Shown here in pieces: positions 1 through 64,000 of a stretch of 64,000 nucleotides of DNA. Below the pieces are notes generated by a model. It made no database searches. It was not told where the DNA came from and was given only the letters and a program-made list of their open reading frames with translations. The DNA comes from Candidatus Krumholzibacteriota bacterium (GTDB lineage: Bacteria > Krumholzibacteriota > Krumholzibacteriia > JACNKJ01): assembly GCA_016933175.1 (NCBI GenBank), contig JAFGBK010000011.1, positions 1,254 through 65,253 of the forward strand, written 5' to 3'. How positions within the stretch are numbered: the stretch's first letter is position 1; each line of letters opens with the position of its first letter. Both the position numbers and the translations under genes were made by a program.

Positions 1-894
1 CGCGGCGTAGTCCACGCCCCAGTGGGGGCGGTGCACGCCGAGGACGGGGTGCAGGCGGTCGCGGCTGAAGCCGGAGCTGACCCGCGTGAAGCGGAGGGGC
101 GCGCGCAGGAACTGGCGGGCCAGGGAGCCGCCGTCGGCATGGAAGTAGCGGTTGCCGCCCGTGGAGTCGGGGAAGAGGTAGGCCGTGTTCCCCTCGCCGT
201 CCAGGACGAGGCGGGCGGCCAGGACGCGGTCGTGCCGGGCGCCGCGGTCGGGACGGTGGGCCGTCTCGACGAGCAGTTCCATGCGGTCGCCGCGGCGCAG
301 GTCGAAGAAGAAGTCCACCTCGCCGGCGAAGAGGTCGGCCACGCGCACGGCCAGGTCGCCGTCCTCTCCCTGGGCCGTGAAGGACTCGACGAAGGACCGC
401 TCCAGCTCCGCCGTCAGGACGCGCGGCCGCCAGTCCAGGTCGGCCGTGAGGACGGCGGCCCGCCACCCCGTCGCGCCCCGCCAGGCGCAGAGGTCCCGCG
501 TGAAGTCGAGGGGGCACTGCAGCCCGACGACCGCGCCGCCGGCGTCGCGCAGGCAGACGATGGCCTGGCCGGCCCGGAAGCTGCCCAGATCATGGGCCGC
601 GGCCACGGCCCGCGCGATGTTTCGCCGCTCCTCGCCGGGCAGGTCCAGGCGGCGCAGCAGGGCGTCCAGGGTGTCGCCGGAACGGAAGCGCAGGGTGTCG
701 GCGGGCGGCGGAGGCGCGAAGCGGTCGGACCAGTCGGAAGCGGCCAGGACGGCGACCTCGCCGGGCTGGCCGTGCGGATCGGCCGGCGCCTGGCGCCACG
801 CGTCGCGGCAGCCGGCGGCGAGGAGAGCCGGCGCGACGAGGAGGACCGCCGCCGCGAGGCGCGCCGGTGGCCGACCGCCGGCCGCCCGCGCCAT
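1..894 (-). CDS. LysM-domain M23 (LytM-type) metallopeptidase lipoprotein, C-terminus runs off window start (partial)
   Basis: My own minus-strand translation from ATG at 892-894: MARAAGGRPPARLAAAVLLVAPALLAAGC (lipobox), LysM-like TLRFRSGDTLDALLRRLDLPGEE, then M23 signature FTRVSSGFSRDRLHPVLGVHRPHWGVDYAA at window edge. Not in ORF track because it has no stop inside the window. Confidence 0.8.
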   Translation of the reverse strand, partial: MARAAGGRPPARLAAAVLLVAPALLAAGCRDAWRQAPADPHGQPGEVAVLAASDWSDRFAPPPPADTLRFRSGDTLDALLRRLDLPGEERRNIARAVAAAHDLGSFRAGQAIVCLRDAGGAVVGLQCPLDFTRDLCAWRGATGWRAAVLTADLDWRPRVLTAELERSFVESFTAQGEDGDLAVRVADLFAGEVDFFFDLRRGDRMELLVETAHRPDRGARHDRVLAARLVLDGEGNTAYLFPDSTGGNRYFHADGGSLARQFLRAPLRFTRVSSGFSRDRLHPVLGVHRPHWGVDYAA

Positions 895-896
895 CC

Positions 897-2132
897 CTAG
901 TCCACCTCGATGAGGAAGATGGTCGTGGCGTCCCCGTCACGGTTCCACTGCACGCCGCCGGACAGGCGCATGGGCACGCGACCGGGAATGACGGCGCTCA
1001 GGCCGCAGCCGTAGTCGGCGGCGTCCGTGAAAGAACCGCTGCGGTCCAGGCGCAGGCGCGCGCCCTCCACCAGCAGGTAGGGGCCGAAGATCACGTCCTC
1101 GGCGTCGGTGAAGCGGTTCATGCGCACGGGCAGGGCGAACAGGGGCAGGTCGGCGCGCAGGCGCAAGAAGTGGAACTCGCGCGCCGGCAGATCGCCGGCG
1201 GGATAGCCGCGCAGGTAGCGCCAGGAGTCGATGAAGAAGATGTCCTTGACGGGATTCCAGTTGTTGGCGAAGCCGCTGGCGGCCAGCGCGCGCAGGATCC
1301 ACTTGCCCTGCCGGCGGCGGGCGTCCAGCTGCGCCGCGCCCAGGGCGTAGTCGCGCGTGGCCTCGGGCGCGCGCAGCTCGGTCCAGGCGCTCAGGACCCA
1401 GTCGGGCGAGCCCAGGGGCTGGCGCAGGGTGGCGCGGTAGAGGGGCTGCGCGTCCTCGCCCAAGGGGTCCAGGCCCCGCGGCGGCGTCGTCTGCACGCTC
1501 TCCCAGCCGCCGAGGAACCGCACGCGGCCCGCCGAGGGCAGGCGCCAGGAGAGGCCGCCCAGGTGCCAGATCTTGCGGGTCTCGGCGTCCAGGAACGCGT
1601 TGTCCCAGTCCCAGACCGCGAACTCGTAGTTGAGGCCCGGCAGCCAGGGGCTCGCCGCCAGTCGCAGGTCGTGCAGCGCCAGGCGCGCCTCGGTGCGCGC
1701 GCCCACCATCAGCGTGCCGCGCCAGATCTCGTCGCGGCCGAGCAGGGCCTCGCTCTCGATGTCGAAGCCCGCCGCCAGCTCGCCGTCCTCGATGACGCGG
1801 AAGACCGGATAGAATCGCACGCGGCTCGCCTCGCGCACGCGCAGGCTCAGGTGGACGCCCGTGGCGCCCTCCTGGATCTGCGCGCGCAGGGCGCGCAGGT
1901 AGGGCAGGTGGCGGGCGCGGCGCTCCAGCTCGCTGTCCAGGCCCGTGTGGAAGGTGTCGCCCTCGTGCACGTGGAGGTCCTCGAGGAGGCGCTCGCGCTC
2001 CACGTGCTGCAGGCCGCGGATGATGATGGTGGCGATGCGCGTCTGCGCCGCCGCACCGCCAATCGGCCACAGGAGCAGGGCCGCGAAGAGGAGGGGCACG
2101 AGGGATGCGCGGCGTCCGGCGAGGCGTCGCAT
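897..2132 (-). CDS. Omp85/BamA-family outer membrane protein, single POTRA domain + beta-barrel
   Basis: Signal peptide MRRLAGRRASLVPLLFAALLLWPIGGAAAQ; POTRA-like IIIRGLQHVERERLLEDLHVHEGDTF; C-terminal alternating barrel strands. Sits 2 nt upstream of the M23 peptidase gene on the same strand. Confidence 0.6.
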   Translation of the reverse strand: MRRLAGRRASLVPLLFAALLLWPIGGAAAQTRIATIIIRGLQHVERERLLEDLHVHEGDTFHTGLDSELERRARHLPYLRALRAQIQEGATGVHLSLRVREASRVRFYPVFRVIEDGELAAGFDIESEALLGRDEIWRGTLMVGARTEARLALHDLRLAASPWLPGLNYEFAVWDWDNAFLDAETRKIWHLGGLSWRLPSAGRVRFLGGWESVQTTPPRGLDPLGEDAQPLYRATLRQPLGSPDWVLSAWTELRAPEATRDYALGAAQLDARRRQGKWILRALAASGFANNWNPVKDIFFIDSWRYLRGYPAGDLPAREFHFLRLRADLPLFALPVRMNRFTDAEDVIFGPYLLVEGARLRLDRSGSFTDAADYGCGLSAVIPGRVPMRLSGGVQWNRDGDATTIFLIEVD

Positions 2133-2271
2133 GAGAACTCCTTGGGCTGGCGGGGCGGGAAATCGCAGCCTGGTGCGGCTGAAAGTAAGCGCACCGCCGC
2201 GCGCCGGTCAACGGGATTCCCCGGCTTGGCCGCGCCACTGGCCTCTGCTAGGATGCGGGCGAGGAGGAAAC

Positions 2272-3465
2272 ATGAAGCCCTACTGGCAGGATCCCCCCGT
2301 CCTCGAGGGCGAGGCTGCGGTGCTCGAAACGCGTCGCGACGACCGCGGCGTCTGGGCGCGCCTGGACGAGAGCCTCTTCTACCCCGAGTCGGGCGGGCAG
2401 CCCGCCGACGCCGGCTGGCTGGGCGCGCGGCGCGTGCTGGACGTGCAGGAGATCGGCGGCGCCGTCTGGCAACTGCTGGACGGCGAGCCGGCGGCGGGCC
2501 GCCTCGCGCAGCGCGTGGACGCGGCGCGGCGGCGCGACCACGCCGAGCAGCACAGCGGCCAGCACCTGCTCAGTGCCGCCTGCGTGGAGCGGCTGGACGC
2601 GGCCACGGTGGCCTTCCACATGGGGGAGGCCGTCTCCACCATCGAGCTGGACACGGCCGAGCTGGACGACGCGGACCTGGCCCGCGTGGAGGAGCGCGTC
2701 GCCGAGATCATCCGCGAGGACCGCCCCATCGAAGCCCTGTACCCCACGCCTGCGGAGGCTGCCGCCCTGCCCCTGCGCAAGGAGACGGGCGTGACCGAGA
2801 ACCTGCGCGTCGTGCGCATCGAGGGTTACGACTGGTCGGCCTGCGGCGGCACTCACCTGCGCCGCACCGGCGAGATCGGCGTCCTGTTCACCGGGCGCAA
2901 GGAGCGCATCCGCGGGCGCTGGCGTGTGGAATTCGTGGCCGGCAGCCGCGCGCGACGGGCGGCCGCCCAGGCCCTGCGCCGCCAGCGCGACCTGGCGCGC
3001 GCCCTGGGCTGCGCCGCCGGGGAGCTGGAGGAGCGCGTGGCAGCCCTGGCCGGCGAGATCGAGACGCTGCGCCGCGCGGCCCGCCGCCTGCGGGCCCTGG
3101 AGCTGGACGCCGAGGCGGCGACCCTGGCCGCCGACGCGGCCTGGAAGGACGCGGGCGGCTGGCGCCTCCTGGCGCGCGACTTCGGCGAGCGGCCGGCCGC
3201 GGAGCTGGGCGAGCTGGCGCGGCGCCTCTGCGAGGAGCCCAACCGCTGCCTGCTGGCCGCCTGCCGGGAAGGGGCGCAGGGGCGCCTGCTCTTCCAGCGC
3301 AGCCGCGGCGAGGGACCGCATCTGGGCGCACTGCTGAAGGGACTGCTGGCGGGCGCCGGCGGGCGGGGCGGCGGCGGGCCCGACCGGGCCCAGGGCGGCG
3401 TCGAGGATCCCGCCGCGGCGGCGCGCATCCTTGCGGATGCGGCGCGGCGGCTAGGCGAGAGATGA
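2272..3465 (+). CDS. AlaX-type alanyl-tRNA editing protein (AlaRS editing domain homolog)
   Basis: Start MKPYWQ preceded by GAGGAGG RBS; motifs HSGQHLL and CGGTH (zinc-binding editing site of the AlaRS/ThrRS second additional domain). Confidence 0.75.
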   Translation: MKPYWQDPPVLEGEAAVLETRRDDRGVWARLDESLFYPESGGQPADAGWLGARRVLDVQEIGGAVWQLLDGEPAAGRLAQRVDAARRRDHAEQHSGQHLLSAACVERLDAATVAFHMGEAVSTIELDTAELDDADLARVEERVAEIIREDRPIEALYPTPAEAAALPLRKETGVTENLRVVRIEGYDWSACGGTHLRRTGEIGVLFTGRKERIRGRWRVEFVAGSRARRAAAQALRRQRDLARALGCAAGELEERVAALAGEIETLRRAARRLRALELDAEAATLAADAAWKDAGGWRLLARDFGERPAAELGELARRLCEEPNRCLLAACREGAQGRLLFQRSRGEGPHLGALLKGLLAGAGGRGGGGPDRAQGGVEDPAAAARILADAARRLGER

Positions 3466-3501
3466 AGGAAGCCGGCGGGCTGTCGACGCCGCGCCGATCG
3501 C

Positions 3502-3550
3502 AAAAAAAAAGCGGGAAAGCAGCCCCAAGCGATCGAAGGCCACTTTCCCG
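3502..3550 (-). terminator. Hairpin (CGGGAAAG...CTTTCCCG) followed by U9 on the minus-strand transcript; candidate intrinsic terminator
   Basis: A9 tract 3502-3510 on plus strand (U9 on minus), flanked by inverted repeat 3512-3519/3543-3550. Lies about 250 nt downstream of the minus-strand gene ending at 3776. Confidence 0.4.
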
Positions 3551-3775
3551 GATTACCCCTGCTGCTCCTGCCTAATCAAGTCCGATGCCAGAATCCCGGA
3601 TCCCTACCTGAATTTGCAAGTAATTTACTTTCAATAAGTTTAGCCATTCAGTTAAGGTCGCATCTACCCGACTCGGGATCTCTTCGCGCCGGAGGCGTCC
3701 CCTGCGGGCAACAGGCCGTCCACCAAACGCTGCACCGCGCCGGCCAGGGACGCCGCCCGGTACCGCCCGGGCGCG

Positions 3776-5065
3776 TCAGGGCAGCCGGTAGCAGAGGATC
3801 GCCAGAGGCTTCAGCTCCGTGTCCTCCTCGTCGTCGTCCGCCGCGTTGCCCATGCGCATGATCATGGTCTGGTTGCCGCTGGTGCGTGTCAGGGGCGGCA
3901 TGGCGAGGCCCTCCTTGACGATGAAGAGCCGGTCGCCGTCGATGAGCCAGCGGTCGCGATCGGGGTCGTAGTCGGCCGCGATGCTCAGGTTGCGCTCGTA
4001 GCGGCCCCGGGCGTCGTAGACCTCGAAGACGCCCAGCGTGCCGGGCTCCCGGTTGCGGATGCCGCGGCTGCTCAGGACCCAGAAGCCGCCGCCGGGGCGG
4101 GCCACCACGCTCTCGATGTTTCGCTCCGCCTCGGGGATCTCCGGGTCGACGCCCGACATGCCGCCCGCGAACTGCTCGCGCAGCTCGTCCATCTCCTCGC
4201 GGCTGCGCCGCACGGGCTCGTAGTCCCGCTCGATGATCCGGCGCCGCGCTCCGTCGGGGCCGATGTCGAGGATGCGGTACCGGCTCCAGAAGGGCGCCAC
4301 CAGGACGCCGCCGTCGGCCAGGGGCGTCCAGCGGCGGACGAAGTCCTCCTCGCCGCTGCCGACGCGCAGGGCGGGGCCGCCGGTCATCGCCTGCTCCTCG
4401 CGGACCGAGTAGAGCGTGGCGAGCTGCGTGCCCTCGCCGTCCAGGGCCACCAGGCTGCGATCGAGGATCATCTTCCCCGGCTCGAAGCGTGGATTCATCA
4501 GGGTCGCGAGCACATGGCCGCCAGCGCCGCGGGCCTCCATGACCCGGCTCGTGCCGCCCTCGCTGCCGCCGGGCAGGCGGTAGTCCGAGTGGCCCTCACC
4601 CTCGCGGTCCAGCACCGCCACGCGCGTGGGCATGGGCTGGTGGACGCCCAGGCGGCCGTCCGGCAGCAGGAAGACGCCCATGGGCATGGCGAACTCGCCG
4701 GGCCCCTCGCCCTCGTGGCCGATGGTCCGCAGCACATCGCCCGTGGGCGAGACGACGTGGATCTCGTTGAGCTGGCTGTCCAGGACGTAGGCGTTGCCGG
4801 CCTCGTCCACGGCGATCGCCAGGACGAGGCCGAGGACGGGGCCGGTCTCGTCGTCGCCGCCGAGCCGCCAGAGGCGTTCCGGCTCGAACCGGCGCGGCGC
4901 TTCCATGGGCTCTGCGGGATTCGCGATCAGGGGCACGCCGTCCTCACGGCGTTCCTCGCCGCGCCAGGCGTCCGCCTGGAGGGCGGGGGCGGCCAGGACC
5001 AGGATCGCCAGGACCGGCAGCAGGACGCGCCATGCCGGTCGCACGCAATGACAGGGGTTCATCAT
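3776..5065 (-). CDS. Secreted 6-bladed beta-propeller (NHL/TolB-like repeat) protein
   Basis: Signal peptide MMNPCHCVRPAWRVLLPVLAILVLAAPALQA; repeated beta-propeller-like blades (GNAYVLDSQLNEIHVV, GVFLLPDGRLGV, GFWVLSSRG). Confidence 0.6.
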   Translation of the reverse strand: MMNPCHCVRPAWRVLLPVLAILVLAAPALQADAWRGEERREDGVPLIANPAEPMEAPRRFEPERLWRLGGDDETGPVLGLVLAIAVDEAGNAYVLDSQLNEIHVVSPTGDVLRTIGHEGEGPGEFAMPMGVFLLPDGRLGVHQPMPTRVAVLDREGEGHSDYRLPGGSEGGTSRVMEARGAGGHVLATLMNPRFEPGKMILDRSLVALDGEGTQLATLYSVREEQAMTGGPALRVGSGEEDFVRRWTPLADGGVLVAPFWSRYRILDIGPDGARRRIIERDYEPVRRSREEMDELREQFAGGMSGVDPEIPEAERNIESVVARPGGGFWVLSSRGIRNREPGTLGVFEVYDARGRYERNLSIAADYDPDRDRWLIDGDRLFIVKEGLAMPPLTRTSGNQTMIMRMGNAADDDEEDTELKPLAILCYRLP

Positions 5066-5236
5066 GCCTCCCTGGGCTTGGATGGGGGAACCGGTGTTGG
5101 TGACGCGGCGCGGAACGCGGAATCCTACACCGCCGCCTCCGGTTTTCGCCCGGCCTCTCGCGCGGGCGCCCGCGGCCGGGAGCCCGGCCCTCGAGGATCC
5201 GGCGCCGCTCCGGTCGGGAGGCCCGCGACGTCCGGA

Positions 5237-6145
5237 TCAGGGCCGCCGCCATTCCTGGATCACCCAGCCCTCGTCCTCGTCCTGGCCGACCGGTCGCCAG
5301 CCGCGCGCTCCGGCGGCCTCGGCCACGCGTCCGGCCTGCGTGGCCAGCAGTCCGGAGAAGATGGTCGTGCCCCCCGGACGCAGGGCGGCGTCCAGGCGCG
5401 GCAGCAGGCGCAGGATGGGCCCCAGGAAGAGATTGGCCAGGACCAGGTCCCAGGCGGCGGGCGCCAGGTCGCGCGGCTCGCCCCAGCGGAAGCGCAGCTC
5501 CCCGGCGAGGCCGTTGAGGTCCGCGTTGAGGTAGGCGTTGACGATGCTGGCGGCGTCCAGATCCCAGCCCTCCACGCGGGCGCCGCCCCAGCGGCGGGCA
5601 GCCAGGGAGAGGATCCCCGTGCCGCTGCCCACGTCCAGGCAGTCGAAGGGGCCGCCGCGCCGCCGGGTCCAGGCCGCCAGGCGCCGCAGGCAGCCCCGCG
5701 TGGTGGGATGCTCGCCGCCGCCGAAGACCTGGGCGGGCTCGATGACCAGCGCCAGCGCCGCTCCGGCCCCGGGTGCCGGACGCCGGCGCCGCAGGGCCGG
5801 CGCGGCGGGATCCCAGGGCGGCAGGACTTCCACCTCGGGCAGCAGGCGGCGACGGGCGAAGCGGCGGCGGAAGCCCTCGCTCCAGTCGCGCTCGGGAACG
5901 GGCGCGTCCTCCCAGCGCAGGGCGGCCGCGGGCAGCCCCAGATCCTCGGCCTCGGCCAGCCAGGCGGCCAGGTCCTCGGGCCGGGGCAGGTCCGCGGCGT
6001 TCTCGGCGAAGATCTCCAGCCGCACCACGGGCTCGCCCGGCCGCCGCTCGGCGGCCAGGCGCACATGGCCGGCCGCCACGAGACGATCCTCCAGGAAGGC
6101 CAGGAGCGGCGCGGGCAGTTCCAGCCTCCGGCGCAGCCAGCTCAC
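5237..6145 (-). CDS. prmA: Ribosomal protein L11 methyltransferase
   Basis: PrmA motif FGGGEHPTTRGCL and SAM-binding DVGSGTGILSLAA. Confidence 0.85.
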   Translation of the reverse strand: MSWLRRRLELPAPLLAFLEDRLVAAGHVRLAAERRPGEPVVRLEIFAENAADLPRPEDLAAWLAEAEDLGLPAAALRWEDAPVPERDWSEGFRRRFARRRLLPEVEVLPPWDPAAPALRRRRPAPGAGAALALVIEPAQVFGGGEHPTTRGCLRRLAAWTRRRGGPFDCLDVGSGTGILSLAARRWGGARVEGWDLDAASIVNAYLNADLNGLAGELRFRWGEPRDLAPAAWDLVLANLFLGPILRLLPRLDAALRPGGTTIFSGLLATQAGRVAEAAGARGWRPVGQDEDEGWVIQEWRRP

Positions 6146-6146
6146 G

Positions 6147-8741
6147 TCAGTGGACGGTGAGGAAGGGTTCGGTCAGCCCCGGCTCCCAGTAGAGGAACTG
6201 CTCGCCGGGGAAGGGCGTCAGGCGGGCGAGCCAGTCGGCCGGCGACTCGCCGGGCCGGGGCAGGACGCTCGGAGCCGGAGGCGCCGGCGTCTCGGCTTCG
6301 CGCAGCCGGCCCGGCAGGCGCCGGCGCAGCCGCTCGACCAGGCCCGATCGGGGCGGGGGCGGGAAGGCTTCCAGGTTGAGCGGACCGTTCCTCCCGAGGC
6401 CGGCCTCCTCGCGCGCCAGATCCAGGGCCCGCCCCAGGCCGCCGACCTCGTCGGCCAGGCCTGCCGTCACGGCCGCCTGGCCGTCCAGGATGCTGCCGCG
6501 ACCGTAGAGAGCGTCGAGCTCGACGTCGGCGATGTAGCGGCTGTGCGAAACCTGCTCCATGAGCAGCCAGTAGCGGCGGCTCATCTCCTGGCGCAGCAGC
6601 TCCCGCTCCTCGCCGCTGAAGGGCGAATGGGGGCCGCGCAGGCCCGCATGGGAGCCGAGGGTGGTGGTGGCGACGTCCAGGCCGAAGCGGCCGTAGAGGT
6701 CGCGGCCCAGGAACTTCCCGCCCAGGACGGACAGCCCGCCCACCCGCGAGCCGGGGCTGGCGAAGAGCCGCTGGCCGGGCAGGGCGGCCAGGTAGGCACC
6801 GCCCGCCGCGGCATTGCCCAGGGAGACGACCACCGGCTTGCGGTCTTGGGTCAGCTCCACCTCGCGGCGGATGGCCTCGCTGGCCAGGGCGCCGCCGCCG
6901 CCGCTGTCCACCCGCAGGAGGATGGCCGCCACGCTGCGGTCGCGGCGGGCCGCGCGGAGGGCCGCCGCCGCGTCCTCCGTGCCCGTGCGCGGCCCCAGGA
7001 ACCCGTATCCGCCGTGGCCGAGAACCAGATCGCCCACCAGCGTGACCAGGGCGATGCGCGGCGCCGCGCCCCAGTGCCGCTTGCTCTCGGTGCGCGCGGC
7101 GAAGTCGGCGGCCGCGAGGACGCGGTCGGTTCCCCCGGCTCCGGCCAGGATGCCCGGCATCTCGTCCAGGCGGCGCTGCTGGTCCACGAGGCCCTTCTCG
7201 ATGGCTAGGTCGGGCAGGAAGCGGCCCTGCTGCAGGTGGCGCTCGGCGCGGTGCCGCTCGATACCGCGGGCGTCGGCCACGGCGTCGCGCAGCTGGCGGA
7301 AACGCCCGGCCACCGCGAGGCTGTCGGCGGCGCGCTGGGTGAAGTCGGGCTCGGTGCGGGTCAGCGTGGCCAGGGCCGCGCTCCGGTCGCCGTACTGAAG
7401 GAAGCGTGGCTCCAGACCCAGCGAATCGAGGGCGCCGCCGAGGAAGACCCGCTCGCGGCGCAGCCCGGTGAGCCAGAGTTCGCCGGTGGTGTCGACGACC
7501 AGGTGGTCGGCCGCCGTGGCCAGGGCGTAGCTCTCCAGGGCGTAGCTGCTGGAATAGGCGACCACGGGCCGTCCCGTTGCCCGGCGGTAGTCGAGCAGGG
7601 CCTCGCGCAGCTCGTCCGCCTGGGCGTCGCCCAGGCGCGGATCCTCCAGGCGCAGGTAGATGCCGGCCACGTCCCCCGCGCGCCGCGCGCGCAGGATGAG
7701 GGCGATCAACTCGGTCTGGGACGGCGGCCGCTCGCCGAGGCGGCCGGGCCCGGCCTTCTCGGGCACGCGGCCCGCGATGCGCAGCTCGAGGAAGCGCTGG
7801 CGGGGCCACAGCGGCGGGCCGAAGTCGCGGCTCCGCCACTCGACACCAGCGCCGCCATAGCTGGTGCCGCGGCTGGCGGTCATCTGGTTGCTCAGGCCGC
7901 CCAGGCCGCGCCAGCGGCCGCGGCTGGCGAAGAGCCCCACGGAGATCCGGCCCTCGTCGTCGCGATCCAGGCGCAGGTCCAGCCGACCCCGCAGGCTCAG
8001 GTCGAGCCCGACATGGGGGTGGGCTTCCCACCGCCGGTCCACCTCCACCTGGTGGATGTCCAGGGAAACCGTCGCCCACTCGAGGCGAGGGCGCACGGCC
8101 AGGGAGTAGACATAGTCGGGGGCCAGCTCACCGCCGGAGCCCGGCCGGGTGGCGCGCTGGAGGGGGCGGTTGAGGTTCCGGCCGCTGAAGCCCAGGGAGA
8201 ACCAGCGGCGCCAGCGGTAGAGCAGGCCGAGGTCCCAGCCGCCCATCTTGGTCAGGGCGTAGGCGTCGCTGCGGGTCCAGCGATAGGCCGCGCCCAGAGC
8301 CACCTCGCTGTCCAGGCGCGGGAAGTAGAGCCGGTGGCCCAGGCCGAGGTTGAAGCGCCAGTAGCCGCGCCAGATGGCCCGCTGGTCGCCGCTGTCCAGG
8401 TCCGTGTCGAAGCCCGCCACGCCCCTGCCGTAGTCGACGCCGAAGGCCAGGGGGCCGCCGACGGCCAGGCTCCAGTTGCCCGTCAGGAGCGAGCCGAACT
8501 CGCCCGCCAGGGCGGGATCGTCGTTGGCGCCGCGCAGGCCCTGCAGGTAGAGGACGCCCCATTCGCCGGGGCGCATGGCCAGTCCCGCCGGATTGTGGTA
8601 GAGGGCATCCAGGCCGTCGTTGCCGGCCACCGAGAAGGGAAGCAGGTAGGGATCGTTGCCGGCGAGGGGATGTTCGTAGAGCTGGGCGGATGCGGGGGCG
8701 GAGAGGAGGAGCAGTGCACCGAGTAGCGGACCCTTCTTCAA
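6147..8741 (-). CDS. Tandem S49 (SppA-type) serine peptidase fused to an N-terminal secreted FadL/PorV-like beta-barrel-like domain
   Basis: Likely TTG start at about 8741 (AAAGGTGGTG RBS) giving MKKGPLLGALLLLSAPASAQ signal. N-terminal domain carries YHNPAGLA (FadL/TodX/PorV-type motif) and amphipathic strand pattern. Two S49 domains (VVAYSSSYALESYALATAADHLV; VVVSLGNAAAGGAYLAALPGQRLFASPGSRVG). Confidence 0.7.
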   Translation of the reverse strand: MKKGPLLGALLLLSAPASAQLYEHPLAGNDPYLLPFSVAGNDGLDALYHNPAGLAMRPGEWGVLYLQGLRGANDDPALAGEFGSLLTGNWSLAVGGPLAFGVDYGRGVAGFDTDLDSGDQRAIWRGYWRFNLGLGHRLYFPRLDSEVALGAAYRWTRSDAYALTKMGGWDLGLLYRWRRWFSLGFSGRNLNRPLQRATRPGSGGELAPDYVYSLAVRPRLEWATVSLDIHQVEVDRRWEAHPHVGLDLSLRGRLDLRLDRDDEGRISVGLFASRGRWRGLGGLSNQMTASRGTSYGGAGVEWRSRDFGPPLWPRQRFLELRIAGRVPEKAGPGRLGERPPSQTELIALILRARRAGDVAGIYLRLEDPRLGDAQADELREALLDYRRATGRPVVAYSSSYALESYALATAADHLVVDTTGELWLTGLRRERVFLGGALDSLGLEPRFLQYGDRSAALATLTRTEPDFTQRAADSLAVAGRFRQLRDAVADARGIERHRAERHLQQGRFLPDLAIEKGLVDQQRRLDEMPGILAGAGGTDRVLAAADFAARTESKRHWGAAPRIALVTLVGDLVLGHGGYGFLGPRTGTEDAAAALRAARRDRSVAAILLRVDSGGGGALASEAIRREVELTQDRKPVVVSLGNAAAGGAYLAALPGQRLFASPGSRVGGLSVLGGKFLGRDLYGRFGLDVATTTLGSHAGLRGPHSPFSGEERELLRQEMSRRYWLLMEQVSHSRYIADVELDALYGRGSILDGQAAVTAGLADEVGGLGRALDLAREEAGLGRNGPLNLEAFPPPPRSGLVERLRRRLPGRLREAETPAPPAPSVLPRPGESPADWLARLTPFPGEQFLYWEPGLTEPFLTVH

Positions 8742-8883
8742 GGCACCACCTTTCGCAGGGGATCGACCGAACGGTTCCGGTCCCGGGGGAATATGGACGT
8801 TCCGGGGAAGCCAAGGCAATGGCTTTTGCAGAGCGGCGGCGACGGAACGGACCGCGGGGGTCGCGATCGCGCTTGACGCGCGG

Positions 8884-8917
8884 CTTTCGATTTGACATTT
8901 TTCGAAACATCGAAACG
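8884..8917. promoter_or_regulatory. Operator-like palindrome/direct repeats (TTTCGA / TTTCGAAA / TCGAAAC x2) with TTGACA boxes in the divergent promoter region upstream of the ArsR-family gene
   Basis: Perfect palindrome TTTCGAAA at about 8900-8907; TCGAAAC repeated at 8902-8908 and 8910-8916; TTGACA at 8892-8897. Confidence 0.35.
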
Positions 8918-8962
8918 TGATTGGCCCGTCCGCGGGCCCCGCTCCAGAACGAGGAGGACGCC

Positions 8963-9550
8963 ATGCCGAGCCCCCAGCGCGCGGCGCCGGACGGGGTGCC
9001 CGATCTGACCGACTCCCTGGACTTCTTCAAGGCCCTGGCCAATCCCCAGCGGCTCAAGATCCTCGGCCTGCTGGCCTCGCGGCCGGCCGTGGTCGAGGAG
9101 ATCACCGCGGCCCTGGCCCTCAGCCCGGCGACCGTCAGCCATCACCTGCGCGTCCTGAGGCAGGCGGGTCTGGTCAGCGCGCGGTCCGACCAGCAGTACC
9201 GCCTCTACGAGCTGGAGGAGCGGCGCCTGCGCCAGATGAGCCGCGAGCTGCTCCGCCTGGAGAACCTGCGCCTGGGCGCCGGCCCCTTTCCCGAGGGTGC
9301 CTTCGAGCGCAAGGTGCTCGACGCCTTCCTGCGCCGGGGCCGCCTGGTCGGCATCCCCGCCCAGCGCAAGAAGCGCGAGGTGGTGCTCCGCTGGCTGGCC
9401 GGGCACTTCGAGACGGAGCGCCGCTACAAGGAGGCCGAGGTGAACCGCGTCATCGGCCGCTACCACGAGGATTACTGCACCCTCCGCCGCGAGCTGATCA
9501 TGGCCAAGCTGCTGGCGCGCGACGGCGGCGTCTACTGGAGGAAGTCGTGA
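8963..9550 (+). CDS. ArsR/SmtB-family HTH transcriptional regulator with C-terminal DUF2087-like domain
   Basis: GAGGAGG RBS then MPSPQRA; HTH LANPQRLKILGLLASRPAVVEEITAALALSPATVSHHLRVLRQAGLV. Confidence 0.75.
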   Translation: MPSPQRAAPDGVPDLTDSLDFFKALANPQRLKILGLLASRPAVVEEITAALALSPATVSHHLRVLRQAGLVSARSDQQYRLYELEERRLRQMSRELLRLENLRLGAGPFPEGAFERKVLDAFLRRGRLVGIPAQRKKREVVLRWLAGHFETERRYKEAEVNRVIGRYHEDYCTLRRELIMAKLLARDGGVYWRKS

Positions 9551-10059
9551 AGGATTATCGCTTCTGCCCCCTCTGCGGCCAGGCCCTGAACCTGGTGCCG
9601 GCGGAGGGCCGCCTCCGCCAGGCCTGCGCCTGCGGCTGGACCAACTGGCGCAATCCCGTACCGGCCGCCGGCGTGGCCCTGCTGCGCGGCCACGAGCTGC
9701 TCTGGGTGCGGCGGGCCGGCGAGCCGCGCCAGGGCCAGTGGTCCCTGCCCAGCGGCTTCCTGGAGTGGGAGGAGGACATCCGCGACTGCGCCCGGCGCGA
9801 GCTGCGCGAGGAGACGGGCCTCGAGGTGCGCCTGGATTCCCTGCTGGGCGTCTACTCGGCCTTCGACGATCCCCGCAGCAATGCCCTGCTGGTGGTCTAC
9901 CAGGGCCAGCCCGACGGCGGCACGGAGCGGGCCGGCGATGACGCCAGCGAGCTGGGTTGGTTCCCCCTGGACGCGCCGCCGTCGCCCATCGCCTGGGAGC
10001 CGCACCGGCGCGCCCTGGCGGACCTGCAGCGGCGCCTGGCGGCCGGCGGCGGCGATTGA
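9547..10059 (+). CDS. NUDIX hydrolase with N-terminal zinc-ribbon (NudC-like architecture)
   Basis: GTG start overlapping upstream stop (AGGAGG RBS); CPLCG...CACGW zinc ribbon; NUDIX box GFLEWEEDIRDCARRELREETGL. Confidence 0.7.
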   Translation: MKDYRFCPLCGQALNLVPAEGRLRQACACGWTNWRNPVPAAGVALLRGHELLWVRRAGEPRQGQWSLPSGFLEWEEDIRDCARRELREETGLEVRLDSLLGVYSAFDDPRSNALLVVYQGQPDGGTERAGDDASELGWFPLDAPPSPIAWEPHRRALADLQRRLAAGGGD

Positions 10060-10114
10060 CGACCCTGCGCGCCTGGGTTAGCTTGACCCGCACCCTGCAC
10101 CCCGAGGAGAGAGC

Positions 10115-11533
10115 ATGGACGGCGGACTGCCGCCCCTGGACGAGGGGTTCCTGACCCGGCTGCTGGAGCGCGCCCTGGACCGCGGCGGCGACTACGCCGA
10201 TGTCTTCGTCGAGAGCAGCCGCAGCCAGATCCTGCGCTGGGAGGAGGGCCGCGTCAAGGAGGCCGACCTCGATCTCGCCCGCGGGGTGGGCGTGCGCGTC
10301 CTGGCCGGCGAGAAGACGGGCTACGCCTACAGCGACATCCTGGCCGAGGACGCGCTCCTTGCCGCCGCGGCGACGGCGGCCCACATCGCCGCCGGCGGCG
10401 GCGCGCCGGCCCCGGCGCCCCGCGCGGAGTCCGACCTGCCCGACCGCTATCCCGTCCGGCGCCCCCTAGCGGATGCCGCCCTGCGCGAGAAGGTGGCGCT
10501 CCTCGAGGGCCTCGAGGCCGCGGCCGCCACCGAGCCCGAGGTGGAGCGGCACCTGGCCAGCTACGCCGAGACGGTGCAGGAGGTCCTGGTGGCCACCAGC
10601 GACGGCGTCCTGGCCCGCGACCGTCGGCCCCTGCTGCGCCTGAACTGCACCGTCGTCGCGGCCCGGAACGGGCGACGCGAGACGGCCCGCCGCAGCCTGG
10701 GCGGCAGGGCCGGCATGGAATTCTTCGCCGACCATCCCGTGGCGGATCTGGCCCGCGAGGCGGTCCGCGGCGCGCGCCAGCTGCTGGATGCCGTGCCGGC
10801 GCCGGCCGGACCCATGCCCGTGGTCCTGGGCGCCGCCACCAGCGGCATCCTCCTGCACGAGGCCGTCGGCCACGGCCTCGAGGCGGACTTCAACCGCAAG
10901 GGCACCTCTATGTTCTCGGACCGCGTCGGCCAGCGCGTGGCCAGCGAGCTGTGCACGGTGGTGGACGATCCTGGCTTCCCCGGCGACCGGGGCGCCCTCA
11001 ACGTGGACGACGAGGGCCTGCCCGCCGAGCGCACGGTGCTCATCGAGAAGGGCGTGCTGCGCGGCTACCTCCACGACCGCCTCAGCGCGCGCCTCATGAA
11101 CATGCGCCCGACGGGCAACGGCCGCCGCGAATCCTACCGCCATCATCCGCTGCCGCGCATGACCTGCACCCTGATGCCCGCCGGCGACAGCGACGTGGCG
11201 GAGCTGTTCCGCTCGGTCCGGCGCGGCCTCTACGCCAAGAGCTTCAGCGGCGGGCAGGTGGACATCGCCCGCGGCGATTTCGTCTTCAACGTCACCGAGG
11301 GCTACCTCATCGAGGACGGCCGCGTCACGGCCCCCGTCAAGGGCGCCACCCTCGTCGGCAACGGCCCCGCGATCATGGGCCGCGTGAGCCTGGTGGCCAG
11401 CGACTTCACCCTCTCGCCGGGCATGTGGAACTGCGGCAAGCGGGGACAGGGCGTGCCCGTGAACGTCGGCCTGCCCCACATCCTGATCTCGGAGATGACC
11501 GTCGGCGGCACGCGCGGGGGCGGGGCGCCGTGA
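10115..11533 (+). CDS. tldD: Metalloprotease TldD
   Basis: TldD/PmbA fold with HEAVGHGLE motif; 472 aa. Confidence 0.85.
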   Translation: MDGGLPPLDEGFLTRLLERALDRGGDYADVFVESSRSQILRWEEGRVKEADLDLARGVGVRVLAGEKTGYAYSDILAEDALLAAAATAAHIAAGGGAPAPAPRAESDLPDRYPVRRPLADAALREKVALLEGLEAAAATEPEVERHLASYAETVQEVLVATSDGVLARDRRPLLRLNCTVVAARNGRRETARRSLGGRAGMEFFADHPVADLAREAVRGARQLLDAVPAPAGPMPVVLGAATSGILLHEAVGHGLEADFNRKGTSMFSDRVGQRVASELCTVVDDPGFPGDRGALNVDDEGLPAERTVLIEKGVLRGYLHDRLSARLMNMRPTGNGRRESYRHHPLPRMTCTLMPAGDSDVAELFRSVRRGLYAKSFSGGQVDIARGDFVFNVTEGYLIEDGRVTAPVKGATLVGNGPAIMGRVSLVASDFTLSPGMWNCGKRGQGVPVNVGLPHILISEMTVGGTRGGGAP

Positions 11534-12876
11534 GCGCCGCCCCCGACATCCGCGACCTGGCCGCCCGCGCCCTGCGGGAGGCGAAGCGGGCCGGCGCCGA
11601 CGAGGCCGACCTGCGCGTCTTCGAGAGCCGCGAGCTGCAGCTCGTCGTGCGCCTGGGCGAGGTGGAGGTGCTCAAGGAGGCGGGCGACCGCGGCGTGGCC
11701 CTGCGCGTTTTCACCGGGCGGCGGCGGGCCGTCGTGGGCACGACGGAGCTGGATCCCGACGGCCTCGAGCGCCTGGCCCGCGAGGCCGTGGCCCTGGCCG
11801 CCGTCTGCGAGCCGGACGACACCCACCGCCTGCCCGAGCCCGGGCTCTACGCCGCCGAGCTGCCGGATCTGGACCTCTGCGACGACGGCGCCGCGCCGGA
11901 CACGGCGTCGGCCATCGCGCTGGCGCGGGCTCTGGAGGCCGCGACCCTGGGCGCGGATCCCCGCATCGACAACTGCCAGCAGAGCCGCTTCACGCGAAGC
12001 TTGACGCGCACCGTCTACGTCACCAGCAACGGCTTCGAGGCCGACTGGCGGCGCAGCGGCTACTCCCTGGCCATCCAGCCGGTGGCGCGGGGCGCCGGCG
12101 GCGAGCGGGTCACGGACACCTGGTTCCAGCGCGCGCCCCACTTCGCGGACCTGCGCGATCCGGAGGCGCTGGCGGCCGAGGCCGCGCGCCGCGTCCTCCG
12201 GCGTCTGGACGCCCGGCGGGCGCCCACCGGCACCTTCCCCGTCGTCTTCGAGCCGCGCATGGCCGCGCGCCTCGCGGCCATGGTCTTCCACTGCGCCGCC
12301 GGCACCGCGGTCTGGCGCGGCCTGAGCTACCTGGCCGACCGGCGGGGCACGCGCATCGCCAGCGACCGCTTCACCCTGGTGGACGACCCGCACCGCCCGC
12401 GGGGACTGGGCAGCCGGCCCTGCGACGGCGAGGGCCTGGCCTGCCGGCGACTGGCCCTGGTGGATGGCGGCGTCCTCACGCACTTCGCCACCGACCTCGA
12501 GAGCGCGCGGCGCCTGGACCTGCCGCCCACGGGGCACGGCCTCTGGGGCGGCGGCGTCGGGCCCAGCAACCTCCACCTGGCGCCCGGTCCGGAGAGCCCG
12601 GCGGCGATCCTCGCCGGCGCGAAGCGGGGGCTCGTGGTCTTCGACATGATGGGCCAGGGCTTCGACGCCACCAGCGGCCACTGGTCCCAGGGCTGCACCG
12701 GGCTTTGGATCGAGGATGGCGCCGCGGCTCACGCCGTGAGTGAGGTGACCATCGCCGGGCACCTGGACGAGGTGCTCGCTGGCGTCGACGCCGTGGGCGA
12801 CGACCTGGACTTCTCCCTCGGCGCCGTGGCCTCGCCCACCCTGCGCGTCGCGGCCATGACCGTGGCCGGCAGCTAG
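11530..12876 (+). CDS. pmbA: Metalloprotease PmbA/TldE
   Basis: GTG start overlapping tldD stop (GTGA); TldD/PmbA family sequence (VSAAPDIRDLAARALREAKRAGADEADLRVF...). Confidence 0.8.
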   Translation: MSAAPDIRDLAARALREAKRAGADEADLRVFESRELQLVVRLGEVEVLKEAGDRGVALRVFTGRRRAVVGTTELDPDGLERLAREAVALAAVCEPDDTHRLPEPGLYAAELPDLDLCDDGAAPDTASAIALARALEAATLGADPRIDNCQQSRFTRSLTRTVYVTSNGFEADWRRSGYSLAIQPVARGAGGERVTDTWFQRAPHFADLRDPEALAAEAARRVLRRLDARRAPTGTFPVVFEPRMAARLAAMVFHCAAGTAVWRGLSYLADRRGTRIASDRFTLVDDPHRPRGLGSRPCDGEGLACRRLALVDGGVLTHFATDLESARRLDLPPTGHGLWGGGVGPSNLHLAPGPESPAAILAGAKRGLVVFDMMGQGFDATSGHWSQGCTGLWIEDGAAAHAVSEVTIAGHLDEVLAGVDAVGDDLDFSLGAVASPTLRVAAMTVAGS

Positions 12877-12885
12877 GAGGCGGGC

Positions 12886-14025
12886 ATGCGCTGGGCGCTG
12901 GTCGGACCCCTGCATCCCTACCGCGGCGGCATCGCCCACTACGGAGCCCTGCTGGCGCGCGAGCTGGCCCGCGAGGACGAGGTCCACGCCCTCAACTTCC
13001 GCCGCCTCTATCCCCGCCTGCTCTTTCCCGGCCGCACCCAGCTGGACGCCAGCGCGTCGCCTCTGGACTTCCCGGCGCCGCGGGTGCTGGGCAGCCTCGA
13101 TCCCCTGAGCTGGGAGCGCGGCGCCCGGCGCCTGGCCCGCCTGGCGCCCGACGCCGTCCTGTGCCACTGGTGGCATCCCTTCTTCGCGCCGGCCTACGGG
13201 AGCCTGCTGCGGCGTCTGGCCCGCCTGGCGCCGCGGACCCGGCGCCTGCTGCTGTGCCACAACGTGCTGCCCCACGAGCGCAGCCGCGTGGACACGATGC
13301 TGGGCCGGTACGCCTTCCGCGCGGCCGAGGGCTTTCTGCTTCACAGCGAGAGCGACGCGGCGGTGCTGGCCGAGCTGGCGCCGGGCGCGCGCTACGCCGT
13401 GCATCCCCATCCGCGCTACGGGGCCTTCCGCGAGGGGACGGTGCCCGGCCGGGAGGACGCGCGGCGCCGCCTGGGCCTGGCCGAGGGCGAGCGGATGGCC
13501 CTCTTCTTCGGCTACGTGCGGGCCTACAAGGGCCTGGACCTGGCCCTGGAGGCCGTCGCGCGGGCGGCGGCGCCGGACCTGAAGCTCTTCGTCGTGGGGG
13601 AGTTCTACGAGGACCGCGCGCCCTACGAGGCGCGGATCCGCGAGCTGGGCCTCGCGGGCCGCGTGGTCGTCGAGGATCGCTACGTGGCCAACGAGGAGGT
13701 GGCCCTCTACTTCCAGGCCGCCGACCTGGTGCTGCAGCCCTACCGCAGCGCCACCCAGAGCGGCATCGCCGAGATCGCCTTCGCCTTCGGCCGGCCCATC
13801 CTGGCCACGCGCGTGGGCGGCCTGCCCGAGCAGATCGAGGACGGCGTGACGGGCCTCCTGGTGCCGCCGGGCGACGCCGGCGCCCTGGCTGCGGCCCTGC
13901 GCCGCTTCCTCGACGAGGACCTGGGACCGCCCATGGGCAGGGCCATCACCGCCGCCGCCGAGCGCTTCAGCTGGCGGGGCCTGGCCGCGAGCTTGCGGGT
14001 CCTGGCCGCGGAGACGCGGCCGTGA
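12886..14025 (+). CDS. Glycosyltransferase family 4 (GT-B, GT1/GT4 clan)
   Basis: C-terminal GT4 signature region QSGIAEIAFAFGRPILATRVGGLPEQIEDGVTGLLVPPGD. Confidence 0.75.
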   Translation: MRWALVGPLHPYRGGIAHYGALLARELAREDEVHALNFRRLYPRLLFPGRTQLDASASPLDFPAPRVLGSLDPLSWERGARRLARLAPDAVLCHWWHPFFAPAYGSLLRRLARLAPRTRRLLLCHNVLPHERSRVDTMLGRYAFRAAEGFLLHSESDAAVLAELAPGARYAVHPHPRYGAFREGTVPGREDARRRLGLAEGERMALFFGYVRAYKGLDLALEAVARAAAPDLKLFVVGEFYEDRAPYEARIRELGLAGRVVVEDRYVANEEVALYFQAADLVLQPYRSATQSGIAEIAFAFGRPILATRVGGLPEQIEDGVTGLLVPPGDAGALAAALRRFLDEDLGPPMGRAITAAAERFSWRGLAASLRVLAAETRP

Positions 14026-14798
14026 GGCGCGCGGCCTTCCCGCCCCTGCCCTTTCCGGCCGAGCTGCCGGCGGCCGGCGCCCATCCGGCCCTGGCCCTCA
14101 TCACCTTCGCCGCCGCTTCCCTGGTCGTGGGCCTGGCCTGGTCGCCCGCCCGGCTGGCCCTGGCGGCGGCGGCGATCACCGTACTGCTGGCCTGGCCCCG
14201 ACCGAGCCGGCGGCCCCTGCGGGCCCTGCTGACATTCGCACCCCTGCTGGCCCTGATCCCCCTCTTCCACGTCCTGCCCTGGCGCGGCTTCGCCGGCGCC
14301 GGGCGCTGGCCCTGGGCCTACGATCCCGCCGCCTGGCCGCGGGGTCTCCTGGCGGCGGCGCGCATGGGCCTGTGGATCCTGCTGACGGCCCGCACGCTGG
14401 ACCGACTGCACCCGGCCGCCTGCCTGGCCGCGCTGCCGCGGCGGCCGCGCCTGGCGCGCCTGGCCCTGGCGCCCCTGCTGGCCCTCTCCCTGCTCGAGCT
14501 CTCCCTGCGCGAGGCCTTCCTGCTGGAGCGGGCCTGGCGGGCGCGGGGCGGCGCCGGCCGGGGCCGCCTGCGCGCGGCCCACTGGCCCTCGCTCCTGGTG
14601 CCCCTGTTCCGCAACGTGCTGGGGCGGGCCGACGCCCTGGCCGACTCCCTGCGGCTGCGCCGCTTCCCCGCGCGCTGGGCGGCTCCGGTTGCCGCGGGGC
14701 CCGGCGCCGGCGACCTGCTGCCGGCGGCGCTGGCCGCCGCGGCGCTGGCCGCCCTGCTGCTGCCGCGCGGTCCCTTCGCGATGGGGGGAGGCGGCTGA
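14022..14798 (+). CDS. CbiQ/EcfT-like polytopic membrane protein (orphan ECF transporter T-component-like)
   Basis: GTG start overlapping GT4 stop; about 5 predicted TM helices; ARG-containing loop LLERAWRARGGAG reminiscent of the EcfT coupling motif. No EcfA or S component nearby. Confidence 0.4.
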   Translation: MRRAAFPPLPFPAELPAAGAHPALALITFAAASLVVGLAWSPARLALAAAAITVLLAWPRPSRRPLRALLTFAPLLALIPLFHVLPWRGFAGAGRWPWAYDPAAWPRGLLAAARMGLWILLTARTLDRLHPAACLAALPRRPRLARLALAPLLALSLLELSLREAFLLERAWRARGGAGRGRLRAAHWPSLLVPLFRNVLGRADALADSLRLRRFPARWAAPVAAGPGAGDLLPAALAAAALAALLLPRGPFAMGGGG

Positions 14799-15577
14799 TG
14801 CCGGTCTACCGCCTGGTCCTGGCCTACGACGGGGAGCGCTTCGCCGGCTGGCAGCGCCAGCCGGGCCTGCGCACGGTCCAGGGCGAGCTGGAACGCGCCC
14901 TGGCCGTGGTGGCCCGCGTGCCGGTGCGCGTCCAGGGCGCCGGGCGCACGGACACCGGGGTCCACGCCCTGGGCCAGTGCGCCTCCTTCGCCCTGGACGC
15001 GCCCCTGCCGGCGGCGCGGCTCCTGGCCAGCCTGCGCGGCCTGCTGCCCGAGGACGTCACGCCCCGGGAGCTGCATCGCGCCCCCGACGACTTCCACGCC
15101 CGATTCAGCGCCGCGGCGCGCTTCTACACCTATCGCCTGGGCCTGCAGGCCTGCGCGCCCCTGCGCCGCCTGCGCTGGGACCTGCCCTGCGCCGTGGACC
15201 CGGCGGCGATGCGGGCGGCGCTGCCGGCCCTGCGCGCGGCCGAGGATTTCCGGGGCTTCGCCACGCGCGAGGGGGCGGCCAGGGGCAGCGTCTGCCGCAT
15301 CCGCGAGCTGGAGCTGGTGGAGGCCGACGGCGAGCTGCGCCTACACATCGGCGCCGACCGCTTCCTGCACAAGATGGTGCGCATCATCACCGGCACCCTG
15401 GTGGAGGTGGGGCGCGGACGCTGGGGACCGGGCCGCGTGGCGGAGATCCTGCTGACGGGCGACCGCACCCTCGCCGGACCGACGGCACCGGCCCACGGGC
15501 TGTTCCTGCGGCGCGTCGAGTACCCGGAGCACCAGCTGACGGCGCCGCCGGCGGAGCCCTCGGGTCCGCTGGACTGA
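14797..15577 (+). CDS. truA: tRNA pseudouridine(38-40) synthase
   Basis: YDGERFAGWQRQ and RTDTGVHA motifs; ATG overlaps upstream stop (ATGA). Confidence 0.85.
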
Positions 15578-15625
15578 TCGGCGACGGCCGCCTATACTGC
15601 CGGGAGTGAAATCAAGGGAGGCGCG

Positions 15626-16273
15626 ATGCGATTCTTCATCGATACGGCCAACCTCGAGGAGATCCGCAAGGCGGCGGCCATGGGCGTCCTCGACGGCGTG
15701 ACCACGAATCCCACCCTGCTCTCCCGCGAGGAGGGCGAGCCCCGCGAGCTGCTGCGGGAGATCTGCGCCATCGTCCCCGGCCCCGTGAGCGCCGAGGTGC
15801 TGGCCCTCGAGGCCGAGGCCATGCTGGTCGAGGGGCGCGCGCTGAAGAAGATCGCCGACAACATCGTCATCAAGGTGCCGGTTACCCTCGAGGGCCTCAA
15901 GGCCATCAAGACCTTCAAGGCGGAGGGCATCGACACCAACGCGACCCTGTGCTTCTCGGCGCCCCAGGCCCTGCTGGTGGCCAAGGCCGGCGCCACCTAC
16001 GTCAGCCCCTTCGTGGGCCGGCTGGACGACATCGGCGCCGACGGGATGGATCTCGTGGCCGACATCGTCCAGCTCTACCAGAACTACGGCTACGCGACCC
16101 AGGTCCTCGTGGCCAGCATCCGGCACCCCATGCACGTGGTGGAGGCCGGGCGGCTGGGCGCCGACGTGGCGACGATCCCCTACAAGGTCATCGCCCAGCT
16201 GGTGCGCCACCCGCTGACGGACAAGGGCATCGAGCTCTTCCTGGCCGACTGGAGGGCCAAGCACGGAGGCTGA
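15626..16273 (+). CDS. Fructose-6-phosphate aldolase / transaldolase (Tal 3B family)
   Basis: [13 protein letters not shown]...GVTTNPTLL...IVIKVP...ASIRH motifs of the short transaldolase/FSA family. Confidence 0.85.
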
Positions 16274-16276
16274 GGC

Positions 16277-17515
16277 ATGCTTCCATCCAGCGAGGAGCGC
16301 AGCCGCGCCTGGCTGCCCGTGCTCACGGGCGTGCTGGCGGGGCTGTCCCTGGCGGCGCTGCTGCTGGCCGTCTTCCTGGTAACCCGCGCGCCGGAGATGA
16401 TGCGCCGCGAGGCCGCGCGCCTGGTCCGCGAGAATCCCGAGCTCTTCGCGGCGCCGGCGCCGGCCGACAGCCTGGCGCCGGCCGCGGCCCCGGACATCGA
16501 GAACTGCCGGCGCAACGCGGTGGTGCGCGCCACCGAGAAGGTGGCGCCGGCGGTGGTGGCCATCGTCGTCACCCAGGTCGAGCGCTACCGGGCCCTGCCG
16601 CGCTCCATCTCCGAGTACTTCGAGTTCTTCGGCGCGCCGCGCATCCTCGAGCGCGAGGTGCCGGGCATGGGCAGCGGCGTGCTCATCAGCCCCTACGGGC
16701 GGGTGGTGACCAACGCCCACGTGGTGGACGGGGCGCGGCGCATCATCGTGACCCTGAGCGACGGGCGGCAGTTCCCGGCCGGCGTGCTCGCCGTCAGCGC
16801 CAAGTACGACATCGCCCTGCTGCAGCTGGAGTCGCTGCCCGAGGGGGAGCAGGTGCCCTACGCCGAGCTCGGCGACAGCGACGAGCTGCTGATCGGCGAG
16901 TGGGTCATCGCCATCGGCAGCCCCTTCGGCTTCCAGCTCAACGACATCCGGCCCAGCGTCACGGTGGGCGTGGTCAGCGCCGTCAACCGGGACATCCGCG
17001 CCGAGGGCAGCGCCCTCTACAATGACATGATCCAGACCGACGCCGCCATCAATCCCGGAAACAGCGGCGGTCCCCTGGTCAACAGCCAGGGGCAGGTGGT
17101 GGGCATCAACACCCTCATCCTGTCCAAGAGCGGCGGCAACCTGGGCATCGGCTTCGCGCGGCCCATCAACACCCTGGTCTGGGTGCTCAACGAGATCGAG
17201 CAGTACGGCAAGGTGCGCGACACCTGGGCGGGCTTCACGGCCATCGACCTGCGCCCCTACCACATCGTGCACTACGGTCTGAAGGTCCGGCAGGGGATCA
17301 TCGTGACGCGCGTCTACAACGGCGGCCCGGCCGACGCGGCGGGGCTCGAGCCCGGCGACGTGGTGGAGGCGGTGGACGGCCAGGCGCTGCGCACCGTCGC
17401 CGACGCCAACATGCTCTTCTTCCGCCACGAGGTGGGCGACCGCGTGCCGCTCACCGTCAACCGCGACGGCGAGACGCACGAGCTGAGCCTGGTCCTGGAA
17501 CCCTACCGGGAGTAG
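16277..17515 (+). CDS. HtrA/DegP-family periplasmic serine protease (trypsin domain + PDZ)
   Basis: Catalytic GNSGGPL motif, His/Asp regions, C-terminal PDZ (GLEPGDVVEAVDGQ). Confidence 0.85.
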   Translation: MLPSSEERSRAWLPVLTGVLAGLSLAALLLAVFLVTRAPEMMRREAARLVRENPELFAAPAPADSLAPAAAPDIENCRRNAVVRATEKVAPAVVAIVVTQVERYRALPRSISEYFEFFGAPRILEREVPGMGSGVLISPYGRVVTNAHVVDGARRIIVTLSDGRQFPAGVLAVSAKYDIALLQLESLPEGEQVPYAELGDSDELLIGEWVIAIGSPFGFQLNDIRPSVTVGVVSAVNRDIRAEGSALYNDMIQTDAAINPGNSGGPLVNSQGQVVGINTLILSKSGGNLGIGFARPINTLVWVLNEIEQYGKVRDTWAGFTAIDLRPYHIVHYGLKVRQGIIVTRVYNGGPADAAGLEPGDVVEAVDGQALRTVADANMLFFRHEVGDRVPLTVNRDGETHELSLVLEPYRE

Positions 17516-17587
17516 GCCGGCAGCCCGTCTCCCGGCGGGCCTTGACGATCACCGCGCCCTGGCGGGCGCCGGGGGGAGGCGAGGGAT

Positions 17588-18883
<1,296 letters not shown>

Positions 18884-18886
18884 CCG

Positions 18887-19921
18887 CTAGAGCTGCGGAT
18901 CCCAGAGGTAGTAGAGCCCCGGCGCGCGGCGCGGCCGTGTCAGCGCCTCCAGCGCGGACGCCGGCTGGCGCCGGCCGGCCAGGTTCGCGGCGCTCAGCTC
19001 CAGCAGCTCCCAGAACTTGCTCGGCAGTCTGTGGCGCACCACCGCCACGCGCTCGACGCCGGCCAGATCCCGCATCTCCGCGAGCAGCTCCTCCTCGTAG
19101 CCCACGCGGTCCACGAAGCCGAGATCCAGGGCCTGCCGCGCCGTCCACACGCGCCCGTCGGCCACGGCGCGCACCGCCGCCGCGTCCATGCCGCGGCCCG
19201 CGGCCACGGCGTCCACGAACTGCTCGTAGGTCTCGCCGATGATCCCCATGAGGATCGCGCGCTCGTCCTCGCGCATGGGCCGGCCGGGGTTGAGCAGGTC
19301 CTTGTTGGGCCCGCTGGTCAGCGTCACCAGCTCGACACCGTGCTTCTCGAAGAGCCCCGCGAAGTTGAAGCTCTGCATGATGACGCCGATGGAGCCCGTC
19401 AGGCAGCTCGGGTGGGCGACGATGCGGTCCGCCGCCACGGCGACGTAGAAGCCGCCCGAGGCCGCCAGGCCGTTGAGGCGCGCCACCACCGGCTTGCCCG
19501 TCTCCTCCCGGAAGCGGCGCAGCTTCTGGAAGATGACGTCGCTGGGATCGACGGCGCCGCCCGGCGAGTCGATGTCCAGCAGCACGCCGTCGATGCGGTC
19601 CGATGCGCGCGCGTGCTCGAGCAGGCGGTCCACCCGTTCCAGCAGCGACATCTCCATGGCGAAGCCGAAGGGCGTCTCCTGGGCCTCGGCGCTGATGACG
19701 CCCATGACGGGGACCTGCAGGTAGCGCGCCTCGGGCTGGGCGTCCCCGAAGAGGATCGCATCCTTCCCGGCGCGCTCAGCGGTGCCGCCGGCCGCCGGAC
19801 CGGAGTCGGACATGGCGCTCATGAGCAGCATGCAGCTGCCGCCCTGCAGGGCCAGGAAGCCCAGCAGCACGAGGATGGCGAGCACGTGGAAGACTGACTG
19901 GAGGATCTTGTGGGCGTCCAT
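18887..19921 (-). CDS. sppA: Signal peptide peptidase SppA (36K type, S49)
   Basis: Start MDAHKIL at 19921 (N-terminal TM HVLAILVLLGFLAL); S49 motif LNGLAASGGFYVAVAADRIVAHPSCLTGSIGV. Confidence 0.8.
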   Translation of the reverse strand: MDAHKILQSVFHVLAILVLLGFLALQGGSCMLLMSAMSDSGPAAGGTAERAGKDAILFGDAQPEARYLQVPVMGVISAEAQETPFGFAMEMSLLERVDRLLEHARASDRIDGVLLDIDSPGGAVDPSDVIFQKLRRFREETGKPVVARLNGLAASGGFYVAVAADRIVAHPSCLTGSIGVIMQSFNFAGLFEKHGVELVTLTSGPNKDLLNPGRPMREDERAILMGIIGETYEQFVDAVAAGRGMDAAAVRAVADGRVWTARQALDLGFVDRVGYEEELLAEMRDLAGVERVAVVRHRLPSKFWELLELSAANLAGRRQPASALEALTRPRRAPGLYYLWDPQL

Positions 19922-19964
19922 GGCGTTCCTTTCGCTGCGCGGACGGACGGCGCCGGAAAAGGGC

Positions 19965-19992
19965 TGGACAATCGGCGCGACTTGCCTAGTAT
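19965..19992 (+). promoter_or_regulatory. Candidate sigma70-type promoter for purL (TGGACA-N16-TAGTAT)
   Basis: Sequence match only, in the divergent sppA/purL intergenic region. Confidence 0.3.
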
Positions 19993-20051
19993 ATGGCCTT
20001 TCCCGGTTCTGCAAACCCCTCTTTCGCGGCCGAAACATCCGGCGGTCATCC

Positions 20052-22469
20052 ATGGCAGCGGTGATCGAAGTCTCGCGGCTTTCCCGGGCGGACCTGGAAA
20101 GCGCCCTCGCGGAGCACTCCCTCACCCTCAAGCCCGACGAGGCCCGCCGCGTCGCCGAGCTCCTCGGCCGCGACCCCACCCTGACCGAGCTGACCCTCTT
20201 CGACACCATGTGGAGCGAGCACTGCTCCTACAAGAGCAGCCGCGCCCACCTCGCGCGGCATCTGCCCACCGAGGGGCCGGACGTGGTGCTCGGCCCCGTG
20301 GAGGACGCCGGCATCGTGCGCCTGGGCGAGGCCGACGGCCGCCGCTGGTGCCTGGTCATGAGCCACGAGAGCCACAACCACCCGAGCCAGGTCCTTCCCT
20401 TCGAGGGCGCCGCCACGGGCATCGGCGGCATCGTGCGCGACGTCTACTGCATGGGCGCCGAGGTGGTGGGGGTCCTCGACCCCCTGCGCTTCGGCGATCC
20501 CCGCGGCGAGCACGCCGACCGCAGCCGCGAGATCATGGCCGGCGTGGTGGACGGCATCTGGCACTACGCCAACGCCCTGGGCGTGCCCAACCTGGGCGGC
20601 GACCTCGTCTTCCACCCCGGCTACGACGACAACTGCCTGGTCAACGTGGTGGCGGTGGGCCTTGTCCCCGAGGAGGAGATCATCCGCAGCCGCGTGCCCG
20701 CCGAGGCGCGCGCGGAGCCCTACGACTTCATCCTCGTGGGCAAGCCGACCGACGAGAGCGGCTTCGGCGGCGCCGCCTTCGCCAGCGTCATCCTCGACGA
20801 GGAGGAGGAGAACCGCGGCGCCGTGCAGGTGCCCGACCCCTTCCTCAAGCGCGTGCTCAGCGAGGCCAACAAGGCCGTGCTGGCCCTGGCCCGCCGCGGG
20901 GGCGCCGCCATCGGCTTCAAGGACCTCGGCGCCGGCGGCATCGCCTGCGTCTCGAGCGAGCTGGCCGAGGCCGGCGGCTTCGGCATGCGCGTGGACTTGG
21001 ACCGCGTCGCCGTCAGCGACCCGGCCCTTCCCGACCGGGTCATCGCCTGCAGCGAGACCCAGGAGCGCTACGGCCTGGCCGTGCCGCGCCGCCTCACGCC
21101 GCGCGTGCTCGCCATCTACAACGAGGAGTACGACCTGCCCCACGTCTACCCCGGCGCCTGCGCGCGCGTGGCGGGGGAGGTCACCAACGACGGGCGCTAC
21201 ACCCTGACGCGGGGCGGGGCCGTCCTCTGCGACGCGCCCGTGGCGGTGGTCACCAAGGGCATCCGCTACGAGCGCGAGGCGGCGCCGGCCGCGCGCGACC
21301 TGCCCGATCCGCCGCCGGCGCTGGACCGCGACCTCGGCGCCGACCTGCTCGCGCTGCTGGCCGATCCCAATCTCTGCGACCGCCGCTACCTCTACCAGCA
21401 CTACGACGGCGAGGTGCAGGGCAACGCCTGCCTCCGCCCGGGCGAGGCGGACGCGGGCGTCCTGGCGCCCTTCGCCGGCAGCCCCCTCGGCCTGGCGGTC
21501 ACCTGCGACGGCAATCCCTGGTACGGCGCGCGCGACCCCTACCGCGGCGCCGCCCTGGCCGTCTGCGAGGCCGTGCGCAACCTGGCCTGCGTCGGCGCCT
21601 GGCCCCTGGCGCTCACCGACTGCCTCAACTACGGCAATCCCGAGAAGCCCGGACCCTTCGGCGCCTTCGCCGAGGGCGTGCGCGGCATCGGCGACGCCTG
21701 CCGCGGCATCGGCCGCCTGGCCGAGGACGACCAGGCGCCGGCGCCGCGCCATCCGATCCCCGTCATCAGCGGCAACGTCAGCTTCTACAACGAGAGCGCC
21801 AGGGGCGCCGCCATCCCGCCCAGCCCCATCGTCGCCCTGGCCGGCCGCGTGCCCGACATCAGCGTCGTGCCGGGCCTCCAGCTCAAGGCGGCCGGCGATC
21901 CCGTCTACCTGCTGGGCGCGCGGCGCGCCGAGCTGGGCGGCGGCGCCTGGCACCGCGTCTGCCGCGGCAGCGAGGGGGGCGCTGTGCCGGAGCCCGACTT
22001 CGCCCGCGTGCGCACCGAGAGCCTGGCGGTCATCCGGGCCGTGCAGGCGGGCTGGGTGCGCGCCGCCCACGACGTGGGCGAGGGCGGGCTGGCCACGGCC
22101 GCCGCCGAGATGCTGCTGGGCCGCCGCGGCGAGCCGGCCCGCGGCCTCGACCTGGACGCGACCGGCGGCGACGGCGGCGGCGGACTGCCGCCCGCGTCCC
22201 TGCTCTTCTCCGAGACGGGCGGCTTCCTGGTCGAGCTGGCGCCCGCGGCGGACGACGCCTTCGCGGAACTCTGCCGCGCGCTGGGCGTGGCTTGCCTCCG
22301 CCTGGGCGCGGTCACCGCCGCGCCCCGCCTCGTCCTGCGCGCCGGCGGCGCGGTCCTGGTGGATCTGGACGCCGGCGAGCTGGCCGCCGCCTGGCAGGGC
22401 GCCCTGCCGCGGCTCTTCCCCGCCGGCGAGGAGACGCCGGACGGCGCGCGGGAGGTGGCCGATGCCTGA
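20052..22469 (+). CDS. purL: Phosphoribosylformylglycinamidine synthase subunit PurL
   Basis: Start MAAVIEVSRL; PurL small-type domains (MWSEHCSYKSS, HNHPS, GGDLVFHPGYDDN). Confidence 0.85.
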   Translation: MAAVIEVSRLSRADLESALAEHSLTLKPDEARRVAELLGRDPTLTELTLFDTMWSEHCSYKSSRAHLARHLPTEGPDVVLGPVEDAGIVRLGEADGRRWCLVMSHESHNHPSQVLPFEGAATGIGGIVRDVYCMGAEVVGVLDPLRFGDPRGEHADRSREIMAGVVDGIWHYANALGVPNLGGDLVFHPGYDDNCLVNVVAVGLVPEEEIIRSRVPAEARAEPYDFILVGKPTDESGFGGAAFASVILDEEEENRGAVQVPDPFLKRVLSEANKAVLALARRGGAAIGFKDLGAGGIACVSSELAEAGGFGMRVDLDRVAVSDPALPDRVIACSETQERYGLAVPRRLTPRVLAIYNEEYDLPHVYPGACARVAGEVTNDGRYTLTRGGAVLCDAPVAVVTKGIRYEREAAPAARDLPDPPPALDRDLGADLLALLADPNLCDRRYLYQHYDGEVQGNACLRPGEADAGVLAPFAGSPLGLAVTCDGNPWYGARDPYRGAALAVCEAVRNLACVGAWPLALTDCLNYGNPEKPGPFGAFAEGVRGIGDACRGIGRLAEDDQAPAPRHPIPVISGNVSFYNESARGAAIPPSPIVALAGRVPDISVVPGLQLKAAGDPVYLLGARRAELGGGAWHRVCRGSEGGAVPEPDFARVRTESLAVIRAVQAGWVRAAHDVGEGGLATAAAEMLLGRRGEPARGLDLDATGGDGGGGLPPASLLFSETGGFLVELAPAADDAFAELCRALGVACLRLGAVTAAPRLVLRAGGAVLVDLDAGELAAAWQGALPRLFPAGEETPDGAREVADA

Positions 22470-23310
22470 GGCGCCGCGGCCGCGCGCGGCCGTCATCCAG
22501 TTCCCCGGCGTCAACTGCGAGTACGAGTCGGCCCGCGCCCTGGCCGCCGCCGGCGCCGAGGCGGACATCCTGCGCTGGAACGAGGACCCGGCGCGGCTGG
22601 CCGGCTACGACCTGTTCCTGCTGCCCGGCGGCTTCAGCTACCAGGACCGCGTGCGCGCGGGCGCCGTGGCCGCCAAGGAGGACATCCTCGAGGCCCTGGC
22701 GGACGAGGCCGCAGCCGGCAAGCCGGTGCTGGGCATCTGCAACGGCGCCCAGGTCCTGGTGGAGGCCGGCTTCGTGCCGGGCCTGCGCGGCGAGGATCTC
22801 GAGCTGGCCCTGGCCCCCAACCGCATGCCCGGCCGGCGCGGCTACTTCAGCGAGTGGTGCCACCTGCGCGTCGCCGATTCCACCCCCTCCTGGCTGGGGA
22901 TCCTGTCCGAGCGCGTGCTGCCGATGCCCTTCGCCCACGGCGAGGGACGCTTCACCAGCCGCCGCCCCGGCCTCTTCGAGGAGCTGGCGGCGGCGGGCCA
23001 GGTGGTGCTGCGCTACGCCGACGCCGAGGGCGCGGTCGCGGCGGGCTGGCCGGAGAATCCCAACGGCAGCGAGCTGGCGGCGGCGGGCGTCTGCAACGCC
23101 GCCGGCAACGTCCTGGCGATGATGCCCCACCCCGAGCGCGCCGCCTGGCTGGGGCAGGTGCCCGAGCTGCTGCCCGGCCCCTGGGGCTGGAAGCGGCGCC
23201 GGGCCTTCGGCGAGTGGCCCCGCCTGAAGGGGCCCGGACCGGGCCACGCCCTCTTCGCCGCCATGGTCGGGGCCGCGGCGGCGCGCCGGGAGGCCGTCGA
23301 TGCGACTTGA
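22462..23310 (+). CDS. purQ: Phosphoribosylformylglycinamidine synthase subunit PurQ (glutaminase)
   Basis: Class-I GATase: GICNGAQVLVEAG, HPER. Confidence 0.85.
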   Translation: MPEAPRPRAAVIQFPGVNCEYESARALAAAGAEADILRWNEDPARLAGYDLFLLPGGFSYQDRVRAGAVAAKEDILEALADEAAAGKPVLGICNGAQVLVEAGFVPGLRGEDLELALAPNRMPGRRGYFSEWCHLRVADSTPSWLGILSERVLPMPFAHGEGRFTSRRPGLFEELAAAGQVVLRYADAEGAVAAGWPENPNGSELAAAGVCNAAGNVLAMMPHPERAAWLGQVPELLPGPWGWKRRRAFGEWPRLKGPGPGHALFAAMVGAAAARREAVDAT

Positions 23311-23878
23311 GCTGCGCGTGGAGCTGAAGACCGTGGACCTCGTGCGCGAGACGGCCTGGCTGGCCCTCACGGAGAAGCTGGGCTGGGCAGCGGTCCTGGC
23401 GGACCTGAGGCGGGCCGTGCTCTGGCGCTTCGAGTTGTCCGACGGCGACGAGGCGACCCTGCGCGCGGCGCTCGCGGCCGAGCTGGAGCGCACCTCGGCC
23501 TTCTACAATCCCAACAAGGAGCGGCACCACCTACTCGCCGGCGGCGCCCTGCCCGAGGGCGAGCCCCTGGCCGCGGCCGACGCCCTGGAACCGCCGCCCG
23601 CGCCGGGCGCCCGTCTCTGGCGCGCGCTCGTCTGGGTCACCGACGAGGGCGGCGAGCAGGCGGCCCTGCGCCGGCGCACCGCGCGGCGGCTGCCGGGGCT
23701 GAGCGGCCTGCGGGCCGGCACCCTCTGGGAGCTGGCGCTGCGCGCCGACACCGCGACCATGGCCCGCGGCCTGGCCGCCGGCCTGGCCCTGACGCGTCGG
23801 CGCCGCCAGGGGCTCCTGCTCAATCCGCACTACCAGGAGGGCCGCCTGCTGACCCTCGCGCCCGGGGAGGAGGCCTGA
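23300..23878 (+). CDS. purS: PurS-like protein, apparently tandem-duplicated (2 x PurS fold)
   Basis: Each half has the PurS pattern (VELKTVDL... FYNPNKER; ...VWVTDEGG... LLNPHYQEGRL). Position between purQ and purF supports the call. Confidence 0.5.
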   Translation: MRLELRVELKTVDLVRETAWLALTEKLGWAAVLADLRRAVLWRFELSDGDEATLRAALAAELERTSAFYNPNKERHHLLAGGALPEGEPLAAADALEPPPAPGARLWRALVWVTDEGGEQAALRRRTARRLPGLSGLRAGTLWELALRADTATMARGLAAGLALTRRRRQGLLLNPHYQEGRLLTLAPGEEA

Positions 23879-25299
23879 TGCCGCGGCGCCTCGCGCCCGC
23901 CGGGCACGGCGACCGGCCCCGGGAGGCCTGCGGGGTCTTCGGCGTCTACGGGCACGAGGAGGCGGCGCAGACCAGCTACCTCGGACTCTACTCCCTGCAG
24001 CACCGCGGCCAGGAGTCCTGCGGCATCAGCGTGTCGGACGGCGGGCACGTCCGCAGCAAGCTGGGCATGGGCCTGGTGGGGGACGTCTTCCGGGCCGCGG
24101 ATCTGGCCGAGCTGCCCGGGCGGCTGGCCATCGGCCACAACCGCTACTCGACCACGGGGCGCGTCAGCCTCGTCAACGCCCAGCCCATCGTCGTGGACTG
24201 CCAGGTCGGACGCCTGGCCATCGCCCACAACGGGAACATCACCAATGCCGTGCAGCTGCGCGACGCCATGGAGGCGCGCGGGCACATCTTCCACTCCACC
24301 AGCGACAGCGAGATCATCCTGCACCGCGTGGCCTGCGCGGGCCGGCAGGACCTGACGGCCCGGATCATCGAGGCCGTTCAGGGCCTGGAGGGGGCCTTCT
24401 CCCTGGTCATCCTCGCCAAGGACCGCCTCTTCGCCTACCGCGATCCCCACGGCTTCCGCCCCCTCGGCATCGGGCGCCTGGGCGGCGCCTGGCTCATCAG
24501 CAGCGAGAGCTGCGCCTTCGACATCCTCGGCGGGCGCTACGAGCGCGACGTCCTTCCCGGCGAGCTGGTGGTCGTCGACGAGCGCGGCCTGCACAGCGTC
24601 ATCGCCGAGCGCCCGGGCCGCCTGGCCCACTGCATCTTCGAGTTCGTCTACTTCGCCCGGCCGGACAGCATCGTCTTCGAGGAGAACGTGGACAAGGTGC
24701 GCCGCAAGCTGGGCCGCGCCCTGGCGCGCGAGGCGCCGGCCGCCGCGGATTTCGTCATCTCCGTGCCGGACTCGAGCAACAGCGCCGCGCTCGGCTACGC
24801 CCACGAGAGCGGCCTGCCCTTCGAGTTCGGGCTCATCCGCAACCACTACGTGGGCCGCACCTTCATAAGCCCCAGACAGAGCGTCCGCGACCAGGGCGTG
24901 CTCATCAAGTTCAATCCGGTGCGGGGCGTTCTGCGCGGCAAGCGCGTGGCGGTGGTGGACGACTCCATCGTCCGGGGCTCGACCATGCGCAAGCTGGTGC
25001 GCATGCTGCGCGACGCCGGCGCGGCCGAGGTGCACCTGCGCATCAGCTCGCCGCCCATCGCCAATCCCTGCTTCTACGGCATCGACATGCCCACCCGGGA
25101 GGAGCTGATCCGCTCGCGCCATGACGTGCCTGGCATCCGCGACTACCTCGGCGTCGATTCCCTGGCCTACCTAAGCCTCGCGGGCATGCTGGCCTGCGTC
25201 AAGAGCCCGGCCCGCTTCTGCACGGCCTGCTTCAGCGGCGACTACCCCGTGCCCGTCAGCGAGGTCGCCGGGAAGTTCCGCATGGACCGGGACCTCTGA
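23878..25299 (+). CDS. purF: Amidophosphoribosyltransferase
   Basis: N-terminal CGVFGVYG nucleophile, PRT domain. Confidence 0.9.
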   Translation: MPRRLAPAGHGDRPREACGVFGVYGHEEAAQTSYLGLYSLQHRGQESCGISVSDGGHVRSKLGMGLVGDVFRAADLAELPGRLAIGHNRYSTTGRVSLVNAQPIVVDCQVGRLAIAHNGNITNAVQLRDAMEARGHIFHSTSDSEIILHRVACAGRQDLTARIIEAVQGLEGAFSLVILAKDRLFAYRDPHGFRPLGIGRLGGAWLISSESCAFDILGGRYERDVLPGELVVVDERGLHSVIAERPGRLAHCIFEFVYFARPDSIVFEENVDKVRRKLGRALAREAPAAADFVISVPDSSNSAALGYAHESGLPFEFGLIRNHYVGRTFISPRQSVRDQGVLIKFNPVRGVLRGKRVAVVDDSIVRGSTMRKLVRMLRDAGAAEVHLRISSPPIANPCFYGIDMPTREELIRSRHDVPGIRDYLGVDSLAYLSLAGMLACVKSPARFCTACFSGDYPVPVSEVAGKFRMDRDL

Positions 25300-25308
25300 G
25301 GGGCGGGC

Positions 25309-25337
25309 TTGCGGCGTTCCGGCCCGCGTGCTAATGT
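25309..25337 (+). promoter_or_regulatory. Candidate sigma70-type promoter (TTGCGG-N17-TAATGT) upstream of lipoprotein gene
   Basis: Sequence match only. Confidence 0.3.
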
Positions 25338-25387
25338 ACCGCCGTCCCCGCCGGGGATCATCCCAACCGCGAGGAGCCTTCGAGACC

Positions 25388-25792
25388 ATGACGAGACGCT
25401 GGGTAACGCTCGGACTGACCCTGCTGGCGGCTCTGGCCCTAGGCGGCTGCCTGAGGACCGTGGAGCTGAATCCGGAGACCCTCCAGCCCGAGGACGTCGA
25501 CGCGGCCACGGCCCACTACGGCAACGTCCACTTCCTGGACAAGCGGGGCATCGACTACTTTGCCCAGTCCTTCGAGGTGAGCGAGGACGGCGGGAGCTTC
25601 CTGCTCAAGATGGTGGAGGTCGTCGATGACGGAGTCCACACCAACGAGGTCGACGTCGCCCTGCCGCGCGGGTCCGTGGTGTCCATCCGCTACAGCGAGA
25701 ACAGTCCCTGGATCCTCGGAAGCCTGGTGACGGGCACGGCCCTGTTCATGGTCTACCTCTACTACAAGATCAACACCGACGTTTTCGACTGA
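25388..25792 (+). CDS. Small lipoprotein with C-terminal hydrophobic segment (hypothetical)
   Basis: MTRRWVTLGLTLLAALALGGC lipobox; no recognisable domain. Confidence 0.5.
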   Translation: MTRRWVTLGLTLLAALALGGCLRTVELNPETLQPEDVDAATAHYGNVHFLDKRGIDYFAQSFEVSEDGGSFLLKMVEVVDDGVHTNEVDVALPRGSVVSIRYSENSPWILGSLVTGTALFMVYLYYKINTDVFD

Positions 25793-26943
25793 TGCGCGTC
25801 CTGGTGCTGGGAGCCGGCCTCCAGGGCAGCGCCGCCGCCTACGACCTCGCCCGCAGCCAGGGGGTGGCGGACGTCCTGGTGGCGGACCGTGACGACTCCC
25901 TCCTGGCCGCGGCGGTCCGACTGGCGGGACCGGCCTGCCGGTCGCGCCGCGTGGACCTGGCCGCCGCCGCCGCCCTGCCGCCGCTCCTGGCCGACGCGGA
26001 CGCCTGCTTCAGCGCCCTGCCCTACTTCATGAACGAGCCCGTCGCCGCGGCCTGCGCCGGCGCCGGCGTCCACTACGTGGACCTGGGCGGCAACACGGAG
26101 ATCACCCGGCGCATCCTGGCCCTGGACGCCGAGGCCCGCGCGAGCGGCGCCAGCCTCGTGCCCGACTGCGGCCTGGCGCCCGGCCTGGCCCAGACGGTGG
26201 TCATGGCCGCGATCGAGGACTTCGCGACCGTGGACGCCGTGCGCATCCGCGTGGGCGGGCTGCCCCAGGCGCCGCGGCCGCCCCTGGACTACGCCCTCTT
26301 CTTCTCCATCCACGGCCTCATCAACGAGTACATGGGCGAGGCCGTGGTCCTGCGCGGGGGCCGGGTGGCCACCGTGCCGACGCTGACCGAGGTGGAGGCC
26401 ATCCGCTTCCCGGAGCCGGTGGGGGACTGCGAGGCCTTCACCACCCTGGGCGGCACCAGCACCCTGCCCTGGTCCCTGGCCGGGCGGGCGCGCGAGCTGG
26501 ACTACAAGACCGTCCGCTACCCGGGCCACGCGGCGAAGATCCGGCTGCTCAAGGACCTGGGCTTCCTGGATGAGACGCCCGTGGATCTCGCGGGCGCCCG
26601 CGTGAGCCCGCGCGACCTGACGGGCCGCCTGCTCGAGCGCGTCCTGGCCGAGGACGGGGTGCGCGACCTGGTGGTCTTCCGGGTGGAGGCCGAGGGCACG
26701 CTGGACGGCCGGCGCCGGCGCCGCCGCTTCGAGATGATCGACCGCTACGACGAGGCCACGGGCCTGAGCGCCATGCGCCGCGGCACGGCCTTCCCGGCCT
26801 CGGTGGTCCTGCAGATGCTGGCCCGCGGCGAGGGCGCCGGGCCCGGCGCCCACCCCCTCGAGACCGCAGTGCCGGCCCGCCCTTGCCTGGCGGCCCTGGC
26901 CGAGCGCGGGCTCGTTCTCACCGAGATCCTCGCCGACCTCTGA
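25792..26943 (+). CDS. Saccharopine dehydrogenase-family NAD(P)-binding oxidoreductase
   Basis: Rossmann MRVLVLGAGLQGSAAAYDL; Sacchrp_dh-like C-terminal region. Confidence 0.65.
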   Translation: MRVLVLGAGLQGSAAAYDLARSQGVADVLVADRDDSLLAAAVRLAGPACRSRRVDLAAAAALPPLLADADACFSALPYFMNEPVAAACAGAGVHYVDLGGNTEITRRILALDAEARASGASLVPDCGLAPGLAQTVVMAAIEDFATVDAVRIRVGGLPQAPRPPLDYALFFSIHGLINEYMGEAVVLRGGRVATVPTLTEVEAIRFPEPVGDCEAFTTLGGTSTLPWSLAGRARELDYKTVRYPGHAAKIRLLKDLGFLDETPVDLAGARVSPRDLTGRLLERVLAEDGVRDLVVFRVEAEGTLDGRRRRRRFEMIDRYDEATGLSAMRRGTAFPASVVLQMLARGEGAGPGAHPLETAVPARPCLAALAERGLVLTEILADL

Positions 26944-27574
26944 TCCCGCCCGGCGCCTCGCGGCGCGGACCGCTGACCCACGGGCTGTCCCGCTCCCAGA
27001 ACCGCCACGGCCAGCCGGCGGCCTCGCCGGCGTAGGCCACGCCCACGCGCGGGCCGGCCGCCCGCCGGCGCGCAGGCAGCCGCCGTCCGGCCTCGAGCCA
27101 GAGGCCCGGCCCGGGCAGGGCCGCGCCGTCCAGGCCGCGGTCGATGGCGAAGGCCCGGCACAGGCGGCCGGGGCCCCGCGCCCAGTCCCGCCGGGCGACG
27201 CCGGGCCGCAGGGACGCCATGAGCGCATCGCCTTCCAGGGGTTCCACGGCGCGCACTAGGACGGCCTGGGCCCGCCCCAGCGGGCCGCAGACCAGGTTGA
27301 GGCAGTGGTGCATCCCGTAGACCTGGTAGACGTAGGCGCGCCCCGGCGGCCCGAACATGACGGCGTTGCGCGGCGTCGGGCCGCGCGCGGCGTGGCTGGC
27401 CGCGTCGCCGTCGCCGGCGTAGGCCTCGGTCTCCACGATGCGGCCCGCCAGGCGGCGGCCGCGCCAGCGCCGCACGAGGACGCGGCCCAGCAGGTCGCGG
27501 GCCACGGCCAGGACGGGGCGGTCGAAGAACTCGGGGCCCAGCACGGCGGCGGGATCGGCTGCGGCCCTAGGCAC
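26918..27574 (-). CDS. mpg: DNA-3-methyladenine glycosylase (Mpg/AAG family)
   Basis: IVETEAY, ASHA, RNAVMFGPPGRAYVYQVYGMHHCLN motifs. Confidence 0.85.
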   Translation of the reverse strand: MPRAAADPAAVLGPEFFDRPVLAVARDLLGRVLVRRWRGRRLAGRIVETEAYAGDGDAASHAARGPTPRNAVMFGPPGRAYVYQVYGMHHCLNLVCGPLGRAQAVLVRAVEPLEGDALMASLRPGVARRDWARGPGRLCRAFAIDRGLDGAALPGPGLWLEAGRRLPARRRAAGPRVGVAYAGEAAGWPWRFWERDSPWVSGPRREAPGGIRGRRGSR

Positions 27575-28964
27575 CGCGCCGGCTCCGCCGCCGCCCGCGC
27601 CGGCGACGGGTCCCCTCGGCGAAGCGCAGCTCGCCCAGCTCCAGGCCGCGCGCCTCGGCGTCCAGGAGGAAGAGGTCGCGGGCCTCGGCGAAGTAGGGCT
27701 TGTTGCGGAAGAAGCCCGGGACCGGCTGGCCCTCGCGGCAGCGGGCCAGGCGGCGCTGGCTGATGCTGATGAGGAACAGGCGCTCGGTGTCGCGCCGGGC
27801 CACGCCGAGCTGGCTGGTCAGCGGCTTGAGGAAGCGGTAGGTCAGGCGGCCCACGTCGGGGCGGCTGCTGCGCCCCGCCAGGTTGGCCGCCAGGTGGTCC
27901 AGGAAGGGGAAGGTCATCAGGACGCCCAGCAGGAAGGCGGGGGAGTAGTCCGCGCCGGCCTCGATGCGGCGGTCGAGGATCTCCAGGCGGCGCCAGGGCA
28001 GGGGCGTCTCGACGTCCCGGGGCCAGTCGGGGAGGAACTCGTCCAGGCGCGGCAGCAGGGCGCCCAGCAGGCCGCTCTCCTTCATCAGCGCCAGGCTCCG
28101 GCAGGCCGCGCCGCCGCGCAGGTCGCGGTAGAACTCCTCGAGCACGCGGGCCTTGCTGCACTCGCCCAGGCGCTCGCGGTGCCGCCGGACGGCCGCCCAG
28201 GTGGCCGGCTCGATGCGGAAGTCCGCGCGGGCGGCGTGCCGCAGGACGCGCACCATGCGCACCGGGTCGGCGAGGATGCGCTGGTCGGGATCCCCGATGA
28301 GGCGGACGACGCCGGCGTCCAGGTCGGGCAGGCCCTCCACCCAGTCGATGACGCTGAAGTCGGCGATGTCGTAGAAGAGGCCGTTGATGGTCAGGTCGCG
28401 GCGCCGCGCGTCCTCGGCCGGCGTGCCGTACTGGATGTCCCGCGTGAATTCCAGCAGGTGCCGGCCCCGGTCGCCTCGGCGCGAGTGCGGACGCGGGATC
28501 GGGATCGGGATCGGGATCACCCTGCCCGCCAGCGCCGCGCCGCCGTTCTCCTCGGCCAGCAGGCTGTCGGCCTCGCTCTGGAGGCGGTCCTCCTCCTCGA
28601 CGCTGTCCTGGTCGCTGGCCGGCACGATCTCCTCTTCCTCCTCGGGATTGGTGGCGCGGAAGGTGGAGACCTCGATCGCCTTGTCGCGGCCGAAGAGCAC
28701 GTGCACGATGGGGAAGCGGCGCCCGATGATGCGGCTGTTGCGGAACAGGTCCAGCACCTGGTCCGGGGTGGCCGAGGTGCCGATGTCGTAATCCTTGGGC
28801 CGGCGGCGCAGGAGCAGGTCGCGCACGGCGCCGCCCACCAGGTAGGCGGTATGGCCGCTCCGGTGCAGTCGGTAGAGCACCTTGAGGGCCGCCGGGTCGA
28901 TGTCGCGGCGCGAGATGCAATGATCCGGGCGCGCGAGGATGCGGGGCTCGGTCGGGAAGTCCAT
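27567..28964 (-). CDS. pcnB: Poly(A) polymerase / CCA-adding-enzyme family nucleotidyltransferase with acidic low-complexity insertion
   Basis: PolyA_pol head domain (LVGGAVRDLLL, DYDI, RDLTINGLFYD); insertion EEEEEIVPASDQDSVEEED...IPIPIPIP. Confidence 0.8.
   Translation of the reverse strand: MDFPTEPRILARPDHCISRRDIDPAALKVLYRLHRSGHTAYLVGGAVRDLLLRRRPKDYDIGTSATPDQVLDLFRNSRIIGRRFPIVHVLFGRDKAIEVSTFRATNPEEEEEIVPASDQDSVEEEDRLQSEADSLLAEENGGAALAGRVIPIPIPIPRPHSRRGDRGRHLLEFTRDIQYGTPAEDARRRDLTINGLFYDIADFSVIDWVEGLPDLDAGVVRLIGDPDQRILADPVRMVRVLRHAARADFRIEPATWAAVRRHRERLGECSKARVLEEFYRDLRGGAACRSLALMKESGLLGALLPRLDEFLPDWPRDVETPLPWRRLEILDRRIEAGADYSPAFLLGVLMTFPFLDHLAANLAGRSSRPDVGRLTYRFLKPLTSQLGVARRDTERLFLISISQRRLARCREGQPVPGFFRNKPYFAEARDLFLLDAEARGLELGELRFAEGTRRRRGRRRSRRGA
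28495..28518. repeat. In-frame hexanucleotide microsatellite (GGGATC)4 inside pcnB, encoding (Ile-Pro)4
   Basis: Direct reading of 28495-28518: gggatc x4. Confidence 0.85.
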
Positions 28965-29111
28965 GACGCCTCCGGCTGGGACCGTCGGCGGGAGTGGGAT
29001 GACGCAGTGTAGCGCATCGCCCGCGGGCCACCAAGCGGAAAGCCGCCGCGGGCGCCGGCGGCGGCCAGCGCGCGGCGAGGTCGCCGGCGCGCGGCCTTGC
29101 GGCGGGGCGGG

Positions 29112-29792
29112 TCAGGGGCCGAGGAGGCGGAAGCGGGGGTCGGGCGGCGCCTCGTCGTCGGCGAAGAGCTCGCGCTGGCCCATGGCGGACTGCACCTGCC
29201 GCACCAGCAGCTCGAGGTCGGCGGGCCGGTCGACGAAGTCCAGGCCGTCGGACTCGACCACGAGGACGCGCTCGTGGCGGCGCGAGGCGATCCAGTCCTC
29301 GTAGTAGCGGTTCAGGCGCGCGAGGTAGTCGCGCGGCATGCGGGCCTCGTAGTCCCGCCCGCGCAGGTGGATGTTGCGGCAGAGGGACTCCACGCCGCGG
29401 CGCAGGTAGACCACGAGGTCCGGCGGCCTCAGCAGCGCCACCACCTGGCGATAGAGGGCCAGGTAGCTCTCCCACTCGCCCGCGCCCATCTTGCCCATCT
29501 CGTGGAGGTTGCGCGCGAAGATCAGGGCGTCCTCGTGGATGGAGCGGTCCTGGATGGCGCTCTCGCGCCGCTCCTCGATGGATCGGTGGTCGCCCAGGCG
29601 GTGGGTGAGGAAGTAGATCTGCAGGGCGAAGGCCCAGCGCGCCATGTCCCCGTAGAAGGGCTCGAGGAAGGGATTCTCGGCCACGCGCTCGTAGTAGGCC
29701 CGCCAGCCGAAGCGATCGGAGAGCAGGCCGGTGACCGTGGTCTTGCCGGCGCCGATGTTGCCTGCCAGAACCAGGTGGAAGAACTCGGACAT
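29112..29792 (-). CDS. Deoxynucleoside kinase (dAK/dGK/dCK family)
   Basis: Start MSEFFHL with GGAGGTG RBS; P-loop GNIGAGKTT; dNK family motifs. Confidence 0.8.
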   Translation of the reverse strand: MSEFFHLVLAGNIGAGKTTVTGLLSDRFGWRAYYERVAENPFLEPFYGDMARWAFALQIYFLTHRLGDHRSIEERRESAIQDRSIHEDALIFARNLHEMGKMGAGEWESYLALYRQVVALLRPPDLVVYLRRGVESLCRNIHLRGRDYEARMPRDYLARLNRYYEDWIASRRHERVLVVESDGLDFVDRPADLELLVRQVQSAMGQRELFADDEAPPDPRFRLLGP

Positions 29793-29901
29793 GGCACCTC
29801 CCGCCTCCCTTGCTAGCAGGTCCCGGGGTCGCCTGGCAAGGGGCGGCCGGCTTGTGGCCGGCCCCGCCGGTCTGCTATAACCGGCCGGCGGGAGGCAGCG
29901 C

Positions 29902-30489
29902 ATGATCGACCCGGAAATCCACCTCGACGGCGAGGGCCGTCTGGACTGGCGGGACGTCTTCGGCAACGCCCGTCCGGTGGAGCTGGAGCTGGGCTTCGGC
30001 AAGGCCCGCTTCCTGCTCGCGGCGGCCCGGTCGCGCCCCGGCGTGAACTTCCTGGGCGTCGAGATGAGCCGGAAGTGGTATCGCGAGGGAAGGCGGCGCA
30101 TCCTGAGGGATCCGCCGGCCAACCTGCGGGTCCTGTGGGCCGAGGCCCTGGACTTCCTCGCCCGCAAGGTGCCGGACGCGAGCCTGCAGGCGTTGCATGT
30201 GTACCACCCCGATCCCTGGCCCAAGCGCCGCCACCACAAGCGACGCCTGCTCACCCCGGCGTTCCTGGCCCAGGCGCGGCGCGTCCTGGCCGCCGGCGGG
30301 GAGCTGCGCGTCACCACCGACCACGCGGCGTACGGCGCGCTGATCGGCGCGCTGCTCGCCGGGGCCGACGGCTTCGAGACGCTGCCCTGGGGAGAGACGG
30401 GCGAGGCCCTCACGCACTTCGAGGCCAAGTACCGCCGCGAGGGACGCGCCATCCACCGCTACCGCACGCGCCGCCGGGAGGCGCCATGA
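29902..30489 (+). CDS. trmB: tRNA (guanine46-N7)-methyltransferase
   Basis: LELGFGKARFLL; HVYHPDPWPKRRHHKRRL signature. Confidence 0.85.
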   Translation: MIDPEIHLDGEGRLDWRDVFGNARPVELELGFGKARFLLAAARSRPGVNFLGVEMSRKWYREGRRRILRDPPANLRVLWAEALDFLARKVPDASLQALHVYHPDPWPKRRHHKRRLLTPAFLAQARRVLAAGGELRVTTDHAAYGALIGALLAGADGFETLPWGETGEALTHFEAKYRREGRAIHRYRTRRREAP

Positions 30490-31538
30490 ACTGGGATCCC
30501 GTCCGTGACATCCGCACGCGCTCCGGAGCGACGGCCTGCGGCCTGGCCTATCCCGGCGGCGTCGACTGCTTCGCCGTGGAGGAGATTCCGCTCTACGAGC
30601 CCTGCGGCGAGGGCGACCACCTCTACCTGACCGTCGAGAAGCGCGGCATCGACACGCCCGAGCTGCTGCGCCGCCTCGCCGCGGCCGCAGGCGTCGACCG
30701 CCGCGAGATCGGCTGGGCCGGCCTCAAGGACCGCCACGCCGTCGCGCGCCAGCGCGTCTCGCTGCCGCGCGGCGCCGCCGAGTCCCGCTTGGAGGCGCTC
30801 GGCGACGAGGACTACGCCGTCCTGGACGCCCGGCCGCACCGCAACAAGCTGCGCGTGGGCCACCTTGCCGGCAACCGTTTCCGGCTGCTCTTGCGGGGCC
30901 GCTGCGATCCGGAGGCACTGGCCGAGCGGCTGCGCGAGATCAGGGAGCGGGGCCTGCCCAACTACTTCGGCTTCCAGCGCTTCGGAGCGCAGCGGGACAG
31001 CCACCAGCGGGGCCTGCACCTGCTGCGACGCGGCGGGCGGCTGCGGGGCCGTCACGCCCGCTTCCTATTGAGTGCCTACCAGGCGGCCCTGTTCAACCGC
31101 GTCCTGGACGGGCGCCTGGACGGCCTGGGCAGCCTGCTGCCGGGCGACCTGGCCTGGATCCACGACAAGGGGGCCATCTTCCGCGTGGAGGACCCGGCCC
31201 GCGAGCAGGCGCGGGTCGACGCCATGGCCATCAGCCCCAGCGGTCCCTTGCCGGGCCGTCGCGAGACGCGCCCGGCCGGGCCGGCCCTGGACATCGAGGA
31301 CCGGCTGCTGCACGCCGCCGGCTGGGAGGAGCCCTTCCGGACCCGCCTGACCGGCGGGCGGCGTCCCCTGCGCGTGCCCGTGGGGGAGCTGGAGAGCGAG
31401 GCCGGGCCGGAAGGCCTCCGGCTCGCGTTCGTGCTGCCGCCGGGCAGCTACGCCTCCGTGCTCCTGGCCGAGATGGGCGTGCCGCCCGGCGGCCCGGCCG
31501 GCGGCGGCGAGGAGGACGATGCCCCACCTGAAGCTTGA
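30486..31538 (+). CDS. truD: tRNA pseudouridine(13) synthase
   Basis: ATG overlaps trmB stop; GLKDRHA and NYFGFQRFG motifs. Confidence 0.85.
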   Translation: MNWDPVRDIRTRSGATACGLAYPGGVDCFAVEEIPLYEPCGEGDHLYLTVEKRGIDTPELLRRLAAAAGVDRREIGWAGLKDRHAVARQRVSLPRGAAESRLEALGDEDYAVLDARPHRNKLRVGHLAGNRFRLLLRGRCDPEALAERLREIRERGLPNYFGFQRFGAQRDSHQRGLHLLRRGGRLRGRHARFLLSAYQAALFNRVLDGRLDGLGSLLPGDLAWIHDKGAIFRVEDPAREQARVDAMAISPSGPLPGRRETRPAGPALDIEDRLLHAAGWEEPFRTRLTGGRRPLRVPVGELESEAGPEGLRLAFVLPPGSYASVLLAEMGVPPGGPAGGGEEDDAPPEA

Positions 31539-31926
31539 GGGCCTGCCCGGCGCCGACGCCGTCCTGGCGAGCCTGGCGCCCTTCACGGTCAAGGACGAGA
31601 CGGGCGTGCAGAAGGTGCTGGCCTTCTACCGGGAGCGGGAGGGGCGGCAGATCCTCGTGGAGGCCCTGGTGGCCGACGGCCCGCGCCCGCGCCATTTCTT
31701 CGTCACGCTGGCGGCGCGCGACGCGGGCTGGCTGCTGCGCTGCCTGCCCCTGACCGATCCCGAGAAGACCCCGGCCGTCAAGCGCCTCCTGGTGCGCCTG
31801 GCCCTGCAGATCCGGGACGCCTTCCCCGGTGCCACCGTGACCACCACCAACCTGATCGAGGAACTGGCCGCGCTGGTCGGCGACCGGCCCGGCCCGCCCG
31901 GCGAGGATCGCGGCGCCGGCGGCTAG
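31519..31926 (+). CDS. Small hypothetical protein (135 aa) overlapping truD 3' end
   Basis: ATG immediately preceded by GAGGAGG SD inside truD; balanced non-artefactual composition; no recognisable domain. Confidence 0.5.
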   Translation: MPHLKLEGLPGADAVLASLAPFTVKDETGVQKVLAFYREREGRQILVEALVADGPRPRHFFVTLAARDAGWLLRCLPLTDPEKTPAVKRLLVRLALQIRDAFPGATVTTTNLIEELAALVGDRPGPPGEDRGAGG

Positions 31927-32783
31927 CCCGCGCCGCCCGGGGTCGGATCGGGGCCGCGGCGGCGGGCGAGGTAGCGGTCCGCGTCAACACCGAAGGGCAG
32001 GTAGATCCGCAGCGGCAGGCCGCGGCGCCGCAGGCTCTCGCGCAGGCGGCGCGGCGCGCCATGAAGCAGCAGCAGCTCCCAGCGGCCGGGCGGGATCCCG
32101 GCCACGCGGCCCAGGACACGCTCGATGAGGGCCGGGTCGTGGGTGGCGGCGCCCACGCGGCCGCCGGCCGCCAGGCCGGCCGCCAGGAGGTCCAGGAAGG
32201 CCGCGTCCCGCGCCCGCGGGTCGCGGACGGACTCGCCCGGCGGCGCGGCGTAGGCCCCGCGCACCACGCGCAGGTCCGGCGCCAGGGGCGCCAGGGCGCG
32301 CAGGTCGCCGGCGCTGCGGCAGAGATCGGCCTGGAGGACGAGGCCCGGCCGATGGCCCGCCGCGCGGGCCCGGTGGTAGAGGTCCAGGCCGGGCCCGACG
32401 AGGTCCCAGGCTTCCATGTCCAGCCACAGGTCGGCGCCCACCGCCGCGGCCCGCGCCAGGAGGTCGGCGAGCAGGCCGGCGCAGAGATCCGCATCCCGAC
32501 GCAGGCCGATCAGGCTGGGCTTGAGGGAGACGTCGCGGTCCACGCCGGCGCGCGGCAGGCGGTCGAGCAGGTCCCGGTACGCGGCCGCGGCCGCCTCGGC
32601 CTCGCTGGGTCCGGCGGCGTCCTCGCCCAGGACGGCGAGGGTGCAGCCGATGCCCCGCGCCGCCAGGCGGCGGGCCCGCCGCAGGGCCTGCGGGGCCGTG
32701 CTTCCGGCCAGGTGCCGGCGCGCGGCGGCGCGCGCCCTGATGGCCGCCGGGGCGGCACGCACCCGTTCCCACAACGCTTTCAT
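31923..32783 (-). CDS. Proline dehydrogenase (monofunctional PRODH)
   Basis: Likely start MKALWERV with GGAGGTG RBS; PRODH motifs LGEDA, LKPSLIGL, HDPALIERVL, PFGVDADRYLARR. Confidence 0.75.
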   Translation of the reverse strand: MKALWERVRAAPAAIRARAAARRHLAGSTAPQALRRARRLAARGIGCTLAVLGEDAAGPSEAEAAAAAYRDLLDRLPRAGVDRDVSLKPSLIGLRRDADLCAGLLADLLARAAAVGADLWLDMEAWDLVGPGLDLYHRARAAGHRPGLVLQADLCRSAGDLRALAPLAPDLRVVRGAYAAPPGESVRDPRARDAAFLDLLAAGLAAGGRVGAATHDPALIERVLGRVAGIPPGRWELLLLHGAPRRLRESLRRRGLPLRIYLPFGVDADRYLARRRGPDPTPGGAG

Positions 32784-32937
32784 GGCACCTCCGCCGCCGG
32801 CGGGCGGTGTCTCCAGACTAGGCGCCGCGTCTTGACGGGTCAACGCCGGGGCACTTTTCTATTGATGCGGCGCGGTCATTGCAGTATTGCAGAACAACGG
32901 ATCCGTGCGCCCCACGCTTCTCAAGGGATGGGAATCA

Positions 32938-33647
32938 TGGCGAACGAGCGAATTCTCATTGTCGACGACGATCCACAGACCCTCAGGATGCTGAGCGTCA
33001 GCGTCGAAAAGGCGGGCTACGAGGTCATGCCGGCGGAGACCGGCGAGGAGGCCCTGCGGCTGGCCAAGGAGGAGGGCCCCGATCTGGTCGTCCTGGACCT
33101 CGTTCTTCCCGACAGCAGCGGCCTGGAGGTGTGCCGGGAGCTCCGCGAGGCGCCCGAGACACAGGGGATCCCGCTCATCATGGTGACCGCCCTGGGCGAG
33201 CAGAGCGACAAGATCTACGGGCTCGAGGTGGGGGCTGACGACTACATGGTCAAGCCCATCGACGTTCCCGAGCTGCTGGCCCGCATCCGCGCGCTCTTCC
33301 GCCGCCAGCAGCTGGCCATGGAGGCCGGCGAGGGCAACGGCCGCGGCGGCACCCTCGAGCTAGGAGGCTTCAGCATCCAGCCCGAGCGGCTCTCCGTCAT
33401 GCGGGAGGACAAGTCGGTCACGCTCACCGCGCTGGAGTTCAAGCTCCTCTACCAGCTCGCCAGCAAGCCGGAGGAGACCTTCAGCCGGACCGAGCTGCAG
33501 CAGCTGGTCTGGGGCGACGACCAGCGCAACACCGAGCGCGCCGTGGACGTCCTCGTCAACCGCCTGCGCAGCAAGCTGGAGAAGCTGCCGGGCGGGGACG
33601 CCATCGTCAAGACGGTGCGCGGGGTCGGCTACCGCTTCCACTCCTGA
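32938..33647 (+). CDS. OmpR/PhoB-family response regulator (receiver + winged helix), orphan
   Basis: ILIVDDD, phospho-acceptor LVVLDLVLPD, winged-helix C-terminus (VRGVGYRF). No histidine kinase adjacent. Confidence 0.85.
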
Positions 33648-33901
33648 CCGGCCCGGGAGCCCGACCGGCGCGAAGCGCCGGAATTCGGGGTTGCCCCGGC
33701 GCCGCCGATGCCCCATCTTCAAACGGTGAACGGCCTTCCGCGGTCCGCCGCCGGCGGGCGGCGCCCTTGACAGTCCTCCGGGCGAAGTGCTAGTGCTTAC
33801 CGGCTCCGGGCTGCGGAATGCCGCAAGCATCCGATACACCGAGACTTTCGTTGCCGATCCCGATTCCCACTGCCGGAGTCGCCTTGCCGAGGGGGAAGTC
33901 C

Positions 33902-35878
33902 ATGATGCCAGGTCAGCCAGCCCGGGTCTCCCTGCTCCTGCTGGCCCTCGCCATCGGTTTCGCGGCCGGCTGCAGCGACGAGACGACCACCGCGCCGCCG
34001 CCGGTCTATAATCCCATCATCGAGTCCCTGGAGCTGACGCTCAACGTGGATGCGGGCTCGCCGCTGGCCCTGCCGGTGGACGGCGACCGGATGGCCGTCC
34101 TCTACACGGCCGCCTTCGAGAGCAGCGGCGACATCCACCGCATCGTGCTGCACAGCACGGGCGGAACGCTCTTCGATTCCGTCGCGATCGTGGAGTACTA
34201 CCCGAATCCCAACGACACCTCCCTCCATTACCCGATCCCGGACCAGGTGCGGTTCACGGAGATCGGCGCCTACGAGATCCACCAGACCGGCAGCCAGGGA
34301 CAGGACACGATCATCACCAACTATCCCGGCAACGTCTACTTCAGCGGACCGCGCCAGCTCTTCTACGACGAGCACACGGACCGCGTCTTCTACTCCATGG
34401 GCTACGGCCAGGTCTCGCAGATCGCCTCCACCCAGAGCCCCGTCGACGCCGGCGGCGGCCACTCGGGCGAGATCGTCAACACCTTCGATGCCCCGCTGCA
34501 GGCGACAGCCATCAACGGCTCGCGGCCCCCGATCTGGGACTACTGGTACACGAAGGTCCCCCGCGGCTTCGGCTTCGCCTTCACGGGCGGCTACTACGCG
34601 ACCGTGTCGCCGCCGGTCGGCGGCCACCAGTTCCTGGCCTACGCCGACACCCTCCTCGAGTCCTACGACCGCGACGGCTTCGACGACGGCGGCACCTCGC
34701 AGGCCGGCGAGGATCCCGCGGGCGCCATCGAGGTCCTGTCCGGCCTGCCCGACGACGGCCTGCCCGGCATCGGCGGGGAGGACGACGACGGCGACGGCGC
34801 CGCCGACCTGCTGGACGCCGAGGTGGCCGCCATGCTCGTGGTCACCGAGCCCGCGCCGGCCGTCTGGAGCCTCGCCTGGAGCATTCAGCGCTACGTGCCC
34901 GCCTGGGACGACGACGAGGACGGCCTCATGGACGAGGACTGGTCCGACGCCATCGACAACGACGGCGACGGCCTGTTCGACGAGGATCCCATCGAGCAGC
35001 AGATCGACAACGACGGCGACGGCATCTTCGGCGAGGATCCCGTGGACGGCATCGACAACGACGGCGACAGCCTTGTCGACGAGGATCCCGAAGAGGTGCA
35101 GGTCGACAACGACGGCGACGACCAGCTCAACGAAGACGGCCCCGATCCCGCCATCGATCAGGACGGCGACGGCCTCTACGACGAGGATCCGCCCGGCGAC
35201 GCCAACGGCGACGGAGCGCCGGGCGTGCTCGGCGAGGACGACGGCTATCCTGACGATCTCATCGACGAGGCGGACCCGCAGATCCGCCACAGTCTGCTGC
35301 GCGCCGAGGCCATCGACTTCGGCGACGAACTGGAGAACTACGATCCCGCTCTGGACGACGACGAGGACGGCCTCGTGGACGAGGACGGCGATATCTACCG
35401 GAACGGGATCTGGGTTGTAGAACTGGGTGCGGATGGGCTGCCCGACGATACGGCGACGCCCATCTCCCTAACGAACGACGGGGGACGCCAGCCCTTCTTC
35501 AACCCGGATGGAAGCGACCTGCTCTACGTGAGGGACGGGGACATCTATCGCATCAGCCTCGACCTCACGGCGGACCCGGTGACGATCACCAATACGGAGA
35601 ACCTGACCTCGACCCCCGCCATCCTGGAGGGCTACCCTGCCTACTCGGACGACGGGGCCTACATCGTCTACTCGTCGAGCGAGGCGGGCAGCGCCGACAT
35701 CTGGAGCATGGATGCCGCCGGCGCCGCGCGCGCTCAGATCACGAACGATCCCGGCCAGGAGCTCTTCCCGCGCTTCACGCCGGACGGGAACCAGATCCTC
35801 TACGAGGCCTGGCTCTATCCGGACGGGGCGCGCCGCGCGATGATCACGGTAGGCGATCTGATCGCCCTGCTGCCCTGA
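33902..35878 (+). CDS. Lipoprotein with thrombospondin-type-3-like Ca-binding repeats and C-terminal TolB-like (PD40) beta-propeller
   Basis: MMPGQPARVSLLLLALAIGFAAGC lipobox; at least 5 tandem IDNDGDGLFDEDP-type repeats; PD40-like blades (FFNPDGSDLLYVRDGDIYRI, PAYSDDGAYIVYSS, PRFTPDGNQILYEA). Confidence 0.75.
   Translation: MMPGQPARVSLLLLALAIGFAAGCSDETTTAPPPVYNPIIESLELTLNVDAGSPLALPVDGDRMAVLYTAAFESSGDIHRIVLHSTGGTLFDSVAIVEYYPNPNDTSLHYPIPDQVRFTEIGAYEIHQTGSQGQDTIITNYPGNVYFSGPRQLFYDEHTDRVFYSMGYGQVSQIASTQSPVDAGGGHSGEIVNTFDAPLQATAINGSRPPIWDYWYTKVPRGFGFAFTGGYYATVSPPVGGHQFLAYADTLLESYDRDGFDDGGTSQAGEDPAGAIEVLSGLPDDGLPGIGGEDDDGDGAADLLDAEVAAMLVVTEPAPAVWSLAWSIQRYVPAWDDDEDGLMDEDWSDAIDNDGDGLFDEDPIEQQIDNDGDGIFGEDPVDGIDNDGDSLVDEDPEEVQVDNDGDDQLNEDGPDPAIDQDGDGLYDEDPPGDANGDGAPGVLGEDDGYPDDLIDEADPQIRHSLLRAEAIDFGDELENYDPALDDDEDGLVDEDGDIYRNGIWVVELGADGLPDDTATPISLTNDGGRQPFFNPDGSDLLYVRDGDIYRISLDLTADPVTITNTENLTSTPAILEGYPAYSDDGAYIVYSSSEAGSADIWSMDAAGAARAQITNDPGQELFPRFTPDGNQILYEAWLYPDGARRAMITVGDLIALLP
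34953..35225 (+). repeat. Tandem 51-57 nt coding repeats (ATCGACAACGACGGCGACGG...GAGGATCC) encoding DxDxDG Ca-binding motifs
   Basis: Direct reading; 5 consecutive units within the lipoprotein CDS. Confidence 0.8.
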
Positions 35879-36000
35879 CGTCACCGGCGGGCGCCCGGCG
35901 CCCGGCCGCGCACGGCCACCTTCCAACCGGCACGCCGCCGCGGACCAGCGGCGGCGTCTGGCGTTCCCCCCGGCGCCGCCCGGCGCCAGCGAGGGGTGTC

Positions 36001-37554
36001 ATGCAACGCGAGATCTTCGTGAATGTCGGGCCCACCGAGGTCGGCGTGGCCATCGTGGAGAACCACGAGCTCGTCGAGTACATGGTGGAGCGCGGCGAGA
36101 CCAAGCACATCGTCGGCGACGTCTACAAGGGCGTCGTCAAGGCCGTGCTGCCCGGTATCCAGGCCGCCTTCGTGGACATCGGCATGGAGAAGGCCGGCTT
36201 CCTGCACGTGACGGACCTGGCCTGGGGCGAGGAGGGCCTGCGCGACCGCCTCCAGGAGCTGGAGAGCGAGGACGGCGACGGCCGCCCGGTGCGGGGGCGC
36301 CGCGAGGTCTCCAAGCTGCCGCCCATCGAGAGCGTCATCAAGAAGGGCGACAAGGTGGTGGTGCAGGTCACCAAGGAGCCCATCGGGACCAAGGGGCCCC
36401 GCCTGACCACGCAGCTCTCCCTGCCGGGCAAGTTCTGCGTGCTCATGCCGGAGCTGGACTACATCGGCGTCAGCCGCAAGATCCTCGATCGCGGCGAACG
36501 CAGCCGCCTGCGGCGCGTGGCCCAGCGGGCGCGCCCCAAGGGCTGCGCCGTCATCGTCCGCACGGCCGGCGAGGGGGTCGAGGACGACCACATCGCCGAG
36601 GACATCCAGCGCCTGCACCAGCGGCACACGGCCATCATGGAGAGCAGCAGCGCCGTCAAGGCGCCGGCGCTGCTCAAGGAGGAGGTGGGCCTCGTCATCG
36701 GCATGGTGCGCGACCTCTTCAACGAGGAGGTCAAGCGCCTGCTCATCGACGACGAGCGGGAGCACGCCAACCTCGTCGAGTACGTGCACTCTTTCGCGCC
36801 GGAGCTGGAGAACCGCGTGCTCTACTACCGCGAGGAGCTGCCCATTTTCGACGCCTTCGGCGTGCAGGCGGAGCTGGAGAAGAGCCTGCAGCGGCAGGTC
36901 TGGCTCAAGAAGGGCGGCTACCTCGTCTTCGATCACACCGAGGCCCTGGTGGCCATCGACGTCAACACGGGCAAGTACACGGGCCGCAAGAACCAGGCGG
37001 ACACCATCCTCCAGACGAATCTGGCCGGCGCCCGGGAGATCCCCCGGCAGCTGCGCCTGCGTGACATCGGCGGCATCATCGTCATCGACTTCATCGACAT
37101 GGAGCGGGAGGAGGACCGCAAGAAGATCCTGGTGGAGCTGCGCCGGTACCTGCGCCAGGACCGGGCGCGCACCAAGGTCTTCGACGTCTCGCCGCTGGGC
37201 CTCGTGGAGATGAGCCGCAAGCGGGTGCGCCCGGCCCTGCTCCACTTCTTCAGCGAGGACTGCCCCTACTGCTCGGGGCGGGGGCACATCCTCTCGGTGG
37301 AGAGCCTGGTCAACAAGCTGGAGGCGACCCTGCGGCGCATCGCCACCCGCTGCCGGGAGCGCAAGTACCAGATCCGCCTCAATCCGGTGGTGGCCCACGC
37401 CGTGCGCCGGAAGCGCCTGGAGATCCTCCGGGACCTGGAGCGCGAGCACAAGGTGGAGCTGCACCTGCTGGACGATCCCCGGCTCCACCGCGAGCAGCAG
37501 GAGATCACGGCCCTGGAGACGGGCCGGGACCTCCTGGCCGCCGTCAGTCGCTGA
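36001..37554 (+). CDS. rng: Ribonuclease G (RNase E/G family)
   Basis: S1 domain N-terminus; catalytic RNase E/G core (GGIIVIDFIDM, zinc-link CPYCSGRG). Confidence 0.85.
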   Translation: MQREIFVNVGPTEVGVAIVENHELVEYMVERGETKHIVGDVYKGVVKAVLPGIQAAFVDIGMEKAGFLHVTDLAWGEEGLRDRLQELESEDGDGRPVRGRREVSKLPPIESVIKKGDKVVVQVTKEPIGTKGPRLTTQLSLPGKFCVLMPELDYIGVSRKILDRGERSRLRRVAQRARPKGCAVIVRTAGEGVEDDHIAEDIQRLHQRHTAIMESSSAVKAPALLKEEVGLVIGMVRDLFNEEVKRLLIDDEREHANLVEYVHSFAPELENRVLYYREELPIFDAFGVQAELEKSLQRQVWLKKGGYLVFDHTEALVAIDVNTGKYTGRKNQADTILQTNLAGAREIPRQLRLRDIGGIIVIDFIDMEREEDRKKILVELRRYLRQDRARTKVFDVSPLGLVEMSRKRVRPALLHFFSEDCPYCSGRGHILSVESLVNKLEATLRRIATRCRERKYQIRLNPVVAHAVRRKRLEILRDLEREHKVELHLLDDPRLHREQQEITALETGRDLLAAVSR

Positions 37555-37561
37555 GGGGGGC

Positions 37562-37590
37562 TTGACAGGGCCGGCCAACTGTAGTATTTA
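37562..37590 (+). promoter_or_regulatory. Candidate sigma70-type promoter (TTGACA-N17-TATTTA) for rplU-rpmA
   Basis: Consensus -35 and near-consensus -10 with 17-nt spacer, about 40 nt upstream of rplU GTG start. Confidence 0.45.
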
Positions 37591-37628
37591 AACGGCTTTG
37601 AACTCCGCATCCTGAGGAGGACGGAAAG

Positions 37629-37937
37629 GTGTACGCCCTGGTGAAAGTGGCCGGCATGCAATTCCGGGTGCGCCCGGACGAGGTGGTCCGTGTGCCCCAA
37701 CTCGCCGAGTCGGTTGGGAATACCATTGAGATCAAAGACGTTATGGCCATCGGCGAGGGCGACAGCATACGCATCGGCCAGCCCTTTCTGGAGGGGGCCA
37801 GCGTGACCGCCGAAGTCCTCGCCCACGGCCGGGCCCGCAAGATCCTGGTCTTCAAGAAGAAGCGCCGCAAGACGTACCAGCGCACGCGAGGCCATCGCCA
37901 GAACTACACCGAGATCCGGATCCGGTCCATCGCCTAG
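37629..37937 (+). CDS. rplU: 50S ribosomal protein L21
   Basis: GTG start after GAGGAGG; MYALVKVAGMQFRV... Confidence 0.9.
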   Translation: MYALVKVAGMQFRVRPDEVVRVPQLAESVGNTIEIKDVMAIGEGDSIRIGQPFLEGASVTAEVLAHGRARKILVFKKKRRKTYQRTRGHRQNYTEIRIRSIA

Positions 37938-37952
37938 GCAGAGGAGGCAGCC

Positions 37953-38207
37953 ATGGCCCACAAGAAAGGCGTCGGCAGCTCGCGCAACGGTCGCGACAGC
38001 AACCCCAAGTACCTGGGCGTCAAGCGGTTCGCCGGCCAGCCGGTACGAGCCGGCGCCATCCTCGTGCGCCAGCGCGGCACCCACATCCTGCCCGGCGCCA
38101 ACGTCGGCCGCGGCGGGGACGACACGCTATTCGCCCTGGTGGACGGCGTCGTCCAGTACGCGCGGCGCGGCAAGGACCGCCGCGAGGTGAGCATCCTGCC
38201 CGCCTGA
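37953..38207 (+). CDS. rpmA: 50S ribosomal protein L27
   Basis: [26 protein letters not shown]. Confidence 0.9.
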
Positions 38208-38225
38208 GCGCAGCGCGGCGTCCCG

Positions 38226-38256
38226 GCACGAAGCGGCGGGCCCGGCGGCCCGCCGT
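38226..38256 (+). terminator. Intrinsic terminator after rplU-rpmA: 9-bp GC stem (CGGCGGGCC/GGCCCGCCG), 4-nt loop, TTTT
   Basis: Perfect inverted repeat read directly, followed by T4. Confidence 0.6.
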
Positions 38257-38272
38257 TTTGCATGGAGGCCCC

Positions 38273-38986
38273 ATGGCGACCCTGGTGGTAATTCCCGCCC
38301 GCATGGCCTCGAGCCGCTTCCCCGGCAAGCCCCTGGCCGACCTGGCGGGCAAGACCCTCATCCAGCGCGTCTGCGAGCGCGCCGCCCGTCTTGCCGGCGT
38401 GGCGGGGCCGCGCGTCGCCACCGACGACGCCGCCATCCGCGACCATGTCCGCGCCCTGGGCTTCGAGGCCGTCATGACGTCGCCGGACCATCCCTCGGGC
38501 ACCGACCGCGTGGCGGAGGCCGCCGGCGACTGGCCCGGGCTGATCCTCAACCTCCAGGGGGACGAGCCCCTGTTCGAGCTGGCCGCCGTGGAGCGCCTCA
38601 TCGCGCGCCTGGCGTCCGATCCCGTCCTGTCCCTGGGCACGGCCGCCTCGCCCCTGGCGCCCGGCGACCTGGACGCGCCCGACCGCGTCAAGGTGCTGCG
38701 CGGTCGCGACGGCCTGGCCCGCGACTTCCGCCGGCGCCTGGCCGGTCCGCCGCCCGCGGACGCGGAGGTTCTGCGCCACGCCGGCGTCTACCTGTTCCGG
38801 GCCGAGGCCCTGCGCCGCTTCGTGGCCGCGCCGCCGGCGCCGCGTGAGCGCGCGGAACGCCTCGAGCAGCTGCGCGCCCTGCACCTGGGCCTGCCCATCT
38901 GGGTGGAGCGCGCCGATGACTGGGCGCCCGGCGTCGACCGGCCCGGCGACCTGAAAGTCGTTGCCAAGCGGCTGGGCGAGAGCTAG
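38273..38986 (+). CDS. kdsB: 3-deoxy-manno-octulosonate cytidylyltransferase (CMP-KDO synthetase)
   Basis: Second ATG (after terminator, GGAGG RBS): MATLVVIPARMASSRFPGKPL; GTDR motif. Confidence 0.85.
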   Translation: MATLVVIPARMASSRFPGKPLADLAGKTLIQRVCERAARLAGVAGPRVATDDAAIRDHVRALGFEAVMTSPDHPSGTDRVAEAAGDWPGLILNLQGDEPLFELAAVERLIARLASDPVLSLGTAASPLAPGDLDAPDRVKVLRGRDGLARDFRRRLAGPPPADAEVLRHAGVYLFRAEALRRFVAAPPAPRERAERLEQLRALHLGLPIWVERADDWAPGVDRPGDLKVVAKRLGES

Positions 38987-39042
38987 CATGAGGCCCCGGG
39001 CGCAAGCGCCCGGGTTTTTCATTTCCGGCCGAGAGGGGCAGC

Positions 39043-40680
39043 GTGGTGAGCAGCAGCGGGACCAAGTTCATCTTCGTCATGGGCGGCGTCGTATCCTCCC
39101 TGGGCAAGGGGATCGCCGCCTCCAGTCTCGGCCTCCTGCTCAAGCAGCGGGGGCTGCAGGTTTCCATGCTCAAGTTCGACCCCTACCTCAACGTGGATCC
39201 GGGCACCATGAGCCCCTTCCAGCACGGCGAGGTCTTCGTCACCGACGACGGGGCCGAGACCGACCTGGACCTCGGCCACTACGAGCGCTTCCTCGGCCGG
39301 AGCCTCGGTCGCGAGAACAACGTCACGGCGGGGCAGATCTACGACGCGATCCTCACCAAGGAGCGGCGCGGTGACTTCCTGGGCCGCACCGTGCAGGTGG
39401 TGCCCCACGTCACCAACGAGATCAAGGGCTGCGTCCTGCGCCTGGCCGACCGGGATCCCGACCTGGACGTGGTGATCACCGAGATCGGCGGCACCGTCGG
39501 CGACATCGAGAGCCTGCCCTTCCTGGAGGCCGTGCGGCAGGTCCTGTTCGATCTCGGCCGCGAGAACTGCCTGTACCTGCACCTGACCCTGGTGCCCTAC
39601 ATCGCCACCGCCCACGAGATCAAGACCAAGCCCACCCAGCACAGCGTCAAGACCCTGCGCGAGATCGGCATCCAGCCCGACATCCTCCTGTGCCGCACCA
39701 AGCTGCCCCTGAACCAGGACGTGAAGGAGAAGATCGGCCTGTTCTGCAACGTCTCCGCCCGCGACGTCATCGAGGCCCGCGACGCGGAGTCGATCTACGA
39801 GGTGCCCCTGCGCCTGGAAGCCGAGGGCCTGAGCCAGCGCGTGGCCGAGAAGCTCGGCCTCGGCGAGCGCGAGCCGGATCTCGAGGACTGGCGCCGCTTC
39901 GTCCGCGGCGTCCAGATGGCGACCCGCGAGGTCCGCATCGCCGTGGTGGGCAAGTACGTGGACCACCTCGACAGCTACAAGAGCATCATTGAGGCCTTCA
40001 CCCACGCCGGCGAGGCCAACGACGCGCGGGTGCGCGTCGAGTGGGTGGACAGCGAGAACCTGAACGAAGCGACCGCCGCCGAGAAGCTGACGGACATGGA
40101 CGGCATCCTCGTGCCCGGCGGCTTCGGCCACCGCGGCGTGGAGGGCAAGGTGGCCGCCATCCGCCTGGCCCGCGAGCGGGGGATTCCCTTCCTGGGCATC
40201 TGCCTGGGGCTGCAGGCGGCCATCATCGAGCTCGCGCGCGCCGTGGCCGGCCTGCCGGGCGCCGACAGCACGGAGTTCGAGCCCCAGAATCCGGCGCCGG
40301 TCATCTGCCTCATGGAGGAGCAGAAGGGCCTGCGGCAGATGGGCGGCACCATGCGCCTGGGCGCCTACCCCTGCCGCCTCGTGGCGGGCTCCCTGGCGCG
40401 CCGCTGCTATGACCGGGACGAGGTCTCCGAGCGACACCGCCACCGCTACGAGGTCAACAACGCCTATCGCGACAAGCTGGCGGCCGCGGGCATGCGCTTC
40501 TCGGGCCTGAGCCCCGACGGCCAGCTGGTGGAGATCATCGAGCTTCCCGACCACCCCTTCTTCATCGCCACCCAGTTCCACCCCGAGCTCAAGAGCCGGC
40601 CCCGCGCGCCCCACCCGCTCTTCCGCGCGCTGGTGGCGGCCGCCCTGACGAGGAGCCAGAGCAAGGTGGCCGTCTCGTGA
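39043..40680 (+). CDS. pyrG: CTP synthase
   Basis: [17 protein letters not shown] synthetase N-terminus; C-terminal GATase (GICLGLQ). Confidence 0.9.
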
Positions 40681-41507
40681 GGCGCTTCGCCGTCGGCGCC
40701 GCCGAGGTGGGGGCGGGCCGCCCCCTGCTGGTCGCGGGACCCTGCGTGGTGGAGGGTCGCGGCATGCTGGCCGACACGGCCGGCTTCCTCGCCGGGCTGG
40801 CGCGGGAGATCGGCTGGCCCCTGGTCTTCAAGGCGAGCTACCGCAAGGACAACCGCCTCTCGCCCGACAGCTTCAGCGGACTGGGCGACGAGAAGGCCCT
40901 GGCGCTTCTGGCCGACGCGGGCCGCGAGGCCGGCCTGCCCCTGCTCACCGACGTCCATCGCCCCGAGGAGGTGGCGGCGGCCGCGGCCGTGGTGGACTGC
41001 CTGCAGATCCCCGCCTTCCTCTGCCGGCAGACCTCCCTCCTGGCGGCGGCCGGCGCCGCCGGCCGCGCCGTGAACCTCAAGAAGGGGCAGTTCCTGGCCG
41101 CCGCGGACCTGGCCTTCTCGGCCGAGAAGCTGGCCCGCGCCGGCTGCGACCGCGTGCTGCTCACCGAGCGCGGCAGCAGCTGGGGCGAGCGCGACCTGGT
41201 GGTGGACTTCCGCTCCTTCCCCCGCCTGGCGGCCGCGGGGTGGCCGGTGCTCTTCGATCTGACGCACAGCCAGCAGCGGCCGGGGGCCGGCGGCGGCGCC
41301 TCCGGCGGCACGCGGGACTACGCGCGCGTCCTGGCCCGGGCGGCCCTGGCGGCCGGCGCCGACGGCCTCTTCCTGGAGGTCCATCCGGATCCGGCGCGCG
41401 CCAAGAGCGACAGCGCCACGCAGCTCGGCTTCGACGCGGCGGGCGCGCTGCTCCGCGAGCTGGCGCGCCTGCACGCGGCCATGGAGGCAGGCGATGCCCT
41501 TCCCTGA
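40677..41507 (+). CDS. kdsA: 3-deoxy-8-phosphooctulonate (KDO8P) synthase
   Basis: DAHP/KDO8P synthase family; [20 protein letters not shown]. Confidence 0.85.
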
Positions 41508-42024
41508 TCTGGCGGCGCGGCTGGCCCAGGTGCGCCTCCTCGTCTTCGACGTGGACGGCGTGCTCACCGACGGCACCATCACCATCTCGGGCGCGCGGCG
41601 CTGGTCCGTCACCGACGGCTTCGGCTTCCTGCTGGCCCGGCGCGGCGGACTCAAGACCGCCCTGTGCAGCGGCCGGAACGATCCCGAGATCGAGGCGCGC
41701 GCCGAGCGCCTGCGCATCGACGCCCTGCGCCTGGGGCGCATGGACAAGGGCGCCGGCGTGACGGAGCTGGCCGCGGAGCTGGGCGTGACGCCGGCCGAGA
41801 CCCTCTTCGTCGGCGACGACCTGTTCGACCTGCCGGGCCTGGCCGCCGCCGGCGTGGCCGCCGTGCCCGCCGACGCCCGGCCCGAGCTGCGCCGGCGCGC
41901 GGACTGGGTCCTGTCTGCGCCCGGCGGACGGGGCGCCGCCCGGGAGGTCATCGAGGCCGTGCTCCGCGCGCGGGGCGACTGGGAGCGGGTCCTGGCCGAG
42001 TTCACGGGAGGCGGCGATGACTGA
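41494..42024 (+). CDS. kdsC: KDO 8-phosphate phosphatase (HAD superfamily)
   Basis: LLVFDVDGVLTDG HAD motif I; KdsC-size (176 aa). Confidence 0.8.
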   Translation: MPFPDLAARLAQVRLLVFDVDGVLTDGTITISGARRWSVTDGFGFLLARRGGLKTALCSGRNDPEIEARAERLRIDALRLGRMDKGAGVTELAAELGVTPAETLFVGDDLFDLPGLAAAGVAAVPADARPELRRRADWVLSAPGGRGAAREVIEAVLRARGDWERVLAEFTGGGDD

Positions 42025-43015
42025 GGATTCCCGGCAGGAGGACCTGGCGCGCGGGCGCGAGGTCTTCGCGCGGGCGCAGGAGGCCCTGGCCGCCGTCGCG
42101 GCGCGCCTGGACGAGGACTTCGCCCGCGTGGTGGCGCTCCTGGCCGGCTGCGAGGGCCGCGTGGTGGTCACCGGCCTGGGCAAGTCGGGCCACGTGGCCG
42201 CCAAGCTCGCCAGCACCCTCAACTCGACGGGCACGCCGGCGGCCTTCCTCCACGCCGCCGAGGCCACCCACGGCGACCTGGGCTTCATCCGCGGCGAGGA
42301 TGTCTGCATCATCGTCTCCAAGAGCGGCGCCGGCGAGGAGCTGCGCGCCTGGATCCCCTTCCTGCACGGGCGCGGCTGCCCGGTGGTGGCCATCACCGGC
42401 GCCGGCGACTCCTACCTGGCGCGGGAGGCGGACTACGTGATGGACGCCGCCGTGCCCACCGAGGCCTGCCCCTACAACCTGGCGCCCACGGCCAGCAGCA
42501 CCGCCGCCATGGTGCTGGGGGACGCCCTGGCCATCGCCCTCCTGGAGCGGCGCGGATTCGGCCCCGAGGAGTTCCTGCGCTCCCACCCGGGCGGCGTCCT
42601 GGGGCGGCGGCTCACCCTCCGGGTGGAGGACCTCATGCACCGCGGCGACGAGCTGCCCTGGGTGACGCCCGGCGCCAGCCTGCGCGACACCCTGATGGTC
42701 ATCATCCGCCGCGGCCTGGGCATGGCCTGCGTCATGCCGGAACCCGGCGGGCCTCTCCTGGGCGTGCTCACCGACGGCGACCTCAAGCGCCTGCTCGTGG
42801 ACGGCGAGGGCGACGGGCTCATGGACCGGCCCGCGGGGGATCTCGCCTCCCCGGATCCACGCACGGTGCGTGCCGGCACCCTGGCCACCGACGCCCTGAC
42901 CATGATGGAGGCGAACCAGCCCGGGCCCATCACCAGCCTGGTGGTGGTGGACGCGGCGGGCGCCGTGCTCGGTGTGGTGCACATTCATGACATCCTGCGC
43001 GCCGGGCTCAGCTAA
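42017..43015 (+). CDS. kdsD: Arabinose-5-phosphate isomerase (SIS + tandem CBS)
   Basis: SIS VVVTGLGKSGHVAAKLASTL; C-terminal CBS pair. Confidence 0.85.
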   Translation: MTEDSRQEDLARGREVFARAQEALAAVAARLDEDFARVVALLAGCEGRVVVTGLGKSGHVAAKLASTLNSTGTPAAFLHAAEATHGDLGFIRGEDVCIIVSKSGAGEELRAWIPFLHGRGCPVVAITGAGDSYLAREADYVMDAAVPTEACPYNLAPTASSTAAMVLGDALAIALLERRGFGPEEFLRSHPGGVLGRRLTLRVEDLMHRGDELPWVTPGASLRDTLMVIIRRGLGMACVMPEPGGPLLGVLTDGDLKRLLVDGEGDGLMDRPAGDLASPDPRTVRAGTLATDALTMMEANQPGPITSLVVVDAAGAVLGVVHIHDILRAGLS

Positions 43016-43117
43016 TCGAATTCATGACAACGGATTGAGACCTTCCACTTCACGCCGGGCCCATGCCCCGCCGCGCCTCGGCGCTCACGTAACTTTCTCA
43101 TCATATCTCATCGTTCC

Positions 43118-43161
43118 TGGCATAAGCATTGCTTGACAACACCTTCCCACCTCCCTATCAT
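43118..43161 (+). promoter_or_regulatory. Overlapping candidate sigma54 (-24/-12: TGGCAT-N5-TTGCT) and sigma70 (TTGACA-N17-TATCAT) promoters upstream of lptC-lptB-rpoN
   Basis: TGGCAT 43118-43123, TTGCT 43129-43133; TTGACA 43133-43138, 17-nt spacer, TATCAT 43156-43161; in an AT-richer 200-bp gap. Confidence 0.45.
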
Positions 43162-43220
43162 CCCAGCGAACGAGCGAAGCTCTCACTGTAACTCAATGAA
43201 GTTCAAAGGAATACGCTGAT

Positions 43221-43808
43221 TTGCACCCGGACCGCCGCCACTCGCCGCCACGCTGGGCCAGGATGGGACCGGTCCTCCTCGTCCTGCTCGCTGGGGCCTG
43301 CTCCAAGGAGGCCGTACCGCCGGTGCTCGAGGAGCCCGGGGAGGCACCGGACCAGATCATCTGGGATTTCACGACGACGGAATCGGACTCGGGGCGCCTG
43401 ATCTGGGTTCTGAAGGCGCAGCAGGCCCGCGTCTTCAACACGCGCAAGGAGGTGGAGGCGACGGCCCTTCGTGTCGATATGTATGGGGAGCAGCGCACCA
43501 TCACCTCCACCCTCACGGCAGACTCGGGCGTCATCGACCAGAGGACCGGCGCCATGACCGTCAGCGGGCGCGTGCACGTGCGCAGCCACGAGGGCTACGA
43601 GCTGTTCACCAGCGTGCTGCACTGGGACAAGCGGCGCGAGATCTTCCGCACGGAGGCCTTCGTCGAGGTGCACCACGGCGACAACCTCTACACGGGCTAC
43701 GAGATGGAATGCGATCGCAACCTCGACCACCTGAGCATCCAGCGGGAACCGCGCGGCGTCATCGTCGGCTCGCCGGTCCTGGACGACGAGGAGGCCGACC
43801 GTGACTGA
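43221..43808 (+). CDS. lptC: LPS export protein LptC-like (lipoprotein form)
   Basis: LptC/OstA-like beta-jellyroll; lipobox LLAGACS (alternative start at 43263 MGPVLL); position between kdsD and lptB. Confidence 0.65.
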
Positions 43809-44541
43809 CGGGCGCCGGGACGCCGTGCTGCGGGGCAAGGGCCTCGTGAAGAGCTACGGCCGCCGCCGCGTGGTGGACGACGTGACCCTCACCCTGCGCC
43901 AAGGGGAAGTGGTGGGCCTGCTGGGACCCAACGGCGCCGGCAAGACCACCACCTTCTACATGATCGTCGGGATGATCCGGCCGGACGCCGGCTCCGTCCA
44001 CGTGGACGACACGCCGATCCACCACATGCCCATGTACCGGCGCGCCCGGCTGGGCATCGGCTACCTGAGCCAGGAGGCCTCGGTCTTCCGCAAGCTGAGC
44101 GTGGAGGACAACCTGATGGCCATCCTGGAGACCCTGCCGATCCCGCCGGAGGAGCGCCTGCGGCGGCGAGAGAACCTGCTGGCCGAGCTGGGCATCGAGC
44201 ACGTCCGCAAGAACCAGGGCCACCAGCTCAGCGGCGGCGAGCGCCGGCGCGTGGAGATCGCGCGCGCGCTGACCAGCAAGCCGCGCTTCATCCTGCTGGA
44301 CGAGCCCTTCGCCGGCATCGACCCCATCGCGGTCGGCGACGTGCAGGCCATCATCGGCCAGCTGAAGGAGATGGGGCTGGGCATCCTGATCACGGACCAC
44401 AACGTGCGGGAGACGCTCAGCATCACGGACCGCAGCTACATCCTCTTCGAGGGACGCATCATTCGCGCCGGCACGGCGGAGGAACTGGTCCGCGACGAGA
44501 GGGCGAGACAGGTCTACCTGGGCGAAAGCTTCAACTTGTGA
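43801..44541 (+). CDS. lptB: LPS export ABC transporter ATP-binding protein
   Basis: Walker [25 protein letters not shown], Walker B ILLDEP. Confidence 0.9.
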
Positions 44542-44557
44542 GCGCGAGAGTCTTGCC

Positions 44558-45940
44558 ATGGAAATGAAGATGAACCTGCAGCTGCGCCAGCGTCAGCAGC
44601 TCGTGATGACGCCGCGGCTGCAGCAGGCCCTGAAGCTGCTGCAGCTGCCAACGCTGGAGCTGGAGCAGGTCCTCAAGAACGAGGTCCAGGCCAACCCCCT
44701 CCTGGAGATCGAGGAAGACGACGACGACGAGCAGGACCGCGCGCAGCGGGAGCACGCGGACGAGCCCCAGGCGGGCAACCTCGACAACTGGGAAGACATC
44801 TTCAACGACGGCTTCGACATGCAGTACCAGGAGAAGGAGGATCTGTCCGAGGACTTCGTGGAGCGCGTGCCCGTGCACCGCCAGTCGGCCGGGGACAAGC
44901 TCCAGCGCCAGCTCCGCATGGTCACCAGCGACGCCGAGCTGCTGCGCATCGGCGAGTACATCATCGGCAGCCTCGACGACCGCGGCTTTCTCACGGTGGG
45001 GCTCGACGAGATCCGGAACGTCTTCCACATCGGCGAGAGCCGCGCCCGCGAGGCGCTGATCCTGGTGCAGAGCCTGGAGCCGCCGGGGATCGCCGCCCGC
45101 GACCTGCCCGAGTGCCTGCTGCTGCAGCTGGCGGCGCGGGGCATGGCCGACAGCCTCGTGGCGCGCATCATCCGCGACCACTTCAAGGAGCTGATGCAGC
45201 GCAAGTACCAGGAGATCGCCCGCAAGCTGAAGCTGGGGGTGGAGGAGGTGCAGGAGGCGGCGCGCTACATCGGCGAGCTGGATCCCAAGCCAGGCCTCGA
45301 GCTCAGCAGCGAGGAGCCCCACTACATCATCCCCGACCTGGTGGTCGAGGAGGTGGACGGCGAGTACGTCATCTACCTCAACGACCGCCACCTGCCGCGG
45401 CTGCGCATCGCCGACAGCTACAAGGACTACCTGCGCAAGGCCAGCAAGGACACCAAGGACTACGTCCAGGGCAAGCTGAACCAGGCGCAGTGGCTGATCC
45501 GCACGGTGGAGCAGCGCCGGGCGACCATGGTGAAGGTCATGGCCGCCATCATCGAGGAGCAGAGCGACTTCTTCGAGAGGGGCCCGCAGGCGCTCCGCCC
45601 CCTGACCCTGCAGCAGGTGGCCAGCAAGATCGGCATGCACGAGAGCACGGTCAGCCGCGTCACCAACAACAAGACCGTGCAGACGCCCCGCGGCATCTTC
45701 CAGCTCAAGTACTTCTTCTCCAGCTCCCTCAGCACCGAGGACGGGGAGGAGGTCAGCGCCAAGGCGGCCAAGAGCCGCATCCAGGAGATCGTTTCCAAGG
45801 AGGAGAAGAAGCGGCCCCTCAGCGACCAGAAGATCGCCGACATCCTGCGCCAGGAGGGACTGATGATCGCCCGCCGCACCGTGGCCAAGTACCGCGAGCA
45901 GCTGGGCATCCTGCCGGCGCGCCTGCGCAAGGAGTTTTAG
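44558..45940 (+). CDS. rpoN: RNA polymerase sigma-54 factor (true start may be the MNLQLRQ Met at 44570)
   Basis: N-terminal LQLRQRQQLVMTPRLQQALKLLQLP; C-terminal RpoN box ARRTVAKYRE. Confidence 0.9.
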   Translation: MEMKMNLQLRQRQQLVMTPRLQQALKLLQLPTLELEQVLKNEVQANPLLEIEEDDDDEQDRAQREHADEPQAGNLDNWEDIFNDGFDMQYQEKEDLSEDFVERVPVHRQSAGDKLQRQLRMVTSDAELLRIGEYIIGSLDDRGFLTVGLDEIRNVFHIGESRAREALILVQSLEPPGIAARDLPECLLLQLAARGMADSLVARIIRDHFKELMQRKYQEIARKLKLGVEEVQEAARYIGELDPKPGLELSSEEPHYIIPDLVVEEVDGEYVIYLNDRHLPRLRIADSYKDYLRKASKDTKDYVQGKLNQAQWLIRTVEQRRATMVKVMAAIIEEQSDFFERGPQALRPLTLQQVASKIGMHESTVSRVTNNKTVQTPRGIFQLKYFFSSSLSTEDGEEVSAKAAKSRIQEIVSKEEKKRPLSDQKIADILRQEGLMIARRTVAKYREQLGILPARLRKEF

Positions 45941-46083
45941 GGCGTGCTGGGCCTTGCCGCCCCGGGAGCCCGCAGCTATGCTTGGTGCGGAGCCTGGCCG
46001 CCCGACCGACGCGCCCGGAGGCTGGATGAGCCGTCGCCCCGCCATCGCGTTCCCCGGAAAACCAGACGACCGATCGCGCCCGT

Positions 46084-46108
46084 CCCCCGCCCGGGGGCGG
46101 GCCCTTTT
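46084..46108 (+). terminator. GC-rich hairpin (CCCGCCC/GGGCGGG) + TTTT between rpoN and hpf; candidate terminator/attenuator
   Basis: Direct reading; 25 nt upstream of hpf RBS. Confidence 0.4.
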
Positions 46109-46133
46109 GCGTGAAGTGAAAGGAGACTCGAGG

Positions 46134-46700
46134 ATGCAGATCACGGTCACCGGCAAGAAGCTAGACCTGACACCGGCCATTCGCAGCTACGCCGAGGAGA
46201 AGATCGGCAGGCTGGACAAGTTCGTGGACGGAGTCCGCGAGGCCCACGTCCTGCTGCGGGTGGAGAAGCATCGTCACATTGCCGAGGCCACGTTGAGGGG
46301 GAAGAGCGCCGACTTCTCGGGCAAGGAGCACAGCGAGGATCTCTATGCCGCCATCGACCGCCTCGCCGACAAGCTCGAGAGCCAGATGCGCAAGTTCAAG
46401 ACGCGCACCCTCAACCGCCGCAAGGGCGGCAAGCCGGGCGCCCGCACCAGCACCGCGGACTTCAGCACCGGCACCATCACCATCCTGGGCGAGGTCGAGG
46501 TCGGCGAGGAGGAGGCGCCGCGCCCGGTTATCGAGGAGAAGTTCATCACGCTCGACCAGCTGACGGTCGAGGAGGCCATCAGCCGCATGGAGGTGCACGA
46601 CAGCCACTTCTGGGTCTACAGCGACGCGGCGGAGGGCCGGATGTGCGTCGTCTACCGCCGCAGCGACGGCCACTACGGCCTCATCCAGGCCGAGGCCTAG
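46134..46700 (+). CDS. hpf: Ribosome hibernation promoting factor (long form)
   Basis: AAAGGAG RBS; MQITVTGKKLDLTPAIRSYAEEKIGRLDKF; C-terminal dimerisation domain. Confidence 0.85.
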   Translation: MQITVTGKKLDLTPAIRSYAEEKIGRLDKFVDGVREAHVLLRVEKHRHIAEATLRGKSADFSGKEHSEDLYAAIDRLADKLESQMRKFKTRTLNRRKGGKPGARTSTADFSTGTITILGEVEVGEEEAPRPVIEEKFITLDQLTVEEAISRMEVHDSHFWVYSDAAEGRMCVVYRRSDGHYGLIQAEA

Positions 46701-46709
46701 GGGGCGGCC

Positions 46710-47693
46710 GTGGAGATCGTCGAGCGGAACCTGCCCGTGGCGCGCTTCGTGGCCGAGACGGCCGAGCTGCTCGGCCTGCGGCTCGTCGGCGTCAGCCCCG
46801 AGTCGGGCACGGACATCACGGTGCCGGAGGTCTCGCGCCCGGGCTTCGTGCTGACGGGCTTCACGGACAAGTACCAGCACGAGCGGATCCAGATCCTCGG
46901 CGGGGCGGAGTTCTCCTTCCTGGAGACTCTGCCCCGCGACGAGGTGGCCGGGGCCATCGCCCACCTCTTTTCCCGGCCCGTGCCCTGCTTCATCGTCACC
47001 CGCGGCCAGGAGCCCTTTCCGGAACTGGTGCAGCAGGCCCACGAGCACGGCGTGCCCCTGCTGGTCACCGAGCAGCACACGACGCGCTTCATCCGGGCCC
47101 TGACGGGCTACCTCGAGGACTTCTTCTCGCCGCGGGGCAACGTCCACGGCTCGCTGGTGGACGTCTACGGCGTCGGACTCCTCGTCACCGGGCCCAGCGG
47201 CATCGGCAAGAGCGAGATCACCCTGGATCTGGTCGAGCGAGGCCACCGCCTCGTGGCCGACGACGTCGTCCAGCTCATCCGGCGCGGCGGCGTGCTCATC
47301 GGCCGCGGCAACGAGTTCCTCAAGCACTTCATGGAGATCCGCGGCGTCGGCGTCATCGACGTGCGCGAGATGTTCGGCATCCGCGCCATCCGCGTGCAGA
47401 AGCGCGTGGAGGTGGAGGTGCGCCTCGAGCGCTGGGTCCAGGGCAAGCACTACGACCGGGCCGGCCTCGAGTACCAGACCAGCCCCATCCTCGGCGTGGA
47501 GATCCCCAACGTGGTGCTGCCGGTGACCCCGGGCAAGAACGTCACCGTCATCGCCGAGACCATCGCCATGAACCACATGCTCAAGGTCTACGGGCTCAGT
47601 CCCGCCGAGCGCTTCAACCGCCAAGTCATGGAGGGCCTGGCCCGCCGCAACGAGGCCCGCGTCTATCACTACCTGCAGCAGGACGAGGAGTGA
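46710..47693 (+). CDS. hprK: HPr kinase/phosphorylase
   Basis: P-loop GPSGIGKSE, HprK C-terminal domain. Confidence 0.85.
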   Translation: MEIVERNLPVARFVAETAELLGLRLVGVSPESGTDITVPEVSRPGFVLTGFTDKYQHERIQILGGAEFSFLETLPRDEVAGAIAHLFSRPVPCFIVTRGQEPFPELVQQAHEHGVPLLVTEQHTTRFIRALTGYLEDFFSPRGNVHGSLVDVYGVGLLVTGPSGIGKSEITLDLVERGHRLVADDVVQLIRRGGVLIGRGNEFLKHFMEIRGVGVIDVREMFGIRAIRVQKRVEVEVRLERWVQGKHYDRAGLEYQTSPILGVEIPNVVLPVTPGKNVTVIAETIAMNHMLKVYGLSPAERFNRQVMEGLARRNEARVYHYLQQDEE

Positions 47694-47766
47694 GCCTGGG
47701 CTTGACTTCTCGCCGGGCAGACCGGACAATCCCCGCGTTCACGACTCCAGGCACACGGAGAGGACC

Positions 47767-48156
47767 ATGATCCCGGCCGTCATCGTCTGTCACGGCGCCC
47801 TCGGCGAAGCCTACCTGGAGGCGCTGGCGGGCATCTACGGCGAGGTCACGGACGTCGCGACCGTCACCAACGAGGACCTCGGGGCCGAGGAGCTGGAGTC
47901 GGCGGTGGCCGCGTCCCTCGAGCGCCTGGCGGGCGGCGGCATCGTCTTCACCGATTACTTCGGCGGCAGCTGCGCCAACGCCTGCCTGACTCTCCTGCCC
48001 GCGCGGCCGGCGGTGCGCCTGATCAGCGGCGTCAATCTTCCCGTGCTGCTCTACTACCTGGCCCACCGGCACGAGCTGGGCATGGACGAGCTGGTCCGGG
48101 GCATCGTCAACCGGGGTCACAACTCCATCCGGGAGCTGAGCCCGCCCGTCCTCTGA
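47767..48156 (+). CDS. PTS EIIA component, mannose/fructose/sorbose family
   Basis: VIVCHGALGEA (phospho-His region), GVNLPVLL; EIIA-Man fold size. Confidence 0.7.
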   Translation: MIPAVIVCHGALGEAYLEALAGIYGEVTDVATVTNEDLGAEELESAVAASLERLAGGGIVFTDYFGGSCANACLTLLPARPAVRLISGVNLPVLLYYLAHRHELGMDELVRGIVNRGHNSIRELSPPVL

Positions 48157-48169
48157 GGGCAGGGAGGCC

Positions 48170-48607
48170 GTGGATCTCCACCTGGATGATCGCCTGCTGC
48201 ACGGCCGCATCCTCCATGGCTGGGGACGGAGGCTTGGCGCCCGGCGCTATGTGCTGGTCATCCCGGCGGCCGGCGATCCCGCCCGCCGCGCCGTCTACGC
48301 GGCCGTGGCGCGCGAGGCCGGCGCCGAGCTGGTCCTCGCCGCGGCCGACGCGGCGCCGGCGCCCCGGGCCGGCGACTTCTGGCTGGCCGATGGGCCCGCC
48401 GCGGCCCTGGCGCTGTGGCGGGCCGGGCGGCGCTACCGGCGGCTGATCCTCATCGGGCTGCGCCGGTCCGCGGGGCGCCGCCTCGGACCCGATATCACGG
48501 CCGACGAGGCCGACCTGGACGCCCTGCGCGCCCTGCAGGCCGCGGGCGTGGGCTGTGAACGGCGGCGCTTTCCGGACGAGGCCGGGGAGCCGCTGCCGCC
48601 CCTCTGA
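48170..48607 (+). CDS. PTS EIIB component, mannose/sorbose family (divergent)
   Basis: GTG start; N-terminal LDDRLLHGRILHGW matches EIIB-Man RIDDRLIHGQV phospho-His motif. Confidence 0.55.
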   Translation: MDLHLDDRLLHGRILHGWGRRLGARRYVLVIPAAGDPARRAVYAAVAREAGAELVLAAADAAPAPRAGDFWLADGPAAALALWRAGRRYRRLILIGLRRSAGRRLGPDITADEADLDALRALQAAGVGCERRRFPDEAGEPLPPL

Positions 48608-48639
48608 ACCGGTCCGCCGGGCCGCGCGCGGGAGAACGC

Positions 48640-50787
48640 ATGCCGACCCTCATCCTCGGTGTCCACAACCATCAGCCCGTGGGTAACTTCGACCACGTGG
48701 TGCGCGAGGCCTACGACCGGGCCTACCGGCCCTTCCTGGAGCTCCTCGACGCCCACCCCGCCATGCGCCTCTGCGTCCACGTCTCCGGCCCCCTGATCGA
48801 GTGGATGAAGCGCGAGGCGCCCGACTACCTGGAGCGCCTGCGGGCCGGCGCGACGGCCGGGCGACTGGAGCTCCTGGGCGGCGGCTACTGGGAGCCCATC
48901 CTCACCGTCCTGACCGAGCGGGATCAGCACGCCCAGCTCGAGCGCATGAGCCGCGAGGTGGAGGCACTCTGCGGCCGCCGCCCCCGCGGCATCTGGCTGG
49001 CCGAGCGCATCTGGGAGCCCCACCTGCCGCGGGTCCTGCAGGCCCACGGCATCGAGTACGCGGCCCTGGACGACACGCACTTCCTGGCCACCGGCTTCAC
49101 GCCCGACCGCCTCGGCGGCTACTTCCTCACCGAGGAGGGGGGCCGCGCCCTGGCCCTGTTCCCCATCTCCAAGCGGCTGCGCTACCTGGTGCCCTTCCGC
49201 GCTCCGGCCGAGGTCCTGGCCTATCTGCGCGGAAGCGCGGCGCCGGGCGACGGCGACCTGGCCGGCGCCGACGCGGCCGACGCCGAGGGCGTGCCGGGTC
49301 TGCCGCTGGCCGTCCTCATGGACGACGGCGAGAAGTTCGGCGTCTGGCCCGGCACCAACGATCTCTGCTACACACAGGGGCGGCTCGCGAAGCTCTTCGG
49401 CGCCCTGGCCGCCGAGCCCGGCCTGCGCCTGGCCACCTTCTCCGAGGTGCTGGACGAGCAGCCGCCCCTCGGCCCGGCCTACCTGCCCACGGGCAGCTAC
49501 TTCGAGATGGGGGAGTGGGCCCTGCCCCTGGCCGGCCAGCAGAAGCTCGCCGCCCTCACCGCCCTGGTGAAGCAGCATGACGGCGGCCTGCAGCCCTTCG
49601 TCCGCGGCGGGTTCTGGCGGAACTTCTTCGCCAAGTACGAGGAGAGCCACTGGCTGCACAAGCGCATGCTCTGGGCGGGGCGCGCCGTGTCGGCCGCCCG
49701 CGAGGCCGGGACCGCCGACGCCGGCGCGCTGGCGGAGGCGGAGGACCGGATCCTGGAGGCCCAGTGCAACTGCGGCTACTGGCACGGCTTGTTCGGCGGC
49801 CTCTATCTGCCCCACCTGCGCCACGCGATCCTCGAGCGCCTGGTGCGCGCCGAGCACCTGGTGGCGGGTCCGGGCTACACTCTGGCGCAGGAGGACCTGG
49901 ACATCGACGGCGACGCGGAGATCGTCTGGACGAGCCCCGCGGCCCGCCTCTTCCTCAAACCACGCGGCGGCCGCGTGCGCGAGCTGGACCTGCGCGAGCC
50001 GGCCTTCCCGCTGACCAACGTCCTCGCGCGGCGCGAGGAGTTCTACCACCGGCGCCTGGCCGAGGCCCTGGCGCCCGGCGAGGCGGCCGACGCCGCCAAG
50101 AGCATCCACGACATCGTGCGGGCCAAGGAGACGGGGCTCGAGGAGTTCCTGGTCTACGATCCCCACCCGCGGGCCAGCCTGGAGGAGCGGCTCTACGAGA
50201 CCGGTGCCGACGCGGCGCCCTACGCCGGGAGCTGGCAGGACCTGGCCGACCTGCACTGCGCCGTCGAGCTCCCCGCGGCGCCCGACGGCGAGCTGGTCCT
50301 GCGCGGCGAGCGCGCCTTCGAGACCGGCCGCCGGCTGGAGCTGGTCAAGCGCCTGCGCTGGGCGGACGACGGCTGGACCCTGGCGGTGGATCTCGCGCTG
50401 TGCTATCACGGGCCGGGCCGCCTGGCCAGCCTCCTGGCCTCCGGCTGGAACCTGAACCTCCTGGCACCGGAGGCGCCGGATCGCCGCGTCCTCGTCGACG
50501 GCCGGCCCGCCGCCGATGCCCGGCTGCGCAGCCGCGGCTGGGAGCGCGACATCGGGCGCCTGGAGCTGCGCGATGACTGGAGCGGCCTGGCCGTCGCCCT
50601 GGCCGGCGAGGAGCTGGACGTCTGGCGGGAGCCCATCGAGACCGTCAGCCTCTCGGAGGCCGGCTTCGAGCGGGTCTACCAGGGCTCCTGGCTGGCCGTG
50701 GCCCGCCGCATCGAACTGGAATCGGGGCAGACCGCCCGTCTGCGCTACCGCCTCGAGCTCGCCCGCCTGGCGGGCGCGACGGCGTAG
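48640..50787 (+). CDS. Glycoside hydrolase family 57 protein (alpha-amylase / 4-alpha-glucanotransferase / branching-enzyme type)
   Basis: GH57 N-terminus ILGVHNHQPVGNF, WLAERIWEP, GH57 catalytic-region conservation; 715 aa. Confidence 0.75.
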   Translation: MPTLILGVHNHQPVGNFDHVVREAYDRAYRPFLELLDAHPAMRLCVHVSGPLIEWMKREAPDYLERLRAGATAGRLELLGGGYWEPILTVLTERDQHAQLERMSREVEALCGRRPRGIWLAERIWEPHLPRVLQAHGIEYAALDDTHFLATGFTPDRLGGYFLTEEGGRALALFPISKRLRYLVPFRAPAEVLAYLRGSAAPGDGDLAGADAADAEGVPGLPLAVLMDDGEKFGVWPGTNDLCYTQGRLAKLFGALAAEPGLRLATFSEVLDEQPPLGPAYLPTGSYFEMGEWALPLAGQQKLAALTALVKQHDGGLQPFVRGGFWRNFFAKYEESHWLHKRMLWAGRAVSAAREAGTADAGALAEAEDRILEAQCNCGYWHGLFGGLYLPHLRHAILERLVRAEHLVAGPGYTLAQEDLDIDGDAEIVWTSPAARLFLKPRGGRVRELDLREPAFPLTNVLARREEFYHRRLAEALAPGEAADAAKSIHDIVRAKETGLEEFLVYDPHPRASLEERLYETGADAAPYAGSWQDLADLHCAVELPAAPDGELVLRGERAFETGRRLELVKRLRWADDGWTLAVDLALCYHGPGRLASLLASGWNLNLLAPEAPDRRVLVDGRPAADARLRSRGWERDIGRLELRDDWSGLAVALAGEELDVWREPIETVSLSEAGFERVYQGSWLAVARRIELESGQTARLRYRLELARLAGATA

Positions 50788-50799
50788 GGAGGAGAGCCC

Positions 50800-51072
50800 G
50801 TGCGAGAGCGCAAGCTGGAAGTGGTCAACGCCAAGGGGCTGCACCTGCGGGCGGCCAGCGAGCTGGTCAAGCTCACCGCCACGCTGACGTGCCGCGTGTC
50901 CCTCTCCAATGGGATCATCGAGGTGGACGGCAAGAGCATCCTCGGCGTGGCGGCCCTGGGCGCCGCCAAGGGCACCGAGATCGTCGTCCGCACCGAGGGC
51001 GACGGCGAGCAGGACGCCCTGGACCGGATCACCGCCCTGTTCACGCGGGGGTTCTACGAGAATGTCCCCTGA
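50800..51072 (+). CDS. ptsH: Phosphocarrier protein HPr
   Basis: GLHLRAASELV (His-15 region), GKS (Ser-46 region). Confidence 0.85.
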   Translation: MRERKLEVVNAKGLHLRAASELVKLTATLTCRVSLSNGIIEVDGKSILGVAALGAAKGTEIVVRTEGDGEQDALDRITALFTRGFYENVP

Positions 51073-52846
51073 GCGCACCGGCATGCGCCGCTTCATGGGG
51101 CGTCCCGGTGCTCCGGGCATCGCCCAGGGGACGGTGTTCGTCTACGACCCCGACCTGCCCGCGGCCACGGCCCGCCAGGACGACCCGCGCGACGCCGAGA
51201 CGGAACTCGCGCGCCTGGACGCCGCCATCGCGATGGCGGAGGCCGAGATCCTGGACGCGCGCGAGCACGTCCTGGAGGAGCTGGGCGAGGACCACGCGCG
51301 CATCTTCGATGCCCACCGCCTCATCATGAAGGACGAGACCCTCGTGGGCCAGGCGCGCCAGTACATCCGCGAGGGCTGGAGCGCCGAGACGGCCTTCGGC
51401 GGCGCCTGCCAGAACATCGTGCGCGCCTTCCAGAGCCTGAACGGCGACCAGCCGGACCGCACCGGCGACCTGCGCGACGTGCAGCGCCGGGTCACCGGCC
51501 ACCTGCGCGGCGGGCGCGTCTCGGGACTCGGCGACCTGGCGTCGCCGGTCATCGTCGTCGCCCGCGAACTGAGCCCCTCGGACACGGCCAGCATGCCACG
51601 CGACAAGGTGCTCGGCTTCATCACCGAGCGGGGCGGCGAGACGAGCCACTCGGTGATCCTGGGCCGCAGCCTGGGCATTCCCGTGGTGGTGGGGGTCGAG
51701 GGCCTGCTGACGCGCGTGCAGTCGGGCGACGCCATCATGCTCGACGGGCATACGGGGCAGATCGTCATCAACCCGGACGCCAAGACGCAGGCGGAGTTCG
51801 AGAACCTGCGCGCCGCCTACGAGGCCCTCGAGGCCGAGAGCCTGCGCTTCAAGGACCACCCGGCCGAGACCCGCGACGGCCGGAACATCGAGCTGCTGGC
51901 CAACATCGAACTGCCCGAGGAGGTGGAGGCCGTCCTCAGCCACGGCGCGGCGGGCGTCGGCCTCTTCCGCACCGAGTACCTCTTCCTGACCCGACCCGAC
52001 TTTCCCGGCGAGGAGGACCAGTACCTGGCCTACCGCGGCATCCTGCGCAGCGTGGCGCCAGACCCGGTGATCATCCGCACCATGGACCTGGGGGGCGAGA
52101 AGGTGGCCTCCTACATGGAATTCCCCCGCGAGGACAACCCCTCGCTGGGCTGGCGGGGCGTGCGCTACGCCTTGGACCTCGAGGAGGTCTTCCGCACCCA
52201 GATCCGCGCCATCTTCCGCGCCAGCGTCTACGGCGAGCTGCGTCTCATGGTGCCCATGATCACGCGGATGGAGGAGATCCGGCGCGTGAAGGTCATCATC
52301 GAGGAGGTCAAGGGGGAGCTCGTCGCGCGCGGCCAGTCCTTCCGCGACGACGTCCCCGTGGGCGTCATGGTGGAGACGCCGAGCGCCGTGGTCATCGCCC
52401 ACCTCCTGGCCAGGGAGGTGGACTTCTTCAGCATCGGCACCAACGACCTGATCCAGTACTCCCTGGCCGTGGATCGCGACAACCGGAAGGTGCAGGGCCT
52501 CTACGATCCCTTCCACCCGGCCATCCTCCGCCAGATCAAGCGCACCGTGAAGGCGGCCAAGCAGCAGGGCATCCCGGTGGGCATCTGCGGCGAGCTGCCG
52601 GAGGATCCTCTCTTCACCATCCTCCTCATCGGCCTCGGCCTGGACACGATCAGCGTCAACCCCTTCCGCGTGCCCGAGATCAAGCGCCTCATCCGCAGCA
52701 TCACCTACGACCAGGCCAAGAGCCTGGTGGTCAGCGCCTGGCGCTACGCGACGGGGGCGGAGATCCGCCGCGCCGTGGGGCGCCAGGCCGCGCGCAAGTT
52801 CCCCGAGATCGCCGATCTGCTCGCCCGCGACGAGGAACCGTCGTGA
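51062..52846 (+). CDS. ptsI: Phosphoenolpyruvate-protein phosphotransferase (Enzyme I)
   Basis: Start MSPERTG overlapping ptsH; GGETSHSVILGRSLGIPVVVG, PEP-utilising domain. Confidence 0.85.
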   Translation: MSPERTGMRRFMGRPGAPGIAQGTVFVYDPDLPAATARQDDPRDAETELARLDAAIAMAEAEILDAREHVLEELGEDHARIFDAHRLIMKDETLVGQARQYIREGWSAETAFGGACQNIVRAFQSLNGDQPDRTGDLRDVQRRVTGHLRGGRVSGLGDLASPVIVVARELSPSDTASMPRDKVLGFITERGGETSHSVILGRSLGIPVVVGVEGLLTRVQSGDAIMLDGHTGQIVINPDAKTQAEFENLRAAYEALEAESLRFKDHPAETRDGRNIELLANIELPEEVEAVLSHGAAGVGLFRTEYLFLTRPDFPGEEDQYLAYRGILRSVAPDPVIIRTMDLGGEKVASYMEFPREDNPSLGWRGVRYALDLEEVFRTQIRAIFRASVYGELRLMVPMITRMEEIRRVKVIIEEVKGELVARGQSFRDDVPVGVMVETPSAVVIAHLLAREVDFFSIGTNDLIQYSLAVDRDNRKVQGLYDPFHPAILRQIKRTVKAAKQQGIPVGICGELPEDPLFTILLIGLGLDTISVNPFRVPEIKRLIRSITYDQAKSLVVSAWRYATGAEIRRAVGRQAARKFPEIADLLARDEEPS

Positions 52847-53934
52847 GGGCGGACGCCCGCGCCCGCCTGGCCGACAGCGCGGCCCTGCGCGCCGCCGATC
52901 CCGGCGACATGCTGGGCAAGGTGGCGGCCTTCCCGGAGCGCTACGCGGCGGCCCGCGACGCCGCGCTCCCCGCCCTGCCCGCGGACCGGGCGCCGTCGCG
53001 CATCCTGGTGGGGGGCATGGGCGGCAGCGGCATCGCCGGCGCGCTCGTCGCCGGCTGGCTGGACTGGCGCCCCGGCCCGCCGCGCCCCCTACTTGCCTTC
53101 GGTGGCTACGAGCTGCCGCCCACGGCGCCCGGCGACCTGCTGGTGCTCTGCAGCCACTCGGGCGACACCGAGGAGGTGCTGGCCCTCCTGGCGGCGGCCC
53201 TGGCGCGGCCGGATCTGCCCATGGTGCCCGTGGCGGCGGGCGGGCGCCTGGCCGCGCGCGCCGCCGACGCGCGCGCCGCCGGCGCGCCCGTGGGCGAGAC
53301 GCTGATCCTGCCGGGCGGCATGCCGCCGCGCGCCGCCCTGCCGGCCATGCTGGGCCGCCTCCTGGCCCTCCTGGCGCGCCTGGGCTGGCCGTCCCTCGCG
53401 GCCGGGGAGGAGGCCGCCCTGCGCGCCGACCTCGCAGCCGTGGCCGCCGACTGCGGTCCCGGCCGTCCGCCAGGGGAGAATCCGGCCAAGGACCTGGCCC
53501 TGGCCCTGGGCGACGCGGCGCCCGTCTGCGTGGCCCTGGCGCCGGCCTACGCGCCTGTGGCGCGCCGCCTGCGTTGCCAGTTCGAGGAGAACGCCAAGCG
53601 GGCCGCCCGCGACTTGATCCTGCCCGAGCTGCACCACAACAGCTGGGTGCCCTGGACGGGCGGCGACTCCCTGGGCGCCGCCCTCTGGCTGGGGGAGGCC
53701 GACGCCCATCCCCGCACGCGGCGGCGCCGCGAACTGAGCGAGGCCGCCCTCGCCGCCGCCGGCCTGCCAGCCCTCGCCCTGCCCGCGCGCGGCGGCGAGC
53801 CGCTGGCCCGCCTCTTGACGACGGTGCTGCTGGGGGACTTTCTTAGCGTCTATCACGCCCTCATGCGGGATGTCGATCCGACGCCGGTCGACGCCCTCGC
53901 CGCCATGAAGGCCCGCCTTGCCGACGAGGAGTGA
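52843..53934 (+). CDS. SIS-domain bifunctional phosphoglucose/phosphomannose isomerase-family protein
   Basis: SIS VGGMGGSGIAG, CSHSGDTEE; PGI/PMI (archaeal-type) family-like C-terminus. Confidence 0.55.
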   Translation: MRADARARLADSAALRAADPGDMLGKVAAFPERYAAARDAALPALPADRAPSRILVGGMGGSGIAGALVAGWLDWRPGPPRPLLAFGGYELPPTAPGDLLVLCSHSGDTEEVLALLAAALARPDLPMVPVAAGGRLAARAADARAAGAPVGETLILPGGMPPRAALPAMLGRLLALLARLGWPSLAAGEEAALRADLAAVAADCGPGRPPGENPAKDLALALGDAAPVCVALAPAYAPVARRLRCQFEENAKRAARDLILPELHHNSWVPWTGGDSLGAALWLGEADAHPRTRRRRELSEAALAAAGLPALALPARGGEPLARLLTTVLLGDFLSVYHALMRDVDPTPVDALAAMKARLADEE

Positions 53935-53935
53935 C

Positions 53936-54934
53936 GTGAAGCCGACCGCCATCGTCCCCGCCGCCGGCGTGGGCACGCGCCTGCGCCCCCACACCTGGAG
54001 CCTGCCCAAGGCCCTGCTGCCCGTGGCCGGGCGGCCGGTCATCGGGCACATCCTCGACCAGCTCCTCACGGTCGGCGTGGAGCGCGTGGTCCTCGTGGTG
54101 GGCTACCTGGGCGATCGCCTGGTGGACTGGGTGCGCGAGCACTACGACCTGGAGGTGGACTTCGTCGTCCAGGAGCGGCGCCTGGGCCTGGGCCACGCCA
54201 TCCACACCACGGCCGAGCGCTGCCCGGCGGGCCCGGCGCTCATCGTCCTCGGCGACACCATCGTCCAGGCGGACCTGTCCGGACTCCTGGCGGCGCCGGG
54301 CCACGGCATGGGCGTCAAGGCCGTGGACGACCCGCGGCGCTTCGGCGTCGCCGAGGTCGCGGACGGCCGCATCGTCCGCCTGGTGGAAAAGCCCGCCGCG
54401 CCGACGAGCGACCTGGCCCTGGTGGGCCTCTACCACCTGCGCGACGTGGCCGCGCTCCACGAGGGCCTGCGCTACCTGGTCGCCGGCGACCGGCGCACGC
54501 GCGGCGAGTACCAGCTCACCGACGCCCTCCAGTGGATGATCGACCACGGCGAGCTCCTCAGCCCCTTCCCCATCGCGGGCTGGTTCGACGTGGGCAAGCC
54601 CGAAACCTGGCTGGCGACCAACCGCAGCCTCCTGGCCGGCGCGCCGGTTCCGGCGCCCCGGCCCGGCGTGACCTTCCACCCGCCCGTCTGGGTGCCCGAT
54701 TCGGCCGTCGTCGCCGAAAGCGCCATCGGACCCTTTGTCAGCGTGGGCGAATCGGCTAGAATAATGAGCTGCCGGATCGAGAACAGCATCATCGGCGATG
54801 GGACCGAGCTCGCCGGCTGCCGGCTCGAGGACTCGCTCCTGGCGCCGCAATGCCGCCTGAAGGATCTCCAGGGCAGCTTCAACCTGGGAGAGGAAAGCCG
54901 GGCCCGCGGGGCGACGCCCCCGGACGGGCCCTGA
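53936..54934 (+). CDS. Sugar-1-phosphate nucleotidyltransferase (NTP_transferase + left-handed beta-helix)
   Basis: GTG after GAGGAG; [25 protein letters not shown] signature; C-terminal hexapeptide repeats. Confidence 0.75.
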
Positions 54935-54948
54935 CGATAGGAGAGACC

Positions 54949-56145
54949 GTGCCCGACACCTACCCCGACCTGTTCACCTCCGAGTCCGTCACGGACGGCC
55001 ACCCCGACAAGGTGGCCGACCAGATCTCGGATGCCGTCCTGGACGACATCCTGGCGGAGGACGCGGGGGCCCGCGTGGCCTGCGAGACCCTCGTCACGAC
55101 GGGGATGATCCTCGTCAGCGGCGAGATCACGACCACGCACTACGCGGACATCCCCGCCATCGCCCGGCAGGTCGTCCATGACATCGGCTACACGGGCACG
55201 CGCATGGGCTTCAACCACGAGACCTGCGCCGTCCTGACCAGCATTGACAAGCAGAGCCCCGACATCAACCAGGGCGTGGACCGCAACCTGGCCGACCCCG
55301 AGCAGCAGGGCGCCGGCGACCAGGGCATGATGTTCGGCTACGCCTGCCGCGAGACCCCCGAGCTGATGCCTCTGCCCATCATGCTGGCCCACCGCCTGGT
55401 CCGCCGCCTGGCCGAGCAGCGCCGCGCCGGCGCGCTGCCCCTGGCCTTCCCCGACGGCAAGAGCCAGGTGACCGTCCGCTACGAGGGCCGCCGGCCCGTG
55501 GCCGTCGAGGCCGTGGTCGTCTCCACCCAGCACGACGAGAGCTGGTCGCTGGGGGACATCACCGATGCGGTGACGGCCAAGGTCATCCGGCCCGTGCTGG
55601 CAGAGAGCGGCTGCGATCACGACGGCTGCCAGCTCCACATCAATCCCACGGGCAAGTTCGTCCAGGGCGGCCCGGCCGCCGACACGGGCGTGACGGGCCG
55701 CAAGATCATCGTCGACACCTACGGCGGACGCGGCCGGCACGGCGGCGGGGCCTTCAGCGGCAAGGATCCCTCCAAGGTGGACCGCTCGGCCTCCTACCTG
55801 GCCCGCTACATCGCCAAGAACCTCGTCGCCGCGGGCCTCGCCGACGAGCTGGAGGTGCAGCTGGCCTACGCCATCGGCGTCGCCGATCCCGTGAGCGTCC
55901 GCGTGGACAGCTTCGGCACCAACCGGGTGGACGAGGCCGAGATCGTGGCGGCCGTCCGGGAGCTGTTCCCGCTCAAGCCCGGGCTCATCATCCGGGATCT
56001 CGATCTGCTGCGGCCGCAGTACCGGCGCACCGCCGCCTTCGGGCACTTCGGCCGCGAGGGGGAGGGTTTCCGCTGGGAGGACACCGACAAGGTCGCTGCG
56101 CTGAAAAGCCGATTCAACGTCAGCGCCAACACGCGGGAGCGATAG
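54949..56145 (+). CDS. metK: S-adenosylmethionine synthetase
   Basis: GTG start; [40 protein letters not shown]. Confidence 0.9.
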
Positions 56146-56146
56146 C

Positions 56147-57418
56147 ATGAGCACCAAGCAGATGGAGCACAAGGTCGCGGACCTCTCGCTGGCTCCGGCC
56201 GGGCGCGAGAAGATCCAGTGGGCCGAGAGCCGCATGCCGGTCCTGATGGCCCTGCGCGAGAAGTACGGCCAGACCCGGCCCTTCGCGGGCTTCCGCATCG
56301 CCGGCTGCCTGCACGTCACCAAGGAGACGGCCGTCCTGGTGGAGACCCTCGTCGCGGCCGGCGCCGAGGTGGCCTGGTCCGGCTGCAACCCCCTCAGCAC
56401 GCAGGACGACGTCGCCGCCGCCCTGGCCGCCGGCGGCGTGCCCATCTTCGCCTGGCACGGCATGAACACCGCGGAGTTCTACTGGGCCATCGACGAGTGC
56501 CTGGGCCGCCGGCCCAACCTGACCCTCGACGACGGCGCCGACCTCATCTTCAGCGCCCACGCGCGCCACAAGGAGCTGGCGAAGACGAGCATCATCGCCG
56601 GCACCGAGGAGACGACCACGGGCGTCCACCGCCTGCGGGCCATGGCCGAGGACGGCAAGCTGCTCTACCCGGTGGTGGCCGTCAACGACGCCGAGACCAA
56701 GTGGGATTTCGACAACGTCTACGGCACGGGCCAGTCGAGCATCGACGGCATCCTGCGCGCCACGAGCATCCTGCTCGCGGGGAAGAACTTTGTCGTGGCG
56801 GGCTACGGCCACTGCGGGCGCGGCGTCGCCATGCGGGCCGCCGGCATGGGGGCGAACGTCATCGTCACCGAGGTCAAGCCCACGGCGGCCCTCAAGGCCA
56901 TCCTCGACGGTCACCGGGTCATGACCATGGACGAGGCCGCGGCCCTCGGGGACGTCTTCATCACCGCCACCGGCATGAAGGACGTCATCGTCGCCCGGCA
57001 CTTCGCGGCGATGAAGGACGGCGCCGTGATCTGCAACACCGGCCACTACGACTGCGAGATCAAGATCGACGACCTCACGGCCCTGGCCGGCGCGGGACGC
57101 GCCATCCGGCCCAACAACGAGCAGTACACCCTGCCCGACGGGCGCCGCGTCTTCCTGCTCGCCAAGGGGCGACTGGTCAACCTGGCGGCGGCGGAGGGGC
57201 ATCCCTCCGAGGTGATGGACATGTCCTTCGCCAACCAGTTCCACGCCCTGCTCTGGATGAGCCGCGAGGGCAAGGACCTGGCGCCCGCGGTCTACGACAT
57301 CACCGAGGAGCAGGACCAGGAGATCGCGGCCCTCAAGCTGGAGACCATGGGCCGGCGCATCGACACGCTGACGCCCGACCAGGTCGCCTACGCGCGCGAC
57401 TACGCCGCCGGCACCTAG
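56147..57418 (+). CDS. ahcY: Adenosylhomocysteinase
   Basis: NAD-binding VVAGYGHCGRGVA, family-wide conservation. Confidence 0.9.
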   Translation: MSTKQMEHKVADLSLAPAGREKIQWAESRMPVLMALREKYGQTRPFAGFRIAGCLHVTKETAVLVETLVAAGAEVAWSGCNPLSTQDDVAAALAAGGVPIFAWHGMNTAEFYWAIDECLGRRPNLTLDDGADLIFSAHARHKELAKTSIIAGTEETTTGVHRLRAMAEDGKLLYPVVAVNDAETKWDFDNVYGTGQSSIDGILRATSILLAGKNFVVAGYGHCGRGVAMRAAGMGANVIVTEVKPTAALKAILDGHRVMTMDEAAALGDVFITATGMKDVIVARHFAAMKDGAVICNTGHYDCEIKIDDLTALAGAGRAIRPNNEQYTLPDGRRVFLLAKGRLVNLAAAEGHPSEVMDMSFANQFHALLWMSREGKDLAPAVYDITEEQDQEIAALKLETMGRRIDTLTPDQVAYARDYAAGT

Positions 57419-57441
57419 CCCGCGCGCGGCCCGGCTTCCCT

Positions 57442-57477
57442 GACGCGGATCCGGCGGCGCCGGGTCCGCGTTTCTCT
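57442..57477 (+). terminator. Imperfect 13-15 bp hairpin (GACGCGGATCCGGCG/CGCCGGGTCCGCG) + TTTCTCT after ahcY, between convergent ahcY and lptG
   Basis: Direct reading. Confidence 0.4.
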
Positions 57478-57490
57478 GTCGGCCCGTCGT

Positions 57491-58582
57491 TCAGCGGCTG
57501 GCGCGCGCCAGGAAGCCCACCCCCGCCAGGAGGAAGACGAAGTTGGCCGACCAGGCGGCGAGCAGGGGGGGCAGGGTCTGGTTGTGGCCCAGGGAGATGC
57601 CGATGCGGATGAAGATGAGGTAGACGAAGGCGATGCCCACCGTCAGGCCGAAGCCCGCCGCCATGGAGATGCGCCGCTTCTGCGCGCTCAGGGCGGCTCC
57701 CAGCAGCACGACGATCAGGTTCGCCCAGGGGTAGCTCACCTTCATGTGCAGATCCACCCAGAGCCGGTCGGCCTGCTCGCCGGAGTGGGTCTGCGTGAGG
57801 ATGTGCTCGCGCAGCTCGCCGTAGTCCATGGCCTCGGGCTTCTTCTCCTCGCGGATGAAGTCCAGCGGCTGTTCGGGCAGGCTCAGATCCAGGTGCTCGA
57901 AGTGCTGCGTGCCCGTCTCCGGCCGGCTGCCGTCGGCGGTGGTGGCGAAGCGGTGGTGGTAGCCCTCCACCAGGCGCCACTGGCTGCCGCTCCAGAAGGC
58001 GTGGCGCGCCGTGTAGCTCTCCCGCAGGCTGTCGCCGCGGTAGCGCAGCAGCACCAGGTTCTCGAAGCGCTGCTGGGCGACGAAGTAGGCCTCCGCCCAC
58101 CAGAGCGTGCCGTCGGCGCCGACCTTGTGCACCAGGCGCCGCACGTCGTGGCTGGCGCGCGGCTCCTTGTTCACCTCGTGCCGCTTGAGATCCTCCAGTG
58201 CCAGGTTGCTCTGCGTCACCACGCGGTCATTGAAGTAGTAGCTGCCGAGGCTGATCAGGGCGCCGAAGGCGAGCAGGGGCAGCAGCAGGCGCGGCAGGGG
58301 CACGCCGGCGGCGAGCGCCGCCGTCAACTCGCGGTCCCGCGACAGGCGGCCGATGGTGAACAGGCTGGCCAGCAGCATGGCGATGGGCAGGACGAGCACG
58401 ACGATGTAGGGTGTCTTGAACAGGTAGAGCCGCGCCACGGTCCAGGCGGTGGTGCCCTTGTCGATGTAGTCGCCGATCTTCTCGAAGAAGTCGATGACGA
58501 GGTAGATGAGCAGGAAGGCGACCAGGCCGAGGGCGAGGGCCTTGGCGAACTGCGTGAGCAGGTAGCGGTCGAGGATCTTCAT
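57491..58582 (-). CDS. lptG: LPS export ABC permease, LptF/LptG family
   Basis: Start MKILDRYLLTQF; 6-TM permease with periplasmic jellyroll insert. Confidence 0.7.
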   Translation of the reverse strand: MKILDRYLLTQFAKALALGLVAFLLIYLVIDFFEKIGDYIDKGTTAWTVARLYLFKTPYIVVLVLPIAMLLASLFTIGRLSRDRELTAALAAGVPLPRLLLPLLAFGALISLGSYYFNDRVVTQSNLALEDLKRHEVNKEPRASHDVRRLVHKVGADGTLWWAEAYFVAQQRFENLVLLRYRGDSLRESYTARHAFWSGSQWRLVEGYHHRFATTADGSRPETGTQHFEHLDLSLPEQPLDFIREEKKPEAMDYGELREHILTQTHSGEQADRLWVDLHMKVSYPWANLIVVLLGAALSAQKRRISMAAGFGLTVGIAFVYLIFIRIGISLGHNQTLPPLLAAWSANFVFLLAGVGFLARASR

Positions 58583-59982
58583 GGCGCCCGCCGCCGCCGC
58601 GTTTCCCGCCAACCCAGGACGCGGGTGAGCAGGGAGAAGGGCCGGCTCTCGCGGTTGGTCCAGACCAGCAGCCAGGCGCCGAAGGCGATGAGCAGGATGT
58701 TCGGCGTCCACATGGCCAGCCAGGGCGCGAGGTACTGCCGGTCCGCCAGCTCCTCGCCGCCCACCAGGAAGACGTAGTAGATGGTGAACAGCAGCAGGCT
58801 GAAGCTGATGCCCCAGCCCGTCCCGCCCCGCCCGGTCTTGATGGCCACCGGCGCGCCGAGCAGGATGAAGACGATGCAGGAGACGGGGATCGCGACCTTC
58901 TTGTGGATCTCCACCTCGTAGCGCAGGATACGCCGCTCCACCGAGGCCTGGCTCAGCTGCAGGTTCACCAGGCTGCGCAGGGTGTTCTCCTCCTCCTGGA
59001 TCCGCGTCGCGTTCGTGCGCGGGCGACCGCGGCGGCCGGCGCGCAGGCTGTCGGGGGACGCATCCTTGGCGCGCAGGTAGCTCTCCCGCGCGGCGGGCGC
59101 CAGGAGGGCCAGGGTGCGCTCGATCTGCCCCTCGGCCTCGGCGCCCAGGCGCTCGTCCAGCCGCGACAGCTCCTCGCGGTGCCGGACGATCTTGTCCCGC
59201 ATCATGCCCATCGACATCTCCCGGTCGCCGCGGTGTTCGTGCTCCTGGCGCCGCAGGCTGCGGTCGATGTCCCGCAGCAGGATGTTCATGCGATCGAAGA
59301 CCGTGATCTGGAAGCGGCGCGGGCTGGCCAGGTCGGCCTCGAACTGCTCGCCGGTGCGCAGGACCATCATCAGCAGGTTGCTGGCCTCGTCGTGGACGAA
59401 GTCGGCCTCGCGGGCCGCGATGACGGTGGGATTCTGACCTCGCTCCTCGCGGTAGATGCGCAGCTGATAGAGGCGGCCGGTGGCCTCGTCCTTGCGCTCG
59501 GCGTAGAGGGTGTAGCCGGGGATGGACGTGATGAAGCGGCGCGGCTTGATGTCCAGGGCCGGCTTCTTGGTGCGCACGGCCATGAGCAGGTTCTTGAGGC
59601 GGTGGTTGGTCTCGGGCAGGACGTTGTTGTGGAAGCCGAACAGCAGGATCGTCACGGCCAGGGCGGCCAGGAAGGGGCCGGAGACGATGCGGTAGAGGCT
59701 GATGCCGCCCGAGCGCATGGCCGTGATCTCGTTCTCGGCCACCATCTGGGAGAAGGCCATCATGGTCGCGACCAGGACGGCCATTGGAATGGTTAATGCA
59801 AAAATATGCCCGAGGCTGAGCAGAATCAGCTCCGCGACCACCATGACCGGCACCTTGCTGACCAGGAAGAGCTCCAGGAAGGAGTAGAAGATATCGATCA
59901 CGAAGACGAACGTGAGGACCGATAGCCCGAGGAAGAAGGGTCCCACATGGTTGCGGAGAATATAGCGGTCGGCCAGCCTCAT
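58579..59982 (-). CDS. lptF: LPS export ABC permease, LptF/LptG family (with extended periplasmic/coiled insertion)
   Basis: MRLADRYILRNHVGPFF; overlaps lptG start by 4 nt. Confidence 0.7.
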   Translation of the reverse strand: MRLADRYILRNHVGPFFLGLSVLTFVFVIDIFYSFLELFLVSKVPVMVVAELILLSLGHIFALTIPMAVLVATMMAFSQMVAENEITAMRSGGISLYRIVSGPFLAALAVTILLFGFHNNVLPETNHRLKNLLMAVRTKKPALDIKPRRFITSIPGYTLYAERKDEATGRLYQLRIYREERGQNPTVIAAREADFVHDEASNLLMMVLRTGEQFEADLASPRRFQITVFDRMNILLRDIDRSLRRQEHEHRGDREMSMGMMRDKIVRHREELSRLDERLGAEAEGQIERTLALLAPAARESYLRAKDASPDSLRAGRRGRPRTNATRIQEEENTLRSLVNLQLSQASVERRILRYEVEIHKKVAIPVSCIVFILLGAPVAIKTGRGGTGWGISFSLLLFTIYYVFLVGGEELADRQYLAPWLAMWTPNILLIAFGAWLLVWTNRESRPFSLLTRVLGWRETRRRRAP

Positions 59983-60231
59983 CTGTTTCCTCTTTTGGGA
60001 CAACGACTTAACTGGAAGGGCGAGTGTACGTTACCCCTGCTCACCCCGACAAGGGAATAATGGGCCGCCGGACCCGCTCCGTCGAGCGGTGACGGGGGCC
60101 GACCCTCCCAGCGGCACGGCGCGGACGCGCGGCCCCGGCGCGACCGGGATGGAGCCTGTCCTCCGTTCGGGACAGCCGCGTCCACTCGGGGAGACAGTAC
60201 GCCCGGCCGCTGCCGTGAGGAAGGCCGCCCG

Positions 60232-63200
60232 ATGACCCGACCGCGGAAGCCGCAGCGCACCCGTCGCCGTTCCGGTGCGCTCCTGGCGGCGGCGCTGCTG
60301 CCGGGCCTCCTCCTCGCCGCCGGCGCCGCCCGCGCCGATCTGCTGCCCCCGCCCGAAATCCCCCGCTTCGGCCTCTATGCCGCCTGGCTGGAGGAGCGCC
60401 TCTACGCCCGCGAGGGCTGGGTGCTGGGCATGAACGCGCGCCACTGGCTGCCGCCCGACCTGCTGCCGCGGGGCTGGGACGACTACTGGACCGACGAGGT
60501 CCGGGTCCTGCCCGAGACGGACCTGGTGCTCTGGCTGCGCCGGCCCGCCATTCTCGCCCGCCTGGCGCCCCTGGCCGGCGGCGCCGATCCCTTCGGCAAC
60601 GCCGTGCGCGCCGCCTGGCCGGGCGTCCAGCGCCGCGAGCTGCTGCCCCGGCAGGCCTTCCTGGAGCGCACCCTGCGCGAGCGCCAGCGCCGCCTGATCC
60701 TGGACAAGGCCGCCCAGACGCGCGCGGTGGTGGCCCAGGAGGGCGCCCGCGGCTCCCTCATCGACATCACCATTCCCCTGAGCCTGCCCAGGAGCATCGA
60801 GCGCGTGGTGGGCCGCGGCGAGAAGAGCAACATCACCGTCACCGGCCGGGAGTCCATCACCTTCAGCGGGGAGACGACGCGCACGAACAAGTTCCTCGCC
60901 GACGAGTCCGGCCGCGGCCAGCCCCTGTTCCCCCGCCTGGAGATGAAGCAGGACCTGCAGGTGAAGCTCAGCGGCACCGTCGGCGAGAAGGTCCACGTCG
61001 AGGTGGAGAACAACAGCCTCGTCACGGGCGAAGGCGCCAACAAGATCCGCATCCGCTACGAGGGCGACGACGACGAGATCATCAAGCTCATCGAGATGGG
61101 CGACACACAGCTCAGCCTGCCCAGCTCGGGCCTCATCAGCTACTCGACCACCAACAAGGGCCTCTTCGGCATCAAGGTCCTGGGCAGCCTCGGGCCCCTG
61201 GACTTCACGGCCATCGCCAGCAAGCAGGAGGGGGAGCAGTCCAGCCGCACCTTCAACAACACCGGCTCGGTGGTGCAGAGCGACTACGTGGCCGACACCG
61301 GCTTCCTCGCCAACCAGTTCTTCACCCTCGACCATCCCGTCCAGGCCTCCCAGCCCGGCGCCTGGACCGTCGATCCCGTCACCCTGCACGTGTTCGTGGA
61401 CGACCTGCTGCCGCCCAGCCCCCAGGGCGAGGTCCAGTACGCCGCCTTCCTCTACGTGGACCTCGACGGCGACGGCCTCGGCGACGAGGCGGTGATCGAG
61501 GGCGGCGTCAGCAGCTTCCGGCTTCTCGATCCGGAGATCGACTACCAGGTCTGGCGGGACACCAACGGCAACTTCCGCGCCATCCAGCTGAACTCCCCTC
61601 TCCAGGAGAGCCACGTGCTGGCGGTCAGCTACGAGGCCTTGGACGCCGACAGCGTGCGCCACGCCGTCGGCACCGTGACCCTGACCGGCGTGCCGGGCTG
61701 GTTCTCCATCGAGGACATCGACGTCCTGGAGCCCGGCGATCCCGAGGCGCTGCAGCTCGAGCTGATCAAGCCCGAGAACTACACGCCCGAGAGCCCCACC
61801 TGGGACTACATGATGCGGAACGTCTACCGGCTCGGCGGCCGCAACATCGACTACAGCAGCCTCGAGGTGGAGGTCCACCGCATCAGCACGAGGCCGGATC
61901 CCTCGCACCCGGTGGACAGCAGCGTTCCCTATCTGCGCGCCTTCGGCCTGGACCAGAGCGCCGCCGACAACAATCCCGACACCTTCGGCCACGACGGCAA
62001 GGTGGACGCCTTCTGGGTGGACGCCGGTGAGGGCCTGCTCTTCTTCCCCCATTACCGGCCCTTCGATCCGCCGACGGCGCTCGTGAGCGACTGGACGCGC
62101 GCCTCGGAGGCCGACACCGCCAACGCCTTCGCCCTGGCGGCGACCGACCTGAACGCCTCCCTGTACGACGTGCCGCGGCGCGAGCTGCTCAAGAACCCGG
62201 CCTACAGCAAGTTCCTGATCCGCTTCAGCAGCTCCACGGTGGCCAGCCGCTTCAACCTGAACGCCTACGACATCCTCGACGGCAGCGAGGTGGTCATCCT
62301 CGACGGGCGCCAGCTCTCGCGGGGAACGGACTACCAGATCGACTACTTCTCCGGCGAGGTGGAGCTCGTCGGCAACGCCGCCGCCACGCTGACGCCCGAC
62401 AGCCGCGTGTCCATCACCTACCAGTACCAGCCCCTGTTCGGCGGCGGGAAGAGCAACCTCGTCGGCCTGCACGGCACCTACAACTTCGGCGAGAAGAACA
62501 AGGTCTCCAGCGCCTGGCTCTACGAGTCGCGTTACAGCGGCGCGCGCCGCCCGCGCCTCGGCGAGGAGAGTACGCGCAACGTGGTGGGCAACGTGCTGGG
62601 CAACTTCAGCGTCGAGCCGGCCTTCCTGACCCGGGCGGTCAACTGGCTGCCCCACGTGGACACCGACGCCCTGAGCACGGTCAACCTCAGCGGCGAGCTG
62701 GCGGTGAGCTTCCCCAACCCCAACGTGGACGGCGCCGCCTACCTGGACGACATGGAGGGCGCCGAGGACGCCGACGAGCTGAGCCTGCACCGCACCCAGT
62801 GGTTCCTGGCCAGCGAGCCCGCCGACGTCATCCGCGTGCCCGGCGGCGCCGACATCCCCGTGCTGCCGGCGGCCCGTGCGACCTACCCCTACTGGTTCCA
62901 TCCGCAGGGCACCACGCGGCGCGGCGACTTCAACCTGAACCTGCCGTCCCAGGAGGCCGAGGAGGTGGTGGAGGTCCTGCAGCTCAAGGTTCCCGTCAAC
63001 CTGACGGCCGCCCAGGAGGAGGCCTACCCGCCCCTGGCTGCGGTCAGCGCGGCCAACGAGGCCCTGGGCGACTCGATCTGGATGGGCCTGATGCGGGGCT
63101 TCGCCGGCGAGGGTCTGGACCTGAGCGAGGCCGAGTACCTGGAGATTTGGGTCAACGACTTCCAGCAGGATCCGGACACCCGCACGGGCCGCATCCACTT

Positions 63201-64000
63201 CGACATGGGCGACATCGACGAGGACTTCTGGAATCCGGATCTGGACATGCTCGACACCGAGGACCGCATCAACCGCGGCGTCTTCGACGAGCTGGAGGAG
63301 GACACGGGCCTCGACGGCGTGTACAGCAGCGGCGAGGGCACGCCCGTGGGACCCTACAGCAGCACCGGCGATCCGGCCGGGGACGATTACGACGCCGGCA
63401 AGCAGAGCGAGGTCTTCGGCAACGCCTACTTCAAGGTCAACGGCATGGAGGGCAACCGTCGCCTCGATTCGGAGGACCTGGACCGGGACGGCCAGCTCGA
63501 CACGCGCAACGCCTACTACTCGCTGGACGTCGGACTGGCCGACGAGCCGCTCATCGACATGGTCCAGGTGACCCTGGACGAGACGGGCGTGACGCCCACC
63601 AACTACAAGGCCTGGCGCCTCTACCGCCTCAAGCTCAGCGACGCCCGCCGGATCAGCGACGGCGTCCAGCAGCCGGACTGGACACGCATCAAGTACTTCC
63701 GCTTCTGGCTGGAAGGCATGAACCGGCCCGGCCAGGACCCCGCGCGCCCGCTGAACACCCTCGAGATCGCCAAGATCAAGGTCGTCGGCAACCGCTGGAA
63801 GACCCATGGCATCCAGGACGCCGCCACCGGCCTGACCCTCGCCCCGACGGAGCTGGCGAGCGGCGAGGTCGCGCGGGTCGAGGTCATCAACACCAAGGAC
63901 AACGCGAACTTCATCTGGCCCTTCGGCGAGGAGATCGACCCGGAGACGGGCCTGCCCGAGCGGGAGCAGGCCCTCAACTTCGTCTACGAGAACCTGGCGC
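60232..64000 (+). CDS. sprA: T9SS translocon / gliding-motility protein SprA (Sov), N-terminal about 1256 aa; continues past window end
   Basis: My own translation: signal peptide MTRPRKPQRTRRRSGALLAAALLPGLLLAAGAARA, then SprA-characteristic NKIRIRYEGDDDEIIKLIEMGDTQLSLPSSGLISYSTTNKGLFGIKVLGSLGPLDFTAIASKQEGEQS; frame open to base 64000. Absent from ORF track (no stop in window). Confidence 0.8.
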   Translation, partial: MTRPRKPQRTRRRSGALLAAALLPGLLLAAGAARADLLPPPEIPRFGLYAAWLEERLYAREGWVLGMNARHWLPPDLLPRGWDDYWTDEVRVLPETDLVLWLRRPAILARLAPLAGGADPFGNAVRAAWPGVQRRELLPRQAFLERTLRERQRRLILDKAAQTRAVVAQEGARGSLIDITIPLSLPRSIERVVGRGEKSNITVTGRESITFSGETTRTNKFLADESGRGQPLFPRLEMKQDLQVKLSGTVGEKVHVEVENNSLVTGEGANKIRIRYEGDDDEIIKLIEMGDTQLSLPSSGLISYSTTNKGLFGIKVLGSLGPLDFTAIASKQEGEQSSRTFNNTGSVVQSDYVADTGFLANQFFTLDHPVQASQPGAWTVDPVTLHVFVDDLLPPSPQGEVQYAAFLYVDLDGDGLGDEAVIEGGVSSFRLLDPEIDYQVWRDTNGNFRAIQLNSPLQESHVLAVSYEALDADSVRHAVGTVTLTGVPGWFSIEDIDVLEPGDPEALQLELIKPENYTPESPTWDYMMRNVYRLGGRNIDYSSLEVEVHRISTRPDPSHPVDSSVPYLRAFGLDQSAADNNPDTFGHDGKVDAFWVDAGEGLLFFPHYRPFDPPTALVSDWTRASEADTANAFALAATDLNASLYDVPRRELLKNPAYSKFLIRFSSSTVASRFNLNAYDILDGSEVVILDGRQLSRGTDYQIDYFSGEVELVGNAAATLTPDSRVSITYQYQPLFGGGKSNLVGLHGTYNFGEKNKVSSAWLYESRYSGARRPRLGEESTRNVVGNVLGNFSVEPAFLTRAVNWLPHVDTDALSTVNLSGELAVSFPNPNVDGAAYLDDMEGAEDADELSLHRTQWFLASEPADVIRVPGGADIPVLPAARATYPYWFHPQGTTRRGDFNLNLPSQEAEEVVEVLQLKVPVNLTAAQEEAYPPLAAVSAANEALGDSIWMGLMRGFAGEGLDLSEAEYLEIWVNDFQQDPDTRTGRIHFDMGDIDEDFWNPDLDMLDTEDRINRGVFDELEEDTGLDGVYSSGEGTPVGPYSSTGDPAGDDYDAGKQSEVFGNAYFKVNGMEGNRRLDSEDLDRDGQLDTRNAYYSLDVGLADEPLIDMVQVTLDETGVTPTNYKAWRLYRLKLSDARRISDGVQQPDWTRIKYFRFWLEGMNRPGQDPARPLNTLEIAKIKVVGNRWKTHGIQDAATGLTLAPTELASGEVARVEVINTKDNANFIWPFGEEIDPETGLPEREQALNFVYENLA

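Follow-up and report, generated by a model that had tools for sequence, protein, structure and literature searches.

What controls the synthesis of sigma-54 in the Krumholzibacteriota, a lineage without a cultured member, and are the neighbouring genes for lipopolysaccharide (LPS) export drawn into the same control? Both questions are raised by a gene cluster in the window, the 64 kb stretch of DNA analysed here. Pfam and NCBIfam gene calls give the layout kdsB-pyrG-kdsA-kdsC-kdsD, a 205-bp gap, lptC-lptB-rpoN and then hpf-hprK, in agreement with the gene order proposed in an earlier, sequence-only reading. The genes are as follows.

38258-38986, forward strand: kdsB, CMP-Kdo synthetase family (Pfam CTP_transf_3, E 9e-38)
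39043-40680, forward strand: pyrG, CTP synthase (Pfam CTP_synth_N and GATase)
40677-41507, forward strand: kdsA, Kdo-8-P synthase family, 276 aa (Pfam DAHP_synth_1, E 1.5e-55)
41494-42024, forward strand: kdsC-like HAD phosphatase (top matches are NCBIfam KdsC models, slightly under their cut-offs, 99 against 107 bits)
42017-43015, forward strand: kdsD, arabinose-5-P isomerase of the KpsF/GutQ family with SIS and CBS domains (TIGR00393, 287 bits, cut-off 204)
43221-43808, forward strand: lptC, 195 aa, TTG start, predicted lipoprotein signal (TIGR04409, 84 bits, cut-off 38)
43801-44541, forward strand: lptB, GTG start (TIGR04406, 368 bits, cut-off 240)
44558-45940, forward strand: rpoN, sigma-54, 460 aa (Pfam AID, CBD and DBD; TIGR02395, 456 bits, cut-off 277)
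46135-46700, forward strand: hpf, long form with C-terminal dimerisation domain (Pfam Ribosomal_S30AE and C-terminal domain; TIGR00741)
46710-47693, forward strand: hprK, HPr kinase/phosphorylase (Pfam Hpr_kinase_N and Hpr_kinase_C)
57491-60030, reverse strand: lptG and lptF, the remaining inner-membrane Lpt transporter (Pfam LptF_LptG, 278 and 285 bits; top matches NCBIfam LptG/LptF)

Inspection of start codons and ribosome-binding sites places the true start of hpf at ATG 46135. The lptG and lptF genes lie approximately 13 kb downstream of the lptC-lptB-rpoN cluster. The 8-nt overlap of lptC and lptB previously noted is the sequence GTGACTGA, with GGAGG 6 nt 5' of the lptB GTG. Since lptB overlaps lptC and rpoN begins 16 nt past the lptB stop, all three genes depend on one promoter.

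The synteny had been called Proteobacteria-like. As a description this holds, but not as an affiliation, RpoN homologues at 83 to 56% identity being named Candidatus Krumholzibacteriia/-ota. That lptB sits directly 5' of rpoN, and that hpf and a PTS-type regulator follow, is an arrangement native to Krumholzibacteriota. The lptB-rpoN(-hpf/-hprK) linkage is common in other diderm phyla, occurring in loci of Myxococcota, Bdellovibrionota, Spirochaetota, Lindowbacteria and Atribacteria, and among the loci compared it was not seen in Bacteroidota. A gene for the T9SS protein SprA in the window likewise speaks against a proteobacterium.

An AT-richer gap of about 200 bp before lptC, with a sigma-54 element overlapping a near-perfect sigma-70 promoter, had been proposed, and both elements were located.

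43016-43220, forward strand: intergenic promoter region of lptC-lptB-rpoN, 205 bp, GC 0.59 (0.72 for the window)
43118-43133, forward strand: candidate sigma-54 -24/-12 element TGGCAT-N5-TTGCT, TGGCATAAGCATTGCT
43133-43161, forward strand: sigma-70-type promoter TTGACA-N17-TATCAT, score 11/12

In the sigma-54-type element GG occupies 43119-43120 and GC 43131-43132, a distance of exactly 10 bp, and 10 of the 12 specified positions of the consensus TGGCAC-N5-TTGCW are matched; the predicted start is near 43144. No other site on the two strands of the window fits TGGCAY-N5-TTGCW, for which 0.06 matches would be expected, and six of 100 shuffled sequences contained one match. The sigma-70-type promoter, the top-scoring site of its kind within 37500-48700, comprises a -35 hexamer TTGACA (43133-43138), a 17-nt spacer and a -10 hexamer TATCAT (43156-43161), with a predicted start near 43168 and a 5' untranslated region of about 53 nt. 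The T at 43133 belongs to both elements. The same genome encodes, in rpoN, the activator-interacting, core-binding and DNA-binding domains of sigma-54.

The arrangement was compared across 13 distinct Krumholzibacteriota genomes, with RpoN identities of 95 to 56% and locus GC of 0.51 to 0.72. Orthologous gaps, 150-330 bp long, are present in every one. All 13 also carry TGGCA[TC]-N5-TTGC running directly into TTGAC[AT], with a -10-like element 17±1 nt further on, and the composite element always heads (lpxL-like)-lptC-lptB-rpoN. In alignment A3, invariance is confined to 16 columns: those of TGGCA, those of TTGCTTGAC and the two of the -10 that read TA. Conservation is 100% in the 14 core columns, and none of the 137 other well-occupied columns is invariant. 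The six columns separating TGGCA from TTGC average 0.68 conservation; GG and GC blocks that stay constant around a changing spacer are what sigma-54 recognition would be expected to leave. One relative (L167) carries the full consensus, TGGCACG-N4-TTGCT. The -10 hexamer varies (TATCAT, TATCCT, TATTCT, TATTAT and others), with only TA invariant. While the flanks diverge to about 50%, the register of the sigma-54-type element against the -35 never drifts. Invariance in 13 related genomes represents one ancestral element that has been maintained, not 13 independent events.

TTGCTTGAC occurs 14 times in 235 kb of Krumholzibacteriota loci, and as 13 of these occurrences sit at the lptC-lptB-rpoN site, a generic extended -35 can be dismissed. 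The 64 kb window and approximately 170 kb from relatives yielded no further sigma-54 site, which counts against the sigma-54 reading in that it leaves no local consensus for comparison. The hpf promoter, likewise sigma-70-like and conserved in the clade, is without a sigma-54-like element.

45954-45982, forward strand: sigma-70-like promoter of hpf, TTGCCG-N17-TATGCT, conserved in the closer subclade
46078-46112, forward strand: GC-rich hairpin followed by a T-run, 138 nt past the rpoN stop

The hpf promoter is kept as CTTGCCG-N17-TAWGNT in eight genomes of the closer subclade. The hairpin lies downstream of it, its end 23 nt short of the hpf ATG, and loci L162, L169 and L164 contain similar ones.

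What might such an arrangement do? We consider it probable, with modest confidence, that the kdsD-lptC spacer controls lptC-lptB-rpoN as one operon of three genes, and that sigma-54 feeds back on its own operon by promoter occlusion. The near-consensus sigma-70-type promoter would drive the operon. The sigma-54 holoenzyme, bound to TGGCAT-N5-TTGCT, would cover the -35 hexamer, making occupation by the two polymerases mutually exclusive. Since closed complexes of the sigma-54 holoenzyme are stable even when no activator is present, more sigma-54 would mean less sigma-70-driven transcription of the operon. The outcome would be negative feedback, with LptC and LptB levels also tied to sigma-54. 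Should an enhancer-binding protein act at the sigma-54 site, the second start near 43144 would come into use. The motifs, their overlap and their invariance across the phylum are observed; that sigma-54 binds, that the two polymerases exclude each other and which way the effect runs are what we infer. The earlier suggestion that rpoN transcription is potentially sigma-54-responsive, whether by autoregulation or promoter competition, gains support from the invariance of the -24, -12 and -35 elements in all 13 genomes.

In the main rival explanation, which we regard as possible though on balance doubtful, the sigma-54 site is a genuine promoter that needs an activator and works alongside a constitutive sigma-70 promoter, in the manner of glmY. 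Under some signal, envelope or nutrient stress for example, the operon would be turned on from near 43144 by an enhancer-binding protein, giving conditional or positive autoregulation instead of repression. The motif and conservation data fit this equally, the activator-interacting domain of sigma-54 is intact, and there are precedents in sigma-54 promoters that drive rpoN (PMC12316311) and in the overlapping dual promoters of glmY/glmZ (PMC4152352). However, a second promoter alone gives no reason for the invariant abutment to the -35. In addition, no gene for a GAFTGA protein, the mark of a bacterial enhancer-binding protein, is present in the window or in nine related loci, so that under either reading the sign of a working sigma-54 system is the intact rpoN gene. 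A search of the 260 nt upstream in the 13 genomes for a possible activator site gave neither a conserved inverted repeat nor a shared k-mer, a weak negative as activator sites can diverge or lie inside kdsD. It is because no conserved activator site was found that negative feedback by occlusion is favoured.

It is unlikely that the TGGCA...TTGC block is read by another transcription factor, or forms an upstream extension of the sigma-70 promoter, with its -24/-12 likeness coincidental. Recognition by sigma-54 is predicted from sequence, and the block, at about -36 to -51 from the sigma-70 start, occupies the zone of class I/II activators and UP-like elements. Nevertheless the conserved bases and the 10-bp GG-to-GC spacing agree with the sigma-54 consensus at each position, and the columns that vary are its N positions. 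The block is not palindromic, TTGCTTGAC is not at other promoters in the 235 kb, and the element stands ahead of the gene for sigma-54 itself. That two consensus-like motifs coincide by chance and are functionless is highly improbable and effectively refuted by the comparative data: motif matches in single genomes are often due to chance, as the shuffled sequences illustrate, but persistence in 13 of 13 genomes with such diverged flanks indicates that the composite element is not a chance product.

The cluster carries a second peculiarity. It had been claimed that lptA is absent, and indeed no open reading frame lies between lptC and lptB. A fusion of lptA within lptC is excluded, as the 195-aa protein gives one LptC match, TIGR04409 covering residues 19-179; Pfam LptC (PF06835) also matches, with 49 bits against a cut-off of 21. 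LptC is thus a single jellyroll-sized protein whose gene adjoins lptB. Local jackhmmer searches identified an LptC-like and LptA-like pair in Myxococcota, Spirochaetota, Lindowbacteria and a gammaproteobacterium, whereas LptC only, with no LptA-like protein, was found in the 64 kb of the source genome and in all Krumholzibacteriota loci searched, ±5-8 kb around each relative's locus. Precomputed Pfam annotation likewise contains no LptA in loci L169-L171. The gene is missing from the cluster phylum-wide, which is unusual among the lptB-rpoN clusters of other phyla. The N-terminus of LptC is a predicted lipoprotein signal (LLAGAC/SKE), not a transmembrane helix of the E. coli type, and the signal cysteine is near-invariant, conserved in at least 90% of the aligned orthologues (alignment A4, 11 orthologues). 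The lack of a helix does not exclude membership of the LptC family, since naturally occurring LptC variants of lipoprotein or periplasmic type have been predicted (PMC9544173).

Similar superpositions may extend further. In a group of Myxococcota MAGs, TTGT-N17-YGGTAYG-N4-TTGCATATG is kept without change and superimposes the sigma-70 -10 on the sigma-54 -24; in Krumholzibacteriota it is the sigma-54 -12 that lies against the sigma-70 -35. We suggest, as speculation, that a sigma-54 site on the sigma-70 promoter of lptC-(lptA)-lptB-rpoN is a recurrent, independently evolved means of balancing sigma-54 and LPS export, and that the Krumholzibacteriota Lpt bridge operates without LptA, on a lipoprotein LptC. 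As a phylogenetic footprint that spans the phylum, the composite element is a candidate mark of sigma-54 acting back on its own operon, and it would link LPS export, through LptC and LptB, to sigma-54 dosage. At 45 bp it is small enough for a heterologous host, where the question is whether a closed sigma-54 complex can sense dosage and thereby repress a consensus sigma-70 promoter. The loss of lptA from a widely conserved lptC-lptA-lptB-rpoN block, together with a predicted lipid-anchored LptC, makes Krumholzibacteriota a candidate for a shortened or rearranged LPS bridge.

Comparisons with known systems inform on these proposals. The E. coli locus has the order yrbG-kdsD-kdsC-lptC-lptA-lptB-rpoN-hpf-ptsN-rapZ-npr. 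Both loci place Kdo synthesis genes, lptC, lptB, rpoN and hpf in the same order, followed by PTS-related regulators. The Krumholzibacteriota cluster differs in being without lptA, in the addition of kdsB, pyrG and kdsA, in the replacement of ptsN by hprK and an EIIA(Man)-type protein, and in the 205-bp promoter gap between kdsD and lptC. The E. coli LptC is a bitopic membrane protein, that of Krumholzibacteriota a predicted lipoprotein. E. coli LptF suppressor strains without LptC assemble a six-protein Lpt bridge (PMC9972910, PMC4986956), and so a bridge short of one β-jellyroll protein can work, although E. coli loses LptC and keeps LptA whereas the Krumholzibacteriota cluster keeps LptC and is without LptA.

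The glmY/glmZ small RNA genes of Enterobacteriaceae have a sigma-54 promoter that overlaps with one for sigma-70 (Reichenbach 2009, Gopel 2011, as reviewed in PMC4152352), at which the two holoenzymes compete (PMC3844500). In common with Krumholzibacteriota, two promoter types are superimposed, with holoenzyme competition (predicted in our case), and the arrangement is conserved among relatives. At glmY, however, transcription from both promoters begins at a single site, and it is known where the activator GlrR and IHF bind. In Krumholzibacteriota the -12 abuts the -35, about 24 nt separate the predicted starts, the search for an activator site gave none, and sigma-54 itself is among the operon's products.

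Autoregulation of rpoN is a feature of R. etli rpoN1, B. japonicum rpoN2 and P. putida. Negative autoregulation of rpoN is described for Rhizobium leguminosarum (cited in PMC3538637). Sigma-54 promoters that precede rpoN show enrichment in several classes and are also reported for G. sulfurreducens and Dokdonia (PMC12316311). In these systems, as here, a sigma-54 recognition element precedes the transcription unit encoding sigma-54. The Krumholzibacteriota element, known from sequence alone, differs in heading lptC-lptB-rpoN, 1.4 kb upstream of rpoN, and in its position against the sigma-70 -35, fixed across a whole uncultured phylum. The arrangement, unchanged throughout the phylum, suggests that sigma-54 controls its own production by feedback, through a circuit of a kind already known but in a new lineage.

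Pfam and NCBIfam searches of the window confirm every gene call in the cluster, from kdsB to hprK, as the sequence-only reading had assigned them.

38258-38986: kdsB
39043-40680: pyrG
40677-41507: kdsA
41494-42024: KdsC-like HAD phosphatase
42017-43015: kdsD
43221-43808: lptC (TIGR04409, 84 bits, cut-off 38)
43801-44541: lptB, GTG start
44558-45940: rpoN, with all three sigma-54 domains
46135: hpf, the ATG being the true start and not the TTG of the mechanical ORF
46710-47693: hprK
57491-60030 (-): lptF and lptG, opposite strand, 13 kb further downstream

The stop of lptC and the start of lptB share the 8-nt overlap that the same reading had reported (GTGACTGA), with a GGAGG placed 6 nt 5' of the lptB GTG, and the spacing from lptB to rpoN is 16 nt. 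With rpoN so close behind lptB and the lptC and lptB reading frames overlapping, the gap ahead of lptC should hold the promoter region from which the three are transcribed as one unit.

The window is not proteobacterial DNA. RpoN homologues in the protein database at 83, 62 and 56-58% identity are named Candidatus Krumholzibacteriia, Krumholzibacteria or Krumholzibacteriota, a T9SS SprA/Sov gene begins at 60061, and the GC content of about 71% fits published Krumholzibacteriota MAGs (PMC10936416). A species-level genome collection holds two close relatives, with RpoN identities of 86% and 82%, and its next matches are Myxococcota at 44%. A JGI metagenome scan gave one further relative at 95% and, with the addition of relatives from the protein database, 13 distinct genomes were reached. 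RpoN identities of the fetched loci are 95, 86, 83, 82, 72, 71, 62, 58, 58, 57, 56 and 56%, and the GC content of the 13-genome loci ranges from 0.51 to 0.72.

The synteny pyrG-kdsA-(kdsC)-kdsD, gap, (lpxL-like acyltransferase)-lptC-lptB-rpoN is retained in every Krumholzibacteriota genome compared. The order had been described as Proteobacteria-like; the order itself stands and the label is descriptive, the arrangement being native to Krumholzibacteriota. Linkage of lptB and rpoN (with hpf or hprK) is also present in Myxococcota, Bdellovibrionota, Spirochaetota, Lindowbacteria and Atribacteria loci and absent from the Bacteroidota loci compared. According to one survey, which covered 85 genomes, lpt genes cluster in Proteobacteria alone (PMC8871954). 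In more distant Krumholzibacteriota the operon opens with an inserted gene for an lpxL-like lipid A acyltransferase, with the composite promoter described below still ahead of it, and a lipoyl-synthase-like radical SAM gene sits between rpoN and hpf. The lpxL-like and lipoyl-synthase-like genes, by locus, are:

L166: 3642-4586 and 7445-8371
L167: 7427-8353
L168: 3647-4597 and 7737-8447
L170: 2661-3608
L171: 6439-7341

The gap between kdsD and lptC is 205 bp long, with a GC content of 0.59 compared to 0.72 for the window. At 43118-43133 it carries the sigma-54 -24/-12 motif TGGCATAAGCATTGCT, the sole match to TGGCAY-N5-TTGCW on both strands of the window, where 0.06 would be expected. A sigma-70-type promoter, TTGACA-17-TATCAT (score 11/12), occupies 43133-43161. 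The T at 43133 is common to the two. Both promoter motifs and the overlap first proposed by eye are indeed there.

All 13 Krumholzibacteriota genomes have TGGCA[TC]-N5-TTGC in this gap, followed directly by TTGAC[AT], and a -10-like hexamer 17±1 nt past the -35 (TATCAT, TATCCT, TATTCT, TATTAT, TATCTC, TATAAG and others). The relative L167 displays the full sigma-54 consensus, TGGCACG-N4-TTGCT. Insertion of the acyltransferase gene ahead of lptC (L166, L168 and L170) does not displace the element, which still heads the operon. In the alignment of the 13 promoter regions invariance is confined to TGGCA, TTGCTTGAC and the -10 TA. Conservation is 100% in the fourteen core columns and averages 0.68 in the six that separate TGGCA from TTGC, and of the 137 other well-occupied columns none is invariant (mean majority fraction 0.51). 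GG and GC blocks 10 bp apart, with a free spacer, are the pattern that sigma-54 recognition predicts. Invariance of the motif in 13 of 13 genomes supports the earlier suggestion that rpoN is potentially sigma-54-responsive.

Under the usual convention a sigma-54 start would fall near 43144, counted from the -12 GC (43131-43132), and the -10 hexamer would place the sigma-70 start near 43168. Judging from the established footprints of closed sigma-54 complexes, a sigma-54 holoenzyme at the -24/-12 would cover the TTGACA hexamer and the two holoenzymes would be mutually exclusive. Sigma-54 holoenzyme binds stably and remains closed in the absence of an activator, so the simplest outcome would be negative feedback: as sigma-54 rises, a very strong sigma-70 promoter would be occluded more and lptC-lptB-rpoN mRNA would fall. 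From the sequence comparisons we lean, with modest confidence, towards such occlusion by sigma-54 of the sigma-70 promoter of its own operon. The main alternative is a glmY-like dual promoter with an activator of its own (cf. PMC4152352), which we consider unlikely though worth keeping in mind. Two observations favour negative feedback over it. The register of a mere second promoter would be free to drift, yet the overlap register is invariant; and no conserved activator site is visible, there being no phylum-wide inverted repeat or k-mer in the 260 nt upstream of the element, where the only shared k-mers apparently derive from the kdsD coding sequence. A further reason to prefer negative feedback is that experiments have already shown rpoN to be negatively autoregulated elsewhere (PMC3538637). 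Neither the window nor nine related loci encode a GAFTGA-type enhancer-binding protein, and an Rfam scan of the whole window matched no family. There is no second sigma-54-like site of equal quality in the window or in the flanks of the relatives, which match only at orthologous sites; relaxing the sigma-54 motif yields, in the window, matches within GC-rich coding sequence.

Might the conserved block be a transcription factor site, or a promoter extension, unrelated to sigma-54? This we regard as improbable. Across 235 kb of Krumholzibacteriota sequence there are 53 copies of TTGACA but 14 of TTGCTTGAC, and 13 of these 14 sit at the rpoN-operon site, so TTGC is no general 5' extension of the phylum's -35 hexamers. 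In addition, a conserved promoter-like site ahead of hpf has no TGGCA or TTGC partner. A chance coincidence of motifs is barely credible.

The cluster was also claimed to lack lptA, and the 8-nt lptC/lptB overlap leaves no room for it. A local iterative profile search (jackhmmer) covered all ORFs of the window and of 168 loci, with the window LptC and the E. coli LptA as seeds. The LptA seed matched the ORF between lptC and lptB of a gammaproteobacterial locus with E 3e-34, in support of its use. An LptC-like and then an LptA-like ORF precede lptB in Myxococcota, Spirochaetota, Lindowbacteria and gammaproteobacterial loci. Each Krumholzibacteriota locus searched has one LptC-like ORF of about 200 aa alone, as does the unclassified MAG L077; three further loci (L169-L171) also have a single LptC-like ORF, by precomputed Pfam annotation. 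The profile search found no LptA-like ORF anywhere in the 64-kb window. Given a single ORF in this lineage where other phyla have the pair, the absence of lptA from the cluster is a real lineage trait, unusual among lptB-rpoN clusters. Fusion of lptA into lptC is excluded, the protein being 195 aa with one LptC match that spans residues 19-179. In Bdellovibrionota/Oligoflexia the region upstream of lptB holds one ORF, about 400 aa long, that matches both LptC and LptA profiles and may be an LptC-LptA fusion (L008:709-1935, L011:5961-7187, L013:5770-7224, L016:6030-7178, L026:6023-7207, L030:90-1292).

Searches of PDB sequences with LptC and with an 11-sequence profile gave no matches. The Krumholzibacteriota LptC orthologues share a near-invariant, lipobox-like cysteine behind a hydrophobic stretch, e.g. 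LLAGAC|SKE (window 43221-43310), on which basis LptC is probably a lipid-anchored lipoprotein rather than bitopic with a transmembrane helix. Lipid-anchored LptC variants are predicted in nature (PMC9544173) and E. coli is able to run the Lpt bridge with one jellyroll protein fewer (PMC9972910). The missing lptA and the predicted lipoprotein LptC together make a worthwhile side finding.

Right past the rpoN stop, at 45954-45982, is a sigma-70-like site, CTTGCCG-N17-TAWGNT, kept in eight genomes. It would open an hpf leader of about 150 nt (within 45954-46134) that ends in a GC-rich hairpin and T-run (46078-46112, hairpin 46078-46102), followed by the hpf ribosome-binding site. With this conserved site and the hairpin between rpoN and hpf, hpf-hprK is probably a separate transcription unit. 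An interpretation of the hairpin as a terminator directly after rpoN was revised, since it sits 3' of the hpf promoter-like site; the hairpin may halt read-through from rpoN and at the same time form part of the hpf leader. The leader may be of the attenuator type.

Past hprK, 47767-52846 encodes a Man-type EIIA, a sorbose EIIB-like protein, a GH57 alpha-amylase/4-alpha-glucanotransferase, HPr and Enzyme I. No EIIC/EIID permease was seen in the window and these genes may constitute a regulatory PTS; EII-Sor and EIID-AGA genes are present at the PTS region of more distant Krumholzibacteriota (L166, L167, L168 and L170). The SprA/Sov-like gene at 60061-64000 (+), divergent from lptF-lptG, encodes a protein of >1313 aa, cut by the window end, that matches the T9SS outer-membrane translocon (TIGR04189, E 2e-119; no Pfam family). 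Two ORFs of 436 and 486 aa with high GC3, at 897-2207 (-) and 3776-5236 (-), match no Pfam family at E<0.001.

Sigma-54-like elements also occur near rpoN in other phyla. Eleven Myxococcota-type MAG loci (L003:5502-5640, L005, L007, L009, L017, L018, L023, L034:5556-5694, L083, L086, L095) carry an invariant TTGT-N17-[CT]GGTA[TC]G-N4-TTGCATATG just 5' of lptC-lptA-lptB-rpoN. This can be read as a sigma-70-like promoter (-35 TTGTNN, -10 TATGNT) or as a sigma-54-like element with 9-11 of 12 consensus positions; here the sigma-70 -10 lies on the sigma-54 -24, whereas in Krumholzibacteriota the -12 abuts the -35. The ATG that follows TTGCAT may start lptC with almost no leader, which makes part of this conservation ambiguous. 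Matches of at least 9/12 occur in 16 of 38 non-Krumholzibacteriota lptC upstream regions compared to 38 of 760 control windows, the loci not being phylogenetically independent. If the Myxococcota lead is borne out, the lpt-rpoN operon would have come under overlapping sigma54/sigma70 control more than once. In rumen Spirochaetota, codons 6-11 (M-A-C-L/F-L-L) of an lptC-like lipoprotein ORF heading lptC-lptA-lptB-rpoN contain TGGCATG-N4-TTGCT, just 3' of a promoter-like TTGCAA-N16-TATATT; the motif could be a sigma-54 site or mere coding conservation (L074:2074, L075:770, L080:6113, L141:2107, L142:1842, L145:2101, L147:2038, L148:2113, L150:2105). Cytophagales/Cyclobacteriaceae loci have a common TGGAACGAAATTTGCT (11/12 consensus positions) 2-2.9 kb upstream of rpoN, with a secreted protein of 126 aa encoded about 45 nt further on; this is probably a genuine sigma-54 promoter (L028:5877, L035:5107, L036:5908, L039:5910, L047:5111, L126:834, L144:147).

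Sigma-54 promoters ahead of rpoN, implying autoregulation, are reported to be enriched in several bacterial classes and are reported too for Geobacter and Dokdonia (PMC12316311), and at glmY and glmZ it is established that holoenzymes compete for overlapping sigma54/sigma70 promoters (PMC4152352, PMC3844500). The type of mechanism suggested here is one already known, with a footprint that is unusually clean and in an unexplored lineage. In contrast to those cases the Krumholzibacteriota element heads lptC-lptB-rpoN, its sigma-54 -12 abuts the sigma-70 -35 such that the predicted starts are staggered, and it is invariant across the entire candidate phylum.

Follow-up and report, generated by a model that had tools for sequence, protein, structure and literature searches.

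Phosphotransferase systems (PTSs) without a permease are established sensors of carbon and nitrogen status. To our knowledge, they have been studied almost entirely in Proteobacteria, and few of their downstream targets have been identified. In alpha-proteobacteria, a permease-less PTS with EIIA-Man and HprK acts as a regulatory phosphorelay (PMC2937029). In E. coli, glycogen phosphorylase is regulated by HPr, a precedent for direct action of a PTS phosphocarrier on an enzyme of alpha-glucan metabolism (PMC11046441). The passages on the rpoN cluster in Comas et al. 2008 (PMC2405797) propose that the ancestral cluster held a mannose-class transporter whose IIB, IIC and IID were lost in most lineages, and that Desulfovibrio vulgaris retains such an rpoN-linked transporter; that PTS clusters linked to rpoN lost their permease genes is an idea already in print. 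The locus analysed here lies in a 64,000-nt stretch of DNA from a Candidatus Krumholzibacteriota bacterium (the window).

Gene content and layout of the locus

Gene content was assigned with Pfam and NCBIfam profiles (Table 1). The order on the + strand is rpoN, hpf, hprK, EIIA-Man, EIIB-Man, GH57, HPr, EI, PGI/PMI and sugar-1-phosphate nucleotidyltransferase; kdsA/C/D, lptC and lptB lie upstream of rpoN-hpf, and hprK starts at 46710, directly 3′ of hpf. Successive genes are separated by 9 nt (hpf-hprK), 73 nt (hprK-EIIA), 13 nt (EIIA-EIIB), 32 nt (EIIB-GH57) and 12 nt (GH57-HPr), or overlap by 11 nt (HPr-EI), 4 nt (EI-PGI/PMI) and 17 nt (PGI/PMI-nucleotidyltransferase). For EI, the ATG at 51062 is the more likely start, overlapping the HPr stop as it does in relatives, and the PGI/PMI gene, whose start overlaps the end of ptsI, keeps its position in all Krumholzibacteriota loci. 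The hpf start is internal to the ORF at 45954-46700, as hpf profiles begin at ORF residue 61. The gene string is real: five other loci, which belong to four other organisms (L001, L002, L088, L089 and L090) and come from independent assemblies, have an identical order, which excludes an assembly artefact. The other window genes tested by Pfam have housekeeping functions only, and a gene for S-adenosylhomocysteine hydrolase (ahcY) lies nearby at 56147-57418.

Table 1. Features of the rpoN-linked pts-GH57 locus, in window coordinates
Feature	Coordinates	Strand	Basis and remarks
rpoN (sigma-54), 460 aa	44558..45940	+	TIGR02395, 456 bits; three Sigma54 Pfam domains; neighbourhood marker
Terminator-like GC-rich hairpin then T-run, rpoN-hpf gap	46078..46102	+	consensus scan
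hpf, long-form ribosome hibernation factor	46134..46700	+	PF02482 and PF16321; TIGR00741
hprK, full-length HPr(Ser) kinase/phosphorylase, 327 aa	46710..47693	+	TIGR00679, 338 bits; both the N- and the C-terminal domain
Sigma-70-like promoter candidate, TTGACT-17-GACAAT, hprK-EIIA spacer	47702..47730	+	consensus scan
EIIA, mannose class, 129 aa	47767..48156	+	PF03610, 49.8 bits; phospho-His kept (VCHG)
EIIB, mannose class (PTSIIB_sorb), divergent, 145 aa	48170..48607	+	PF03830, 42 bits (cutoff 27)
GH57, AmyA/4-alpha-glucanotransferase type, 715 aa	48640..50787	+	PF03065, 122 bits; PF09094, 104 bits; PF09095, 138 bits
HPr, 90 aa	50800..51072	+	PF00381, 81.6 bits; His15 and Ser46
Enzyme I (ptsI), 594 aa	51062..52846	+	TIGR01417, 558 bits (best model); GGETSHS and GICGE motifs
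PGI/PMI family, bifunctional phosphoglucose/phosphomannose isomerase	52843..53934	+	PF10432; NF006425, 179 bits, under cutoff
Sugar-1-phosphate nucleotidyltransferase, 338 aa	53918..54934	+	PF00483; best NCBIfam model rmlA_long, 214 bits, under cutoff

All soluble PTS components named in the original prediction are present and appear functional, with profile matches and intact phospho-sites; indeed, every phospho-site and catalytic residue of the locus that was checked is intact. The HprK carries a Walker A motif (GPSGIGKSE) and the sequence MEIRGVGVIDV, so that a full-length HprK with Walker A is joined by an HPr with both His15 and Ser46, the features of an HprK/HPr serine-phosphorylation module. 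The HPr motifs GLHLRAA and GKSILG align with those of E. coli and B. subtilis HPr, and the His of the EIIA motif VCHG with His10 of E. coli ManX (GTHG). No GAF domain was found in EI, where PEP-utilisers_N begins about 13 residues past the start codon.

The promoter candidate was scored on the sigma-70 consensus, which may not be the rule of the host phylum; in each of the five permease-less loci aligned, the hprK-EIIA spacer keeps its pattern TTGAC(T/A)-17-GGA..AT between flanks that vary. The hairpin between rpoN and hpf has a 10-bp stem with 9 GC pairs, and the number of terminator-like hairpins found in the region by consensus scan is not above that of shuffles.

Over residues 4-518, the GH57 protein matches the Thermococcus litoralis enzyme 1K1W with an E-value of 1.9e-118. 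The catalytic residues of 1K1W, nucleophile E123 and acid/base D214, correspond to E122 and D229, both invariant in 89 homologues, and the enzyme is predicted to be an active 4-alpha-glucanotransferase. It is also predicted to be cytoplasmic, because its catalytic domain begins at residue 4 and leaves no room for a signal peptide. Its closest relatives outside the clade (L005, L086 and L087; about 55% identity) sit in a starch-utilisation cluster without a PTS, and this enzyme can therefore do without the PTS context. No sequence feature distinguishes PTS-linked from unlinked GH57s, which are interspersed in the tree and have their catalytic residues in common.

Relatives of the locus and its missing permease genes

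In sister Krumholzibacteriota, the same place is occupied by hprK-EIIA-EIIB-GH57-EIIC-EIID-HPr-EI. EIIC and EIID lie between GH57 and HPr in four sister loci (L003, L004, L006 and L007) and in each of the six metagenome loci whose sequence extends sufficiently upstream. These sisters carry the permease genes at the same site, and the window clade therefore deleted them from a complete mannose-class PTS. The order A-B-GH57-C-D-H-I recurs in Elusimicrobiota, Firestonebacteria and FCPU426, and so this comparison of gene orders shows hprK-EIIA-EIIB-GH57-EIIC-EIID-ptsH-ptsI as the probable ancestral operon. The system in the window is a recently degenerated transporter operon, and GH57, which the original prediction took for an insertion into a regulatory PTS, is instead an old member of a complete mannose-class operon, between IIB and IIC.

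A complete mannose-class transporter comprises EIIA-Man and EIIB-Man with their histidines, both present here, and EIIC (PF03609) and EIID (PF03613), which were not found in the 64 kb; tblastn with the EIIC and EIID proteins of sister genomes returned only noise across the window, which bears out the predicted absence. The GH57-HPr junction is reduced to 12 nt with a ribosome-binding site and holds no trace of either gene. Both are also absent from the five further permease-less loci, within the 15-22 kb examined around each. An EIID profile search was uninformative: it listed no hit for long contigs from members of the clade, but neither could the EIIDs of the query genomes themselves be recognised in its output.

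Other lineages retain different sets of EII genes. For example, L050 and L060 lack EIIB, EIIC and EIID, and four Hydrogenedentota loci lack EIIA as well; GH57 is kept in all of them. Outside Krumholzibacteriota, parsimony suggests that the polarity of these changes is loss rather than gain. Wherever the contig reaches that far (the L024 contig stops before ptsH), GH57 is found in the interval from hprK to ptsH; this holds for at least six named lineages at phylum level (Krumholzibacteriota, Hydrogenedentota, Elusimicrobiota, NC10, Firestonebacteria and FCPU426) with varying EII gene sets. EIIB is directly 5′ of GH57 in every complete operon, and HPr is directly 3′ of it wherever EIIC/EIID are missing and the contig runs past GH57. 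Across GTDB species representatives, about 20 of 80 GH57 loci have hprK, ptsH or rpoN within 10 kb. Every relative examined has GH57 at this position, and no EIIC/EIID occurs at the permease-less loci; the original prediction thus withstands both comparisons. Its link to alpha-glucan metabolism gains comparative support from the association of GH57 with hprK and ptsH in many phyla, and from a second alpha-glucan enzyme in the L050 locus, a GH57 branching enzyme with DUF4912.

Divergence and constraint of EIIB

Within the permease-less clade, EIIB identity is 40-53%, the lowest of ten genes in six out of six pairs, compared to 63-69% in the permease-bearing clade, where EIIB ranks among the middle to upper genes and exceeds EIIA in each pair. 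When the window is compared with L089, EIIB has a dN/dS of 0.50, versus 0.13-0.32 for the other 12 genes; between L001 and L002, its dN is 0.44, versus 0.08-0.12 for HprK, HPr and EIIA. Overall, evolution of EIIB is 2-7 times faster than that of neighbouring genes, and only in the permease-less clade. By these rates, EIIB turned into the gene that evolves fastest in the locus once the permease was lost.

The protein still appears constrained, judging from its alignment and its predicted structure. The phospho-His loop DDRLLHGR is invariant in alignments, and its phosphorylatable His is at the position of ManX His175. Among 26 aligned EIIBs, 24 of them of the permease-less type, D6, R8, L10, H11 and W18 are invariant, and GDFWLTD, (I/V)IGLRD and FP are conserved. 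The canonical motif NVGGMH..GK, which is kept from E. coli ManX to the permease-bearing sister clade, is replaced by (I/V)IGLR in 24/24 sequences of the permease-less type. The AF2 model (pLDDT 91) has IIB-Man/Sor/Lev/Aga proteins as its top PDB matches (TM 0.72-0.83), and superposes on 1VSQ (1VSQ_C), 1NRZ, 1BLE and 3EYE.

Proposed role, alternatives and known systems

We consider it probable that a complete mannose-class PTS adjoining rpoN has left this locus as its soluble remnant, which serves a sensory or regulatory function and is co-transcribed with genes of alpha-glucan turnover; we infer a regulatory role rather than transport. In particular, PEP would phosphorylate EI, and the phosphate would pass to HPr at His15, to EIIA and then to EIIB, with HPr Ser46 as the point where HprK would gate the flow. 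With no permease to pass phosphate on to a sugar, the chain would report PEP/pyruvate and glycolytic state, like PTSs elsewhere that have no permease. EIIB keeps its phospho-His loop while its motif is replaced, and it therefore probably works with a new partner, as a soluble final acceptor or as a regulator. The GH57 enzyme would act in the cytoplasm like MalQ, as a 4-alpha-glucanotransferase for the disproportionation of maltodextrin and glycogen chains. As gene spacing and the consensus promoter suggest, it may be transcribed with EIIA, EIIB, HPr, EI, PGI/PMI and the nucleotidyltransferase from the promoter-like site 5′ of EIIA; through such a shared transcript, alpha-glucan turnover, hexose-phosphate interconversion and a carbon-status sensor would form a single expression unit. 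HPr or EIIB could also act on GH57 directly, as a post-translational control.

Alternatively, the system could be a working sugar transporter, whose EIIA and EIIB serve an EIIC/EIID encoded elsewhere and whose GH57 acts on the alpha-glucoside that is taken up or on its product. Mannose-class PTS operons with a cytoplasmic glycosidase for the imported sugar are known, for example gnb in Lactobacillus casei; the EIIA and EIIB phospho-histidines are kept here, and the window is just 64 kb out of an incomplete MAG. However, we regard transport as very unlikely: EIIC/EIID are found neither in the window nor within 15-22 kb around the five further loci, all permease-less-type EIIBs have replaced NVGGMH..GK, and fast EIIB evolution is confined to the permease-less clade. 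Motif loss and fast evolution, with no EIIC/EIID at the loci, form the pattern that is expected if the permease partner is gone. The raised dN/dS of EIIB, the highest in the locus, also fits slow decay, and EIIB may be a decaying relic beside an ordinary HprK/HPr/EI/EIIA regulatory PTS, with GH57, an ordinary enzyme of glycogen or maltodextrin, held in place by inherited gene order only and not functionally coupled to it. The intermingling of PTS-linked and unlinked GH57s in the tree, their common catalytic residues and the PTS-free cluster of the nearest outgroup are consistent with that account; it is nonetheless rather unlikely, because the phospho-His loop is invariant in 26/26 EIIBs, new clade-specific motifs are conserved, dN/dS is 0.5 and not 1, and the fold is confidently predicted. 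Further, whatever EII genes flank it, GH57 keeps its site between hprK and ptsH throughout at least six named phylum-level lineages, which inertia alone hardly explains.

At the other extreme, coupling could be direct: HPr, whether free, P-Ser or P~His, or else P~EIIB would bind GH57 and control it allosterically, or EIIB~P would phosphorylate the glucose that GH57 releases, the latter making a permease-independent, PEP-driven glucose-phosphorylating module. The gene contacts fit this (EIIB 5′ of GH57 in complete operons, HPr 3′ of it where EIIC/EIID are missing, PGI/PMI overlapping the end of ptsI), as does an EIIB surface that is remodelled yet conserved. DhaM, with a domain of EIIA-Man type, gives phosphate to a soluble kinase, but we know of no IIB-Man that phosphorylates sugar without IIC/IID. 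The control of E. coli glycogen phosphorylase by HPr offers a parallel (PMC11046441). The evidence for direct coupling is gene neighbourhood, and PTS-linked GH57s lack any specific feature, so we consider it highly improbable. We give little credence to a related reading, in which GH57 is the true functional partner of an ancient HprK/HPr/mannose-class PTS module common to at least six named lineages at phylum level, and the clade's EIIB has been repurposed as a soluble, phospho-dependent GH57 regulator or as a phosphoryl donor to the glucose that GH57 releases; if true, the GH57-EIIB partnership would form a permease-independent, PEP-driven path from storage glucan to hexose phosphate.

Neither the membership of GH57 nor the remodelled EIIB seems to have been described before. 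The presence of GH57 in the same operon across at least six lineages points to an undescribed link of PTS signalling to alpha-glucan metabolism. The loci form a natural deletion series, from the complete operon to versions without EIIC/EIID, without EIIB and EIIC/EIID, and without all EII genes; every version has GH57, which makes this predicted enzyme of glycogen or maltodextrin turnover a candidate output of HprK/HPr in poorly studied phyla. The orphaned EIIB, with its phospho-site conserved and its motif changed, is a clean case for how PTS components gain regulatory roles. Recombinant proteins suffice to probe the system, without culturing the organisms.

The alpha-proteobacterial permease-less PTS (EI-Ntr, NPr, EIIA-Ntr, a Man-like EIIA and also HprK in Brucella, Sinorhizobium and Agrobacterium; PMC2937029) has in common with the window the lack of a permease at the locus, EIIA-Man, HprK and an HPr-type carrier with His and Ser, and both have an S-adenosylhomocysteine hydrolase gene nearby. 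As a phosphorelay, it reports carbon status, a likeness to the window that we propose. In contrast, its HprK lacks the N-terminal domain, its EI has a GAF domain, it includes EIIA-Ntr, it has no EIIB or GH57, and it is not downstream of rpoN-hpf; the window has a full-length HprK, a canonical EI, a retained EIIB and an embedded GH57. The analogy to PTS-Ntr drawn in the original prediction holds for position, as both lie downstream of rpoN-hpf, but not for homology. A PTS-Ntr homologue is ruled out by the Man-class EIIA, the EI without GAF (no PtsP), the full-length HprK and the presence of EIIB; among the window ORFs scanned, the only EIIA is PF03610, with no EIIA of the PtsN (fructose/Ntr) class (PF00359) and no PTS domain beyond those listed in Table 1, and the organism is outside Proteobacteria. 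Relative to the rpoN cluster proposed in PMC2405797, whose passages on the cluster do not mention GH57, the window is an intermediate state that keeps IIB and has GH57.

By sequence, the window GH57, whose activity may be that of a transferase or of an amylase, resembles the T. litoralis 4-alpha-glucanotransferase (1K1W), with which it has the three-domain architecture and the catalytic Glu and Asp in common; the former is bacterial and in a PTS operon, whereas the latter is found among maltodextrin ABC-transport and phosphorylase genes. The E. coli target of HPr is a GT35 phosphorylase without operon linkage, while the window has a GH57 with predicted operon linkage. Finally, E. coli ManXYZ, B. 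subtilis Lev and Klebsiella Sor have EIIA and EIIB of the same families with the same phospho-histidines; in contrast to these canonical mannose PTSs, the window has no IIC/IID genes at the locus, has replaced the EIIB motif NVGGMH..GK, and carries GH57 between IIB and the place where its relatives have IIC.

Gene order and soluble components of the rpoN-pts-GH57 locus

Real genes in this region, whose G+C content is about 72%, were chosen via their GC3 signature. Iterative HMMs produced some spurious overlapping ORFs in high-GC loci (e.g. a 'PGI' inside GH57), and key assignments were re-tested with Pfam. The original prediction of a pts gene string in the rpoN locus with a 715-aa GH57 enzyme was right in its coordinates and gene list, and the sole refinement is the start of EI. 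Successive gaps between hpf and the nucleotidyltransferase gene measure 9, 73, 13, 32, 12, -11, -4 and -17 nt, and the 12-nt GH57-HPr junction carries a GGAGG ribosome-binding site.

Features of the window around the pts-GH57 genes
Feature	Position	Strand	Remark
pyrG, kdsA, kdsC, kdsD, lptC, lptB		+	in this order, upstream of rpoN
sigma-54-like and sigma-70-like site	43118-43161		about 60 nt upstream of lptC
rpoN	44558-45940	+	
terminator-like hairpin	46078-46102		consensus match, after rpoN
hpf	46134-46700	+	
hprK	46710-47693	+	
hprK-EIIA spacer	47694-47766		73 nt
EIIA-Man	47767-48156	+	
EIIB-Man	48170-48607	+	
GH57	48640-50787	+	715 aa
ptsH (HPr)	50800-51072	+	
ptsI (EI)	51062-52846	+	refined start
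PGI/PMI-family isomerase	52843-53934	+	
sugar-1-P nucleotidyltransferase	53918-54934	+	
metK, ahcY	54850-57418	+	3′ of the nucleotidyltransferase gene
ORF >1313 aa	60061-64000		leaves the window end

The soluble components retain their functional sites. HprK is full length with a Walker A motif, HPr carries His15 in GLHLRAA and Ser46 in GKSILG, and EI has the GGETSHS and GICGE motifs and no GAF domain. In alignments with E. coli ManX, EIIA retains a histidine at the position of His10, and EIIB retains a DDRLLHG loop at that of His175. The GH57 enzyme matches the T. litoralis 4-alpha-glucanotransferase 1K1W (E=1.9e-118); its nucleophile E122 (E123 of 1K1W) and acid/base D229 (D214 of 1K1W) are conserved, and both are invariant among 89 homologues. 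With its catalytic domain beginning at residue 4, the protein has no space for a signal peptide and is expected to be cytoplasmic. An NCBI entry from a Candidatus Krumholzibacteriota MAG, encoded on a 71.4-kb contig, matches this GH57 protein at 100% identity.

The metK and ahcY genes, for SAM synthetase and S-adenosylhomocysteine hydrolase, lie 3′ of the pts block in every Krumholzibacteriota locus; in alpha-proteobacteria, sahH also adjoins hprK-ptsM-ptsO (PMC2937029). The available part of the ORF at the window end has no Pfam match, and the relatives' gene at the matching position is about 2140 aa long with an SprA_N domain, which suggests type IX secretion.

The ancestral operon and the permease genes

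A gene order identical to the window's recurs in L001 (on a 3.6-Mb contig), L002, L088, L089 and L090, five more loci that represent four more organisms and together with the window make up the permease-less clade; their GH57 enzymes are 60-90% identical to that of the window. Four sister Krumholzibacteriota loci (L003, L004, L006 and L007), the permease-bearing clade, have the order hprK-EIIA-EIIB-GH57-EIIC-EIID-ptsH-ptsI-PGI-NTP in the same neighbourhood, and their GH57 enzymes are 41-49% identical to the window's. A metagenome scan with the EIID of this clade returned 10 loci, with GH57 directly before EIIC in all six that reach far enough upstream. Moreover, the order EIIA-EIIB-GH57-EIIC-EIID-ptsH-ptsI occurs in Elusimicrobiota (L029, L034), Firestonebacteria (L066), FCPU426 (L035) and the MAG L051, and two loci cut at GH57, L081 (Elusimicrobiota) and L059, show GH57-EIIC-EIID-ptsH-ptsI in their visible part. 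Because sister Krumholzibacteriota and other lineages share the order from EIIA to EIID, the complete operon is ancestral, and the window clade has lost EIIC and EIID by deletion, the 12-nt GH57-HPr junction being what remains at that point.

The spacer between hprK and EIIA holds a sigma-70-like consensus match, TTGACT-17-GACAAT, and in five permease-less loci both of its hexamers are conserved between varying flanks. In the four permease-bearing loci, hprK and EIIA overlap by 4 nt, and the 73-nt spacer with its promoter-like motif is confined to the permease-less clade. Loss of the permease goes together with a putative release of hprK from shared transcription with the EII genes. No terminator-like sites were found between EIIA and the nucleotidyltransferase gene. 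A sigma-54 scan (TGGCAC-N5-TTGCW, at most 2 mismatches) found no intergenic site from rpoN to the nucleotidyltransferase gene, nor more sites than in shuffles; with no site in front of the pts-GH57 unit, it gives no evidence that the unit depends on sigma-54. At the head of the lptC-lptB-rpoN string, before lptC, a sigma-54-like TGGCAT-N5-TTGCT (1 mismatch) immediately adjoins a strong sigma-70-like match, TTGACA-17-TATCAT (11/12), and rpoN may lie behind this dual promoter. A lipoyl-synthase-like radical SAM gene stands between rpoN and hpf in permease-bearing Krumholzibacteriota (L003 6561-7487, L004 6379-7305), with none in the window clade.

EIIB after the loss of the permease

In the permease-less clade, EIIB has amino-acid identities of 40-53%, the lowest among ten genes in all six pairs; in the permease-bearing clade, its identities of 63-69% are in the mid to upper range and exceed those of EIIA in every pair. 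For example, L001 and L002 share 53% identity in EIIB, 87% in HprK and 81% in EIIA, and the corresponding values for L003 and L004 are 69%, 72% and 58%. For dN/dS, the closest pair, window and L089 (dS 0.11-0.28), was relied on, giving 0.50 for EIIB and 0.13-0.32 for the other twelve genes. Among distant clade members, extreme GC3 bias compresses dN/dS, with pS about 0.4 for proteins of 60-85% amino-acid identity, so these pairs were used for within-pair rankings only.

Only 26 EIIB homologues were found among 5.8 billion clusters, and D6, R8, L10, H11 and W18 are invariant in their alignment. The 24 sequences of permease-less type have the common N-terminal consensus MDLHLDDRLLHGRILHGW and share the motifs GDFWLTD, (I/V)IGLRD and FP. 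The motif NVGG(M/L)H..GK, common to E. coli ManX and the permease-bearing EIIBs, is replaced in the permease-less clade. The AlphaFold model of EIIB has a pLDDT of 91, and its best PDB matches are IIB-Man, IIB-Sor, IIB-Lev and AgaV (TM 0.72-0.83). Overall, we read this not as a wreck of a gene, but as relaxed constraint with remodelling of a conserved region, and we read the phospho-acceptor site as being under purifying selection.

An independent case of EIIB retained without a permease is the Thermodesulfobacteriota MAG locus L057, where 11187-18281 reads rpoN-hpf-hprK-rapZ-EIIA-EIIB-ptsH-ptsI, ptsH lying directly 3′ of EIIB with no EIIC or EIID between them. EIIB there remains canonical (98.6 bits), and the GH57 gene of this MAG lies 3 kb upstream of rpoN.

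GH57 beside hprK and pts genes across phyla

A GH57 profile scan of genome contigs gave a cross-phylum sample, in which the matches listed include two Krumholzibacteriota loci and no close relative. Of the 80 GH57 loci among the matches listed (GTDB species representatives), about 20 have hprK, ptsH or rpoN within 10 kb; the share expected by chance, taking one such locus in a genome of 3-4 Mb, is well below 1%.

EII gene content of loci with GH57
Gene content	Loci
complete EIIA-EIIB-GH57-EIIC-EIID	sister Krumholzibacteriota, Elusimicrobiota, Firestonebacteria, FCPU426, L051
EIIC/EIID missing	window clade
EIIB and EIIC/EIID missing (hprK-rapZ-..-EIIA-GH57-HPr)	L050 (Elusimicrobia), L060 (NC10)
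all EII genes missing (hpf-hprK-(rapZ)-GH57-ptsH-ptsI)	Hydrogenedentota L014, L019, L040, L024 (ends before ptsH)
rpoN-hpf-GH57	L046 (Rokuibacteriota)
GH57 a few kb from the rpoN-hpf-hprK cluster	L083 (Zixibacteria); L018, L061, L057 (Desulfobacterota-type MAGs)

By parsimony, we infer that the EII changes outside Krumholzibacteriota are losses, not gains. In the GH57 tree, the PTS-linked members stand scattered among unlinked ones, largely in line with phylum, so the linkage is old or recurrent and does not mark a special enzyme subfamily. A neighbour-joining tree placed the window-clade GH57 with Acidobacteriota, raising xenologous replacement as a candidate; this was rejected as unsupported, since by raw and Dayhoff-recoded distances the permease-bearing Krumholzibacteriota are nearer.

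The closest non-clade relatives of the window GH57, at about 55% identity, are those of L005, L086 and L087, which sit in a starch-type cluster without a PTS (GDE_C, CBM48/AMPK1_CBM proteins, an SBP_bac_1 binding protein, and a 1028-aa GH57 + CBM53 + FlgD_ig protein). The PTS operon of L050 contains a second alpha-glucan enzyme, a GH57 branching enzyme (PF03065 + BE_C) accompanied by DUF4912, between rapZ and EIIA (6693-9265). In loci from outside Krumholzibacteriota, rapZ comes after hprK, often together with a CofD/YvcK-like gene, and EIIA or GH57 lies beyond (L029 7226-9041, L019 3814-4701, L060 8478-9347, L057 14904-15767); the Krumholzibacteriota loci all lack both genes at this place.

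The reading with the best support combines four elements. A soluble phosphorelay would pass phosphate from PEP through EI, HPr and EIIA to EIIB, with HprK as a gate; it derives from a complete mannose-class PTS that lost its permease; it would be co-expressed, presumably by co-transcription, with a MalQ-like GH57 4-alpha-glucanotransferase, a hexose-phosphate isomerase and a sugar-1-P nucleotidyltransferase; and the turnover of storage or maltodextrin glucan would thereby be coupled to cellular PEP and glycolytic status. An EIIC/EIID permease encoded elsewhere remains a rival to this relay. The EIIC and EIID proteins of sister genomes gave noise only against the 64-kb window, where the remaining scanned ORFs are housekeeping genes. 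An EIID profile search from GH57-linked operons gave 176 matches, none on the clade members' long contigs; since the EIIDs of L003 and L004 themselves could not be made out among the 176, this search is uninformative about the rest of the genome. Two further alternatives remain, direct biochemical coupling and no coupling beyond inherited gene order. Lineages vary in their EII genes, and each of them has GH57 placed between hprK and ptsH. No other argument speaks as strongly for the position of GH57 in the operon being under selection for something other than transport.

A literature search, incomplete in coverage, for GH57 with PTS, HPr, hprK, rapZ or Krumholzibacteriota did not find a description of this operon. 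An rpoN-linked, permease-less PTS descended from a mannose-class system is of an already known kind: permease-less PTSs with EIIA-Man and HprK are regulatory relays (PMC2937029), and Comas et al. put forward that an ancestral rpoN cluster lost IIB, IIC and IID (PMC2405797). Further, E. coli glycogen phosphorylase is regulated by HPr (PMC11046441). Apparently new are the conserved membership of GH57 in this operon across at least six named non-proteobacterial lineages, a series of EII gene contents with GH57 in every one, and an orphaned EIIB that keeps its phospho-site with its canonical motif replaced.

Follow-up and report, generated by a model that had tools for sequence, protein, structure and literature searches.

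A SprA/Sov-family gene divergent from lptF–lptG in a very GC-rich Krumholzibacteriota-like genome

[quoted passage not shown] Their hallmarks are a 36-strand barrel with a lateral opening and an extracellular cap, a Sec signal peptide, a length of ~2000–2500 aa and the C-terminal β-signal of outer-membrane proteins (OMPs), and to our knowledge their function has been tested only in Bacteroidota and Fibrobacter. The structurally defined translocon is F. johnsoniae SprA (PDB 6H3I/6H3J, 8GL6–8GLN), which shares the TIGR04189 family with the gene described here; the same NCBIfam equivalog model also covers Sov of Porphyromonas gingivalis, the second orthologue to have been studied by experiment. 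SprA has been described as FCB-specific (PMC12611786) and the Krumholzibacteriota have been placed within the FCB superphylum (10.1101/2023.07.10.548433). Our literature search returned no paper on T9SS in Latescibacteria, Eisenbacteria or Krumholzibacteriota; SprA genes are already known and annotated in Krumholzibacteriota metagenome-assembled genomes (MAGs), which makes the finding described here correct but ordinary.

The DNA analysed is a single 64 kb stretch (the window), whose final part, 60232–64000, we take with a probability of about 0.9 to encode the N-terminal ~59% of a SprA/Sov orthologue, the outer-membrane pore of the T9SS, in a Krumholzibacteriota-like genome (Table 1).

Table 1. 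Positions of the features discussed, in window coordinates
Feature	Position	Strand	Description
Barrel–SppA protein	6147..8741	-	Secreted, 864 aa; FadL/PorV-fold barrel plus tandem-S49 SppA module; outside the sprA locus
lptG	57491..58582	-	363 aa; PF03739; 4-nt overlap with the lptF stop
lptF	58579..59982	-	467 aa; LPS export ABC permease; PF03739; divergent from sprA
lptF–sprA spacer	59983..60231	.	249 bp, divergent; two clade-conserved blocks (alignment A1, 7 clade loci)
Tandem inverted repeats	60158..60197	+	GTCC-N8-GGGACAG and GTCC-N7-GAGACAG (alignment A1)
Shadow ORF	60031..63807	-	1258 aa; not a gene; no Pfam/NCBIfam match; dN/dS 1.40
sprA/sov, 5′ 59%	60232..64000	+	1256 of ~2108 codons, cut by the window end; open frame, TIGR04189, 6H3I, dN/dS
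Predicted Sec signal peptide	60232..60336	+	35 aa, ...AGAARA/DLL; by eye from the translation

The sprA reading frame and its family

One + strand frame is free of stop codons from 60061 to base 64000, and its first ATG, at 60232, opens the 1256-codon stretch that the initial annotation had reported. The GC content of its codon positions (0.68/0.46/0.95) is typical for genes of the window, which is 72.5% GC overall. A ribosome-binding site, GAGGAAGG, lies 7 nt upstream of the ATG, the same start is called on an identical Logan contig (L001), and in the contig of a relative at 90% identity (L053) the gene call begins at the equivalent ATG. Comparison with the 90% relative gives a dN/dS of 0.33, indicating purifying selection, with substitutions at codon positions 1, 2 and 3 numbering 77, 65 and 154, so that the third position dominates. 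Read by eye, the N-terminus is a predicted Sec signal peptide, MTRPRKPQRTRRRSGALLAAALLPGLLLAAGAARA/DLL, as had been proposed, and hydrophobic N-terminal leaders are found in all the SprA relatives compared. The + strand frame is thus a real gene under purifying selection with a predicted signal peptide.

The sequence that follows the leader had been ascribed to SprA/Sov, and this is borne out by NCBIfam model TIGR04189 (T9SS outer membrane translocon Sov/SprA), which scores 400.6 bits (E = 1.4e-119) on the 59% fragment against a curated equivalog cutoff of 200 bits, set as a whole-protein score; relatives of full length reach 548 and 625 bits. The Pfam model PF14349 (SprA_N) reaches only E = 0.075 on the fragment, whose match breaks off with the window end, at model position 248 of 510, while the complete 90% homologue P0024 matches it with 71.5 bits over residues 1079–1489 (cutoff 27). 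We therefore reject the Pfam miss as a sign of non-membership and regard it as an effect of truncation. A phmmer comparison of the fragment with chain 6H3I_A gave three colinear stretches (E = 1.9e-40, 142 bits), and a profile built from 27 homologues aligned with the same chain in a single stretch spanning SprA residues 75–2046 of 2403 (E = 1.4e-191), colinear over 85% of the solved protein. SprA was the sole match of this profile in the PDB, and PDB searches with either the fragment or the family profile matched no Sov chain. The sequence shares little identity with F. johnsoniae SprA, and ~150 residues at the N-terminus and the final ~200 positions of the profile are unaligned. These matches make the window gene a member of the SprA equivalog family, colinear with the F. 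johnsoniae protein of known structure.

Its relatives provide a view of the whole gene. The SprA homologues P0024–P0040 are 53–90% identical over the entire fragment, are 2089–2183 aa long and match PF14349. P0024, from L053, is intact and complete at 2108 aa, and in a further 90% relative (L021) the frame is intact for 2097 codons up to the contig end. All complete homologues end in a ...x-F motif, the terminal Phe typical of OMPs. Genome and metagenome scans yielded no 100% match, the 90% relatives being the best, an exact look-up of LptF matched only one 3.4 kb Logan contig, and the window genome is absent from the GTDB species representatives scanned. Identical sequence is present in SRR13394437, and 90% relatives in ERZ27252234 and Ga0272443. 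Two homologues at ~60% identity (P0035 and P0036) carry the NCBI name 'cell surface protein SprA' and come from Candidatus Krumholzibacteria/Krumholzibacteriia bacterium. The names attached to these homologues make the host a probable relative of Candidatus Krumholzibacteriota, uncultured and very GC-rich (72%).

Two readings would deny this gene its status. The antisense frame at 60031..63807 might be taken for the real gene, and the + frame for its shadow, from the mechanical ORF list, which has no other entry over the sprA region. The ORF lister leaves out by design any ORF that runs off its source, however, and this is why sprA is missing from the track; the omission is a listing artefact. 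The initial annotation had already called the listed frame an antisense shadow. The antisense translation is rich in Ala, Gly, Val and Arg, of low complexity and without a family match in Pfam or NCBIfam, its dN/dS is 1.40 in the comparison that gives 0.33 for sprA, substitutions favour third codon positions of the + frame, and gene callers on related contigs choose the + gene. With the TIGR04189 match, the 6H3I match and the dN/dS of the + frame, the antisense gene is refuted, and we give it practically no chance. It is also very improbable that sprA is a pseudogene disrupted past the window end: the 3′ 41% does lie beyond the window, but the 1256 visible codons contain no stop or frameshift, comparison with the 90% relative shows purifying selection and the frame is intact in both 90% relatives. 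A practical lesson is that an ORF truncated by a window end goes unseen in the track and that, in high-GC DNA, a misleading antisense shadow is left in its place.

Gene order and the lptF–sprA spacer

Upstream of sprA, and divergent from it as had been described, lie two genes matching PF03739, lptF with E = 1.3e-84 and 285 bits and lptG with E = 1.4e-82 and 278 bits (cutoff 27.9). The best NCBIfam matches are to the equivalogs TIGR04407 (LptF) for the first gene and TIGR04408 (LptG) for the second, as expected, each at 206 bits and each under its equivalog cutoff (230 and 240, respectively). On L001 lptF is called identically and lptG is also called.

The order lptG–lptF, then divergently sprA–M28 peptidase–rimP–nusA–infB, is common to Krumholzibacteriota-like, Latescibacterota and Eisenbacteria loci, with ~30% protein identity for the lptG–lptF/sprA–M28 block across these three candidate phyla. 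The synteny around sprA extends through rimP–nusA–infB–rbfA–truB, genes without an envelope role, and because the block also holds these genes the gene order looks inherited rather than functional. On our reading the position of sprA is an ancestral arrangement shared with Latescibacterota and Eisenbacteria, in which relatives have the M28 peptidase and then rimP–nusA–infB after sprA. A literature search found no paper linking lptFG with sprA.

Within the spacer, the two tandem inverted repeats are 22 nt apart and lie 35–75 nt upstream of the sprA ATG. Their half-sites are invariant and their spacers variable among the seven clade loci of alignment A1, and the pattern occurs once, in the same place, in each of these (7/7) and in none of 41 other loci. 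From this conservation, the repeats are a candidate operator or 5′-UTR element. The spacer gives no support for a structured RNA or for a riboswitch, as Rfam gave nothing at gathering score or E ≤ 1 and the RNA fold z-score was +0.27. Neither a sigma-70 consensus promoter nor a terminator was found in the spacer.

The type IX secretion context

Among the ~60 ORFs of the window, Pfam and NCBIfam identify no T9SS family besides SprA. The core genes gldK/L/M/N (porK/L/M/N), porV, porU, sprE/porW and sprT/porT are all absent from the 64 kb, and, in agreement with the initial annotation, no window ORF matches a type A or B C-terminal sorting domain (CTD; TIGR04183/PF18962 and TIGR04131), including the secreted-looking proteins at 900–2207, 3779–5236 and 33794–35875. 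No tRNA genes were found in the window. T9SS genes are usually scattered around the genome, so the absence of partners from one window says little. The claim of a T9SS in a high-GC lineage outside the Bacteroidota is supported: the translocon gene and the GC content stand, while the window offers no further component, and we infer a complete system from SprA, the only part of it visible here.

If the system works as in Bacteroidota, from which the following steps are taken (Lauber et al. 2018 and 2024; PMC10994853), SprA would be exported by Sec and inserted in the outer membrane by BAM, where it would pass folded cargo bearing C-terminal sorting domains out of the periplasm. A PorV-type carrier would assist it, and a GldLM/PorLM motor driven by the proton-motive force would power export, both presumably encoded elsewhere in the genome.

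It is improbable that the protein, although a true SprA-family barrel, acts outside a canonical T9SS as an outer-membrane channel that stands alone or has other partners, perhaps in another envelope role. Such a channel would fit a 64 kb window free of other T9SS genes and CTD cargo, a clade whose SprA is ~300 aa shorter than that of Bacteroidota, and an lptG–lptF/sprA–M28 arrangement kept across three candidate phyla, which hints at an envelope role. The dispersal of T9SS genes makes absence from one window weak evidence, however, the presence of rimP–nusA–infB–rbfA–truB in the block again points to inheritance, and a TIGR04189 score twice the cutoff together with colinearity over 85% of solved SprA argues for the T9SS pore.

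The initial annotation had also pointed to a FadL/PorV-like::S49 fusion elsewhere in the window and suggested a T9SS link. The fusion is real: a 14-stranded barrel of FadL/PorV fold (approximately residues 60–325) is joined to a 67K-type SppA module whose tandem S49 domains have lost the Ser/Lys catalytic dyad. For the T9SS link, neither gene context nor sequence models give support. A word-indexed homologue search with the barrel domain alone gave no match and a barrel profile search recovered weak stand-alone barrels without fusions, whereas an exhaustive HMMER scan did recover fusions, which form a rare family with members, such as P0010, that retain the dyad. One could imagine that lptG–lptF/sprA–M28 and the inverted repeats form a functional module that ties the regulation of LPS export to the building or use of the T9SS pore, with the barrel–dead SppA protein as a possible lineage-specific carrier of, or receptor for, substrates of the T9SS or others of the envelope; we consider this unlikely.

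Comparison with known SprA systems

Taken as the SprA orthologue that we favour, the window gene adds one further divergent, very GC-rich member to a family that the literature already has FCB-wide, and alters nothing conceptually. The synteny block, the upstream inverted repeats and the barrel–SppA fusions may be of modest use for work on T9SS evolution and envelope proteostasis outside the Bacteroidota.

The gene resembles most closely the homologues P0024–P0040, among them the PGAP-annotated Krumholzibacteria SprA proteins P0035 and P0036, with which it shares the lptG–lptF/sprA neighbourhood, continued by M28–rimP–nusA in relatives, and, to judge from its 90% relative, the length class; its genome differs in GC content (72%, against 59% for L002 and L004). 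With F. johnsoniae SprA it has in common the predicted signal peptide and, in its complete relatives, the giant size and the C-terminal OMP Phe. It differs in length, the 90% relative having ~2108 aa against 2403 aa, some 300 residues below Bacteroidota SprA, and in its first ~150 residues, which are clade-specific. The partners of the F. johnsoniae protein, PorV, Plug, PPI, SprE, PorD and Skp, are not seen with the window sprA, which lies beside the lptF–lptG pair, as it does in its relatives.

The sprA reading frame and its product

A plus-strand frame of 1256 codons, starting with the ATG at 60232, has no stop before the window ends, as the initial annotation had claimed; it lies within a stop-to-stop frame that begins at 60061. 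Its GC content at codon positions 1/2/3 (0.68/0.46/0.95) is the pattern of genuine genes in the window, which has 72.5% GC overall; a Shine-Dalgarno sequence (GAGGAAGG) lies 7 nt 5' of the ATG, and the same start is called on the identical Logan contig L001 and in L053, a relative with 90% identity. Read by eye, the N-terminus looks like a Sec signal peptide (MTRPRKPQRTRRRSGALLAAALLPGLLLAAGAARA/DLL). The gene was correctly described as missing from the ORF track, since the ORF list leaves out frames that run past the sequence edge; the sole ORF listed over the region lies antisense and has no family match in Pfam or NCBIfam. Comparison with the 90% relative L021 reveals 77/65/154 substitutions at plus-frame codon positions 1/2/3, with a dN/dS of 0.33 for the sense frame versus 1.40 for the open antisense frame. 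Plus-strand sprA is a real, constrained gene and the antisense ORF is, as had been proposed, a shadow.

Against the NCBIfam equivalog TIGR04189 (T9SS outer membrane translocon Sov/SprA), whose curated cutoff is 200 bits, the fragment reaches double that value (400.6 bits, E=1.4e-119). It also matches the SprA of known structure from Flavobacterium johnsoniae (6H3I_A) in three ordered stretches (E=1.9e-40). With a profile built from 27 full-length homologs the match becomes a single stretch covering SprA residues 75–2046 of 2403 (E=1.4e-191), SprA being the only PDB protein matched. Pfam initially missed the fragment because the window end cuts the PF14349 domain, of which only the first third is present (E=0.075). 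That this miss might indicate a protein other than SprA is ruled out by the complete 90% homolog P0024, in which PF14349 scores 71.5 bits (cutoff 27) at residues 1079–1489. Complete SprA relatives are 1956–2183 aa in length and all end in an outer-membrane-protein C-terminal motif (...x-F). As far as the sequence allows, then, similarity to SprA HMMs is present and no downstream frameshift was encountered, the frames of the 90% relatives being intact (open for 2097 codons to the contig end in L021, 2108 aa in P0024 on L053); the stop of the window gene should lie ~2.56 kb past base 64000. The window contains an unremarkable, truncated orthologue of sprA; we regard the observation as confirmed and its interpretation as SprA as supported.

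Gene order and the lptF–sprA spacer

The divergent orientation of sprA and lptF-lptG is as first described. Of 47 related loci searched by tblastn with the window proteins, 42 have lptG and lptF in this orientation directly upstream of sprA; 41 of these are distinct, L005 and L024 being the same contig. This order, which extends to Latescibacterota and Eisenbacteria loci at 30–40% identity, is not a local accident. Three of the other five loci have too little upstream flank to judge and two, WOR-3-like (L014 and L016), are without lptFG.

Features in the window and in related loci
Feature	Position	Strand	Remarks
Omp85/BamA-like candidate	900-2207	-	436 codons
FadL/PorV-like::S49 fusion	6147-8741	-
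Lipoprotein-like ORF	33794-35875	+
kdsA to PTS cluster	40413-48607	+
lptG	57491..58582	-	clear PF03739; below NCBIfam equivalog cutoff; 4-nt overlap with lptF
lptF	58579..59982	-	clear PF03739; below NCBIfam equivalog cutoff
Second conserved block	59997-60058		next to lptF
Antisense ORF	60031..63807	-
Inverted repeat 1	60158-60175	+	GTCC-N8-GGGACAG
Inverted repeat 2	60180-60197	+	GTCC-N7-GAGACAG
M28 peptidase, L053	9115-10002	+
M28 peptidase, L008	15866-16810
M28 peptidase, L009	15372-16496
M28 peptidase, L022	16342-17238

On the other side of sprA, a gene for an M28-family peptidase (PF04389, E ~1e-31) follows directly in at least 18 loci across phyla; its product clusters in 17 loci. In L053 it begins 9 nt past the sprA stop, and the two genes may be co-transcribed. 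In relatives the peptidase gene is followed by rimP-nusA-infB-rbfA-truB. Because the conserved lptFG-sprA-M28-rimP block includes translation genes with no role in the envelope, we take it to be a gene order passed down within this section of the FCB group; that lptFG and sprA form a functional, operon-like LPS–T9SS unit is an unlikely second reading of the same conservation.

Two of the loci with lptFG and sprA in Eisenbacteria-like order, L007 (DATKKS010000025.1) and L020 (DASQBE010000153.1), are filed under MAGs labelled Candidatus Saccharimonadales and Candidatus Binatia. Neither LPS export nor an outer membrane is expected in Saccharimonadia, and these therefore look like mis-binned contigs. 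The window LptF, at 467 aa, exceeds the 353 positions of the Pfam model through an insertion of ~85–100 residues, charged and coiled-coil-looking, at about residues 240–345; this seems to be conserved in this part of FCB, since relatives are similar in length (465–483 aa).

The 249-bp spacer between lptF and sprA contains two blocks that are conserved in the Krumholzibacteriota-like clade (a label taken from the names given to homologs and from their percent identity rather than from a marker phylogeny), even though the flanking proteins are only 53–64% identical. Both blocks are present in all seven clade loci and absent from the 41 others. One comprises two tandem inverted repeats, 22 nt apart, upstream of sprA. 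A single occurrence of the repeat-pair pattern in the window is in itself within chance (expected 0.57), but the pattern is found once per clade locus, at the same position (7/7), and in 0/41 other loci. The half-sites are invariant, and the bases between them vary; the lptF–sprA spacer has no match in Rfam and folds no better than shuffled sequence does (z=+0.27). The repeats are therefore more readily seen as a protein-binding operator, candidate and unproven, than as a structured RNA.

Secretion partners and the S49 fusion

The analysis shows that the protein belongs to the SprA family, has a signal peptide (by eye), is under purifying selection and is encoded by an intact, full-length gene in its near relatives; further steps in the mechanism we infer by homology from work on F. 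johnsoniae (6H3I; PMC10994853). SprA would be exported by Sec and inserted by BAM, its barrel forming a large pore through which folded substrates with a C-terminal sorting domain, bound to a PorV-type carrier, would exit, with the GldLM/PorLM motor energising their release. As noted at the outset, no protein with an obvious sorting domain is present in the window, and no T9SS partner genes or cargo domains were found among its ~60 ORFs, which are housekeeping in character (purB/L/Q/F, tldD/pmbA, a GH57 enzyme, ptsI, metK, ahcY, kdsA-kdsC-kdsD-lptC-lptB-rpoN-hpf-hprK-PTS and others). A complete, as yet unverified, T9SS is likely in this genome.

The kdsA cluster, with a HAD/kdsC gene second and PTS EIIA/EIIB genes last, has a classical, Proteobacteria-like order; it is ordinary and confirms an LPS-bearing diderm envelope. 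Another ORF encodes a lipoprotein-like product (...AAGCSDE) in which a long acidic stretch is made up of repeats of the DxDxDG type and a PD40/TolB-like propeller forms the C-terminus; no T9SS sorting domain was detected in it. The 900-2207 product has a signal peptide (...GGAAA/QTR) and, by eye, beta-barrel-like sequence after a POTRA-like start; with no Pfam or NCBIfam match at E<=0.01, it may be a divergent Omp85/BamA-type protein.

The most unusual object met, though outside the coordinates of the sprA finding, is the fusion protein. The last 450 residues form a tandem-S49 SppA of the 67K type (PF01343 twice; TIGR00705, E=3e-52), whilst the N-terminal ~330 residues, after a signal peptide, have no Pfam or NCBIfam match. 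HMMER, run exhaustively over 1.84 billion representatives, identified no more than 23 relatives of the N-terminal domain: four at 41–87% identity and ~12 at 25–30%, nearly all 798–864 aa with the same two-part architecture. The suggestion of a FadL/PorV-like barrel was right at superfamily level, without PorV orthology being established, and a link to T9SS is not supported: none of the gene contexts (window, P0002, P0010) contains T9SS genes. These contexts (ArsR-DUF2087 / fusion-prmA in the window and P0002; lspA, an M50 protease, the fusion, two M16 peptidases and skp in P0010) point instead to envelope protein processing. Unexpectedly, the window protein and three of the four relatives closest to it have lost the catalytic pair, with Gly in place of E. 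coli Ser409 and Ser in place of Lys209. P0002 and 11/11 distant members retain both residues, and the window fusion is probably a non-catalytic derivative.

Lineage and known SprA proteins

Krumholzibacteriota have been placed in the FCB superphylum beside Latescibacteria and Delphibacteria (10.1101/2023.07.10.548433). The GC content of the window is unusually high for this group; it is 59% in the relatives L002 and L004. Many T9SS papers still term the system Bacteroidota-specific and others accept a wider distribution; in the literature available to us, no paper deals with a T9SS of Krumholzibacteriota, Latescibacterota or Eisenbacteria. Neither the GTDB species representatives nor the JGI metagenome contigs contain a 100% match. 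Remoter SprA relatives come from Latescibacterota (39% identity) and Eisenbacteria (~31%), and homologs at 58–68% identity include proteins from Candidatus Krumholzibacteria / Krumholzibacteriia bacterium (P0035, P0036) named by NCBI as 'cell surface protein SprA'. With the SprA name already in public annotation of this lineage, the window gene adds to those known, as one more member.
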